Origin: Euprymna scolopes
Taxonomy: Eukaryota
Assembly: GCA_053919585.1 (NCBI GenBank)
Contig: CM132793.1
Reading direction: 5' to 3' (one strand)
DNA length: 64,000 bases
Each line of letters begins with the position of its first letter. Within the stretch, counting starts at the first letter, position 1. Positions 1 through 64,000 of the stretch are shown piece after piece. The notes beneath the pieces are model-generated. The model was not told the DNA's origin, ran no database searches, and saw only the letters and a program-made list of their open reading frames with translations. Both the position numbers and the translations under genes were made by a program.

Positions 1-2154
1 CCAGCGTCCTTGGCAACAGACTTGATGTACGTGTTCAATTTCAGATCAGGAGTAAAGGTCAAACACAGAAGCTTGTCAAAACATGGAGCCTCCCCAAGAC
101 TAGAGCCATCCATTTCAATTGATGCCAGATGGGGATCAGAGCGTTGTTGATGTAAAGATAGAAGCTTGGTTTTGGATGCATCGAAAGTAACCAGCCCCCT
201 CTTCCCCAACTGTACCACGTGCTCAAGATCAGAGGAGAGAGAATCAGAGAGAACTTTGTCATTTACGGCCTTTGATGTGTTGCCATAGATGATCGTGTCA
301 TCAGCATAGATGTCAACAAATGATTTAAGTATATGTTTTGAGAGATCATTGATGTAGATCAGGAAGAGAGTTGGGCCAAGGATGGACTCCTGAGGAACTC
401 CAGCATTAATACTGCAGGCCTTTTATTTCTGCACATCAAACACTACTCTTGTACTTTTGTCCATCTACCACTACTCTTATGAACCTATCGGAGAGAAATG
501 ATTTAATAATTGTGAAAACATTTCCAGTAATACCGTAGCTGGAAATCTTGTGAAGTAGACCCTTATGCCATACCTTATCGAAGGCCTTCGATATGTCAAG
601 AGCAATTGCTCTAGAAAGGAAGCCTTTGTCAAGAAATCCACTAATCCTATGAGATATAACCGTTAGCACATCTGCTGTAGATCTTGCGGAGCGGAAATCA
701 TATTACATGTCACTAAGAAGGTGATCCTGCTGAGGTGGTTGGCTACTTCTTTATTTAATACAGATTCCAACAACTTACTCATGACACACAGGAGACTTAT
801 TGGTGTGTACTGAGAGAGAGATAATTTTTCGCCTGAATTCTTAAATACATGGCATACTGATGAGGTTTTCCAGGGTGTTGGAAAACACTTCTCCTTAAGG
901 CAACGCTTAAACAGTTTTGTAAGTATGGGAACAAGTTCTGGTCGGAGCTTTTTCAGCACTATAACTGGAATGCCGTCAGGGCCAGTTGCTTTACTGGAAT
1001 CAAGGTTCTTGATTAGCTTGGCGACCTCATGCACAGATATTTGTATGTTGCATAGCGTGTAGTCTGTTATAGGAGGAAATACGGGGAGTTGATGGCCTTC
1101 GTCGCATGGGGTAGAATTAGCTGCAAACTTTTTGGCAAATAGTTTGGTCTTGTCTTACGCTGACGAGATGACCTCAAGTCCATTGATGATGGTTGGGATA
1201 GAACGCACGCTTTTGTTCAGGATCCTGTTTGCTATTTGCCAAAACTGGGTTTAGATTTAACGGATTGAGTATATAGCTCTCTTGCATTTTTATTACTCTT
1301 TTACAGCGGTTGCTGGCAGTCCTGAAAGCAGCTTTAGTCTCAGTACATCTATTACGTTGGTTACGTTGGGGAGAACCATGGCTAGCTGTTAGGTTTCTGT
1401 TGGATTTTGTTTTGATAGTATGAATCGTTCTATGCCTACAATTAACCATTTGGTCAGGTCTGATACTATAGAGGACACATCCTTTTTAAACATGGAATGC
1501 ATAGGTAGATCAGATATGAATGTACGGAAGCTATCCCAGTCAGTCATAGAGTATCGATATACAGTGCGGTGGAGAGGTACGTCTGAAGACATTACATTTC
1601 ATTTTTGTCTTAACTGATACAACGGAGTGTCGGAGGATCCTAGAAGGGATAGAACGGAATATGAACATAGCTCAGGGGAAGTTGTGAGAAAAAGGTCTAG
1701 AAGGCTTGCATACTGACCGGTAGTATCGGGCACACGGGTGGGTTCGTGAACAATCTGATTGAGGTTATAGGCAATGGCAAAATCATGACAGAACCTCCCC
1801 TCGTCATCTGTCTTATTTGAGTGAGTCAGCCATTCCACATTATGGACATTGAAGTCACCGCAAATGTGAATGTTAGCCGAAGGATAAGCAGACAGGATGT
1901 GGTCAATTTTATCAGATAAACTCTTAAAGATAGTAACCCCACTGTTGTGGGGCGATAGAGGGCAAATATAAATGCAGTGGTGCAACCCGGAAGCACATAT
2001 AAGGTAAATTAGGGTCTTCTCTCGAGATATCTCTACCCCATGGAAAGCCATCTTTAATGTAGGCACACATTCCATGTCCTTGGCGATCTTGGGGATCAGA
2101 TTTCAAGTTACGGATGCTATATGCGAAAACCGGCTTCTTGGCACTGCAAGCCAT
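1..2154 (-). mobile_element. Decayed non-LTR retrotransposon ORF2 (APE endonuclease + RT), CR1/L2-group LINE; continues beyond the window start
   Basis: APE motifs ICGDFNVHNVEWL, PTRVPD, LDLFLTT and LGSSD (1599-2075). RT motifs KATGPDGIP, ALDISKAFDKVWH, INAGVPQESILGPTLFL and VDIYADDT (~295-415). Split by stops and frameshifts. Confidence 0.93.
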
Positions 2155-3190
2155 GAGCTAGATTGTATACTTTATAGTCAATTGCAGAAATTTATTCAAT
2201 AGCCAACCAATTATTCAATTTACTAGTCACCATGACAGTTATTTTCTAACGTTAAGAGAATCCGATAGGCAGGTAAAATATGTAAACCTAACTAAATAAA
2301 ATGACGTGTAAATAAAAATACAAAAGTAAATAAAAACAAAAAGTAAATAAAAACAAAATTTATTTACATAAATCAATAACATGAAATGGTTTTCTTTATA
2401 AAATAAATTCATATTGTTTTCTGTTGTTTTTTTTTTTTTACTTTTAGAAAAAATATCATTTTTCACTTGAAATGTAGATTGTTTTTCGCTTTTTTAGAAA
2501 CTGTCATGGTTGTCCTGGTTTAAGCCAATAAGAAAAAAAATATTTGGACTAAGTTTTTATTTCTGTGTGAGTAGCTCGATCGCCTTTCTACTGCTGGCAT
2601 GATTTCAATCGAATATTTTATTGCATATTTGCTATCCGTGTATAATCTAATATACGCATTTTCTAATCTGTACAAGTAAATCGATCGGATTTTCGATCTT
2701 AGAACTAAATAGCAATGCATGTCACATATCGATATTTGCTTTTGCCCAGGCATTCATTTATGTAAATTTCCACTCTTATTTGTGAAATAAAAATTCAAAC
2801 TGATTTCATCGATTACATATTCTATCTAATCTGTTACTTGGCAGTAAAAAAATCCAGATGTACATCATATATTTCATTAGATAATCAGCTATTTTAATTA
2901 GCCAATGAAATGAGAGCGAATGTTAGCAATACGCAAAACTTAAAATAGTTAACAACATTTGTTTATTTGTGAGTAATGCAGAAACAAACATGTGACCAAA
3001 CATTAGGAATTTACCTCTACTTCTTTNNNNNNNNNNNNNNNNNNNNNNNNNNNNNNNNNNNNNNNNNNNNNNNNNNNNNNNNNNNNNNNNNNNNNNNNNN
3101 NNNNNNNNNNNNNNNNNNNNNNNNNNNNNNNNNNNNNNNNNNNNNNNNNNNNNNNNNNNNNNNNNNNNNNNNNNNNNNNNNNNNNNNNNN

Positions 3191-3372
3191 GTAGTAATAA
3201 TATTATTATTAATAGTAGTAGTAGCAGTAGTAGTAGTAATATTATTAGTAGTAGTAGCAGTAGTAGTAGCAGTATTGTTAGTAGTATGATTATTATTAGT
3301 AGTATTGTTAGTAGTATGATTATTATTATTAGTATTGTTAGTAGTAGTAGTAGTATCGTCATTATCATCATC
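3191..3372. repeat. (TAG/TAT/CAT)n trinucleotide microsatellite adjoining an N tract
   Basis: Visible directly in the sequence. Confidence 0.9.
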
Positions 3373-3781
3373 GTCCATTTTTCTGTCTTCTACTATGCCT
3401 TTTTTCCATAAAATACATTTCCATTTTATCTCTTCACATCTGACAAATGTCGTTTTAATTCCCTGTTTTTCTTTTTTTTATATCAAAATTACTTTTTTCA
3501 TACTCTTAAGAAACGAAGTAAAACAATATCCATCAATCGATATTTTACTCTCGAAATTAGTATTTTTCCTTTTAACATTTAAATATGAGAGCAAATAAAT
3601 ATAAACGTCATTTTGGTGAATAATTCCACGTTCATTCACATTCATGTTTTACTTTCGCGGCATTATGAAGTGATGTTGAATTATAATAACGATATGAACA
3701 CTTTTGAAAAGACATTATTTTAAAATTTATTCCTATTTATGTATTTATTTGGAGTTTCTGATTACCTAAGTAAAAAGTATT

Positions 3782-3797
3782 TATATATATAAAGTAT

Positions 3798-3855
<58 letters not shown>
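3782..3855. repeat. (TA)n(GT)n compound microsatellite
   Basis: Visible directly in the sequence. Confidence 0.9.
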
Positions 3856-3856
<1 letters not shown>

Positions 3857-4404
3857 ACCATATTTCAAAAGGAACAGGAAAAACAATTGGACAAAGCCCC
3901 TCCCCCCCCCCCATCGGTTGAGTAAAATGATAAAAGAGAATTGGCGGAGTGACTCTTTTACTCTGAACTCGAAAGTGGAATAATGTAAAGATAGCGTTTA
4001 AATCCAGCATGATGCATTTCACTTTCTTCAAAAGAAAAAAGAATTCATTTGAAAGCATTTAAATTATCGAATCGTAACGCATTTAAACTGGATTTAAAAT
4101 TCTTAGCAAATCCTCATGTAAATGAAACGCTTTAAAATCTAATTTCATCGAATAAGTTTATTACTTTGATAACAATTACTTTTATAACAAATTGATAGTT
4201 TCATGACCAAACTAAAAAATGACAATCAAAATAAAGTAATCACGGACAATGTTAGAAAAATACATCTAGTTTAGGATAAGATTCATTTGTCAATGTTTAT
4301 TTCATAGCCTCAGCAAATCTAGTATTTAATTCCAGTTTTGGCGTGTGAAAATAATGTCCGAAATAGCAGCGGTAGTGAATGTTGCTTTTACGCATCGATG
4401 TTTT

Positions 4405-4660
4405 GGTGTATTATTTGGATTATTCTAATTACTGCTCTCATCTGGAATGTTATTCTCACAACGTTTTGGACGATGTCACCTTCGACTTTTTTCATGAATC
4501 TGTACGGAACTCTTTGTTTAATTCACGAGGTAGATTGCTCTCATTCAGTCAACCATGATTCTTTAGAAAAGGAATTACTAATTGCGTTCTTATCATTGCA
4601 CGCACTTAGTATTGGTTCAATATTCCAGAAAACTTTCACTTACAACTGCAAGAATCTTCA
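4405..4660 (-). mobile_element. Decayed copy of the tRNA-head/Penelope-tail SINE-like element
   Basis: The reverse complement has gaatcatggttgactgaatgagagc and catgaaaaaagtcgaaggtgacatcgtccaaaacgttgtgagaataac. These align with 7361-7383 and 7476-7530. Confidence 0.65.
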
Positions 4661-4681
4661 GCGTAAGTGGAAAGTATAATG

Positions 4682-4879
4682 CAGTAGAACCCCGGGATAC
4701 GGCGTTAAAATTAGTAACAAAATACAGTATATAAAACACATGTATATAAACAAATAATATGATTAATAACACCGTAAGGTGGGGCAAATATCGTAACCAG
4801 GGTCTGGAAAAATATCGTATTCCACATCGTAACCTGAAAACACCGTATCCTATGGCCACTGTACTCCAGGGTTTTACTG
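4682..4879. mobile_element. MITE, Tc1/pogo (Tigger-like) type
   Basis: Imperfect terminal inverted repeats: CAGTAGAACCCCGGGATAC versus reverse complement CAGTAAAACCCTGGAGTAC. TA on the right flank, TG on the left. Confidence 0.55.
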
Positions 4880-4885
4880 TACATT

Positions 4886-5150
4886 CAAAGTAAAAGTGTT
4901 CACGGGGTTAAAGGTCCAATCCTCGGTGCAGGTGATACTAAGAATATAATTTCAAATGTCTTAAAACTTCTACACAATCATGGCTGACGGAACGAGAGTA
5001 AGCTTCGTCGTATATGAAATGGTTCCGCTCGACATTCCGTTCCGATTCTTGGGTTCAACAGAAAGACTCCCGAGTTCGACAAGATGCATTTGAAAAAGGC
5101 CGAAACGTTTTCAGAATAACAAGGAAAGAACAGTAGTCTAAATAATGCAA
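4886..5150 (+). mobile_element. Decayed copy of the tRNA-head/Penelope-tail SINE-like element
   Basis: Aligns with 7270-7560 (aggtccaatcctcggtgc, tcatggctgacggaac, cccgagttcgacaagat, ggccgaaacgtt, gaacagtagtct). Confidence 0.75.
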
Positions 5151-5929
5151 AGTATAGAAATTATCAATTTTCATCCCAAAAATTTCATAACATAGTATGC
5201 ACTTAGACCAAATTTCAAAGCAACAGTTTCTTTCAGTTAATATAAACTTTCAAATCTCGTGAGTAGTATAAAAACCTAAATACAGCCTTTCTCTATCTCT
5301 TTCCTTCTTTTTCTGCGAAGCACACACACGCAAACACACACACCGCTCACCAAACGCACATACGCAGTTTGTATATACACTCTCAACTAACAAAGCAGAC
5401 TACTAAATACGCACATCACTGTGCCTATCTTATTTACATCTATGTAAATGCACACGGCGCCAGTCGAAATAAACTTGTCTGATTAATTTCTCCTTGCATG
5501 AAAAATAACTATTTTATTCGGGAATGTGTAAAGTACATTTCAAAATCTAATTCTTTTACGATTTTTTCGTTATCTTAAAAATTTGTGAATAAAAATTAAT
5601 TTGTATTTATCTATTTTCTCATTCACTTTCTTTTTTATATTGTCTTTCACTCTACGTTTTATACGGAATGCAAATTCTTCCCGGCTGCGCGTACTGTGTA
5701 CTATACTGAACAGTGAACGCAAACACGTTTCAGCTATTAAACGATTTGCTGAAGCAGAACTTATTGATTATTTTAAATGAAACTGAAAATGCCGCCTTCA
5801 AATATTGATTCAATTCGTTTATTTATATTTGTTTTGCCACTTGTTCCACTATGAGTCCCCACCCCCTCCGGTGTTTATTACACTGTGTATCTTTTGGTGA
5901 CAAAATATAGCAAACAAGAGCGACACATT

Positions 5930-6245
5930 ACTATAGCTGCTTGCGGCGTCCTGTTCCCCGTCAAATCACCGGCGCCGGAAGTCAATAGCACAGCCCAACT
6001 ACTTAACTGTGTATAATTAGCGCCTGCAATGTCAACTATTTCCGTTGTTCGCGCGCGACGTCCTTCCGCCTCTTCTAAACTGTCAACTGAAATAGAGTTC
6101 GCCTTGCTGTTAGCTGCCTTAACGCTTTTGTCTACTCACAAGTCAAGGCGTATTCTGCTTTTTGTTCGTTTGTTCATGTTTGCTCCGAGACGACGCATCG
6201 GATTATAATTATTTCCAAGTTAATTACTAATGGCGGATAATACGC
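5930..6245. promoter_or_regulatory. CpG-enriched promoter-like patch
   Basis: Locally high CpG density in an AT-rich background. ETS site CCGGAAGT at ~5975 and YY1-like AATGGCGG at ~6229. Confidence 0.4.
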
Positions 6246-7145
6246 ATTTGTCAACCTAATAACACATAATAAAAAAAAATCGTTATTTTAACTACGTTTA
6301 CCAACAGAGAAATTAAATTGACGACATTGAACACGTTCACCTTTCTGGTTTTATGCATTTGAACATCACTATGGCACCAGTTAACGTTAGAAAGTTTTTT
6401 TTATTTGTAAATTTTAGATGCCCTTTTAGTTTTTAGGCGAAGTGAAAATCTTTAATTGTTATGACAAACGGTGAAAAGATTGTATATGCATAATCTCGCT
6501 TCATGAGGTTTTATTTTTCTTGGACAATACATTCCTATCACAACCGATTAGAAAACATTAGTTGCGGTATTCCATCTTGAAATAAAAAAGTTGCTCTCGC
6601 CACTTTTTTGTAGTTTTCAGAAATCTGACTTGGTGAGAGAGTATCTCTTCAGCCCAACTCTTTTAGATATAGCCAGAAATGGAAAAAGACCTTTACAAAA
6701 AAATTCTTTAATTTTATTCAAAAGAATCCGGCGTTGCCCTGAAGACGTTTTTTCTTTACTTTTTTGGCCCTCTCCCGTGTTTCTTTTTAATGACGTCATT
6801 ATGTCATTGTAAAATTATTATATTTTCTTTAAAATAAAATTTTAGCAGTTAAATAAATTGTTCTAAAATTATAATTAATTGTATAAGGTATTAATTATAA
6901 TTATGGTTTAAATGCTATTTATACAATTATTAGGTATAAGCAGCTTCCAAAACTTTAAATCTTTCCAATTCAACAGTTCGACTTTTTGTAAAAAATGTGA
7001 AAGGGCCACGAATAAATTTATTTTTTTTTTATCAACTATTACTAAAATATTGAAATAGTTGTATTGTTTACGAAATAGTGGAAACGGGTTCTGGTGGACT
7101 TAATTTCGAAATGACGTTTTTGAATTTTTGAGATGAGGATTGGTT

Positions 7146-7566
7146 ATTTGTATTATTTGGATTCATCGGACTATTGTTCTCATCTTGGGTGTGATTTTTC
7201 ACAATGTTTCGGTCGATATAACCTGGCGGACCCGTGGCGCAGTGGTTGGAGTACTGGAAAAATCAACTGCAAAAGTGATATTCTCCTGAAGGTTGAAGGT
7301 TCAATCCTCAGTGCGGACGACCGAAAAATACATTTGAGAATTACTTAGGACCTCTATTCAGTCATGGCTGACGGAACAAGAGCACGCTACCCCCGTGAAG
7401 TAAATAAAGTATCTGTCCGAACTTCCGTCCAAATTCCCGAGTTCTACAGAAACATTCCCGAGTTCGACAAGATACACCTGAAGAAGGTCGGTGGTTATAT
7501 CGACTGAAACGTTGTGAAAATCACACTCAAGATGAGAACAGTAGTCTGATGAATAATAATACAAAT
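7146..7566 (+). mobile_element. tRNA-derived SINE-like element with a Penelope-type minimal hammerhead tail and an inverted 5' duplication of the tail
   Basis: A-box TGGCGCAGTGG at 7235-7245 and B-box GGTTCAATCC at 7298-7307. CTGAAGA..stem..GAAACGTT at 7478-7513. 7146-7223 is an inverted copy of 7493-7566. Confidence 0.75.
7471..7520 (+). ncRNA. Putative minimal type I hammerhead ribozyme (PLE-like)
   Basis: Core CUGAAGA, stem II GGUCGGU/AUCGACU, GAAA, palindromic ACGU helix III, candidate GUU cleavage triplet, short stem I CAC/GUG. Confidence 0.5.
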
Positions 7567-8454
7567 TAATTTCGAAATGAAATTATATTTTAAATAATTT
7601 TTGTTGAATTTCGTTTTATTTTACGTTTTTGAATTTGATTAATCTAATATATAAAATTAGTAGGTCGAATTTCATGCTAACTGATTACAGCTAAATATTC
7701 ATTGGTGTAGTAGTTATTTTGTTATATGTCACGCATGTTTTTTTTTTCATATGGTATAATTAATTAATATGAATAGAGTATGGTGTTTTGTTTAAACTGT
7801 TGATGTAACGGGTAACTATAACATTTTAATCAATTATAAATAAACAATAAAATCTATATTTTAGAAATGTGACAAGAGGATATGAATCATTGTGATGAAG
7901 ACTGTGTATGTCCATTATCAGATTAAAATGAGCAAGTGTTTAGAAAAGTGCAAGATTGAAATAATTACTGATAGTCTCAAACATTTAGGCACATTCTGAT
8001 TGTTCATATATAAGTGCACAACGTAATCAAGTGTTAGCTCCAGGAAGGAGCCCTTTGATCTCTTAAAGTTTACTGAAGTAAAATACAAAAAAAAAAGTAG
8101 ATTAGATGTAAAAATCACGAATATCCGTTTAAAATGTAGCTCTCTGGCTTCTAATAATTTTTAATTGTTTTAAATGTGAATTTAAAACATAATCTAATGT
8201 AATGTGTAGCTATATGAAACAAATCATTTAATATCTTTATGAAATGACCATTTGAAACGAGATGAAAATGGTTCCATTTGTAGCTTCATTCAAAACTAGC
8301 TATTAATAACGTTACGTGAAAAGTGTTCTATTTGATCGTAGATGAAAAGATTTTTATTAGTACTTTGATGAAATTTTTTATTACTACCTAAATGAGAAAA
8401 CGTTCTTAATAGTTATATAACAAATGCAATATTTAAAAAGTGTTAATTAGAAAG

Positions 8455-8533
<79 letters not shown>
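8455..8533. repeat. (TA)n microsatellite
   Basis: Visible directly in the sequence. Confidence 0.95.
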
Positions 8534-8538
<5 letters not shown>

Positions 8539-9179
8539 GTGAATACAGTGTTTTTATTAGATTGAATCGAAAAATCATATAGAGGTATGAGATTAATAAA
8601 CCCTCCCCCCTTTAAAAATGCTTCTAATTTCTCGTAGCTGAGACATAGTCAGTTCGATTATTGCATAGATTTAAATGAATTCTATATAGACATTTTTAAG
8701 CAAAGAGCTGATACTACTAATCTCAAAGGTAGAAAGGTATGGAACGCGGAAAGAAACCGACCCAAGTAGATTAAATCATGGGTTCAGTTCAAAATCCTCA
8801 CAATCTGCGCCTGAAGTATGTTGAAGAATACAATTTACTTGTATTTGATGAAAAAGAAATACAACGGCCGAAAAATATATGAGGAAAACAATGGAAATCG
8901 CGTAAACAATGTCTATGATAAGATTTTGTGGTTATTATGAGGGTTTTTTTTATAATAAAGAGCTTTATCATCGCCTATAAAGCCTCCTTTGTGTTTCATT
9001 AGATTAGTAGGACCACTTTGTTGTGTGCAAAAAGTGTGTATTTTTTTTTACCGAAAAGTGAAATTAAATTAAACCTAAAAACGTGACCGTTGCGTTTGAT
9101 TTAGTCCTTTTAATATACAAAAATGTTGCTCGTTTATTGAATAAGTTATTTTTATGTCTTTAAAGACTTGTTTTATATT

Positions 9180-9850
9180 ACTAACTGCAATAGCCGTCCC
9201 GCGATGGGTTACAATATTGGGAAAGGGTGTATTTAAATGCTGAAAAAGTTGGACATTGGCAAATACAAAATAAAACATAAGCTAGTCATGAGGCTGTATA
9301 TCTTCGCTGGACAACGTAAGAATGTGTCAAAGATATATTCGAAATTTAGTTTTCCATCGTGTATGCATTATGCCTGAAGTTATGCTATAGAAGTAATGCT
9401 ATGAAGTATTCTCAAAGTTATACCATGGAAATTACAGCCGGATCAGGTAACAGATCAGACTGAACTTTTGACTGAGTTTTACTCTTATAAAAGAATATCA
9501 GATTCATGCATGAAATTTGAAGAAGTTGAAAAGATGTAAATTTTGACCGAACTATTCAAGGTGAAAGGAAAGATTATGTAAGATGCAGGACGTCATTGAT
9601 TACAATATTGTCCAAGTAGCAATATCTACTATAAATTAAATAAAAGTTATCAGAAAAAGTGTGTCTCATATTTAACCTTGACCATTGAAATAGATATTCC
9701 AAAATTAAATTAGATCAAGTTTGACCATGACCGCTATTTAAACCAAGTTTGGTGAAGATTAGTCAAGCGATGTGAACGCTAGACTGTACACAAACAAACA
9801 AAAATTGTCGCAAGCAAATTTGATCGAAAGCATAATCTTCTACTTGGTAA
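9180..9850 (+). mobile_element. Possible non-autonomous Helitron/Helentron (HINE/DINE-like) remnant
   Basis: 5' actaac..gtcccgcgatggg hairpin-like start. Internal ccaagtttggtgaagatt followed by (ACAA)n resembles this class, from recall only. Confidence 0.35.
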
Positions 9851-9987
9851 TTTAATCACACATGCAAAGATACAAAATATTAGTTTAATAGAGCTTACAC
9901 CACTGAAATTATTGTATTTTGAAAATATTTTTTTTAAATTAAGCTTTAAAAAAAAATATCTAAATTTGCTCTATTTTTAAGACTCAG

Positions 9988-10459
9988 TGTTATAGAGAGA
10001 GGAGAGGTGCGAATGAACTCGAAATCCGGGCCATCAAAAATGGAACCTGGAATTGGATGACCTGGTCCTATGATGCAAGTCGGTTTATGGGTCAGACCGT
10101 TGAATGGAGCAAAGTTCGAATGAACTTAAACCCTGACCGACAAAAATGAAACCCGGGAATAAGATGACGTAAATTGGTTAACGGATTACGAGGTCGAAAA
10201 TTCATAAAAGTCAAATGATAAACAAAAGAACGAGTCAGTCAGAGAGTGACAACAGAGAGGGAAGGACAGACGACGCTCAACTGCCTGTCACGGTCGCAAC
10301 CACATCCTCTCCACCTACACTATCTCCACCACCACCTCTACCGCCGATTATGTGTATATGAATGTTTATTAAATAAACAAAGTTGTTTTATAACAAAGCG
10401 TCTCGTTATTCATTAATAAATGAACAGGGGTCATTCCATTCACTAGACGACTTACAACA
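9988..10459 (+). mobile_element. Probable solo LTR
   Basis: TGTTATAG...TTACAACA termini and a duplicated ~55-bp U3-like block (10010-10062 and 10117-10170). TATA-like cataaaa at ~10203, AATAAA at ~10372 and ~10415. No clear TSD. Confidence 0.5.
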
Positions 10460-11849
10460 AACATATATGCATAAATGTCAAACGAACTATCTCTATATCT
10501 ATCGAGATATTAAAAAATCTCGGATAGTTAAAATATAGGCTTGGTGCTAATAAAATAGACGTCACCGCCATACCATCCAGTATATAACATATATACGATT
10601 TGGTGATTTTGATGTGCGTGTGTGCGCTTTAAATCTCATTAACATCACATTGTCAGCAGTAAAGAGTGTATATGCCCACACATACACTCCTTGAAATGTT
10701 GTCAAAATGTTGTCCTGCAAATACTTTAAAATAAAAAAAATACTTCGAAAATATAGTTGACATGAAGGTGTGAGCTTGATTTTGTTCAGACTTGTTAGAT
10801 CATTTAAAGAATCGCCACTGTTGACAATCAGCATCATTTGGAGTAGATTCAGTTCATATCATCATGGAAATCTGCCGTAAAATAGTAGGGATGAGGGTCA
10901 TGCTCTTCTACGAGTTTCTTATTAACAAAAAATAAGTATAACCACTTATGACAAACTATATACATGGGTGATCGTTCTTGAAAAATTGCATGTTCTTATG
11001 TCTCATTGCGTACTATATTGGAGTAGACGGATATGTAAGCAGAGATATAGAGTCAGGATTAATATTTCTTTTATACTTCATATCTAAAAATGCACTTCCC
11101 GATTTTTTTTTTTTTTTTTTTTTTTTTTGTGAAGGAATTTCGCTTTACAATTGAATCAAATTATTTGTTCGTTTTAAAATCTACAAGTTTGAAGAAATTG
11201 ACATTGAAATTAAAAATCCAATGATATTGAATCGTTAGTGTCGTGATGCATCAATGCGAATCTCATTGGTTGGAAGATGATGCAAAACAAAATGTCCAAT
11301 CCCATTTCGAAATACAGAATATAAACAAAAGAAAATGACCTTCTGTGGTTTTATTTCTAATTTTGAAGTAAATTATATTGTGTGGTTATTATTTATAGTA
11401 ATTTACAACTTTCTCATACTGAGTTGTGTTACCAAAATCGACCTACCCTAGTATACACTATTACAAACCATTCATTCACATCTTTTAGATAATTCTATTG
11501 TCTGTATTGGTCCCCCCCCCCGATATTTTCCTAGTTAAAACTGTTTCTAGAAGAAAGTTTCTATGTAATAAAATGGATTCAAACGTGCACATCAGGTGGT
11601 TAATCATTTAATCATTGTTGTTAACCACTAAACCACATTCACCACCATGAGGATGGGTTAGTATTGTCCTTATTATCCTTGATATCTTATTGTTCTAATA
11701 CTTCGCAAAAATTAATGTCATGGATGTATTGTTTTCATAGTCAGAGGAACTTTCACGTGTCTGTGTAATCTTTCAACTTTTCCGTTAACATGTGGTGATA
11801 TTTTTTTATGTTTAGTTCAGAGTAAGTTGGTGAATTCTTTAAACAGACT

Positions 11850-12568
11850 TGATTTAAATTAGAGTTATTTATGTATTGTGGCAATATCGGTTAGACCAAA
11901 ATTAGCTATTCACTCGGGTACACTACTGTGATTACCGAAATAGACTTTTAAAGTGTCGCTGCCGGCCATAGTGAAAATCTGACTATAACAATTAGAACAT
12001 ATCCTTGACGTTAATAGACATCCAAGAGTCAGGATTCTTTAAACTTTGCAAAGGTGATTTTTTTTTTCTATAATTTCATAACAACTTTATTCCGGTCAGT
12101 GTGCTAATCGCATTAGTCTGCTCGGTTTTAGCTGTAGCGATGTTGATGTGTTGAGCTATTAGGTTGACGAGTAAGTGCTTGTGGAATTTTTAATTTTGAT
12201 TTCAAATAATATATTTGCAAATAAGTTTTCGTTATAATACCTTTACTTTATATATCATTTTAAAGAGGGTTTGTCACCCCATCTAATCGTTTTAAAATCA
12301 TTATCTTCTTTCAAGACCGCTGAATATAAGACGGAAAAAACAAATCAACACAATTTTCTTATATTGTTTGTTATTTTTTAAAAAATTGACGTGACTACTA
12401 GGATACTTCAATTAAAAGTCAAATATGAAAATATAAAATTATAGAGGAATAAAAGGTGAATCAACTGAGGTATAGGTTGTTTAAACAGTTACATTCAATT
12501 TAACATAAATTTGCGGGTTTTTGAAAAAAAATTGACAAGTGCCAACTTTCTTTTTTGGCGCCACTGTA
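11850..12568 (-). mobile_element. Highly decayed Tc1-like transposon remnant
   Basis: Ends in ttttttggcgccactgta (reverse complement TACAGTGGCGCCAAAAAA, a Tc1-type TIR plus TA). Only faint transposase-like words internally. Confidence 0.3.
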
Positions 12569-13413
12569 CGTTTCAGATGGAATGGACTATGTTGTTGGAA
12601 ACATTTTAGAAAATTAATCTAGCATATTTTTCTGAGTGTTGAAACTTTTTCTTTGTGATAAACACTGTCTGGCTAATACTAAGTGATAATGTCAATGAAG
12701 TTTGCTTGAATTATGGCTTATTCTGAATATATAACGTGAAGACAATTTATAGAAGGCAATACAATATAGACCTGTAACAGATACACATGAAATGAAGCTA
12801 ATTAAGACATATACACGTTGTATGAGTTTGGCAGCTTTTATCTTTTACTGATATATTTTTTACAATCTTAATTGTCGTTAGTGTAGTTCAATGGTGATTT
12901 CGTATAAAATAATATTTCAANNNNNNNNNNNNNNNNNNNNNNNNNNNNNNNNNNNNNNNNNNNNNNNNNNNNNNNNNNNNNNNNNNNNNNNNNNNNNNNN
13001 NNNNNNNNNNNNNNNNNNNNNNNNNNNNNNNNNNNNNNNNNNNNNNNNNNNNNNNNNNNNNNNNNNNNNNNNNNNNNNNNNNNNNNNNNNNNNNNNNNNN
13101 NNNNGCATTGCTGGTAAATAAATATGAAAAAGTATAAGAAAGCTATATCAGTGCATTAAACCGCGTGTTGAAGTGATATGACGTATGAACAGAAATAGAT
13201 AAACGAACGAAAGTTTTGTGGATATCTGTGTATTTTCAAAAAACAATAAAATCTCATTTTCAAAAGAATGTTGTAAAAAGTGGGAAATATTGTGAAAACG
13301 GAATCGAGTGTCGAGCAGAGAATAGGACTTATTTTTAAGCCTACTTAGTTTGCTATTCTAATCATTGTGTTATTTGTACATATTGATGCATACAATTTCC
13401 CTTATTATCATTG

Positions 13414-13450
<37 letters not shown>

Positions 13451-13539
13451 AGTCATTTTCACTCTTATTTTTCATTTAGTAATTTATTATTTGGTTTACT
13501 TTTAGCGAATGAGAAAATCAGTTGGTATTTTAATTTTGG

Positions 13540-13598
13540 CCGGAAGTAACATTAAACAACAGCGGTCGTTTAATCCATCCATGTGTCGCCATGGAAAC
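13540..13598. promoter_or_regulatory. ETS site plus RFX X-box
   Basis: CCGGAAGT at 13540-13547 and GTCGCCATGGAAAC at 13585-13598. Confidence 0.45.
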
Positions 13599-13842
13599 AG
13601 CGCTAAACTGGAAATATTGTTATATTCAGAATTTAATATTGAATTTATTTCGATCTTTCTATTAGGATTGTTTTCTGTATGTTTCTATAAAATCTAGTGA
13701 TCTTGTATTTTGTATTTATTAATATATAATGGTTTCTTAGTTTATTTATTGCGGACTATTAGCCTCATCTTTTTTAGTTGTTGTTTTCACGACGTGCGCG
13801 TGTGTGTGTATGTGTTCGTGCGCGCGTCTATATCAATATATA

Positions 13843-13907
<65 letters not shown>

Positions 13908-13911
<4 letters not shown>

Positions 13912-14340
13912 TTAACCTGATAGGCCCTGAACTGACATCTAAGCTTCAGCCTCTGTCCCATCGACGAAATGTTGCATTCCTCTGCCTTTTCTACAAGTAT
14001 TTTAGTGGTGAATGCTCTGACGAACTGCAATCACTTGTGCCTCCACGACGTGAGCACCCTCGACAAACCCGACAGGCTGCTAAATCCCACTCCCACACTG
14101 TAGAGATCCCTAGATGTAAAAGATCTTTTTACTCCAATAGTTTCTTCCCCAGAACCGCTAGACTCTGGAATTCCATTCCAGGTCCCTGCTTCCCCAACAG
14201 TACTGACGTACAGAAGTTCAAGTGTAACGTGAACCGACATCTTGCTGCCCAAATCCCTACATAGTACCCCAGTAGTTGTTGCCCCTGATAGTAGCTCCCT
14301 ACACCAAAGTGGCAATTTGCCTTGTTTGGGGTGAAAATGT

Positions 14341-14344
<4 letters not shown>
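13908..14344 (+). mobile_element. 5'-truncated CR1/L2-group LINE 3' end inside a (TA)n tract
   Basis: Stop-free C-terminal ORF2 peptide [28 protein letters not shown]...SFFPRTARLWNS...FKCNVNRHL, then a short 3' UTR. (TA)n on both sides (13849-13907 and 14345-14409). Confidence 0.9.
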
Positions 14345-14411
<67 letters not shown>

Positions 14412-15123
14412 CATAAACAAAGAAAAAAAAAAGCTCCGCAATACATTACACTTACAGTTATTATGTTTCAGATAGCAACTATTGTATTTCACTATTTTGA
14501 CACACACTAAATAGGATTATAGTTCTCAGCGTCTCAAAAATGTTCTTGTAGCTTATTTTCAAGGTTGACATAGCCAACGTCAAATCGCTGTAAACCTCGG
14601 GATTTAACTTTTCACTATTAAACGAGTGATTGTGTAATAAATCAGCGATGGAAAGTAATCGATATTATCTAGCATAGGTTTATCAGAACTCTATGACAGC
14701 AACCTTAATGCTAATAAGTACATTATATTTACTTTNNNNNNNNNNNNNNNNNNNNNNNNNNNNNNNNNNNNNNNNNNNNNNNNNNNNNNNNNNNNNNNNN
14801 NNNNNNNNNNNNNNNNNNNNNNNNNNNNNNNNNNNNNNNNNNNNNNNNNNNNNNNNNNNNNNNNNNNNNNNNNNNNNNNNNNNNNNNNNNNNNNNNNNNN
14901 NNNNNNNNNNNNNNNNNNNNNNNNNNNNNNNNNNNNNNNNNNNNNNNNNNNNNNNNNNNNNNNNNNNNNNNNNNNNNNNNNNNNNNNNNNNNNNNNNNNN
15001 NNNNNNNNNNNNNNNNNNNNNNNNNNNNNNNNNNNNNNNNNNNNNNTTAATTAGGCGTTATTATTCCCTTTTCCAATATAACATATCGACGTCATTTTGT
15101 AAGAACGACGGGCGCATTCAACT

Positions 15124-15124
<1 letters not shown>

Positions 15125-15189
<65 letters not shown>
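15125..15189. repeat. (AG)n microsatellite
   Basis: Visible directly in the sequence. Confidence 0.95.
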
Positions 15190-15192
<3 letters not shown>

Positions 15193-15828
15193 GATGAAGT
15201 TGTGAGTTGCATGCGACGTAGCATGTGGTTACCATAACAACAATGGTTGTCAGATATGACGAAATGGCGCGAGGGTACTAAACTATAAGTCTTCAGCTTC
15301 TCTTTCTTTTTCTGTTTTGGTCTTCATTCTGTTGCTACTGCTGTTTCTGATTCCGGCTAATTCCGTTGCAGAGTCAAGTGGATTCAGAAAGATTTTTCCG
15401 TATGAGTTGTTACTCATCGATCATCATTTTACACTAAAGAAGAAAAAGAAGGAGGGGGAGATTGGAGAGGGAGCGGGTGGTAATTTTTCAGAATGTTAAG
15501 TTTTCCAAAAATAAACCTTCTCAAAAGAAAATACCCGGTCAATATTTATTAGTAGCTTTACTTATATAACAGTTTTTTTTTTTAATCAAAACATCTCGTT
15601 TACTAATTGGATCACGTGACGTTCAACTTGCATAACAAATTGAACAGTAAAGCTGAATAATTACGAAGTAAAATTATATAATCTAAAAATATTTCTATTT
15701 AATCGCGCGGTTTGCACAGGGAGCGCCTACTTACTTGCTTCCCCACGAGGGTAGAATTAGACACAGGGTAAATTTTCCATATGAGGGAATCCGGCTCTCT
15801 AAAAGAATATTACTTTAGATTCAGACCA

Positions 15829-15840
15829 AAATAATAATAA

Positions 15841-15877
<37 letters not shown>
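15829..15877. repeat. (AAT)n(AAG)n microsatellite
   Basis: Visible directly in the sequence. Confidence 0.9.
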
Positions 15878-15878
<1 letters not shown>

Positions 15879-16136
15879 CTATAATCACTCTAGAATTTCT
15901 TCTACACTAAACGAATACAGAAAGATTGAGTATAGTATTTAAAAGATGATACTGCACTTTGCTCCGTCAAGCCACTTCCGAAAAGTGAATTGCAGCGAAT
16001 TGACGTCTCCGAGTACGGTCAAAAAGTGCAGAGACGCCGAAGTTATCAGTCCGGAACGATGGAAAAGTGTCCGAACATAGACACGATGATATCTGGCTGC
16101 TGACACAGAGCACAGAGTCACACACCGATCATTATC

Positions 16137-16500
16137 ACAGATAACAAATATATTCAACATTTTTATGAAGTCATAAGAAATATGGATCACATCTTTGTAA
16201 GGACATGTGCAATATTTTCATGGCGAAATAAAAAATATAGCCAATATTTCTATTATGACATAAGAAATAGGCAGGATTTTTTAAGGACATAGAAAAATCA
16301 GTAACATTTTAGAACAACATAACCAATATTACCACCACTTTCATAACGATATAATAACCATGTTCATAATTTCTATAAGTATAGAAAAAATTTTACTAGG
16401 ACATAACAAATATGACGAACGATTTTTCCATGATAAAAATAAATACGGCTAACATTTGAATAAGGACATAACAAATATAGGAAACATTAAAAAAATAATT
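16137..16500. repeat. Old degenerate ~30-32 bp minisatellite
   Basis: Recurring (gga)cataa(c/g)aaatat...catttt motif at roughly 30-bp spacing. Confidence 0.6.
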
Positions 16501-17154
16501 CAGATAATACATTTGAATAGATAAATAACTGATCAATATTACATCGAGTTGCCGTCTTTCCTTCAAGCATTAAAATTTCACAATTGTTTCATTGTGTTTT
16601 TGCCCATTTTGCTTTTTATAATGAAAATCACCTCAAAATAAAAAGTTTCCATCGCTGAAGCAGTACAAGCAATTTTTGTCCAATCAGAATTGCAATTGAG
16701 AACATTTTTACTGGAGTTTAGTACCGAGTCTCTTTTGACCTGGAATTTAAGCCATGGTTGTTATTAAGTGAAAATGACACATTCTTGTGAGGATGTGGAC
16801 AATCAGTCCAACCCGCCCTATTAACCCTACCCCTAACCCTAACCCCACTTTATTAATCGTTTACGCACAAAAATGCAATTCATCGCCGCAGAACAAAATT
16901 GTCATTTGGAACAATTCATTAATACCCGAACCGTGCCTAAACAATGATTCCGACCTTATAACATTGACATGTTATATATGGTCAAATTTGTTTTGAAGAC
17001 GTTTAACTTAATTTGAACTTTACTTTTTCAATTTTGTTTTTATTTCATATTATTTCTACTTCTGTTTAGTTCTTTATTTGTTTTCATATTATTATTTTTA
17101 CTAGTAGGGCTACAGTAGGGGGAAAATTGTAACATATTTCTATTAAAAATAGAT

Positions 17155-17243
17155 GTAAGAAAATTATCAAAAAAAAAACTGGAACAGAATGTTCAGTGTT
17201 GCCATTCAACTATTAGAACTATTTAAATAACATCACTTTATAT
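17155..17243 (+). mobile_element. Short Tc1 transposase fragment, same family as 22715-22805
   Basis: gtaagaaaattatcaaaa...cagaatgttca.tgtt...caactattagaa.ctatttaaataa is shared with the HTH region of the Tc1 copy at 22.7 kb. Confidence 0.65.
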
Positions 17244-17244
17244 A

Positions 17245-17247
<3 letters not shown>

Positions 17248-17316
<69 letters not shown>
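17248..17316. repeat. (CT)n microsatellite
   Basis: Visible directly in the sequence. Confidence 0.95.
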
Positions 17317-17779
17317 CCTTCTTTCTCCTCCATTTGGTTCATCTATCTCCAATCGGACACACACACAAATACAGACAGAAAACTTTGCTTTATCCTATTA
17401 TAAATTTATCGTACTGTGTGCACGCGCGCGCGTGTGTGTGTGACGAGGTTTGTCTCAGCCTACAGGCAATCCACCCAGGCAAGTTAGGTACCAAAACGAA
17501 GCTTATGACCCAGCGGATGTTTTAATGATATTTATGTCCATGTTTTGTGTATGGAAATGCAAAAAAAATAAAATAAAATAAAATAACGATTTACTAAACA
17601 ACGTTTTATTTACTGGATATTTTTCCGGTATTCATAGGAAGTTATTATCTCCCTAAGTTAATTCGATTTACTGTGTGTGTATGTTATTCCTAGAAGTATT
17701 GTCATCATTTTCTTTACAAATTCGTACACAGTAGCATTGAAAATAGCTGCAAAATTCGTTGCTTCGAATGAATGGATAT

Positions 17780-20075
17780 AATATCCACATACATACATAT
17801 ATAATGTGGACATACACATGCGTATACATACACGTATATAATATAAAACATACATACACACATATAATATGCGCATACATATTACATATAATGTGCACAT
17901 ACATACCTACATAAAATATAAAACATACATACTTCGATATAATATAAACATACACACATATTTGTGTATGTATATGCATATTCTATATGTGTATGTAATT
18001 GTACATTATATATTGGTATGTGTGTGTATATTATATGTTGTTATGTATGTGTATATTATATATTGGTTTGCATTGTATATATATGGATATGATGTGAATA
18101 TTATATGTAGGTATGTATGTATATAATATATGTAAGTATATGGGTGAATATATTTTGTGTGTATATATGTCAACATTATGTGTTGGTATGTCGGTGTATA
18201 TTATGTGTTTCTATGTATGTACATATTATATGCGTGTATCTATGTGTATACTATATGTGTGTATGTGTGTGTATATAATCTGTTAGTATTTGTACATTAC
18301 ATGTACGTATATAAGCATATATAATATGTAATTATGAATGTGTATATTATATGTTAGCATGTATGTGTATATTATTTGTGTGTATGTACGTGCATTTTTG
18401 TGTGTGTATTTTTATTTTATATTAGGTAGGTATGTTCATATTATATGTTGGTATGTATAATTATATTATATATAGGTATGTATGTGAATATTATATGTAG
18501 GTATGGATGTGTATATTTTATGTGTATATGTATGTGTATATTATTTACAGGTATATATGTTCATATTATATGTACGTATGTATATGTATATTATGTTTAG
18601 GTATTATGTGCATATTATATCTAGTTACGTATGTGCATATTCTCTGTGTGTATGTATGGGTATAATTGATAAAAGTATGTATGTGCATAGTATATGAGTG
18701 TATGTATGTGTATATTATGTTTGTATGTGCATATTATATGTATGTACATATGTGTATATTATATTTTGGTATTATGGTGTACATATGTGTATATTATATT
18801 TTGGTATTATGAATATATTATATGTAAGAATGTATGTGCATATTATGTGTACGTATGTGTATATAATATATAGGTACGTATGTGCATTTTATATATAGGT
18901 ATGTATGTGTATATTATATGTAGATGTGTATATGCATATTATATGTGTGTATGTATGTACATAATATGCGTTGGTATGTATATGCATATAATAATAATGG
19001 TTGTATGTATTTGTATATTATATATGTGTGTATGCACATATTATACATAGATAGGTATGTGCATATTTTATATAGGTATATGTGTACGTTATATGCATGT
19101 ATGTGTATATTGTATTGTGCATGTATGCGCATATTATATGTGGGTATGTATGTGTATATTATCTGTTAGTATGTATAAGCATATTATATGCATGTGCATA
19201 TGACATGTGGGCATTATGTGCATATAATTTGTTTGTATATATTGCATATTAAAAATAGGTATGTATGTGCATACTATATGTACGTATGTATGTGCATATT
19301 ATATGTAGGTATATATGTGTATATTATATATAGGTATATATGTGTATATCATATGTTGGCATATTTCTACGTATTATATGTAGGTATATATGTGCATGTT
19401 ATATGTAGGTATATATGTGTATATTATATGTAGATATGTATGTGAATATTATATGTTGGCATATTTCTACGTATTATATGTAGGTATGTATGTGTATATT
19501 ATATGTAGATATGTATGTGAATATTATATGTTGGCATATTTCTACGTATTATATGTAGGTATGTATGTGTATATTATATGTAGGTATTGATGTGCACATT
19601 ATCTGTTCGTATGTTTCTATATATCATATGTAGGTATGTATGTGCATATCATATATATATATTAATGTGCATATTATGTGTTGGTATCTATGTTTATGTT
19701 ATATGTTGCTACGTATGTGCATATTGTATGTAGGTATTGATGTGCATATTATACGTTGGTATGTATTGACATATTATATGGTGGAATGTATGTACATATT
19801 ATATGTTGGTATGTATTTGCATATTATATGTAGGTGTGTATTTAGATATAATATGTAGGTATATGTGTGCATTTTATTTGTAGTTATGTTGGTAAATAAG
19901 TGCATATTATCTGTAAGCATATATGTGCAAATTATATGTTGGTATGTATGTGCATATTATGTATTAGTCTGTACATGCATAATATATGTTAGTACGTACG
20001 TGTATATTTCATGTAGGTATATATATGCTTATTATACGTAGGTATGTATGTGCATTTTATATGTGTGTATGTGTA
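17780..20075. repeat. Degenerate ~25-bp TA/TG-rich minisatellite (consensus ~TATGTATGTGCATATTATATGTAGG)
   Basis: The variant atatgttggcatatttctacg recurs at 19351, 19451 and 19526 (multiples of 25). The first ~180 bp are in the opposite orientation. Confidence 0.85.
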
Positions 20076-22479
20076 AAATTCTTTACAGCAGTATAATTAT
20101 AAAAATTGTTGAAAATACGCTTAAAACCTTAGAAGCTATTAATATTAAAAAGGGCATATAAATAAAATTACATTGAATACACGCAAGAATATTCTGAATA
20201 TCTATTATTACAACTAATACCTGTGACATTTACATTAGTTGCAGAATTGTGTAATGAAAACATATGTCATTGTAGTAATAGAAAACTCTAAAATCATATA
20301 CTATACCTTCTCTAAATTCTAGCCCAGTCTATTTATACTAAACTAGTATTGAAATTGTTTTCGTCTTAAACTTTTTCCTATGCATGTTTTTGCGTAAGTA
20401 ATTAAGTTGTATATCCTAGAGTATATGCTTTATTTTTTAAATAATATTGATATTTATAACACATATAGACAAATTATAATGTTACAAGAGATTCTGATAT
20501 TTTTAAGTAAATGCTTTACGTATCAAAGGATCAAATATATAATGTCTGCTTAATTCAATATATGGCTGAACAATTCGACCAAATGCTTATGTTGTAAAGA
20601 AAAGACGATGTATTTGCTTGGCAGAATCCGCTGACCTTGTAAATTTGTTTGATTATCGAATTTTATTTTTCCAAAATGGCTGCTGTGTTGAACATATCAG
20701 CATGTCCTCCCAATCGTTAGAGAGAAAGAGTCAATACGCGAAAAGTAAGATGGAACATCATCGATAAAAGCCAACACAAGTTATATTGAGATGAGATGAG
20801 AAGTAATGAGACGAAAGATAAAAGTGCGAGAGTATACTGGAATGAAGAAGTACAGTTGGATATTTCTATAAAAAAACGGAGAGATATACAAATTGAAATA
20901 GAACAAATGAATAAGAAAGAAAAAGAAACGAAGAAGACATTAATCGAAAATGAAATCAGAAAGTAAAAATGAGAATTAATAATATAGAAACATATCCAAA
21001 ATATGTTTTTGATAAAAAGAAAGATAAAATCATAAAAATACACACATTACTCGTATAAAACGCACGAATATATGTGCATGTGTTTAAAAAGAAATTGTCA
21101 TCTATATTTTTATTAATAAAGATAAATTTATGCAAATTTTTAACTTTATATTAAAATTATTTTTTTAATATTGTATTAAATAAAATTCGTCGTGTGTAAC
21201 AATTATGTTCATTGTAACAAACACTTTTAGATAGTTTTATTTTTTTAAATGCACCTATAAAAGGCGATCAATTTGATTTGTGCATATAAAATCTAATACA
21301 AAATAATNNNNNNNNNNNNNNNNNNNNNNNNNNNNNNNNNNNNNNNNNNNNNNNNNNNNNNNNNNNNNNNNNNNNNNNNNNNNNNNNNNNNNNNNNNNNN
21401 NNNNNNNNNNNNNNNNNNNNNNNNNNNNNNNNNNNNNNNNNNNNNNNNNNNNNNNNNNNNNNNNNNNNNAATTATGTTCATTGTAATAAACAAGTTTAGA
21501 TAGTTTTATTTTTTAAATGCACCTATAAAAGGCGATCAATTTGATTTGTGCATATAAAATCTAATACAAAATAATAATAATNNNNNNNNNNNNNNNNNNN
21601 NNNNNNNNNNNNNNNNNNNNNNNNNNNNNNNNNNNNNNNNNNNNNNNNNNNNNNNNNNNNNNNNNNNNNNNNNNNNNNNNNNNNNNNNNNNNNNNNNNNN
21701 NNNNNNNNNNNNNNNNNNNNNNNATTATTATTTATATTATTATTANNNNNNNNNNNNNNNNNNNNNNNNNNNNNNNNNNNNNNNNNNNNNNNNNNNNNNN
21801 NNNNNNNNNNNNNNNNNNNNNNNNNNNNNNNNNNNNNNNNNNNNNNNNNNNNNNNNNNNNNNNNNNNNNNNNNNNNNNNNNNNNNNNNNNNNNNNNNNNN
21901 NNNNNNNNNNNNNNNNNNNNNNNNNNNNNNNNNNNNNNNNNNNNNNNNNNNNNNNNNNNNNNNNNNNNNNNNNNNNNNNNNNNNNNNNNNNNNNNNATTA
22001 TTATTATTATTTATATTATTATTTATATTATAATTATNNNNNNNNNNNNNNNNNNNNNNNNNNNNNNNNNNNNNNNNNNNNNNNNNNNNNNNNNNNNNNN
22101 NNNNNNNNNNNNNNNNNNNNNNNNNNNNNNNNNNNNNNNNNNNNNNNNNNNNNNNNNNNNNNNNNNNNNNNNNNNNNNNNNNNNNNNNNNNNNNNNNNNN
22201 NNNNNNNNNNNNNNNNNNNNNNNNNNNNNNNNNNNNNNNNNNNNNNNNNNNNNNNNNNNNNNNNNNNNNNNNNNNNNNNNNNNNNNNNNNNNNNNNNNNN
22301 NNNNNNNNNNNNNNNNNNNNNNNNNNNNNNNNNNNNNNNNNNNNNNNNNNNNNNNNNNNNNNNNNNNNNNNNNNNNNNNNNNNNNNNNNNNNNNNNNNNN
22401 NNNNNNNNNNNNNNNNNNNNNNNNNNNNNNNNNNNNNNNNNNNNNNNNNNNNNNNNNNNNNNNNNNNNNNNNNCAATAC

Positions 22480-23319
22480 TTAACATTATTCTGATTTAGT
22501 TAAAGGTAAAAGTATCTGCATTAAAACGACCAGAAAATCATTGAGAATTTTTTCAAGATTTCTAGAAATTCTATTTTCTATTGTTCAAAAAGTATAAGGA
22601 AAGATTAAAAATATGGCATCACCAGTCACTTAGGTGAAAATGTAAGAGCAAAAATCTGATAAGTAAAGAGGTATTTTTTAAACAAGGAAAGCTTTGCTGA
22701 TACTTTCTAATCATGTAAGAAAATTATCAAAAGAAACTAGAACGACAGAATGTTCAATGTTCCTGTCCAACTATTAGAAACTATTTAAATAATAGCAGTT
22801 TTATATTCGGCTTGAGGCCAACAAGAAATAGATAAAATGCCAGAGGATAAAATTAAAAACATGTGAATGTGGTGAATCGAAATTTAATTTCTATAATTCT
22901 GATGGAAACAAAGAAATATGGCAAAAGAAAGGTGACGAGCTAAATAAAATGAATGTTTGCGGAACTGTAAAATTTGAAAGAAGGTCTGTTATGTTTTTGT
23001 TGTTGTTGTTTTTGTTTTGTTTTTTTTGTTGTTGTTGTTCGTATTATGCTGTCGCATAATTAGTTTTTATATGGAAATGGAAGCAGCCGATTACGACAAC
23101 ATGCTAAGTTCTTCATTGTTTAATTTTGTTAGAAAATTAGCTACATTTTCCAGGACAACAACCCCAAAACACATTAGCAAAGCTTGCAAACAATTATTTT
23201 TAAAGAAAATTAGATAACCATTGGAAGATGTTCGGCATAACCACCGGATTCCAACTCCATAAAAAAATTGTGGTAATAATAAAATCGGAATTGGCATTAA
23301 AATGTTTTTAAAAAAAGAC
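22480..23319 (+). pseudogene. Tc1-type (DD34E-like) transposase pseudogene, 5' part
   Basis: HTH-like KSLRIFSRFLEILFSIVQKV and CPTIRNYL. GESKFNFYNSDGNKEIWQKKGDEL...TVKFERRSVMFL from 22871 (consensus SDESKF..SDG..VWR..TVKHGGGSVMVW). YIFQDNNPK-HISK at ~23142. CSA*PPDSNSIKKLW at 23229-23273 (consensus WPAQSPDLNPIENLW). Confidence 0.85.
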
Positions 23320-26300
23320 GACCTCAAAACATCCGACCTCAGAACAGCCAACCTCAGAATAGCCGACCTCAGAACAGCCGACCTCAGAACAGCCGACCTC
23401 AGAACAGCCAAGCTCAGAACAGCCAAGCTCAGAACAGCCAAGCTCAGAACAGCCGACCTCAAAACAGTCGACCTCAGAACAGCCGACCTCAGAACAGCCA
23501 AGCTCAGAACAGCCAAGCTCAGAACAGCCGACCTCAAAACAGTCGACCTCAGAACAGCCGAGCTCAAAACAGCCGAGCTCAGAACAGCCGACCTCAGAAC
23601 AGCCGACCTCAAAACAGCCGACCTCAAAACAGCTGACCTCAGAACAGCCGACCTCAAAACAGCCGACCTCAGACCAGCCGACCTCAGAACAGCCGACCTC
23701 AGAACAGCCGAGCTCAAAACAGCCGACCTCAGAACAGCCGACCTCAGAACAGCCGACCTCAGAACAGCCGACCTCAAAACAGCCGACCTCAGAACAGCCG
23801 ACCTCAAAACAGCCGACCTCAAAACAGCCGACCTCAAAACAGCCGACCTCAGACCAGCCAACCTCAGAACAGCCGACCTCAAAACAGCCGACCTCAGAAC
23901 AGCCGACCTCAGAACAGCCGACCTCAGAACAGCCGACCTCAAAACAGCCGACCTCAGAACAGCCGACCTCAGAACAGCCGACCTCAAAACAGCCGACCTC
24001 AGAACAGCCGACCTCAAAACAGCCGACCTCAGAACAGCCGACCTCAAAACAGCCGACCTCAAAACAGCCGACCTCAGAACAGCCGACCTCAGAACAGCCG
24101 ACCTCAAAACAGCCGACCTCAAAACAGCCGACCTCAGAACAGCCGACCTCAGAACAGCCGACCTCAAAACAGCCGACCTCAAAACAGCCGACCTCAGAAC
24201 AGCCGACCTCAACACAGCCGACCTCAGAACAGGCGACCTCAAAACAGCCGACCTCAGAACAGCCGACCTCAGAACAGCCGACCTCAAAACAGCCGACCTC
24301 AGAACAGTGACCTCAAAACAGCCGACCTCAGAACAGCCGACCTCAAAACAGCCGACCTCAGAACAGCCGACCTCAAAACAGCCGACCTCAGAACAGCCGA
24401 CCTCAGAACAACCGACCTCAAAACAGCTGACCTCAGAACAGCCGACCTCAAAACAGCCGACCTCAAAACAGCCGACCTCAAAACAGCCGACCTCAAAACA
24501 GCCGACCTCAGAACAGCCGACCTCAAAACAGCCGACCTCAGAACAGCCGACCTCAAAACAGCCGACCTCAGAACAGCCGACCTCAGAACAGCCGACCTCA
24601 AAACAGCCGACCTAAGAACAGCCGACCTCAAAACAGCCGACCTCAAAACAGCTGACCTCAGAACAGCCGACCTCAAAACAGCCGACCTCAGAACAGCCGA
24701 CCTCAGAACAGCCAACCTCAAAACAGCCGACCTCAGAACAGCCGACCTCAAAACAGCCGACCTCAGAACAGCCGACCTCAAAACAGCCGACCTCAAAACA
24801 GCCGACCTCAGACCAGCCAACCTCAAAACAGCCGACCTCAGAACAGCCGACCTCAAAACAGCCGACCTCAGAACAGCCGACCTCAGAACAGCCGACCTCA
24901 GAACAGCCGACCTCAAAACAGCCGACCTCAGAACAGCCGACCTCAGAACAGCCGACCTCAAAACAGCCGACCTCAGAACAGCCGACCTCAAAACAGCCGA
25001 CCTCAGAACAGCCGACCTCAAAACAGCCGACCTCAAAACAGCCGACCTCAGAACAGCCGACCTCAGAACAGCCGACCTCAAAACAGCCGACCTCAAAACA
25101 GCCGACCTCAGAACAGCCGACCTCAAAAAAGCCGACCTCAAAACAGCCGACCTCAGAACAGCCGACCTCAAAACAGCCGACCTCAGAACAGGCGACCTCA
25201 GAACAGCCGACCTCAGAACAGCCGACCTCAGAACAGCCGACCTCAAAACAGCCGACCTCAGAACAGTGACCTCAAAACAGCCGACCTCAGAACAGCTGAC
25301 CTCAAAACAGCCGACCTCAGAACAGCCGACCTCAAAACAGCCGACCTCAGAACAGCCGACCTCAGAACAACCGACCTCAAAACAGCTGACCTCAGAACAG
25401 CCGACCTCAAAACAGCCGACCTCAAAACAGCTGACCTCAGAACAGCCGACCTCAAAACAGCCGACCTAGAAACAGCCGACCTCAGACCAGCCGACCTCAA
25501 AACAGCCGACCTCAGAACAGCCGACCTCAAAACAGCCGACCTCAGAACAGCCGACCTCAGAACAGCCGACCTCAAAACAGCCGACCTAAGAACAGCCGAC
25601 CTCAAAACAGCCGACCTCAAAACAGCTGACCTCAGAACAGCCGACCTCAAAACAGCCGACCTCAGAACAGCCGACCTCAGAACAGCCAACCTCAAAACAG
25701 CCGACCTCAGAACAGCCGACCTCAAAACAGCCGACCTCAGAACAGCCGACCTCAAAACATCCGACCTCAGAACAGCCGACCTCAGAATAGCCGACCTCAA
25801 AACAGCCGACCTCAGAAGAGCCGCCCTCAGAACAGCCGACCTCAGAACAGCCAAGCTAAGAACAGCCAAGCTCAGAACAGCCGACCTCAAAACAGTCGAC
25901 CTCAGAACAGCCGACCTCAAAACAGCCGAGCTCAGAACAGCCGACCTCAGAACAGCCGACCTCAGAACAGCCGACCTCAAAACAGCCGACCTCAGAACAG
26001 CCGACCTCAAAACAGCCGACCTCAGAACAGCCGACCTCAGTACAGCCAACCTCAAAACAGCCGACCTCAGAACAGCCGACCTCAAAACAGCCGACCTCAG
26101 AACAGCCGACCTCAAAACAGCCGACCTCAGAACAGCTGACCTCAGAATAGCCGACCTCAAAACAGCCGACCTCAGAACAGCCGACCTCAAACCACCCGAC
26201 CTCAGAACAGCCAAGCTCAGAACAGCCAAGCTCAGAACAGCCGACCTCAAAACAGTCGACCTCAGAACAGCCGACCTCAGAACAGCTGACCTCAGAACAG

Positions 26301-29300
26301 CCGACCTCAGAACAGCCGACCTCAAAACAGCCGACCTCAGAACAGCCGACCTCAAAACAGCCGACCTAGAAACAGCCGACCTCAAAACAGCCGACCTAGA
26401 AACAGCCGACCTCAGACCAGCCGACCTCAAAACAGCCGACCTCAGAACAGCCGACCTCAAAACAGCCGACCTCAGAACAGCCGACCTCAGAACAGCCGAC
26501 CTCAAAACAGCCGACCTAAGAACAGCCGACCTCAAAACAGCCGACCTCAAAACAGCTGACCTCAGAACAGCCGACCTCAAAACAGCCGACCTCAGAACAG
26601 CCGACCTCAGAACAGCCAACCTCAAAACAGCCGACCTCAGAACAGCCGACCTCAAAACAGCCGACCTCAGAACAGCCGACCTCAAAACATCCGACCTCAG
26701 AACAGCCGACCTCAGAATAGCCGACCTCAAAACAGCCGACCTCAGAAGAGCCGCCCTCAGAAGAGCCGACCTCAGAACAGCCAAGCTAAGAACAGCCAAG
26801 CTCAGAACAGCCGACCTCAAAACAGTCGACCTCAGAACAGCCGACCTCAAAACAGCCGAGCTCAGAACAGCCGACCTCAGAACAGCCGACCTCAAAACAG
26901 TCTACCTCAAAACAGCCGACCTCAGAACAGCCGACCTCAAAACAGCCGACCTCAGAACAGCCGACCTCAGTACAGCCAACCTCAAAACAGCCGACCTCAG
27001 AACAGCCGACCTCAAAACAGCCGACCTCAGAACAGCCGACCTCAAAACAGCCGACCTCAGAACAGCCGACCTCAGAATAGCCGACCTCAAAACAGCCGAC
27101 CTCAGAACAGCCGACCTCAAACCACCCGACCTCAGAACAGCCAAGCTCAGAACAGCCAAGCTCAGAACAGCCGACCTCAAAACAGTCGACCTCAGAACAG
27201 CCGACCTCAAAACAGCCGAGCTCAGAACAGCCGACCTCAGAACAGCCGACCTCAAAACAGCCGACCTCAGAACAGCTGACCTCAGAACAGCCAACCTCAA
27301 AACAGCCGACCTCAGACCAGCCGACCTCAAAACAGCCGACCTCAGAACAGCCGACCTCAGAACAGCCGACCTCAGAACAACCGACCTCAAAACAGCCGAC
27401 CTCAAAACAGCCGACCTCAGAACAGCCGACCTCAGAACAGCCGACCTCAAAACAGCCGACCTCAAAACAGCCGACCTCAAAACAGCCGACCTCAGACCAG
27501 CCGACCTCAAAACAGCCGACCTCAGAACAGCCGACCTCAAAACAGCCGACCTCAGAACAGCCGACCTCAGAACAGCCGACCTCAGAACAGCCGACCTCAA
27601 AACAGCCAACCTCAGAACAGCCGACCTCAGAACAGCCGACCTCAAAACAGCCGACCTCAGAACAGCCGACCTCAAAACAGCCGACTTCAGAACAGCCGAC
27701 CTCAAAACAGCCGACCTCAAAACAGCCGACCTCAGAACAGCCGACCTCAGAACAGCCGACCTCAAAACAGCCGACCTCAAAACAGCCGACCTCAGAACAG
27801 CCGACCTCAGAACAGCCGACCTCAAAACAGCCGACCTCAAAACAGCCGACCTCAGAACAGCCGACCTCAGAACAGCCGACCTCAAAACAGCCGACCTCAA
27901 AATACCGACCTCAGAACAGCCGACCTCAAAATAGCCGACCTCAGAACAGCCGACCTCAAAACAGCCGACCTCAGAACAGCCGACCTCAGAACAGCCGACC
28001 TCAGAACAGCCGACCTCAAAACAGCCGACCTCAGAACAGTGACCTCAAAACAGCCGACCTCAGAACAGCCGACCTCAAAACAGCCGACCTCAGAACAGCC
28101 GACCTCAAAACAGCCGACCTCAGAACAGCCGACCTCAGAACAGCCGACCTCAAAACAGCTGACCTCAGAACAGCCGACCTCAAAACAGCCGACCTCAAAA
28201 CAGCCGACCTCAGAACAGCCGACCTCAAAACAGCTGACGTCAGAAAAGCCGACCTCAAAACAGCCGACCTCAAAACAGCCGACCTCAGAACAGCCGACCT
28301 CAGAACAGCCGACCTCAAAACAGCCGACCTTAGAACAGCCGACCTCAGAACAGCCGACCTCAAAACAGCCGACCTCAAAACAGCCGACCTCAGAACAGCC
28401 GACCTCAGAACAGCCGACCTCAGAACAGCCGACCTCAAAACAGCCGACCTCAGAACAGTAACCTCAAAACAGCCGACCTCAGAACAGCCGACCTCAAAAC
28501 AGCCGACCTCAGAACAGCCGAGCTCAAAACAGCCGACCTCAGAACAGCCGACCTCAGAACAGCCGACCTCAAAACAGCTGACCTCAGAACAGCCGACCTC
28601 AAAACAGCCGACCTCAAAACAGCCGACCTCAGAACAGCCGACCTCAAAACAGCCGACCTCAGAAAAGCCGACCTCAAAACAGCCGACCTCAAAACAGCCG
28701 ACCTCAGAACAGCCGACCTCAGAACAGCCGACCTCAAAACAGCCGACCTTAGAACAGCCGACCTCAGAACAGCCGACCTCAAAACAGCCGACCTCAAAAC
28801 AGCCGACCTCAAAACAGCCGACCTCAGACTAGCCGACCTCAAAACAGCCGACCTCAGAACAGCCGACCTCAGACCAGCCAACCTCAAAACAGCCGACCTC
28901 AGAACAGCCGACCTCAAAACAGCCGACCTCAGAACAGCCGACCTCAGAACAGCCGACCTCAGAACAGCCGACCTCAAAACAGCCGACCTCAGAACAGCCG
29001 ACCTCAGAACAGCCGACCTCAAAACAGCCGACCTCAGAACAGCCGACCTCAAAACAGCCGACCTCAGAACAGCCGACCTCAAAACAGCCGACCTCAAAAC
29101 AGCCGACCTCAGAACAGCCGACCTCAGAACAGCCGACCTCAAAACAGCCGACCTCAAAACAGCCGACCTCAGAACAGCCGACCTCAGAACAGCCGACCTC
29201 AAAAAAGCCGACCTCAAAACAGCCGACCTCAGAACAGCCGACCTCAAAACAGCCGACCTCAGAACAGGCTACCTCAGAACAGCCGACCTCAGAACAGCCG

Positions 29301-32300
29301 ACCTCAGAACAGCCGACCTCAAAACAGCCGACCTCAGAACAGTGACCTCAAAACAGCCGACCTCAGAACAGCCGACCTCAAAACAGCCGACCTCAGAACA
29401 GCCGACCTCAAAACAGCCGACCTCAGAACAGCCGACCTCAGAACAACCGACCTCAAAACAGCTGACCTCAGAACAGCCGACCTCAAAACAGCCGACCTCA
29501 AAACAGCCGACCTCAGAACAGCCGACCTCAAAACAGCCGACCTAGAAACAGCCGACCTCAGACCAGCCGACCTCAAAACAGCCGACCTCAGAACAGCCGA
29601 CCTCAAAACAGCCGACCTCAGAACAGCCGACCTCAGAACAGCCGACCTCAAAACAGCCGACCTAAGAACAGCCGACCTCAAAACAGCCGACCTCAAAACA
29701 GCCGACCTCAGAACAGCCGACCTCAAAACAGCCGACCTCAGAACAGCCGACCTCAGAACAGCCGACCTCAAAACAGCCGACCTCAGAACAGCCGACCTCA
29801 AAACAGCCGACCTCAGAACAGCCGACCTCAGTACAGCCAACCTCAAAACAGCCGACCTCAGAACAGCCGACCCCAAAACAGCCGACCTCAGAACAGCCGA
29901 CCTCAAAACAGCCGACCTCAGAACAGCCGACCTCAGAATAGCCGACCTCAAAACAGCCGACCTCAGAACAGCCGACCTCAAACCACCCGACCTCAGAACA
30001 GCCAAGCTCAGAACAGCCAAGCTCAGAACAGCCGACCTCAAAACAGTCGACCTCAGAACAGCCGACCTCAGAACAGCTGACCTCAGAACAGCCGACCTCA
30101 GAACAGCCGACCTCAAAACAGCCGACCTCAGAACAGCCGACCTCAAAACAGCCGACCTAGAAACAGCCGACCTCAGACCAGCCGACCTCAAAACAGCCGA
30201 CCTCAGAACAGCCGACCTCAAAACAGCCGACCTCAGAACAGCCGACCTCAGAACAGCCGACCTCAAAACAGCCGACCTAAGAACAGCCGACCTCAAAACA
30301 GCCGACCTCAAAACAGCTGACCTCAGAACAGCCGACCTCAAAACAGCCGACCTCAGAACAGCCGACCTCAGAACAGCCAACCTCAAAACAGCCGACCTCA
30401 GAACAGCCGACCTGAAAACAGCCGACCTCAGAACAGCCGACCTCAAAACATCCGACCTCAGAACAGCCGACCTCAGAATAGCCGACCTCAAAACAGCCGA
30501 CCTCAGAAGAGCCGCCCTCAGAACAGCCGACCTCAGAACAGCCAAGCTAAGAACAGCCAAGCTCAGAACAGCCGACCTCAAAACAGTCGACCTCAGAACA
30601 GCCGACCTCAAAACAGCCGAGCTCAGAACAGCCGACCTCAGAACAGCCGACCTCAGAACAGCCGACCTCAAAACAGCCGACCTCAGAACAGCCGACCTCA
30701 AAACAGCCGACCTCAGAACAGCCGACCTCAGTACAGCCAACCTCAAAACAGCCGACCTCAGAACAGCCGACCTCAAAACAGCCGACCTCAGAACAGCCGA
30801 CCTCAAAACAGCCGACCTCAGAACAGCCGACCTCAGAATAGCCGACCTCAAAACAGCCGACCTCAGAACAGCCGACCTCAAACCACCCGACCTCAGAACA
30901 GCCAAGCTCAGAACAGCCAAGCTCAGAACAGCCGACCTCAAAACAGTCGACCTCAGAACAGCCGACCTCAAAACAGCCGAGCTCAGAACAGCCGACCTCA
31001 GAACAGCCGACCTCAAAACAGCCGACCTCAGAACAGCCGACCTCAGAACAGCCAACCTCAAAACAGCCGACCTCAGACCAGCCGACCTCAAAACAGCCGA
31101 CCTCAGAACAGCCGACCTCAGAACAGCCGACCTCAGAACAGCCGACCTCAGAACAACCGACCTCAAAACAGCCGACCTCAAAACAGCCGACCTCAGAACA
31201 GCCGACCTCAGAACAGCCGACCTCAAAACAGCCGACCTCAAAACAGCCGACCTCAGACCAGCCGACCTCAAAACAGCCGACCTCAGAACAGCCGACCTCA
31301 AAACAGCCGACCTCAGAACAGCCGACCTCAGAACAGCCGACCTCAGAACAGCCGACCTCAAAACAGCCAACCTCAGAACAGCCGACCTCAGAACAGCCGA
31401 CCTCAAAACAGCCGACCTCAGAACAGCCGACCTCAAAACAGCCGACTTCAGAACAGCCGACCTCAAAACAGCCGACCTCAAAACAGCCGACCTCAGAACA
31501 GCCGACCTCAGAACAGCCGACCTCAAAACAGCCGACCTCAAAACAGCCGACCTCAGAACAGCCGACCTCAGAACAGCCGACCTCAGAACAGCCGACCTCA
31601 AAACAGCCGACCTCAAAATACCGACCTCAGAACAGCCGACCTCAAAATAGCCGACCTCAGAAAAGCCGACCTCAAAACAGCCGACCTCAGAACAGCCGAC
31701 CTCAGAACAGCCGACCTCAAAACAGCCGACCTCAGAACAGTGACCTCAAAACAGCCGACCTCAGAACAGCCGACCTCAAAACAGCCGACCTCAGAACAGC
31801 CGACCTCAAAACAGCCGACCTCAGAACAGCCGACCTCAGAACAGCCGACCTCAAAACAGCTGACCTCAGAACAGCCGACCTCAAAACAGCCGACCTCAAA
31901 ACAGCCGACCTCAGAACAGCCGACCTCAAAACAGCCGACCTCAGAAAAGCCGACCTCAAAACAGCCGACCTCAAAACAGCCGACCTCAGAACAGCCGACC
32001 TCAGAACAGCCGACCTCAAAACAGCCGACCTTAGAACAGCCGACCTCAGAACAGCCGACCTCAAAACAGCCGACCTCAAAACAGCCGACCTCAGAACAGC
32101 CGACCTCAGAACAGCCGACCTCAGAACAGCCGACCTCAAAACAGCCGACCTCAGAACAGTGACCTCAAAACAGCCGACCTCAGAACAGCCGACCTCAAAA
32201 CAGCCGACCTCAGAACAGCCGACCTCAAAACAGCCGACCTCAGAACAGCCGACCTCAAAACAGCTGACCTCAGAACAGCCGACCTCAAAACAGCCGACCT

Positions 32301-35300
32301 CAAAACAGCCGACCTCAGAACAGCCGACCTCAAAACAGCCGACCTCAGAAAAGCCGACCTCAAAACAGCCGACCTCAAAACAGCCGACCTCAGAACAGCC
32401 GACCTCAGAACAGCCGACCTTAGAACAGCCGACCTCAGAACAGCCGACCTCAAAACAGCCGACCTCAAAACAGCCGACCTCAAAACAGCCGACCTCAGAC
32501 TAGCCGACCTCAAAACAGCCGACCTCAGAACAGCCGACCTCAAAACAGCCGACCTCAGAACAGCCGACCTCAGAACAGCCGACCTCAGAACAGCCGACCT
32601 CAAAACAGCCGAGCTCAGAACAGCCGACCTCAGAACAGCCGACCTCAGAACAGCCGACCTCAAAACAGCCGACCTCAGAACAGCCGACCTCAAAACAGCC
32701 GACCTCAGAACAGCCGACCTCAGTACAGCCAACCTCAAAACAGCCGACCTCAGAACAGCCGACCTCAAAACAGCCGACCTCAGAACAGCCGACCTCAAAA
32801 CAGCCGACCTCAGAACAGCCGACCTCAGAATAGCCGACCTCAAAACAGCCGACCTCAGAACAGCCGACCTCAAACCACCCGACCTCAGAACAGCCAAGCT
32901 CAGAACAGCCAAGCTCAGAACAGCCGACCTCAAAACAGTCGACCTCAGAACAGCCGACCTCAAAACAGCCGAGCTCAGAACAGCCGACCTCAGAACAGCC
33001 GACCTCAAAACAGCCGACCTCAGAACAGCTGACCTCAGAACAGCCAACCTCAAAACAGCCGACCTCAGACCAGCCGACCTCAAAACAGCCGACCTCAGAA
33101 CAGCCGACCTCAGAACAGCCGACCTCAGAACAGCCGACCTCAGAACAACCGACCTCAAAACAGCCGACCTCAAAACAGCCGACCTCAGAACAGCCGACCT
33201 CAGAACAGCCGACCTCAAAACAGCCGACCTCAAAACAGCCGACCTCAGACCAGCCGACCTCAAAACAGCCGACCTCAGAACAGCCGACCTCAAAACAGCC
33301 GACCTCAGAACAGCCGACCTCAGAACAGCCGACCTCAGAACAGCCGACCTCAAAACAGCCAACCTCAGAACAGCCGACCTCAGAACAGCCGACCTCAAAA
33401 CAGCCGACCTCAGAACAGCCGACCTCAAAACAGCCGACTTCAGAACAGCCGACCTCAAAACAGCCGACCTCAAAACAGCCGACCTCAGAACAGCCGACCT
33501 CAGAACAGCCGACCTCAAAACAGCCGACCTCAAAACAGCCGACCTCAGAACAGCCGACCTCAGAACAGCCGACCTCAAAAGAGCCGACCTCAAAACAGCC
33601 GACCTCAGAACAGCCGACCTCAGAACAGCCGACCTCAAAACAGCCGACCTCAAAATACCGACCTCAGAACAGCCGACCTCAAAATAGCCGACCTCAGAAC
33701 AGCCGACCTCAAAACAGCCGACCTCAGAACAGCCGACCTCAGAACAGCCGACCTCAAAACAGCCGACCTCAGAACAGTGACCTCAAAACAGCCGACCTCA
33801 GAACAGCCGACCTCAAAACAGCCGACCTCAGAACAGCCGACCTCAAAACAGCCGACCTCAGAACAGCCGACCTCAGAACAGCCGACCTCAAAACAGCTGA
33901 CCTCAGAACAGCCGACCTCAAAACAGCCGACCTCAAAACAGCCGACCTCAGAACAGCCGACCTCAAAACAGCCGACCTCAGAAAAGCCGACCTCAAAACA
34001 GCCGACCTCAAAACAGCCGACCTCAGAACAGCCGACCTCAGAACAGCCGACCTCAAAACAGCCGACCTTAGAACAGCCGACCTCAGAACAGCCGACCTCA
34101 AAACAGCCGACCTCAAAACAGCCGACCTCAGAACAGCCGACCTCAAAACAGCCGACCTCAGAACAGCCGACCTCAGAACAGCCGACCTCAAAACAGCCGA
34201 CCTCAGAACAGCCGACCTCAAAACAGCCGACCTCAGAACAGCCGACCTCAGAATAGCCGACCTCAAAACAGCCGACCTCAGAACAGCCGACCTCAAACCA
34301 CCCGACCTCAGAACAGCCAAGCTCAGAACAGCCAAGCTCAGAACAGCCGACCTCAAAACAGTCGACCTCAGAACAGCCGACCTCAGAACAGCTGACCTCA
34401 GAACAGCCGACCTCAGAACAGCCGACCTCAAAACAGCCGACCTCAGAACAGCCGACCTCAAAACAGCCGACCTAGAAACAGCCGACCTTAGACCAGCCGA
34501 CCTCAAAACAGCCGACCTCAGAACAGCCGACCTCAAAACAGCCGACCTCAGAACAGCCGACCTCAGAACAGCCGACCTCAAAACAGCCGACCTAAGAACA
34601 GCCGACCTCAAAACAGCCGACCTCAAAACAGCTGACCTCAGAACAGCCGACCTCAAAACAGCCGACCTCAGAACAGCCGACCTCAGAACAGCCAACCTCA
34701 AAACAGCCGACCTCAGAACAGCCGACCTCAAAACAGCCGACCTCAGAACAGCCGACCTCAAAACATCCGACCTCAGAACAGCCGACCTCAGAATAGCCGA
34801 CCTCAAAACAGCCGACCTCAGAAGAGCCGCCCTCAGAACAGCCGACCTCAGAACAGCCAAGCTAAGAACAGCCAAGCTCAGAACAGCCGACCTCAAAACA
34901 GTCGACCTCAGAACAGCCGACCTCAAAACAGCCGAGCTCAGAACAGCCGACCTCAGAACAGCCGACCTCAGAACAGCCGACCTCAAAACAGCCGACCTCA
35001 GAACAGCCGACCTCAAAACAGCCGACCTCAGAACAGCCGACCTCAGTACAGCCAACCTCAAAACAGCCGACCTCAGAACAGCCGACCTCAAAACAGCCGA
35101 CCTCAGAACAGCCGACCTCAAAACAGCCGACCTCAGAACAGCCGACCTCAGAATAGCCGACCTCAAAACAGCCGACCTCAGAACAGCCGACCTCAAACCA
35201 CCCGACCTCAGAACAGCCAAGCTCAGAACAGCCAAGCCCAGAACAGCCGACCTCAAAACAGTCGACCTCAGAACAGCCGACCTCAAAACAGCCGAGCTCA

Positions 35301-38300
35301 GAACAGCCGACCTCAGAACAGCCGACCTCAAAACAGCCGACCTCAGAACAGCTTACCTCAGAACAGCCAACCTCAAAACAGCCGACCTCAGACCAGCCGA
35401 CCTCAAAACAGCCGACCTCAGAACAGCCGACCTCAGAACAGCCGACCTCAGAACAACCGACCTCAAAACAGCCGACCTCAAAACAGCCGACCTCAGAACA
35501 GCCGACCTCAGAACAGCCGACCTCAAAACAGCCGACCTCAAAACAACCGACCTCAGACCAGCCGACCTCAAAACAGCCGACCTCAGAACAGCCGACCTCA
35601 AAACAGCCGACCTCAGAACAGCCGACCTCAGAACAGCCGACCTCAGAACAGCCGACCTCAAAACAGCCAACCTCAGAACAGCCGACCTCAGAACAGCCGA
35701 CCTCAAAACAGCCGACCTCAGAACAGCCGACCTCAAGACAGCCGACTTCAGAACAGCCGACCTCAAAACAGCCGACCTCAAAACAGCCGACCTCAGAACA
35801 GCCGACCTCAGAACAGCCGACCTCAAAACAGCCGACCTCAAAACAGCCGACCTCAGAACAGCCGACCTCAGAACAGCCGACCTCAGAACAGCCGACCTCA
35901 AAACAGCCGACCTCAAAATACCGACCTCAGAACAGCCGACCTCAAAATAGCCGACCTCAGAACAGCCGACCTCAAAACAGCCGACCTCAGAACAGCCGAC
36001 CTCAGAACAGCCGACCTCAAAACAGCCGACCTCAGAACAGTGACCTCAAAACAGCCGACCTCAGAACAGCCGACCTCAAAACAGCCGACCTCAGAACAGC
36101 CGACCTCAAAACAGCCGACCTCAGAACAGCCGACCTCAGAACAGCCGACCTCAAAACAGCTGACCTCAGAACAGCCGACCTCAAAACAGCCGACCTCAAA
36201 ACAGCCGACCTCAGAACAGCCGACCTCAAAACAGCCGACCTCAGAAAAGCCGACCTCAAAACAGCCGACCTCAAAACAGCCGACCTCAGAACAGCCGACC
36301 TCAGAACAGCCGACCTCAAAACAGCCGACCTTAGAACAGCCGACCTCAGAACAGCCGACCTCAAAACAGCCGACCTCAAAACAGCCGACCTCAGAACAGC
36401 CGACCTCAGAACAGCCGACCTCAGAACAGCCGACCTCAAAACAGCCGACCTCAGAACAGTGACCTCAAAACAGCCGACCTCAGAACAGCCGACCTCAAAA
36501 CAGCCGACCTCAGAACAGCCGACCTCAAAACAGCCGACCTCAGAACAGCCGACCTCAAAACAGCTGACCTCAGAACAGCCGACCTCAAAACAGCCGACCT
36601 CAAAACAGCCGACCTCAGAACAGCCGACCTCAAAACAGCCGACCTCAGAAAAGCCGACCTCAAAACAGCCGACCTCAAAACAGCCGACCTCAGAACAGCC
36701 GACCTCAGAACAGCCGACCTCAAAACAGCCGACCTTAGAACAGCCGACCTCAGAACAGCCGACCTCAAAACAGCCGACCTCAAAACAGCCGACCTCAAAA
36801 CAGCCGACCTCAGACTAGCCGACCTCAAAACAGCCGACCTCAGAACAGCCGACCTCAAAACAGCCGACCTCAGAACAGCCGACCTCAGAACAGCCGACCT
36901 CAGAACAGCCGACCTCAAAACAGCCGAGCTCAGAACAGCCGACCTCAGAACAGCCGACCTCAGAACAGCCGACCTCAAAACAGCCGACCTCAGAACAGCC
37001 GACCTCAAAACAGCCGACCTCAGAACAGCCGACCTCAGTACAGCCAACCTCAAAACAGCCGACCTCAGAACAGCCGACCTCAAAACAGCCGACCTCAGAA
37101 CAGCCGACCTCAAAACAGCCGACCTCAGAACAGCCGACCTCAGAATAGCCGACCTCAAAACAGCCGACCTCAGAACAGCCGACCTCAAACCACCCGACCT
37201 CAGAACAGCCAAGCTCAGAACAGCCAAGCTCAGAACAGCCGACCTCAAAACAGTCGACCTCAGAACAGCCGACCTCAAAACAGCCGAGCTCAGAACAGCC
37301 GACCTCAGAACAGCCGACCTCAAAACAGCCGACCTCAGAACAGCTGACCTCAGAACAGCCAACCTCAAAACAGCCGACCTCAGACCAGCCGACCTCAAAA
37401 CAGCCGACCTCAGAACAGCCGACCTCAGAACAGCCGACCTCAGAACAGCCGACCTCAGAACAACCGACCTAAAAACAGCCGACCTCAAAACAGCCGACCT
37501 CAGAACAGCCGACCTCAGAACAGCCGACCTCAAAACAGCCGACCTCAAAACAGCCGACCTCAGACCAGCCGACCTCAAAACAGCCGACCTCAGAACAGCC
37601 GACCTCAAAACAGCCGACCTCAGAACAGCCGACCTCAGAACAGCCGACCTCAGAACAGCCGACCTCAAAACAGCCAACCTCAGAACAGCCGACCTCAGAA
37701 CAGCCGACCTCAAAACAGCCGACCTCAGAACAGCCGACCTCAAAACAGCCGACTTCAGAACAGCCGACCTCAAAACAGCCGACCTCAAAACAGCCGACCT
37801 CAGAACAGCCGACCTCAGAACACCCGACCTCAAAACAGCCGACCTCAAAACAGCCGACCTCAGAACAGCCGACCTCAGAACAGCCGACCTCAAAAGAGCC
37901 GACCTCAAAACAGCCGACCTCAGAACAGCCGACCTCAGAACAGCCGACCTCAAAACAGCCGACCTCAAAATACCGACCTCAGAACAGCCGACCTCAAAAT
38001 AGCCGACCTCAGAACAGCCGACCTCAAAACAGCCGACCTCAGAACAGCCGACCTCAGAACAGCCGACCTCAAAACAGCCGACCTCAGAACAGTGACCTCA
38101 AAACAGCCGACCTCAGAACAGCCGACCTCAAAACAGCCGACCTCAGAACAGCCGACCTCAAAACAGCCGACCTCAGAACAGCCGACCTCAGAACAGCCGA
38201 CCTCAAAACAGCTGACCTCAGAACAGCCGACCTCAAAACAGCCGACCTCAAAACAGCCGACCTCAGAACAGCCGACCTCAAAACAGCCGACCTCAGAAAA

Positions 38301-40756
38301 GCCGACCTCAAAACAGCCGACCTCAAAACAGCCGACCTCAGAACAGCCGACCTCAGAACAGCCGACCTCAAAACAGCCGACCTTAGAACAGCCGACCTCA
38401 GAACAGCCGACCTCAAAACAGCCGACCTCAAAACAGCCGACCTCAGAACAGCCGACCTCAGAACAGCCGACCTCAGAACAGCCGACCTCAAAACAGCCGA
38501 CCTCAGAACAGTGACCTCAAAACAGCCGACCTCAGAACAGCCGACCTCAAAACAGCCGACCTCAGAACAGCCGACCTCAAAACAGCCGACCTCAGAACAG
38601 CCGACCTCAAAACAGCTGACCTCAGAACAGCCGACCTCAAAACAGCCGACCTCAAAACAGCCGACCTCAGAACAGCCGACCTCAAAACAGCCGACCTCAG
38701 AAAAGCCGACCTCAAAACAGCCGACCTCAAAACAGCCGACCTCAGAACAGCCGACCTCAGAACAGCCGACCTCAAAACAGCCGACCTTAGAACAGCCGAC
38801 CTCAGAACAGCCGACCTCAAAACAGCCGACCTCAAAACAGCCGACCTCAAAACAGCCGACCTCAGACTAGCCGACCTCAAAACAGCCGACCTCAGAACAG
38901 CCGACCTCAAAACAGCCGACCTCAGAACAGCCGACCTCAGAACAGCCGACCTCAGAACAGCCGACCTCAAAACAGCCGACCTCAGAACAGCCGACCTCAG
39001 AACAGCCGACCTCAGAACAGCCGACCTCAAAACAGCCGACCTCAAAACAGCCGACCTCAGAACAGCCGACCTCAGAACAGCCGACCTCAGAACAGCCGAC
39101 CTCAGAACAGCCGACCTCAAAACAGCCGACCTCAGAACAGCCGACCTCAAAACAGCCGACCTCAAAACAGCCGACCTCAGAACAGCCGACCTCAAAACAG
39201 CCGACCTCAAAACAGCCGACCTCAGAACAGCCGACCTCAGAACAGCCGACCTCAAAACAGCCGACCTCAAAACAGCCGACCTCAAAACAGCCGACCTCAG
39301 AACAGCCGACCTCAAAACAGCCGACCTCAAAACAGCCGACCTCAAAACAGCCGACCTCAGAACAGCCGACCTCAAAACAGCCGACCTCAGAACAGCCCTC
39401 AAAACAGCCGACCTCAGAACAGCCGGCCTCAGAACAGCCGACCTCAAAACAGCCGACCTAAGAACAGCCGACCTCAAAACAGCCGACCTCAGAACAGTCG
39501 ACCTCAAAACAGCCGACCTCAGAACAGCCGACCTCAAAACAGCCGACCTCAGAACAGCCGACCTCAGAACAGCCGACCTCAGAACAGCCGACCTCAAAAC
39601 AGCCGACCTCAGAACAGCCGACCTCAGAACAGCCGACCTCAAAACAGCCGACCTCAAAACAGCCGACCTCAGACCAGCCGACCTCAAAACAGCCGACCTC
39701 AGAACAGCCGACCTCAAAACAGCCGACCTCAGAACAGCCGACCTCAGAACAGCCGACCTCAAAACAGCCGACCTCAAAACAGCCGACCTCAGAACAGCCG
39801 ACCTCAAAACAGCCGACCTCAAAACAGCCGACCTCAAAACAGCCGACCTCAGAACAGCCGACCTCAAAACAGCCGACCTCAGAACAGCCGACCTCAAAAC
39901 AGCCGACCTCAGAACAGCCGACCTCACAACAGCCGACCTCAAAACAGCCGACCTCAGAACAGCCGACCTCAAAACAGCCGACCTCAGAACAGCCGACCTC
40001 AGAACAGCCGACCTCAAAACAGCCGACCTCAAAACAGCCGACCTCAAAACAGCCGACCTCAGAACAGCCGACCTCAAAACAGCCGACCTCAAAACAGCCG
40101 ACCTCAAAACAGCCGACCTCAGAACAGCCGACCTCAAAACAGCCGACCTCAGAACAGCCCTCAAAACAGCCGACCTCAGAACAGCCGGCCTCAGAACAGC
40201 CGACCTCAAAACAGCCGACCTAAGAACAGCCGACCTCAAAACAGCCGACCTCAGAACAGTCGACCTCAAAACAGCCGACCTCAGAACAGCCGACCTCAAA
40301 ACAGCCGACCTCAGAACAGCCGACCTCAGAACAGCCGACCTCAGAACAGCCGACCTCAGAACAGCCGACCTCAGAACAGCCGACCTCAAAACAGCCGACC
40401 TCAAAACAGCCGACCTCAGACCAGCCGACCTCAAAACAGCCGACCTCAGAACAGCCGACCTCAGAACAGCCGACCTCAGAACAGCCGACCTCAGAACAGC
40501 CGACCTCAAAACAGCCGACCTCAAAACAGCCGACCTCAGAACAGCCGACCTCAAAACAGCCGACCTCAAAACAGCCGACCTCAAAACAGCCGACCTCAGA
40601 ACAGCCGACCTCAAAACAGCCGACCTCAGAACAGCCGACCTCAAAACAGCCGACCTCAGAACAGCCGACCTCAGAACAGCCGACCTCAAAACAGCCGACC
40701 TCAGAACAGCCGACCTCAAAACAGCCGACCTCAAAACAGCCGACCTCAGAACAGCC
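23320..40756. repeat. 15-bp tandem satellite, ~1160 units (GACCTCAAAACAGCC / GACCTCAGAACAGCC), with higher-order repeats
   Basis: Visible directly; 17437 bp long. The unit equals the transposase codons D-L-K-T-A. Confidence 0.99.
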
Positions 40757-41180
40757 ATAAATGAAGAATGGAATAATAGAATAGTGGATTTACACCAAAA
40801 ACTTGTTTTGTCATTCAAGAAGAGAGTGTATATGTTGTATAAAGCTAGAAATAGTTATAGGAATAAATATATTGTTAGTATAAATTCTTTTGACATATAA
40901 ATTAGTATATAATTTTCTGACATATTGACAAATATATATTTTTATTTAATTCTTCATTAAATTACTAATTATGAGAAAATAAAAACTTGAATTGAATTTT
41001 AAAAATCAATATTTAATTCGGTCAAGTTAATTTGTCTTTTTATAACATAATTATGCATCTCGCTTCTTTAAAGAAAATATTTGTTCCGACTAAGATGACT
41101 GTTAAAATGGGACATTTTTCATTATTGACCAAAAACAGCAGCTGTTTACGACCTTACAAAATATTTGTCAACAGCTTACG
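40757..41180 (+). pseudogene. Tc1-type transposase pseudogene, 3' part, with possible right TIR
   Basis: In register with the last unit: (TA)INEEWNNRIVDLHQKLVLSFKKRVYMLYKARNS, stop at 40898-40900. This matches the Tc1 C-terminus (AI.EEW..I......KLV.SM..RV..V.KAKG). Possible TIR caaaatatttgtcaacagct at ~41157-41176. Confidence 0.8.
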
Positions 41181-42605
41181 ACATTAATAAAAGATAATTC
41201 CACTTTCTTCTACAATTATATATGTTTTAAATAAACACTATATTATTTATTTCTGGAAATTATTTGTATGTTACAGTAGTAAGTAAATTGTTTTTTCTTT
41301 TCTTTCAAATGAATAAAATGATGTTTCCGTTGTGATACCATCTGTCGATGAACATAACAGATTTTTCATGACGTTTCAACAATAAATTTCGTCATATAAT
41401 CTATTTTATTCATTCTTTCCTGAGAATTGCATTAAAACAATAACAAAAAACAGCCGTTATATTACCAAAAAAAAACGCAGAGGTTACTAATTATTACTTT
41501 ACAATTCAAACTAAAAACTAGACTTTTCGTTTTCTTAATGAAAAAAAAAGTCGACTTAAAACCAGATATTTTAAAATAAAACATGACATTTTAACTTAAA
41601 CACACAGTATAGTTTTTAAAATACAAACATGAAAGTGCTAACCCTGGTGGGAAACACTACTTATATATGTATCCCTTTAAAGTGATAGATGTGTTAGAAT
41701 CGTGACACTTTTAAATTAGGCAATGACAAAATTACCGCCCACATTGCACAAGGATTAAAAAGAGACGTAGAGAACCAGATAGACAGACAAACAGATTTTC
41801 TATCGTCCAATCGAAATAAAAAAATATGATAAAATACGATTGCTTCTATATAAGGTTTGGGTAAAAAATGTAAAATAGAGGAAAGTGACATTATTTTTAT
41901 TTTATTTTTAAGTATTTTTAATTTACCACGAAGGAATTCAACAGTGATGACTCTATTTTCTTATATGAACTACAAACGTGTTCCATAATTAATTTTAACA
42001 TTGAAATAGGCCATGCTAGTCAAGTAGCAAATGTTTTTCGATCCACTTCGATATAAGACGTGCTTTATTTTGTTTGCATTTGAGTTATTTAAAATCCTAT
42101 TAAAATAATAATTGTAAAATTAACTATATTGCAATTTCTTTTTCTCTGAGCTCTCCTTTTGTCAATATGTCGCCATACGGGCAACATCGCTTTGATTTTA
42201 ATATTTTTTTTAATCCCAAACGTAGTTTTAAAAATCTAAACAAAATTCAAAATTAAAATCTTCCTAAGCAACGCCAGATAGGTTTATTTTAAAAATGTGA
42301 AAATGCATACATTGAGAAAGTATAGCATAAAAAAATACTAATTAGTGTTCAGGGCTGGGAGTAGAAATTTACAGACCTCCTCGCATTTACCATGGTNNNN
42401 NNNNNNNNNNNNNNNNNNNNNNNNNNNNNNNNNNNNNNNNNNNNNNNNNNNNNNNNNNNNNNNNNNNNNNNNNNNNNNNNNNNNNNNNNNNNNNNNNNNN
42501 NNNNNNNNNNNNNNNNNNNNNNNNNNNNNNNNNNNNNNNNNNNNNGGTTTTCTAACGAATGATAAAAAATATTTTTTGTATAGTTTTAAAAGCTAAAAAC
42601 TTCAA

Positions 42606-42609
<4 letters not shown>

Positions 42610-42676
<67 letters not shown>
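42610..42676. repeat. (TA)n microsatellite
   Basis: Visible directly in the sequence. Confidence 0.95.
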
Positions 42677-42743
42677 TCGTATCCGTCGCACACAGCCAGG
42701 CTCACGTACAATTGTGTTCGGGCGTCTGTTGACTGTTGTATTT

Positions 42744-42757
42744 GTTTCCATGGCAAC
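42744..42757. promoter_or_regulatory. RFX X-box
   Basis: GTTTCCATGGCAAC, one mismatch from the palindromic consensus GTTGCCATGGCAAC, in a CpG-richer unique patch (42677-42900). Confidence 0.5.
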
Positions 42758-43284
42758 AGTGCTATTAGCAAGATGTGCGCTATCTCATCCGACTCCTCTG
42801 TTTAACTGTGTAGCGAGAAGTTCACTCGCCGTGCAAAAAGAGGAGGGATGGCCGAGTAGACATTATGGAACAAATCGATTAAATCCTGGATTCTCTACGT
42901 CGACTTTATTGCTACTACCACAACAACACCAACAACAACGATCGACTGTTTTTATTATTTTAACAAGTCAATCATTACTAAATAAATGAAATAAAAGTCT
43001 GCATACTAAATACTAGACAAATGATGAGTATTACAAGGTGTTCAACTTACATGTAAAATGTGTTCAAATACTATAACATGCGTTAATTTACACAGTATCT
43101 TCCCATTCGCTCAAGTTGATTTTCTAACAAGTTTCAGTGAACAAAATCGACATCTATGATCACTTGATGTTTTTTTATGTCTGTTTCTTTTTAGTTCCAT
43201 CCACGTTTGTCTTTTTAATATCTTGATTAAAATTATTAACGTAATTGAAATTTTTATGCATCTAAAACCGGTCCATCTAAATGA

Positions 43285-43520
43285 TTGTCTGATTAGAGTC
43301 GTTGACGGATCAATAACTAGGATTCAATTCTCGCTTGAATCATACCAAAGACCCCCCTAAATGTTATTTAATGCCATTGTTAAACACTGTATATTATAAG
43401 GTTAGGCGTAAGTAGAGTAATCCTTCGAAAAAATGATGTACTCACCTACATCTTGATGTAATAACCAATGGAAAGGGAGCCTTCGGTTCGCGCTTGACTA
43501 CGATCAATCACTTTATTTCA
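43285..43520 (+). mobile_element. Decayed tRNA-derived SINE with a Meta/MESC-type central domain
   Basis: B-box-like ggattcaattc, then tcataccaaagac...aaatg.ta.tt.atgcc..tg.taaacact...attataagg (Meta core, from recall). Tail gaaagggagccttcgg...ttgactacg. Confidence 0.7.
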
Positions 43521-43887
43521 CTTGTACACTTCTAAATTTGTTAAATTTCCTTCGTTGATGATTTTAATTCTGAGATTAAAAGTCTTATGTGAAAAGTTAA
43601 AAATAGCATCAAAAATTGGAATTTTTTAAGATTTATTTTATAAAAAAAGACAATCATTTAAACTCATTCCGATTGTTGGGATGTTTTTGCAAAACAATTT
43701 GAACGTGCTTCTGAGAATTGTTTAGTTTCTATCGAATTATAATAATTATGTCTATTATTGCTTTTTTTTTTTTTTTTTTTTTACAAAGGATTCACCACTT
43801 TTCAAGTCCCCGGGGGATATTCGATATTAAGGTTTAATGAGTGGACAATGGTCAATGGGAACATGTCGTAGTCATCTTTATTAGTGG

Positions 43888-46130
43888 AAATTTGATATGT
43901 CAGGGGCAATTGCCCTAGAAAGGAAGCCTCCGTCGAGAGATTCGCTTATACTATGAGATATAACTGTTAGCACATTTGTTGTAGATCTAGTAGAACGGAA
44001 ACCATATTGCATGTCACTGATTAGATTATTTTTGCTGAGGTGGTTGACTATTTAACACAGATTCTAGCAACTTACTCATGACGCACAAGAGACTGAATGG
44101 TCTGTGTTGAGGAGATGAGCAATCACCTGAATTTTTAAATACTGATGAGGTTTTCCAAGGTATTGGGAAGCATTTCTCCTTAAGACAACGATTAAATTGT
44201 TTTGTAAGTATAGAAGCTAGTTCTGGTTGAAGCTTTTTCAGCACTATAATAGGAATGACGTCAGGGCCAGTTGCTTTACTGAAATCGAGGTTTTTGGTTA
44301 GCTTGGCAATATCACGCATAGATATTTATAAGTCGCATAGCGTGTTTTCAGACACAGGAGGAAATACGGGGGGGTCATAATCGTATGGAGTAGAATTAGC
44401 TGCAAAGTTTTTGGTAAACAGTTTGGCTTTATTATTAGATTATTCCAGGTTTATTGATGGTGGGATAGAACACAGGCTTCTATTCAGAGCCCTGTTTGTT
44501 ATTTTCCAAAATTGGTGGGAACCAAGCCGCTGCTCAGCTACTTTGGACTTAATGGGCTTAGCATACAACTCTCTCGCGTTCTTCATTATTTTTTCGCAGT
44601 ACTTGCTGGCAGTCCTGAAGGCGGCTGTAGTTTCAGTACGTCTATTACGATGGAAGCAATGGAAATAGTAATTTCTGTGCGCAATGGCAGCAGCACATTC
44701 GGCTGGCTGTTTGTTTTCTTCTGTAAATTTTTGAGGGTATAAAGTTTTATACTTACAATTAATCAATCCGTCAGGTTTGATACTATGGGGACACATTCTT
44801 TTTAAACATGGAACGAAGAGATAGATCTGATATAAATGTACGAAAGCTATTCGTGTCAGCCATAGAGTATCGGTATAATGTATGATGGAGAGGTATGTCG
44901 GAGAACTTATTACATTTTGTTTTTATCTTAACGGAGACAACCGAGTGGTTGTAAAATCCTGGTGGGGACAGAATGGAAGACGAACATAGCTCAGAGCAAA
45001 ATTGTGAGAAAAGTTTATCGGAGACTCGCATACTGACCATCAGTGTCAGGCAGACGGGTGGGTTCGTGAACAATCTAAGTTAGGTCATAAGAAATAAAGA
45101 AATCGTAACAGAACATCCCTGCATCATCTGTCTTGTTTGAGTGGGCGAACAATTCTACATTGTGACCATCGAATCTTCACAGACGTGAAGGTTAGCCGAA
45201 GGATGAGCAGACAGGATGTGGTCAATTTTCTCAGATATGCTCTTAAAGATAGTATGGAGGTGATAGAGGGCAAATATAAATGTAGAGGTATGAGCAAGTG
45301 CAATCCGAAAGCACATATAGAGCAATTTAGGCTTTTCTCTGGAGATGTCCTTACCACATGGAAACCCATTTCTAATGTAGGCCCATATTACATGCTCATG
45401 TCGATCTTGGGGTCAGATTTAGATGTTAAATTAGAATACTTTTTAATTACGAACTCGTCTAATGAAATAGTCGCTCGAATGCAGGTTTCGCTTAGGAAGA
45501 ATAGGTCTGATTTGGTCTCCTGTAATCGGATTTCATCTTCTGCAAGTTGGATCATAGACCTCTGATGTTAGAGAAGGAGTGGAGATCTACGTTGAAAGTT
45601 AGTTCTATTTTAATTATGTATTCCTTCTGGAGACTTTTCGTGGTGGAGTTTTAGGATTTGTGGAATAGGTCTACAAATTTGGTTAGAGCAGGGCAGAGAG
45701 AAAAGTAAGGAGAAAAAAAGAAGTGAAGAAATATTTTTGTAGACCATGGTAAGTAAAGCCGTAACAATTACCCACTAATATGGCATCGAGAAGCCCTACC
45801 AGAAATTATTGCATGGACCTGAATCCATTCACCAAATGGCAATACAGCAGCCGCGGTAATTTTCACCTGCTAATAGGACGGTCTCTTTAGCTGTTAATCC
45901 AAGGTTCGGCTCCTTGACTATCAGGCAGATAACGTCAGCCTAGAAAAACGTTTACCTCCAGCACCCTTACATCGTTACAAGGCAATGCAAAATTTATGTC
46001 GCCCTAGAATAGCCTTTTCTTTTTCCTTTGTCAGAAAAATCATTCATTGTAAACGAAGACTGAAAGACAAATTAGAAGAAGCGAGAGTTAGGGGAGCTGC
46101 CGACAATGCATCCACAATGTATTGTCTACT
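43888..46130 (-). mobile_element. CR1/L2-group LINE with 5' UTR, APE and RT N-terminus; 3' part missing
   Basis: Collinear with 595-2100 (KATGPDVIP, CLKEKCFPIPWK, QYGFRSTRST, SRAIAPDIS). APE start FSNIRG at ~45570 and candidate ATG at ~45749. Confidence 0.88.
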
Positions 46131-46607
46131 CTCAAAAAACAGATTGATAATAATATAAAGTATTCTACTTAATATAAGTCCAATTGACCTTTTTAAGGAA
46201 AGGTTTGGCGGTAGGTTCTCCTTGACACTAACTGAAATAAAGAAAAAATTCAGTTTAACATGTGTAATTCTTGAGCAACTCAGCTAAAGTTCCTCGAGTC
46301 GTTCCCGAGTTGATTTGAATGGAAAATTGTCTACGTTTTTTGTTGACATTCGACACTAGACGGCGCATTTATTAGTGTGTCTATATGAAAAGTATACTTA
46401 AAACTAGAATGGCGTCGGCAGGTTTGTTTGTTTTTTGTTTTTTGTTTTGTTTTGTTTTGTTTTTTTTGCAAAACGAATGTGGGAAGACATTGAATTCAAA
46501 ATTGGACAATGCCTTTATTTTCAGGAAATTTAGCAAGTGAATAAAAAGCCGCAAATTGACAATAATAAATTCAAATAATAAATTTAACAATACTATTGGG
46601 GGAGGTG

Positions 46608-46672
46608 TTTGGGGGCAAGTGTAGAAAGAAAAAAAAATTGGGGGCAAGTGTAGAAAGAAAAAAAAATTGGGT
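46608..46672. repeat. ~29-30 bp tandem duplication
   Basis: ttgggggcaagtgtagaaagaaaaaaaaa twice, plus a partial copy. Confidence 0.8.
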
Positions 46673-47174
46673 AAATAAATTAATGCATAATTGAAAGAAA
46701 AATTAATACATGACAAAATAGTTTTATTTTTATAAATAACCGAATTTTACAAGATTTTAAACTTTTAATATACTAAATTTATTGGAAATTCTGTAAGGAT
46801 GTTTTCAAACGGTTTATATCGGTTTAACACTGTTTAAGAATTAAAATAACCCTAACCTACTTTACATTCGACTTAAACAGAATACAAACAATCGGACGTC
46901 TTTTTGGAAAGTTTTGCTTAGAATATTTTTTATTAATCGATAATTCGAAGATGTTTATTTGGAAGTTTTTAATTATGGGGATGATTAGCACTTTTTGTAA
47001 TTCCGCCATTTTTTTTTTTTTTTTTTTTTACATATTTATCTGATGAGAATTATATTTTCTAATCTAGAGAAGATAAAAGAAGATGTAAAAGCATTAAAAA
47101 TAATTGCTGTTACCTTAAATAAAATTTGCGATAGACATTTTGTAAAAATTAAACTTATAAAATATTGTCATTCA

Positions 47175-47176
47175 TA

Positions 47177-47229
<53 letters not shown>
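47175..47229. repeat. (ATT)n microsatellite followed by a purine-rich low-complexity tract to ~47570
   Basis: Visible directly in the sequence. Confidence 0.9.
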
Positions 47230-47230
<1 letters not shown>

Positions 47231-48559
47231 CTCGAATATTTTCAATGTTAACTTTAGAATTAAATTTTTCATTTTAAAATAGAAAATAGAAAAAATAGAA
47301 TGTGAGAGAATAGTGGGAGACAAGGAGAATGTGAGTTCAGAATAGAAGATTGGGAAAATTATAAAAGCAAATAGATAGTCAGGGGAAAACATACAAAGAA
47401 GAAGAGAAGTATAAGTAGAGAAAAATGGGCATAACATGAAGTGGCAGAGTGGGTACAGAGATGAAAAGAGATGAAAGGAAAGATAAATTAGAGAGTGGTG
47501 ATGTAGGGAGAGAAGAAGATGTAAGAAAAGGTAATAAGGAGAGAGAAATGTGAGAGAAAGAGATAGCGAAGATGTTTCCTCATCATAACTTGAGACGTAG
47601 CGATGATAGCGTTTCTCTTGTGGATCGAGTGAGATTGACAAACAACGTGCGTCTTCCGCCTTTGAGGCTTGTCCATGCCTCATTAAAGATGTGCATGCAC
47701 TGCTTTAATCTCATATTAGCTATTACCAATAAACAACGTCCCTATAAGTATATGAGTGTAAATAAGAAATTGACTTGAGATAAAATCCTACAAGATTAGT
47801 CGTGGATATAGTATTTGTTTACAAATTACAAAGATAATTTAGAGAAAAAAATCTTTTGTTTAAAGACATCTGTTTTTTTTTCTTCTTTTTCCTTTTTCTC
47901 CTTTTGTTTTTTATTTTTGTTTCTTTCTTTTTTTTTCCAATGACCATTAATTGCGACTGTTGCCATTTCAAGTTTCTATATTGACAAACGAATTTCAATT
48001 TACTAGTGTTTTCTCTGCCTAAAGCTATTATATCTAAAGACAGGCATTTGATAGAAACAACCCCCTATGCGTTGTACTAATGGATCACACCTTATCAAAA
48101 GCCGAACCCCAATTAAGGATAAGGATCAATAGGTTTGTCAAATGGACGATGGAATAAATACCTTTAGGTGCGATGTTTTAAATTGGACAGAATTTGATTA
48201 TTTTAGAGAACGGTTCAACTAATATTCTTTAATATTGGACTTGAAAACGAGTTAACTGGTAAGCAGCCCCCTGGTATTATGTTGCAGGGATGGGTAATAC
48301 TTTGATAGAGGTTCTGCTCGTGGAAGTTAAGTACAGTTTCAGCTAAACGTAAAAGAATATTTACAATGGTTGTATCTAAGCGAGTTATTGCTGTGAATGT
48401 TTATTACGTAGAAATGTGGTGTGATTTGAACACTTACCACGACGACAACGATAGAGTAGGGAAAGACAACGTTTCTTATGTGAGAAAGATGCCGCACGGA
48501 AGAGCAGAGAACATGCGAAATAAATTCCGAAGCCAGGAAATAGGCGATACCTCGTCATT

Positions 48560-50200
48560 TTAGAAGTAGCTGGCTCTTGTACAAAGTAGATGATTGGATC
48601 AGGAGTCAGAAAATTTCTGAAGCGGTAGAATGACCCAACTATTTATCCAACAACCTTAGCAACAGACCTGATTTACGTCTTCAGGTCAAGGATGAAAGTT
48701 AGTCCGAAAAAGGTATCAAGGCTGAGGAGAGATCTAGTCATTTCAGCTGGGTCAAAGTGAGGACCAGAGCATTGGTGGTGAAAGAAGAAAAGCTTGTTTA
48801 TGAATGTATGGAAAGTTAGCAGCCTCATTGCACTACGCTCTTTATGTTGGAGGAGAGAAAATTAAAATAACCCTGATCATTAATGTTCTTCAAATGCTGC
48901 TATAAATGTTATTTGATCTGCATAAATGTCAAGCAATGATCTTAGAATGTAATTTGGGAGAGAATTGATTAATGTTAAGAAGAGGGTTGGGCCTAGTATA
49001 AATCATTGAAACACACCGGTGTTGATACTGCGTGCTTTGAACTTCTGCCCATCAACGACTACCGAAAATAAATGTTTTCATTGTTGAAAAGACATTTTCA
49101 GATATTCTATAGCAAGCATAGCTTATGAAGCAGAACTTTGTGCCAAGTTCTCTCACAAACTGTTGATATAACAAGAGCTATTGCTCTAGAAATGAATCCT
49201 CAATTAACAGATTTGCTGAGCCTTTTGGTATATTATAATTAGCACGATTTTGCGGAACGAAATCCATATTGTTTGTAACCAATAGGAGATTGTTTTTGTT
49301 GAAATAGTTGAGAACTTTGTAATTTATTATAGATTCAAACAATTTATGTTTGAGGCACGGAAGATTGATTCGTGTGTACTGAGATACAGAAAACCTATCC
49401 CAAGTAGTTTTTATTACTAACCAGTAATTAAACTCACAGAGTTTTCCAAGGTAATGGAAGCATTTTTCTTTAAGTAATGATTGAACAGCTTTGTAGAAAT
49501 AGGAGCTAGTTCCGGTGTCAGCTTCTTAAGTACTATGATTGGAATGCTGTCAGGGCCAATTGCTTTGCTGACATCAAGGGTCTTGATATGTTTGGCAACA
49601 TTCCAGACATGGGTGTCGCTCAGAGTGTTTACAGTTATAAGAGGGAAATTCAAGCTGTACCCGACCATGATCGTAAAGGGTAGAATTTGGTGCAAAGTTC
49701 GGATTTATCTAATTCTGAACAGATCACATCGTCTATCGACGATGGTTGGAATAGAAGTCTTACATCTGTGCAGGGCTGTATTTGTTATTCGATTAAACTC
49801 ATGAGAAACAAGCTCATGTTCAACCCTATCGATTTAATGGATTAGACATGATGCTCTCTTATGTTTAATTGTCAGCAGTTCTAAAAAGGGCTTTGATTTC
49901 AAAGTATCTATTTTTGTTGAAAGCAATTGAAATAGTGATTGATGTGAACAAATGCGGCAGCATATTTAAAGGTGTATTACGGCGGGTTGTTTGGTTTGTA
50001 TCAGAATTTCTCAGATGGTTCGAAGCATTAAATAGCAGCGATTAACAAATCAGTTATGTGATGCGTGTGATACATTCTTTTTGAAAATGGAATATAAAGG
50101 AAGATTTGAGGCCATCTCCGTCAACCCTTGAATATCTATTCACTCTGTGATGGGAAGGAATATTCAGACTTTTATTGTAGGTTTATCAACAATCTGTGTT
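48560..50200 (-). mobile_element. Old decayed CR1/L2-group LINE ORF2
   Basis: KAIGPDSIPIIVLKKLTPELAPI, SRAIALVISTV, LGPTLFL and DIYAD motifs, then a VGSFYRFRNFLTPD C-terminal region. Many stops. Confidence 0.82.
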
Positions 50201-53200
50201 AGATCATAATCAAAGGAAACCCCATCTGATTATACTAACGACTCATATTTTTGACATATCTGTGACATATCTTTGTTCTTTAAATAGCGATGAAAGCCCC
50301 AGCTTCTGAACACAAATAGATTCTCATAATTTGAGCAAATGCTGATCCTTTTTATGTCTCTGTCTTTGCACGGTTTTCGTTATAGCTGTAGATGAAAAAT
50401 TGTAGGGACTGATTTTTTGCATCTTGTAAACGACTTCTTAAAGTGCATACCTCTCAGAATTCTTGTTACCTCAATTATAAAAACCATAACACACACAGAA
50501 TTGTATCAGTTCTAAAAATGATAAAATATCGTTGGTTTTAAGACCTCCACCATTCCAAATGCCCATGTGCGTGTTGGTTTCTTCTTTAGAAGGAATGATG
50601 GAAGGGTGTAGAAAAGTGATAACCTCCGAGAATATGGCGCGATAATATATGTTTCTGAACTTCTAGATAAACCAGTCAGCCAAAATAAGTAGTTAGTGAC
50701 ATCATGTCTTCAAGAGAATTAATCAGTTGCATTTTGCAGTAAAAACTGAAAAATGTTTTTTGGTGATTGATGAGGACTTTACTCCATAAAATTAAAATAT
50801 TTCTAAGTGAATAGCTCAAGTTTTGTACTATACCATTTCTTTTTGTTTGTCTTTTTCAATTAAAAAATTAGAGAAAAACCCTGTAATCATCTTTATACTT
50901 TTTGTTCTTGCTGATTGGATTGTAAAAAATATTTGATTATTGCCAATATTACATGGTTAAGCGTCACTGTGATAATCGATGCTTAAGAATGATTTTCCGA
51001 CAGTTCGGATAATATTTAATCATGTTCTGCAATAATACTAGGATGAATAGGCGGACGTATATGATTCTTCTCTCAAATTTGTGCTGTTCAATAAAAACAA
51101 ATATTATAAATTAAACTCAGAATTTGCAGATCATAAAAACATTTTAAAAATATCGTTTCTTGAACTTTCAGCAACGGCAATGATTATGTGTCGAAGTCGA
51201 AGATAAAATGACCGGACTATAAGTTTTTTTTTTGGGGGGGGGGGTCGATTAGTCTCTAAAATTCCAATTAGAACCGGTTACAATCGCCGTTTTGAAAATT
51301 TGGGCTTAAAGAATATTCGTTCTCAAAATAATATGGTTTAACCTCATTGAACTACATGAATATGTGTTGAGTGACGATCAGGATATTTGCGGCCAATCTA
51401 ATTTCTGTCTGTTTATCCCAGTTCACATCAATAGCGCTGAAGTAGCAGTTAATGTCATGGTCTCATTCTCCGAGTGATTTTGCCTGACCCATCAATATTG
51501 ATTTAATATTGATGGTTAGGGAGAGTTTTGACATATCTTCATGTTGTGTCTCATCGAAGATTGTTTTCGTGTTGTATCGACACTATTTCATATCCTCGGA
51601 GTGAGCATAAAGTATGAGCTGCGCAATTGTATCATTCCATTAAATTAGCGTTGCGTCGAAACAGACTTATCACGTGATTCTAAGCTGCAACTATCAGTTT
51701 TGCGTGCAGTTTTTATAGAGTGAGTTACGATGGTATGAATTCACAAAGTCGGAACTGCAACAAGAGTTCTGCGAGGCATAGATCAATAGCTTGGTAGGGG
51801 TGGTTTATTGCAGGATGTTTTGGACGATATTGTCCAACGAGCTCTGAAGACTTGTAGTATCATGAATTATATCCTCTTTGCTGTATTAACACTAGACTCT
51901 ACGTCAGACATATTACACACCTTGTCTGTGCAGATAGACTCACTGGTTGGATCAAATATTACAGCATCTAAAACCATGTTATGCCAGCATCTCAAAGTAA
52001 TTCATTAAAAATCACTTGCTTTTAGAATCTATAGTTTTTTTATCTTTTCTAACATTTTGCCCCAGAGTTGCACGGTTTCTGTATTAACTTTTGGTTTTGT
52101 CCGTGGTTTTATTTCGATGGGGAGTTTTTCCTTTTTCTCCGAAGTGACTATTGTTTCCAAGAAAGTAACATTTTATACATCAAACATTGCGGCTTTTTCC
52201 GTTGCGTTTGTTGGTCTTTACGAGGGGGAGAGCTAACTATTTTATGTGTGCGTGCATTTATTTTAGTTTTAAAGTCTATTCAGTTAAAACAAATTATTAA
52301 TCTAAATAAGAGATTCTCAAGCAGAAATAATTAATAAATAAATATTAAATTGATATATAAATAAATCATTTCACGATACGATTTGATAATATTGATTTTC
52401 CTGAGAGAACTCAGTGTGGTGTAGCCTTTATATATCTCTATCTATATTAAGTAGGACATGTGCTTACGTTTATATATTTCATGAAGAAGATTCACTTCTA
52501 AACTAATTAATCGATCGTTTTAAATATGGGAATTCGGCTGATAGCCGAAGCAAAAATGTGGACTATATTAAGTATAATTTTGATTCGTATAAAGGTAAAA
52601 ATGGAAAAGTTCAGATATTTTTTCGATTTTCTTTTTAAATACTAAACATTGATAATTATATTGAATCGTAATTTAGAATCATTATATATTGATACTAATC
52701 TTCGTAAGAAAATATTTAAAAAAACTCTTCAGTTTGTGGATTTAATTATACCATTCTTGGGACGAGTATTCTTCTAGTTATTTGGATAGACTCAAAAATG
52801 TGATTTCCAATTAGTTTATGGAAAATTTCACAAAGAAAAATACATGTCAGAGAAACAAAATTAATGAGGTCTTCCATCAAATAACAAAGAAACCTCATCA
52901 TTGGTTGCAAAAGAAAGATGAACAAATTCTCATTTTTGAAAAAAAAACTATTCCCAAGAAAAAGCTTTAAAGACGATGTCAAATCTATTACAGATCATTG
53001 CTGAATTTAACAAAAAAAAAACTCGTTTAAAAAGTGTTTCTTAGCGACATTGCTATCAGAAACGTAATCGGATTAATCTTGTAGCGAGAACTGGTGTGCA
53101 CTCTAATTGCAGATTAACGAAGATTAAAGTTTTGTTATGCAATAATTACTTGTAATTACCAGTTTTTTGTAAAATGATTTTATCAAGAATAGAAAGAGTG

Positions 53201-53479
53201 GTGAGAAGATTAGCGTTCGAGAATGATATGTAAATGAAAAGTACGCAGATATTTCAATTGGTTCAATTGAAGGTTGTGTAAATGAAGGCTATTCAAATGA
53301 AGGCTATCCAAATGAAGGCTATTTATGAATAGACTTTTTATCGGCCAACCTATTAACCCCTTTTATTTCTATTGGACTCTTGAGGGTTTCTCTTTATCCA
53401 ACGTATTTGGAGTCCAGAGGATTGGATGCTCGTAGGAAGGGTCTGTTTCAAGCTTGGTTTGTCTTGATTCTACCTTTGT

Positions 53480-54615
53480 CTCCCATTTCATTATCATTCA
53501 TTTTACTAATCCTCATAATAATCACCCTATAATTCTTATACTAATATCAAAGGTCTCAGGACAAATTGTCGCGATGTCTAATCTTTTCTCTTTTGCAAAT
53601 ATCCTCATATGCTTGCTCTTTGTGCGTCTAATCTATCGATATCAACGATATCGATTATAGGCGGATAGTTATTTTCCTTTCTTACGTATTTACATGGCCT
53701 TGATCTTTATCTTCACAAGGATCTCCCCATTTCACGTGACCCCAGTCTAGAATCTCATGGGTGTGCTTTTACCTGCTTTAGATTGCCTTTGTTACATTCT
53801 GTTTCCTATTTAGACTGTATAAACTTGATTACATAATTATCACTTCAAAGATGGTTGCTCGGATTCTTTCTTATCTTGACCAATATAAATTCTTTGGTCC
53901 TGATTCAATTCCCGTCGTCGTCCTCAAACGCTGTGCTCCTAAACTTTTTTCTATCCTCTTAAAATTATTCATTTGCTGTTTAGCAAAATCATATTTCTCT
54001 TCTTCCTGGAAAAAGTCCCCTTTGTTTCTATACTTAAAAATGCTTAGGATCGGTTTAGCGCAACTAAGTATCACCATGTTAGTCTTCTCTCTCGTATTAG
54101 CAAATTTTTGAAAGGTTGGTAAACGGAAAGCTTGTTGGTTTTCTTGAAAATCTGGACCGTTTCAGTGATGTCCAGTATGGCTTACGTGGTTTTCGTTTAA
54201 CTGTTGATCATTTAACTGTTGTAACTGGGCGGATCATTCAGTTTATGGATAATTCAGAAATGCAGAATCGTTGCACTTGACATTTTGAATGCGTTTGACA
54301 AAATGTGGCATTCCGATCTTCTACAAAAACTTCAGGGTGATGGTATTGATGGTGACGCTTTTAATATCATTAGGTCTTTTCTTTTTGATGGAAGATTGCG
54401 AAGAACTCTGTGTGGTGTTTCTTTATTCTTTTTTCCTATCAATGCTAGTGTTCCCCAAGGTAGATAGAAAAAGAAAATGAACAGACACCATCCAGAGTTA
54501 TTCGCAATCTTCAAGTAATCGTTTTTCTCTATATTAATGATTTTCCAGAGAATATTATTCAGAAAATTAATATCTACGCTGATGATACCACTCTATTCTG
54601 GTATTGTTTCGTAGT
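53480..54615 (+). mobile_element. Old decayed CR1/L2-group LINE ORF2 (different subfamily)
   Basis: GPDSIPVVVLKRCAP, QYGLRG, LDILNAFDKMWH, INASVPQG and NIYADDTTL (~54570). Confidence 0.85.
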
Positions 54616-54657
54616 GCAGCAGACAGCCATAACAATCGTTCAATTTGTGATAAAAGC

Positions 54658-54662
<5 letters not shown>

Positions 54663-54733
<71 letters not shown>
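54663..54733. repeat. (TA)n microsatellite
   Basis: Visible directly in the sequence. Confidence 0.95.
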
Positions 54734-54740
<7 letters not shown>

Positions 54741-55677
54741 TTGGATGTGGAGGCATCATGAATTTTCAGTATGGCTCCCATGGTAGCCCTTTTTTTCAAA
54801 ATGGCTACCAGCAATGGCCATTTTCTTATAAGTGACAGATATAACATGATATTTTAGACCTAATTACCATACATAACACTTGGTAAATATCTATACGATA
54901 ATGGAAACTTGTCATTTAATATTCAAGATGGCCGTCATTTTACAATATGGCAGCCGTCACTTGTACGACTTTCTGATTTGAATGATCTCGGTGTCAAAAT
55001 AATAATTGTTTATGATGCAGAATTCACATTTGAACATTTGAACTTTGAAATTAGCTAGAAGCATTCATCTAACGCAAAACTAAATATTACCCGCCTTCTT
55101 TCAAATGGTCCGCAATAAAATGTATAATTGTATGGAAATAAAGCTTTTTTTTATTCGAATTAAGAAATTGAACAATAAACTAAAAAATCCCATATCTGCA
55201 AGAATTGTACCATGCAATGCATGGAAATGTAATAGAGTAGATATTAAAACACAGCCAGACCACGCTGACGAATCCACTGCTGTGAAACTCAGCAGTGGAT
55301 TCAGTGCCAGCAAAATACACTCCTCTTAGCAATGCCCTATGTTCTGTAATGTGCTGGTTGTGGTGATAGTTTAGTGGTAGTGTAGTTTGGTTTCCTAAAT
55401 GCTATCTAATTTTATCTAATTTTAGTCCCACTTCGACTTAATAGTTCATCTATTTAGATGTAGTTAGATAGTCACACCTGAATGATTAGGATGTGCCAGC
55501 GCATAGAGATCACACAGGAATTAAATGGCACTGAATAACCAATCAGCCTAGGTGTAGGGAAATTTTCTTGACTGAGCCTAGTTCTATCATATACACTAAC
55601 GTGTTGTCCCTGTAGTAAACGGTGGTAAAAGGATAACCTGTTGGCCTACTGCAATCATAATATTTTTTGTTGAGAAA

Positions 55678-58600
55678 ATGTCAAAGAAATTCCAACGTGA
55701 TTTTTCATGGTCAAGGACAATCAACTTCTAGCACAGCAAAGACTGACTGGAAGCTCTGTGTTATTTTCCAAGAACATACAACAGAGGCATAGAGATGTCC
55801 CTTGCAGAATATACGAACAGACAAAGGGAGTGGATATACTTCTCTTGCAGAACATCTACTCCACTTAAATGAGCTTGGCCAGCTCCTTTCAACATTTTCT
55901 ACTGACAGACTGGATGCGGATCATGGTATTGGAGCTGCAATGGTTGCAAAAAAATCTCAATATCATCAGACATGCAGGCTGAAGTACAATGAAACGATGT
56001 GGAAAAGAACAAAAAAGCATGGATGCAGTGAAAGTCCTGATCAACAGTTAGGATTCAAACTCAGAAGGTCCTAGTCAAGCCAGACTCCTGAAATGAAACA
56101 CGATGTCTTTCTCTTCTGCAGACAGCCTGCTGGCAATAAAAACCTTCAATTAGACAATCAGGTGCCTGCTGCTGCAGAGCTACTTCAAGACACAGAATTA
56201 ATTGAGCGACTTAGTGCTGGGGACATGGTGGCACTTGAAGCTAAGTATCGCTCCAGATGACTTGAATGTCTTTATAATCGTACCAGAAAGGTTAAACTTG
56301 AAAATCTTGAAAGTAATGCCAAAGGGTAAGCAGCTTCAACCTTTGGTGTTGTGTTTGCTGAGTTGGTGATTTAATCGAGGAGACCAGATATGATTGCTTG
56401 GCACCAGTTTTTAAACTAGTGGAACTTTCACACCTCTACAAGTCACGAATGCAACAACTAGGAGTAGAGATTGATAGCAGAGTCAACTCTACACTGCTGA
56501 AAGAGAGACTACTTGCCGAGTTCCCGGATATGAGAGCTTACACCAAGGAAAGAGATAACCTGATGGCCTTTGAAGATGATATCGGCACTGCTCTTGCCAA
56601 AGCCTTTGAGCATGATAACAATGAATATGCTATGCACATTGCACGTGCTGCACAAATAGTATGCTGTCACATACTTGGTGAGGCCAAACCATTTAATGGT
56701 TTTCCTGAACGCTGCCAAGAGGACTCTTTGTCACAATGTTGCTTACCCTAGTGAACATGATACTAGAGGGACTGAGCATTAAAGATCAGATGGAAGAGGC
56801 AACATCTATTGCAGCACTTACGACTGCTCAATTGATTAAATTCAACAGTATTAAGTACAAGCGGGCACCAGAAACAGCTGCTTTTGTCAGACACAGTACT
56901 GCACAGGAGACACCAGTTCCATTTTATGTTGGACTGATGCTGCATGCCCACATATATATAAAAGGGAACTTGTTGATAAAATGGCACATCCTGTCTTGAG
57001 TGTATTCTATGATCGTGTTTTTCAGCTTTCAACTCAGCTGGGGAACAAAGTCTGCCAGCAGTTTCATAGAAAACTAGTGGTGTGCTTTCCACACTTGTGC
57101 AGTCATGTGTTTATCACTGTTGCTATTGACAATATTGATCATAATCCCAGTTCCACAAGGATTTTTTTCCATAACACAGTAATCTCTTTGATCCAGCATC
57201 CATCTTTTGTTAGTGAACGGACTGACCGTAGCCTCCTTGAACTCGTTGGGCCTGAGAGAGGATGTTCTAAAACCATTGACCGCTTGCCAGCATACTACAC
57301 CGAGGTGCTCCCTGTAACAATCAATATCAAGGTCACACAGAAACCAGGCTATAATCACTCAGTCGAGATGGCATTAGCTAACATGCAAAGGTATAATACC
57401 AGTGGTTTGACAATGCAAGTGAGGACTGCATATTGAGATGGCGACATTGAAGATGTTGTGGAACTGGTTCGAAGAAAGCGGTTGGATTGAAGTACAAGTG
57501 CAAGCTGACATCTCATCTTCAGGTAAAGCTGAATCCTTCCTCAAAGCAGCCCATGTAACTCGCACCAGGAGAGCCAATCAAATTACAGCAACAGCTTTGT
57601 ATACTCTGCAGCACCGAGCTTATGACAACTATTGTCAAATGCAAACAAGTGCCTCTTGCATTTTAATTTTGGTGCATCCGAAGAGCAGAAAACATCCCAC
57701 AATTTCAATACTGGTCTATTGTTCTTCTCGTGCTTGTATTTATCCGGTCACTGGAAGAGGCATCTTTTTCCATGTACTTTGATGCACTAACAGAACTAGT
57801 CAAGTAGTTTCACGTAATGGATCATACCTATTATGCAAGATGGCTTCCAGTTCACTTGAGAGACATGGCTGAACTACCAAGGACAAACCTGAACGTAGCT
57901 CAAGCGTTCATGGAAGGCAAGTTCACTGTCCAGAAAACCAATAATGTGTTTTCCTCCATGGCAATTAATCAGGCTCATGAGTAGATGAATGCTTGCATCA
58001 AAGGAGATGGTGTTGCAGTGTGCCTCCCTGACAACCCATCTGCACTATTGTGATGGATGGTAACAGAGCCAGAAGTAGCCAGATGCATTCAAGAATTTAA
58101 GATCAGTTCCAAAAAATCAGATAACACACGTCACCATGATCCCATTCATTAAAGATGTACAGTCTTTAGTCAGTGCAATGGAACATTTTGGAAATCCATT
58201 TAAAGAGGAAAGCAAGAACCTGGTTGTTTTCCACTCAAAGGAAATTGTTGAACCTTTAGCCTATGAATAGGGCTATGACAACAGAATATTCTTTTCATTG
58301 TTTCGACTCTCGAGTATATACCCGACACAGTTAGACACAGTTAATCAACCGAGAACCACATCACTCTATATAAAAGCATTTAAGATATCAACAGATACAC
58401 ATTCGAGAGTCCAAATAATGAAGAGAATATGCTGTTGTCTTATCCCTACTCATGAGATAATCAGACAGGAGGGAAACAATTTGGAACATTAAGGAACGCT
58501 TTCTTGAGAGAACAAAACCAGTAGACGACACCATACCAAGAAATAAGCTGCTGGTGTGTGGTGCTTACACCAGGAACAGAGTGTCAAAACCGAAAGAAAA

Positions 58601-58990
58601 ATTGGTTTCTCTCAAACAAGATATTACACCCTTTTCAAGAGTATTTATTGCTTGCCAGACAAGGAATGGAAACTTAGATTAATTCTTTCAACATGAGAAC
58701 CAACCATATCCACCAGCTTTGTCTGATGGGGGAGGTCTCTGACTGGGACAGAGGAGTGATCTGCTTCTATGCCTGGAACAAGTTCACAGTGCATACTCGG
58801 AAAGTCCAAAGGTTACCTGTACGATTGTAGATGGGGCAGCCATCATCCAGATGCTGAGACCAAATTCAGTAAAAACACCTGATGACTATGTCCATATGAC
58901 CTTCATTCCATATCAGAAAATTTGAAGGTGCGTCCAGGCTTGATCTGGTGTTGGACCGCTACTTGTCTGATTCTCTTAAAGCTGCTACAA
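55678..58990 (+). pseudogene. Academ-type transposase / XPG(PIN)-like nuclease pseudogene
   Basis: TDWKLCVI, GSGYTSLAE, YHQTCRLKYN, AIDNIDHNPSST, SGW..AESFLKAAHVTRTRRA, DHTYYARWLPVHLRDM, FSSMAINQAHE, FFQHENQPYPPALS, IVDGAAIIQML and DLVLDRY..SLK. Many stops and frameshifts. Confidence 0.8.
58261..58456. mobile_element. Fold-back/MITE-like insertion within the Academ ORF
   Basis: ~65-bp inverted arms: ctatgaatagggctatgacaacagaatattcttttcattgtttcgactctcga versus reverse complement ctcatgagtagggataagacaacagcatattctcttcattatttggactctcga. Confidence 0.75.
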
Positions 58991-60248
58991 TATTATTAAC
59001 GCTTAATTAATGTAAAAAAATGTATACCATCCTATTTTGTGTTCTAATGCATCGTCTCTATATAGAGACCTCCTCTTATATTCCATTCTCTTCTGGCTAA
59101 CTCATTTAGAATGTAGAGACTTACCAAGTCAGTAACCTGTGCAGAGTCCAGGATCCATTAATATCAAAGTTAATTCTCTGTTTTTTTTTGTTTTTGTTTT
59201 TTGTTTTATTTTTCTAGTCCAGTGTTTATTAGCATATTTCTTCTGGCTCATTTTACTATGTCAATTTCTAGTTTTGTAATATTAGTTTCATCTTTCACAA
59301 GAATGCTTTATCTAACAATTTAGGAGAAATTGATGGGTAATACAAATCGATGTCGAATATGATAAATTTACTATATATAAACAAAAGAATTAAATTCCAT
59401 TTAAAATTATTTATTCTTTTTATTCTAGGTTCACAAACTATATTTACTTCAATAAACTGGTAAAAATTTGGTGTTTTCTCTCTCTTCCCCCATTTATGCT
59501 GATGAGGGGACGATATCCAGAAATATTTTACTTGTTTCTCAATTGTTTTATTTGTAAATATCGAATGAATAAAAGGATGTCATCTCCGAAACGATCGTAC
59601 ATATAAATATGGTTTTGTTTAGTTTCCTCCAATGAAGACTTTATTGATAATTTCACAATTATTAATCTCTCACCATTTCTACATATATATATATATGTGT
59701 GGGGGGGGTGTATGTGTGTGTGTGTGTGTGTGATCGTCTAGTGTTGTGATTGTATATGAGTGTCTATACGTGTGCTCGTCTAGCACCGTTGTGTCCTTTA
59801 ATCTATCTAAAGTTTGTTGGGGATGTATATACATTCAAATACAGTTTATGATGGGACAATATGAGACAGTTATTTTACAAAAGACGGAAATATTTGTCTG
59901 GTTCAACATCAGACGAAGGGATGCATACCTTCTTTAATAGTTGCAACTTATTTAACGCGTTGTTCTGCAATTTAAGACACTTTTCCTCTGAAGAGACTCA
60001 TAACGACCAACTTATATTTTACTAACAAGGAGATCAGACGTTGCCAGGGATTGAAGGATGATTAACAAACGTCTCACACTCTTATATTTTTATTGTCATC
60101 GAAATTGGTGAAATCGCCCATTTTTCAATCAAATCAATTGATTGCCTGCTCTAGTTGGGGACACATTACGGTGCACCGGGAGGAAGCTTCACATGTCTCC
60201 CCGCAGTGAATAAGTTCACAATACATTGTAGTCTACATTGCACTGTAG

Positions 60249-60580
60249 AGAACCTACTGCTGATTTTATAAAATTATTTTATATATAACAGCTTGAATTT
60301 AAGTGTAAAATGCAAAAATCAAGTATCATGTTTCAATTTTGCTCTAAACAGAAACATTTATTTCAGACGCGCCCCTGTCATATCAAAGAACCTATTGCAG
60401 ATTTTATATGCCTGACCTTACTGATTGTGGGGGGATAATGGTTTGAATTTAAATTTTAAATGCAAAAGTCAAGTATCATGCTTCAGTTGTGCTTTAAACA
60501 GAAATATTCATTTCGAATGCACCCCTGTCATATCAAAGAAGCTACTGTTGATTTTATATGCCGGGTCTTTCTGCTTGTGT
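60249..60580. repeat. 150-bp tandem repeat, ~2.2 copies
   Basis: cccctgtcatatcaaagaa recurs at 60372 and 60522, and the flanks are also collinear. Confidence 0.85.
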
Positions 60581-60849
60581 AGTTATAAAACTTCTCAAAT
60601 GCATTTGTGATGTCAGGCTGTGTAAGGTGTTAACTGTTCCTTCTTTCATCGGATTATTTCGACTATCGATTATCGATACTTATTAAAGACATTCCAATGC
60701 AAAACCTATCTAAAAGCACTGCTAGATACATCAAGTACATATGTGTAAAATTTCATGAAAATCAGTTCAGCCGTTACAGAGTCTATAGAGAAGTCTGTCT
60801 GTCTGTCTCTTTCTCTCTCTGTCTCTCACTCACCCACATACAATGGTCC

Positions 60850-61125
60850 TGGATATGGCCTTAAACTATATCCGATGGTGAGGCCCCAGCTTGCAGGCCT
60901 TAGGGAGTGTGGAGCCACCCTTTAATTGCTATTGCTCCCAGGTCCACTCTGACCCGGAGTGGTAGTATCTGTTAGAGTCCCAACTATGGGTTAAATAGAA
61001 TACAACTTAAAAAACAAATACACTATATTAAAAAAAATCGTTCTTCAAAATCACCAGATTCGGCATTAAATAACCTGAAAAGGGTTGATATGCCGTAAAA
61101 CAAAACAACCAACCAACCACCCACA
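60850..61125 (+). mobile_element. SINE-like interspersed repeat with an (AACC)n tail
   Basis: GC-richer body (ccaggtccactctgacccggagtggtag) and tail gttgatatgccgtaaaacaaaacaaccaaccaacc. Resembles abundant octopod repeats, from recall only. Confidence 0.6.
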
Positions 61126-61570
61126 TACAAACAGACACACACACACACACAGTTCCTTACATATAATAGTAGAGATATATTACTTTTATTTCGATGGTTA
61201 CAAATTCTTCTGCCTCTCAGATCGCACACCTCTATTTCTTTTGTTATAACATCTTCTCTAATTCCCCAGCTGGACGCTTCCCGACTGACAAAGCCAAAAT
61301 CCTCTCGGGGACGGTTTCCAACTCTTTGTCTTTAACTAACAGATTCTGACTAAACTGCCTAGTCTATCTCGTGAATATATCTAACATCCTATCTTTTATT
61401 ACTTTAATTCTCTGACGTCAGATCAAGGTGAGTCATTATTGTCCTGGTCCTCCAATTGTTTTGATAACTAAATTCCAAAATTTCCTATCAACACTGTTTA
61501 TGAACTAAAATCCATACGTATTTATTGATAAATATTTAACTGTAAATATGTTCCTCGATACATTTTTCTT

Positions 61571-61584
61571 GTTGCTATGGAAAC
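61571..61584. promoter_or_regulatory. RFX X-box-like motif
   Basis: GTTGCTATGGAAAC. Confidence 0.35.
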
Positions 61585-61639
61585 ATGCTTGATCAATACT
61601 TTCTTTTCTGTTACTGAAATATTTTCTACTTAATAAACA

Positions 61640-62680
61640 TTTTTTTTTACATGAAGTTCACCACTTATCAAGGCCCAATGGCCACTCAGGGATAAGGGTT
61701 ATTGTGTGTACAGTAATCAAAGAGATAGTGTAGCAATAGTATTGGAGAATTGGTAAGGTGTCATTACTTGGGGGGGGGCTGTTCATCAGGAATTTGTTTG
61801 TGTTGGACTTGAAGACATCCAGGTTGAAGTCGGGAGGGAAACAGGCAAGCGGAACAGGGTTCCACAGGCGTGCAGTTCTAAGAAAGAAGCTTTGTTCATG
61901 GTATCTACATTTTGATTTAGGCACAGATAGGGAGTGGGGAAAATTATTGACGGTGGTTTCAGCTAGTCGAGTGTTTTTTGGAGAAAGATTGGCGAGGGGG
62001 GGCAGAGAATGGAGCTCAGACGAGCACCTGCCATGGAAATAACGATAGAACAATGACAGGCTCGCTACGTCTCTTCTGTGGTAAAGAGGTTGCAAGGTAG
62101 AGAAAGGGGCATCCCCCACTAAGCCACAGAGTCTATTTTGTACTCCGTCAAGGCAGGATAGGCAGCAGCCCCCGCCTAGATGTGGCAGCAGTACTCCATC
62201 TTTGGACGTACTTGGCTCTTATATAGATAGAGAATTGCATCATTAGTGAGATATCTTCTGGAGCAGTAGAAGGATCCCACCATTTTCCCAGCTACCTTGG
62301 CCACAGACTTGATGTATGTGTTCCATTTAAGATCAGGTGTAAAGGTCAAACCCAGGAGCTTATCAAATCCTCGGGTCTCCCTTAGACGAGAGCCATCCAT
62401 TTCAATTGATGCCAGATGGGGACCAGAGCGTTTATGATGTAGAGATAGGAGCTTGGTCTTAGATGCATTAAAGGTAACCAGACACCTCTTTCCCCACTGT
62501 ACCACGCGCTCAAGATCAGAGGAGAGAGAATCAGAGAGAACATCATTATTTACGGCCTTTGATGTGTTGCCATAGATGGTCGTGTCATCAGCAGAGATGT
62601 CAACGAAAGATTTTAGTATGTGTTTTGGGAGAACATTGATGTAGATCAGGAAGAGAGTTGGACCCAGTATGGACCCCTCG
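61640..62680 (-). mobile_element. 5'-truncated CR1/L2-group LINE 3' end, same subfamily as 1-2154
   Basis: GSILGPTLFLIYIN, ISADDT, LVTFNASKTK, LYKSQVRPKMEYCCHI, LQPLYHRRDVASLSLFYRYFHG and RTARLWN, then a 3' UTR ending in an A-tail. 62290-62675 is closely similar to 5-390. Confidence 0.92.
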
Positions 62681-62724
62681 CAACCACTTTCGCTTCAATA
62701 AGGTAATTCAGCAGTGAGTTTTTT

Positions 62725-63605
62725 AGTTGGGAGTCACCATTTATCAAAGCCTGAAGGCCACTCAAGGATGAGGGTTAATGAATGTAAGGTGTTAGTTTAG
62801 TAATCACTAATGACGTAAATTGGGTAAAATTTGATTATTATAGGGACTTAATTACTTAATAGGAATTTGTTTACTTGTTGACGTGAAAACTCCTATGTTG
62901 TAGTCAACTGGGAAGCAGTCCAGTGGAACAGTGTTCCAAAGGCAGACAGTTCTGAGAAAGAAGCTTTGTTTATGGAATCTGCATTTAGATTTAGGCACAG
63001 ATAGAGAGTCGTGAAAATCATATATAGTGGTTGTTGTTAGTCGAGTGTTTTTCCACAAGGGAGGACCATACCTTGGAGTTCAGTCGATCACTTGCTATGA
63101 AAATAGAGATAGAGTAGAGACAGGCTCGCAACGTCTTTTCTGTGGACAAGAGGCTGCAGGGAAGAGAAAATGGCATCATCCATTAAGTTTTGAAGCCAGT
63201 TTTGAACTCTATTAATGTAGGATAGGCCACGCTGAGTAGCTCCTGCCCAGATGTGACAATAGTAATCCATTTTAGGGCATATCTATCTCTTATACAGATA
63301 CATGATTGCACCGCATTAAGCGGTAGAATGATCCAACCATCGCTCCAACGATCTTGGCAGCAGATTTGATATACATGTTCCGTTTCAGATTAGAAGTGAA
63401 GATCAGTTCTAGAAGCTTATCAAGACATGGGGCCAGTCATTTCAGTTGAGACGTGATGGGGATCAGAGCGATTATGCTGAAAAAAGAGAAGCTTGGTTTC
63501 GGTGCATTAATATTAACCAGCCACCCTTTCCCCCCATTGCACCACATTCTCCAGATTAGAAAAGAGGGAATCAGAAAGATCTTGGTCATTGATGGACTTT
63601 AAAGT
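62725..63605 (-). mobile_element. Older 5'-truncated LINE 3' end of the same family
   Basis: WLVNINAPKP, PKMDYYCHIWAGA, LQPLVHRKDVASLSL and SFFLRTVCLWN. 3' UTR (gagtggccttcaggctttgataaatggtgac) is similar to that at 61655-61700. Confidence 0.85.
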
Positions 63606-63634
63606 GTCACCTGTATTTCTGGAATACCAATATT

Positions 63635-63960
63635 CAACATTTTTCTATAAATACTATTATGGCATGTGTGTGTGTTTTTTCCAGAATTGTCTGATCTATT
63701 CCCTGCTTCTTTTGTTCCGGCTCGTTTGACTCATTGGTCTAGTGAACTCCATCAATTTGATGTCTTGTTACATTATTGTAATACAGTTTCCTATTCCACA
63801 AGTCTCTTTCTAAAACTTCAGGTTCCCTTCCTGCTGGCAGTTTTCCCCCTACTTTTTTAACTTGACCTTTTTACGACTAAGGTCAATAGGAATCTTCTGT
63901 CTTTGTAATAATCATCCTCCGTTCTTTTCAGCTCCTTACATTAAGTGGCTACACGTTTTG
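63635..63960 (+). mobile_element. Decayed LINE 3' end
   Basis: FYKYYYGMC..ELSDLFP..RLTHWSSELHQF..CNTVSYSTSLF resembles the ORF2 C-terminus. Confidence 0.6.
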
Positions 63961-64000
63961 TCCGGAGAGATTTCCACGAAAAAGGCTATTCAAATAAATG

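What the first reader, a model, noticed from the sequence alone, without database searches (positions are those of the whole stretch)
22480..41180. A 17.4-kb satellite born in place from five codons of a Tc1 transposase
Seen: the array is bracketed by the two halves of one decayed Tc1-type transposase. Upstream are the DESKF/SDG, TVK..SVM, FQDN.PKH and PD.N.I..LW motifs, ending AAA GAC|GAC CTC AAA ACA. Directly after the last unit the frame continues ACA GCC|ATA AAT GAA GAA TGG...KLVLSFKKRVYMLYKAR. Collapsing the array to one unit gives KKDDLKTAINEEW. Established: this is the usual helix after the catalytic Glu in Tc1 transposases. Inference: the 15-mer GACCTCAAAACAGCC was part of the transposase CDS and was amplified ~1160-fold at this locus. 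The host element is heavily decayed while the array is highly homogeneous, so expansion or homogenisation is much younger than the insertion. Both junctions to the parent sequence are preserved to the nucleotide, giving a clear snapshot of a TE-to-satellite transition.
Basis: partly seen in the sequence, partly recalled or inferred. Interest (0 to 1): 0.85.

Follow-up and report, generated by a model that had tools for sequence, protein, structure and literature searches.

The report
Minisatellite born inside dead Tc1 transposon
A 15-base piece of a dead Tc1 "jumping gene" has been copied head-to-tail about 1,160 times where it lay; this is a clean but not unprecedented example of how a transposon remnant turns into satellite DNA.

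Summary
A 15-bp array of 1164 units fills 23320-40756. It sits between two pieces of one decayed Tc1-type transposase.

The interpretation, birth in place from five codons, is well supported:
- Collapsed to one unit, the flanks align collinearly with a near-intact Tc1 transposase (score 181; shuffles 38±5).
- One unit restores the family's LW-to-EEW spacing to within 2 nt (76 vs 78 nt).
- The unit's codons (DLKTA) match resident codons of related elements (ELKIV, EFKAK).
- Other copies of the family in public reads join upstream-like to downstream-like sequence through one 15-nt homologue, 11/15 identical to the unit.
- Array words are abundant in the window's species, near single-copy in a taxon about 2% diverged, and not detected in one about 10% diverged.

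Corrections:
- The array is not simply homogeneous. It has two interspersed main variants and 50 variants in all, and much of its length comes from kb-scale internal duplications that are 99.9-100% identical.
- Short-read depth suggests several-fold fewer copies than the assembly shows. The 17.4-kb length is therefore unconfirmed.
- No contig bridging either array-flank junction was seen.

TE-derived satellites are a known kind, so this is a new member. Unchecked scan notes list other Tc1/mariner-born arrays elsewhere in this genome.

The parts
22474..23319 (+). Upstream part of a decayed Tc1-type transposase (HTH through the region after the catalytic Glu position). It has many stops, uses three frames and has an internal deletion. 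Its 5' continuation is hidden by Ns (22038-22473).
   Evidence: Motifs and frames. Collinear tblastn matches to the L001 transposase. Frameshift-tolerant score 181 against shuffles 38±5.
22719..22832 (+). Remnant of the second helix-turn-helix (…SCPTIRNYLNN…).
   Evidence: Pfam HTH_Tnp_Tc3_2, E 0.024, below the curated cut-off and weak on its own. It lies in the collinear position.
22874..22996 (+). Region of the first catalytic Asp (G-ESKF…SDGN…TVKFERRSVMF). The Asp itself is replaced.
   Evidence: phmmer hits to Tc1 fragments P0003 and P0004, E 7.5e-4 and 8.1e-4 against the whole library. The only PDB hit is Sleeping Beauty 5cr4 residues 43-84, E 0.55. tblastn to L001: 50% identity, E 1e-10.
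22987..23039 (+). Small (TGT)n microsatellite inside the same dead reading frame: a second, minor expansion in place.
   Evidence: TRF rows at 22992-23039 and 22987-23036.
23145..23273 (+). Second catalytic Asp motif (IFQDNNPKTH) to PPDSNSIKKLW. The catalytic Glu position reads Lys.
   Evidence: PDLNPIKHLW aligns with PDSNSIKKLW.
23320..40756 (+). Tandem array of 1164 units of 15 bp (consensus GACCTCA[A/G]AACAGCC, which reads D-L-K/R-T-A in the transposase frame). GC is 56% and there is about one CpG per unit.
40757..40870 (+). C-terminal part of the same transposase (INEEWNN…KLVLSFKKRVYMLYKARNSYRNKY). The original stop is lost and the frame runs on to 40897. The 3' end of the element is not resolved.
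   Evidence: Gapless alignment with DDE_3 C-terminal fragments P0005-P0008. tblastn across the junction, E 1e-3. Contigs of other copies fit 40752-40879.
17153..17245 (+). Second, short fragment of the same transposon family, 82% identical to 22713-22806. It shows the family is repeated in this genome.
   Evidence: blastn within the window, E 1.9e-19. Sequence read.

Best explanation
A Tc1-type DNA transposon inserted here and died: it has stops, frameshifts, a deletion, and Lys at the catalytic Glu position.

Long afterwards, a 15-nt stretch of its dead reading frame was duplicated in tandem. The stretch is the five codons D-L-K-T-A at the start of the helix that ends in EEW. No selection protected the frame, so the duplicate persisted.

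Replication slippage and small unequal exchanges then raised the copy number. An early A-to-G change at unit position 8 became interspersed through the array. Later, unequal exchange between misaligned array segments duplicated blocks of 17-115 units over distances of 2-10 kb. That produced most of the present length.

The array is most likely a neutral by-product with no function of its own. It does put a GC-rich, CpG-dense 17-kb block into AT-rich DNA.

Shown: the array, its exact borders, the transposase homology of both flanks, the one-unit fit, the single-copy state in other copies, and the nested near-identical blocks.
Inferred: the order of events and the molecular mechanisms (slippage, unequal exchange).
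For: 1. Both flanks are one collinear Tc1 transposase.
2. The array is an exact whole number of units. The neighbouring bases are the neighbouring codons: KK-D|DLKTA|INEEW.
3. With one unit the LW-to-EEW distance is 76 nt; L001 and L002 have 78 nt. Four of five references have 25 residues between the two W.
4. The unit is homologous to resident codons. L002 has GAA CTA AAG ATA GTA (ELKIV) at the same place, with matches mainly at codon positions 1-2. L001 has EFKAK.
5. Many contigs of other family copies, in the window's species and in a relative, begin to fit at 40734-40753 and then run on unlike the array. The loose-end consensus in X8 continues gaplessly into upstream-flank-like sequence through one homologue, GAACCAAAAGCAGCC. 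That 30-mer's best placement among 123,894 in the window (a tie of three) is exactly 23300-23329.
6. Nearly all units share the bases at which this copy differs from that consensus (unit positions 3, 5, 6 and 10). The seed was therefore this copy's own diverged sequence.
7. Array word depth across runs: X1 up to about 60 times single-copy depth; X7 24-38 times for its best contig; organism B about 2 copies; organism C none laid. An X8 contig at single-copy depth fits 40734-41185 and continues 538 nt to the left without fitting the array. It is probably the orthologue without the array.
8. Blocks up to 1.7 kb are 99.9-100% identical inside the array. Other copies of the element differ from this one by 13-18%.
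9. No copy of the 15-mer, allowing 2 mismatches, occurs elsewhere in the 64-kb window.
Against: - No other full copy of this exact family could be fetched and read base by base. The single-unit state rests on a 30-nt consensus (agreement 0.76) from a related species and on where contigs start to fit.
- The second loose-end consensus (X7, two contigs) does not match without gaps (14/30).
- No listed contig from the window's own species bridges either array-flank junction, and most rows of that output were not shown.
- Short-read depth gives 24-38 copies of words that the assembly holds 226 times.
- The n-unit alignment scores differ only modestly: 172, 181, 172 and 178 for 0, 1, 2 and 3 units.
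- The element's 5' end is masked and its 3' end is unresolved, so a full transposon structure (TIRs, TA duplication) is not shown.
Confidence: 0.85

Rival explanations
1. The array is real and was born in place, but the assembled length (1164 units, 17.4 kb) is wrong, or is specific to the assembled individual. The nearly identical kb-scale blocks could partly come from over-expansion by the assembler, or the locus could be highly length-polymorphic.
For: 31-mers that occur about 226 times in the assembled array have depth 103.9 in X7, where single-copy depth is 2.7-4.3. That is 24-38 copies. The highest X1 bin is about 60 times single copy. Blocks of 1-1.7 kb are 99.9-100% identical, which is hard for assemblers.
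Against: Contig mean word depth is a poor copy-number measure, as the tool itself states. The block structure is nested and irregular with marker variants, as expected of real unequal exchange rather than a simple assembler loop. Minisatellites are commonly length-polymorphic (established knowledge).
Confidence: 0.3
2. The minisatellite belongs to a subfamily of the transposon. An ancestral element already carried a short internal array and spread it, so several loci hold arrays of this unit and this locus is only one expansion among them.
For: Unchecked scan notes list other large arrays inside Tc1/mariner elements of this genome. MITEs of Tc1/mariner carrying internal tandem repeats are described (miDNA4 in Xenopus; PMC12628747). 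Genome-wide depth cannot tell one locus from several.
Against: Every contig of another copy that was listed in organisms A and C (starting to fit at 40734-40753) runs on unlike the array. Organism C has the family but no array words. The units carry this copy's private differences from the consensus of the other copies.
Confidence: 0.08
3. A pre-existing satellite from elsewhere was inserted into, or captured by, the dead transposon. The apparent continuity of the reading frame is coincidence.
For: None found.
Against: One unit fits the family spacing. The unit is homologous, codon by codon, to related transposases and 11/15 identical to the single-copy segment in other copies. There is no foreign flank, no deletion and no target duplication at either border. 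The unit is absent elsewhere in the window, and the two-unit pattern is absent from metagenome contigs.
Confidence: 0.03

Closest known systems
Satellite and minisatellite DNA derived from internal segments of transposable elements (reviews PMC12628747 and PMC9659126)
   Same: A tandem array whose unit is a piece of a TE. [quoted passage not shown] Examples are LINE ORF2, gag, the CACTA-like Jozin transposase giving the CficCl-61-40 satDNA, and 7276 TE-derived human minisatellites.
   Different: Here the unit is only 15 bp, from the coding region of a Tc1-type transposase. Both borders to the parent codons are intact. Relatives appear to show unexpanded and barely expanded states. It is a single-locus array as far as tested, not a dispersed or heterochromatic satellite family.
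Tetris foldback transposon and its satellite in Drosophila virilis (PMC4079207); tandem-repeat-bearing Tc1/mariner MITE miDNA4 in Xenopus (as described in PMC12628747)
   Same: DNA-transposon sequences provide the building block of an emerging tandem array, with expansion by slippage and unequal exchange.
   Different: In those cases the repeats lie in non-coding or TIR-proximal parts and travel with the mobile element. Here the seed is a coding segment of one immobile, decayed copy, and the other copies seen carry a single unit.
Hypervariable minisatellites with interspersed variant repeats (established knowledge, recalled rather than tested here)
   Same: A short GC-rich unit (10-60 bp), two or more variant units interspersed along the array, and probable length differences between individuals.
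   Different: 17.4 kb and 1164 units would be very long. Hypervariability is only hinted at by the mismatch between read depth and the assembly.
Tc1/mariner DD34E transposases (Tc1, Sleeping Beauty; Pfam DDE_3 and HTH_Tnp_Tc3_2)
   Same: The order and sequence of motifs in the flanks: HTH, D-E-S-K-F, TVKHGG-SVM-like, FQ-D-N-PKH, PDLNPIE-LW-like, EEW, SMPKR-like, and the TKY-like end.
   Different: This copy is dead. Pfam models do not reach significance on its stop-free pieces. No close relative is present in the protein collections searched.

Membership tests
Tc1/mariner (Tc1-like, DDE_3) transposon | Transposase with DDE catalytic-domain motifs in the canonical order | tested here: met
   Collinear matches to the near-intact Tc1 transposase of L001. 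Frameshift-tolerant score 181 against shuffles 38±5. Library-wide significant hits to Tc1 fragments. The C-terminus aligns with DDE_3-annotated fragments. In this copy the first Asp position reads Gly and the Glu position reads Lys.
Tc1/mariner (Tc1-like, DDE_3) transposon | N-terminal paired-like helix-turn-helix DNA-binding domain | tested here: inconclusive
   HTH_Tnp_Tc3_2 at E 0.024, 15.4 bits against a cut-off of 31.5. Only a weak collinear tblastn match. The first part is N-masked.
Tc1/mariner (Tc1-like, DDE_3) transposon | Terminal inverted repeats flanked by a TA target duplication | not testable with these tools
   The 5' end lies in or beyond the N run at 22038-22473. The 3' end is not resolved: contigs of other copies stop fitting at about 40879, and candidate ends at about 40905 and about 41187 are guesses.
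Tc1/mariner (Tc1-like, DDE_3) transposon | Multiple dispersed copies in the genome | tested here: met
   A second fragment at 17153-17245. Many contigs 82-87% identical over 40752-40879 in runs X1, X7 and X8.
TE-derived tandem repeat born in place | Head-to-tail array whose unit is homologous to a resident segment of the TE | tested here: met
   Array. Unit against the same codons of L002 and L001, and against the single-copy segment of other copies (11/15 identical).
TE-derived tandem repeat born in place | Both array borders continue directly into the adjacent TE sequence, with nothing lost or added | tested here: met
   One unit gives 76 nt where the references have 78 nt. The alignment across the junction is gapless.
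TE-derived tandem repeat born in place | Other copies of the TE, or orthologous loci, carry the unexpanded single unit | tested here: met
   Met for other copies (contig starts and loose-end consensus). Only probable for the orthologue: the X8 contig at single-copy depth fits 40734-41185 and runs on 538 nt unlike the array. Full sequences were not seen.
Classical satellite DNA (multi-locus, heterochromatic, long arrays) | Arrays at many loci or in heterochromatin, making up a sizeable genome fraction | not tested
   Only this window could be read. No copy lies elsewhere in its 64 kb. By unit size it is a minisatellite; by array length it reaches satellite scale.

The most novel reading that the evidence does not exclude
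This lineage may have a systematic tendency to turn dead Tc1/mariner copies into arrays of tens of kb. Unchecked scan notes list several such arrays in the same genome. This locus may offer a natural series at one orthologous site: no array in a taxon about 10% diverged, a handful of units in one about 2% diverged, and hundreds to over a thousand here. If so, satellite birth, its rate and its trigger could be measured directly. One could also ask whether something about transposase-gene remnants or local repair favours the first duplication.
Probability: 0.2. Interest if true: 0.65.

Novelty: new member of a known kind. Interest (0 to 1): 0.42.

Why it matters
The first steps of satellite birth are rarely caught, because the seed and its borders usually decay.

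Here the parent codons, both borders and the layered growth history (two early variants, then nested block duplications) are all legible. Public reads suggest that relatives still carry the unexpanded or barely expanded state. That makes the locus a usable case for dating and measuring a TE-to-satellite transition.

Practically, the array also creates stop-free frames of up to 837 codons that can mislead gene finders. It is a 56% GC, CpG-dense island in 34% GC DNA. The general phenomenon is already established.

Tried and rejected
- Pfam on eight stop-free pieces gave nothing significant. The pieces are too short and decayed, so Pfam was not used as the main evidence.
- PDB phmmer gave only a weak Sleeping Beauty hit for one piece and an irrelevant hit for the C-terminal piece.
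- The search for homologous proteins found no candidates, either with the C-terminal piece alone or embedded in the open array frame to pass the length filter. No close relative of this family is in that collection.
- The representative search also returned two WD40 proteins (P0001, P0002). I rejected them as summed repeat matches to the SDG..IW motif.
- The protein atlas gave only a sub-threshold DDE_3 lead, score 0.83.
- DNA blastn of the collapsed element against L001 and L002 found nothing. They are a different Tc1 family, comparable only at protein level.
- Pattern scans of metagenome contigs (two-unit pattern) and of prokaryotic genome contigs (downstream junction pattern) found nothing, as expected.
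- I looked for a CpG-decay signature in the unit variants. The enrichment was only modest (pos 1 G>A 56, pos 15 C>T 29), so I make no claim.
- I looked for microhomology that could explain the first duplication. There is only 1 nt exact (GAC against GCC, 2 of 3), which is not convincing.
- I tried to place the 3' end of the element from TIR-like motifs of L001 and L002. The result was ambiguous.
- I considered whether the long open frames in the array encode a repeat protein. I rejected this: there is no start and the upstream frame is dead. The unit simply lacks stop codons in all three forward frames.
Full report
**1. The observation**

Tandem Repeats Finder reports a single array at 23319-40756: period 15, 1164.1 copies, 91% matches, no other period. 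I segmented it from 23320 against the two main consensus units, allowing indels. The result was 1164 units:
- 477 units of GACCTCAGAACAGCC and 413 of GACCTCAAAACAGCC, together 76%
- 50 variants in all
- 21 units of 13-14 nt
- 349 edits in 17,437 nt (2.0%) from the nearer main unit

The array is 56% GC and holds 1064 CpG. The rest of the window is 34% GC.

The upstream flank begins at 22474, directly after an N run (22038-22473).

**2. Are the flanks one Tc1 transposase?**

- ESKFNFYNSDGN, 22874-22909
- TVKFERRSVMF, 22964-22996
- IFQDNNPKTH, 23145-23174
- PPDSNSIKKLW, 23241-23273
- INEEWNN...KLVLSFKKRVYMLYKARNSYRNKY, 40757-40870

Standard profile searches on the stop-free pieces are weak:
- Pfam gives only HTH_Tnp_Tc3_2 at E 0.024.
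- The only PDB hit of the 75-aa piece is the Sleeping Beauty catalytic domain, at the right place but with E 0.55.

A full-library phmmer search with the 55-aa piece 22832-22996 gave two significant Tc1 fragments: P0003 (E 7.5e-4, 53% identity) and P0004 (E 8.1e-4, 49% identity). It also gave two WD40 proteins, which I reject as repeat artefacts.

The contigs that encode P0003 and P0004 were fetched. L001 is a 1256-bp Tc1 element with inverted ends and a transposase broken by only two stops. L002 is a second Tc1 element whose contig ends just after EEW.

I took the L001 transposase, with X at its two stops, and compared it with the window's flanks joined through one unit. tblastn gives collinear matches:
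- residues 156-195, E 1e-10
- 275-284, PDLNPIKHLW against PDSNSIKKLW
- 299-342, E 1e-3

The last match crosses the junction without a gap: KKEFKAKLLEEWQKISPKLTKKLVHSMPKRLKAV... against KDDLRTAINEEWNNRIVDLHQKLVLSFKKRVYML....

My own frameshift-tolerant protein-to-DNA alignment scores 181. Forty shuffled proteins give 38±5 (maximum 53) and the reverse complement gives 49. The flanks are therefore two parts of one decayed Tc1-type transposase.

It is clearly dead. Three frames are used. About 100 nt appear to be missing before the first catalytic Asp, judged by eye against L001. A (TGT)n microsatellite sits in the frame at 22987-23039. The catalytic Glu position reads Lys.

**3. Does exactly one unit belong there?**

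In L001 and L002 the W of ...LW and the W of EEW are 78 nt apart. Of five reference proteins, four have 25 residues between them and one has 27. In the window the distance is 76 nt with one unit, 61 with none and 91 with two. The 2-nt deficit matches the frame change seen between PPDSNSIKKLW and KKDDLKT.

Alignment scores for 0, 1, 2 and 3 units are 172, 181, 172 and 178. One unit is best, but the margin is modest.

More telling, the unit's five codons are homologous to the resident codons of related elements:
- The window has GAC CTC AAA ACA GCC (DLKTA) followed by ATA AAT GAA GAA TGG.
- L002 has GAA CTA AAG ATA GTA (ELKIV) followed by ATG AAT GAA GAA TGG.
- L001 has EFKAK there.

An AlphaFold2 model of the DDE_3 fragment P0006 has low overall confidence (58.6), with pLDDT in the 70s for this part. 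It places the homologous residues in the helix that ends in EEW. That is the second helix after the catalytic Glu.

**4. Other copies of the family, and related taxa**

The family is repeated. A 93-bp fragment 82% identical to 22713-22806 lies at 17153-17245.

Public runs holding the flanks were found:
- X1 and X7 are from the window's species (organism A).
- X3 is from organism B. It is about 2% diverged on the single-copy flank.
- X8 is from organism C. It is about 10-15% diverged.

I laid their contigs on 40300-42390 at 80% or higher likeness. Four things came out.

(a) Many contigs in A and C that are 82-87% identical to 40752-40879 begin to fit at 40734-40753. That is inside or just before the last unit. 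To the left they continue with sequence unlike the array.

(b) The consensus of the loose ends of four X8 contigs before 40752 is a 30-mer. Without gaps, it matches the last 20 nt of the upstream flank plus the first 10 nt of a unit at 21 of 30 positions. Among 123,894 placements on both strands of the window, this pre-specified place (23300-23329) is the best, tied with two others. Other copies therefore join upstream-like to downstream-like sequence through one 15-nt segment, GAACCAAAAGCAGCC, which is 11/15 identical to the unit. They have A at unit position 8, so the A variant is ancestral. Nearly all units share this copy's differences from that consensus (positions 3, 5, 6 and 10). The seed was therefore this copy's own diverged sequence. 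The X7 consensus, from two contigs, is A-rich and does not match without gaps (14/30).

(c) Array words differ sharply between taxa.
- In X1 the array bins reach about 60 times single-copy depth.
- In X7 the best array contig has depth 103.9, where single-copy depth is 2.7-4.3. That is 24-38 copies.
- In X3 there is a single 76-nt contig of five to six units holding both variants. Its depth is 5.84, where single-copy depth is 2.2-4.1. In the assembly the same words have a multiplicity of about 174.
- In X8 nothing is laid on the array.

(d) Three X8 contigs at single-copy depth (about 19) tile 40734-41185, 41189-41449 and 41541-42390. The first continues 538 nt to the left without fitting the array. 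It is probably the orthologous element carrying a single unit. This last point is inference from depth and tiling; the tool warns that holes prove nothing.

**5. How the array grew**

Written as a string of unit variants, the array shows the two main units interspersed. They alternate more than chance would give: GA 241, AG 223, GG 137, AA 86. Long marker-bearing strings recur four to five times.

The largest repeats are nearly identical:
- 32416-34138 against 36731-38453: 1723 bp, 2 differences
- 35864-36925 against 37916-38977: 1062 bp, identical
- 31114-32415 against 35414-36715: 1302 bp, 3 differences

The last 2.9 kb or so is the most uniform, with 87-88% main units.

The history is therefore layered. 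A short variable array formed by small events, then kb-scale unequal exchanges multiplied blocks of it very recently. 'Highly homogeneous' needs this qualification.

**6. What is not established**

- Length. Words that occur about 226 times in the assembled array appear only 24-38 times in X7 by depth, and at most about 60 times in X1. Contig depth is a poor measure. Even so, the gap leaves three possibilities open: length polymorphism, bias, or over-assembly of near-identical blocks.
- Junction support. No listed contig from organism A bridges 40756|40757.
- The element's ends. The 5' end is masked and the 3' end is unresolved.
- Other loci. Whether the 15-mer array occurs elsewhere in the genome could not be tested. 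It does not occur elsewhere in the window. The two-unit pattern was absent from metagenome contigs, and the downstream junction pattern was absent from prokaryotic genome contigs.

**7. Comparison with what is known**

Two reviews state that satellites and minisatellites arise from TE parts, including central segments of DNA transposons and TE reading frames. Examples include a CACTA transposase-derived satellite, LINE ORF2-derived satellites and 7276 TE-derived human minisatellites (PMC12628747; PMC9659126). Tetris (PMC4079207) and the Xenopus miDNA4 MITE are the nearest DNA-transposon cases, but there the repeats are non-coding and travel with the element.

The present case is a new member of this known kind. 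Its merit is resolution: parent codons, exact borders, a readable growth history, and apparently unexpanded and barely expanded states in relatives.

Unchecked notes of this scan list other arrays inside Tc1/mariner elements of the same genome. One note covers the nested repeats of this same array, which I confirmed independently. I did not test the other notes. They are the basis of the more novel reading that this lineage converts dead Tc1/mariner copies into large arrays unusually often.

**8. Verdict**

- Novelty: a new member of a known kind.
- Interest is moderate, 0.42.

Noticed in passing
window 17958-20072: A 2.1-kb degenerate tandem array of a 25-bp AT/GT-rich unit (periods 25, 50 and 75; 68% matches). 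It starts about 700 bp downstream of the second fragment of the same Tc1 family (17153-17245), which is itself followed by a (CT)40 run at 17248-17327.
   Followed up: no
window 22987-23039: A (TGT)n microsatellite has expanded inside the same dead transposase frame, just after the TVKFERRSVMF motif. It is a second, small tandem expansion in place within this element.
   Followed up: partly
window 41840-41979: A short segment with very high contig depth in all three taxa (X1 about 430-550, X8 about 1250-1690, where single-copy depth is about 15-19). Loose ends pile up at 41890/41891 and 41924/41925. It looks like a high-copy element with a core of about 34 bp embedded in the single-copy flank.
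   Followed up: no
window 40930-40999: Contig depth rises again here (X1 114, X8 175), and several contigs end or join at 40935-40950. The joints skip 40775-40940 and 40845-40944. Either another repeat lies here or other copies differ in the element's 3' region.
   Followed up: no
window 23263-24612 and 38387-40897 (+), and several minus-strand ORFs up to 771 aa: The unit lacks stop codons in all three forward frames, so the array produces open frames of 450-837 codons on the plus strand and ORFs up to 771 aa on the minus strand. These could be mistaken for genes encoding DLKTA, TSKQP or PQNSR repeat proteins.
   Followed up: partly
window 16806-16850: A short interstitial run of telomere-like CCCTAA-type repeats (…aaccctacccctaaccctaacccc…).
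   Followed up: no
window 1602-2075 (-): An ORF with an endonuclease-reverse transcriptase domain (Pfam Exo_endo_phos_2, E 2.3e-11), probably a LINE fragment.
   Followed up: no
   Followed up: no
window 21200-21310 and 21470-21580: The same ~100-nt sequence (…aattatgttcattgtaa[c/t]aaaca…tctaatacaaaataat) occurs twice, each time just before an N run. This suggests a tandem or segmental repeat that is partly masked.
   Followed up: no
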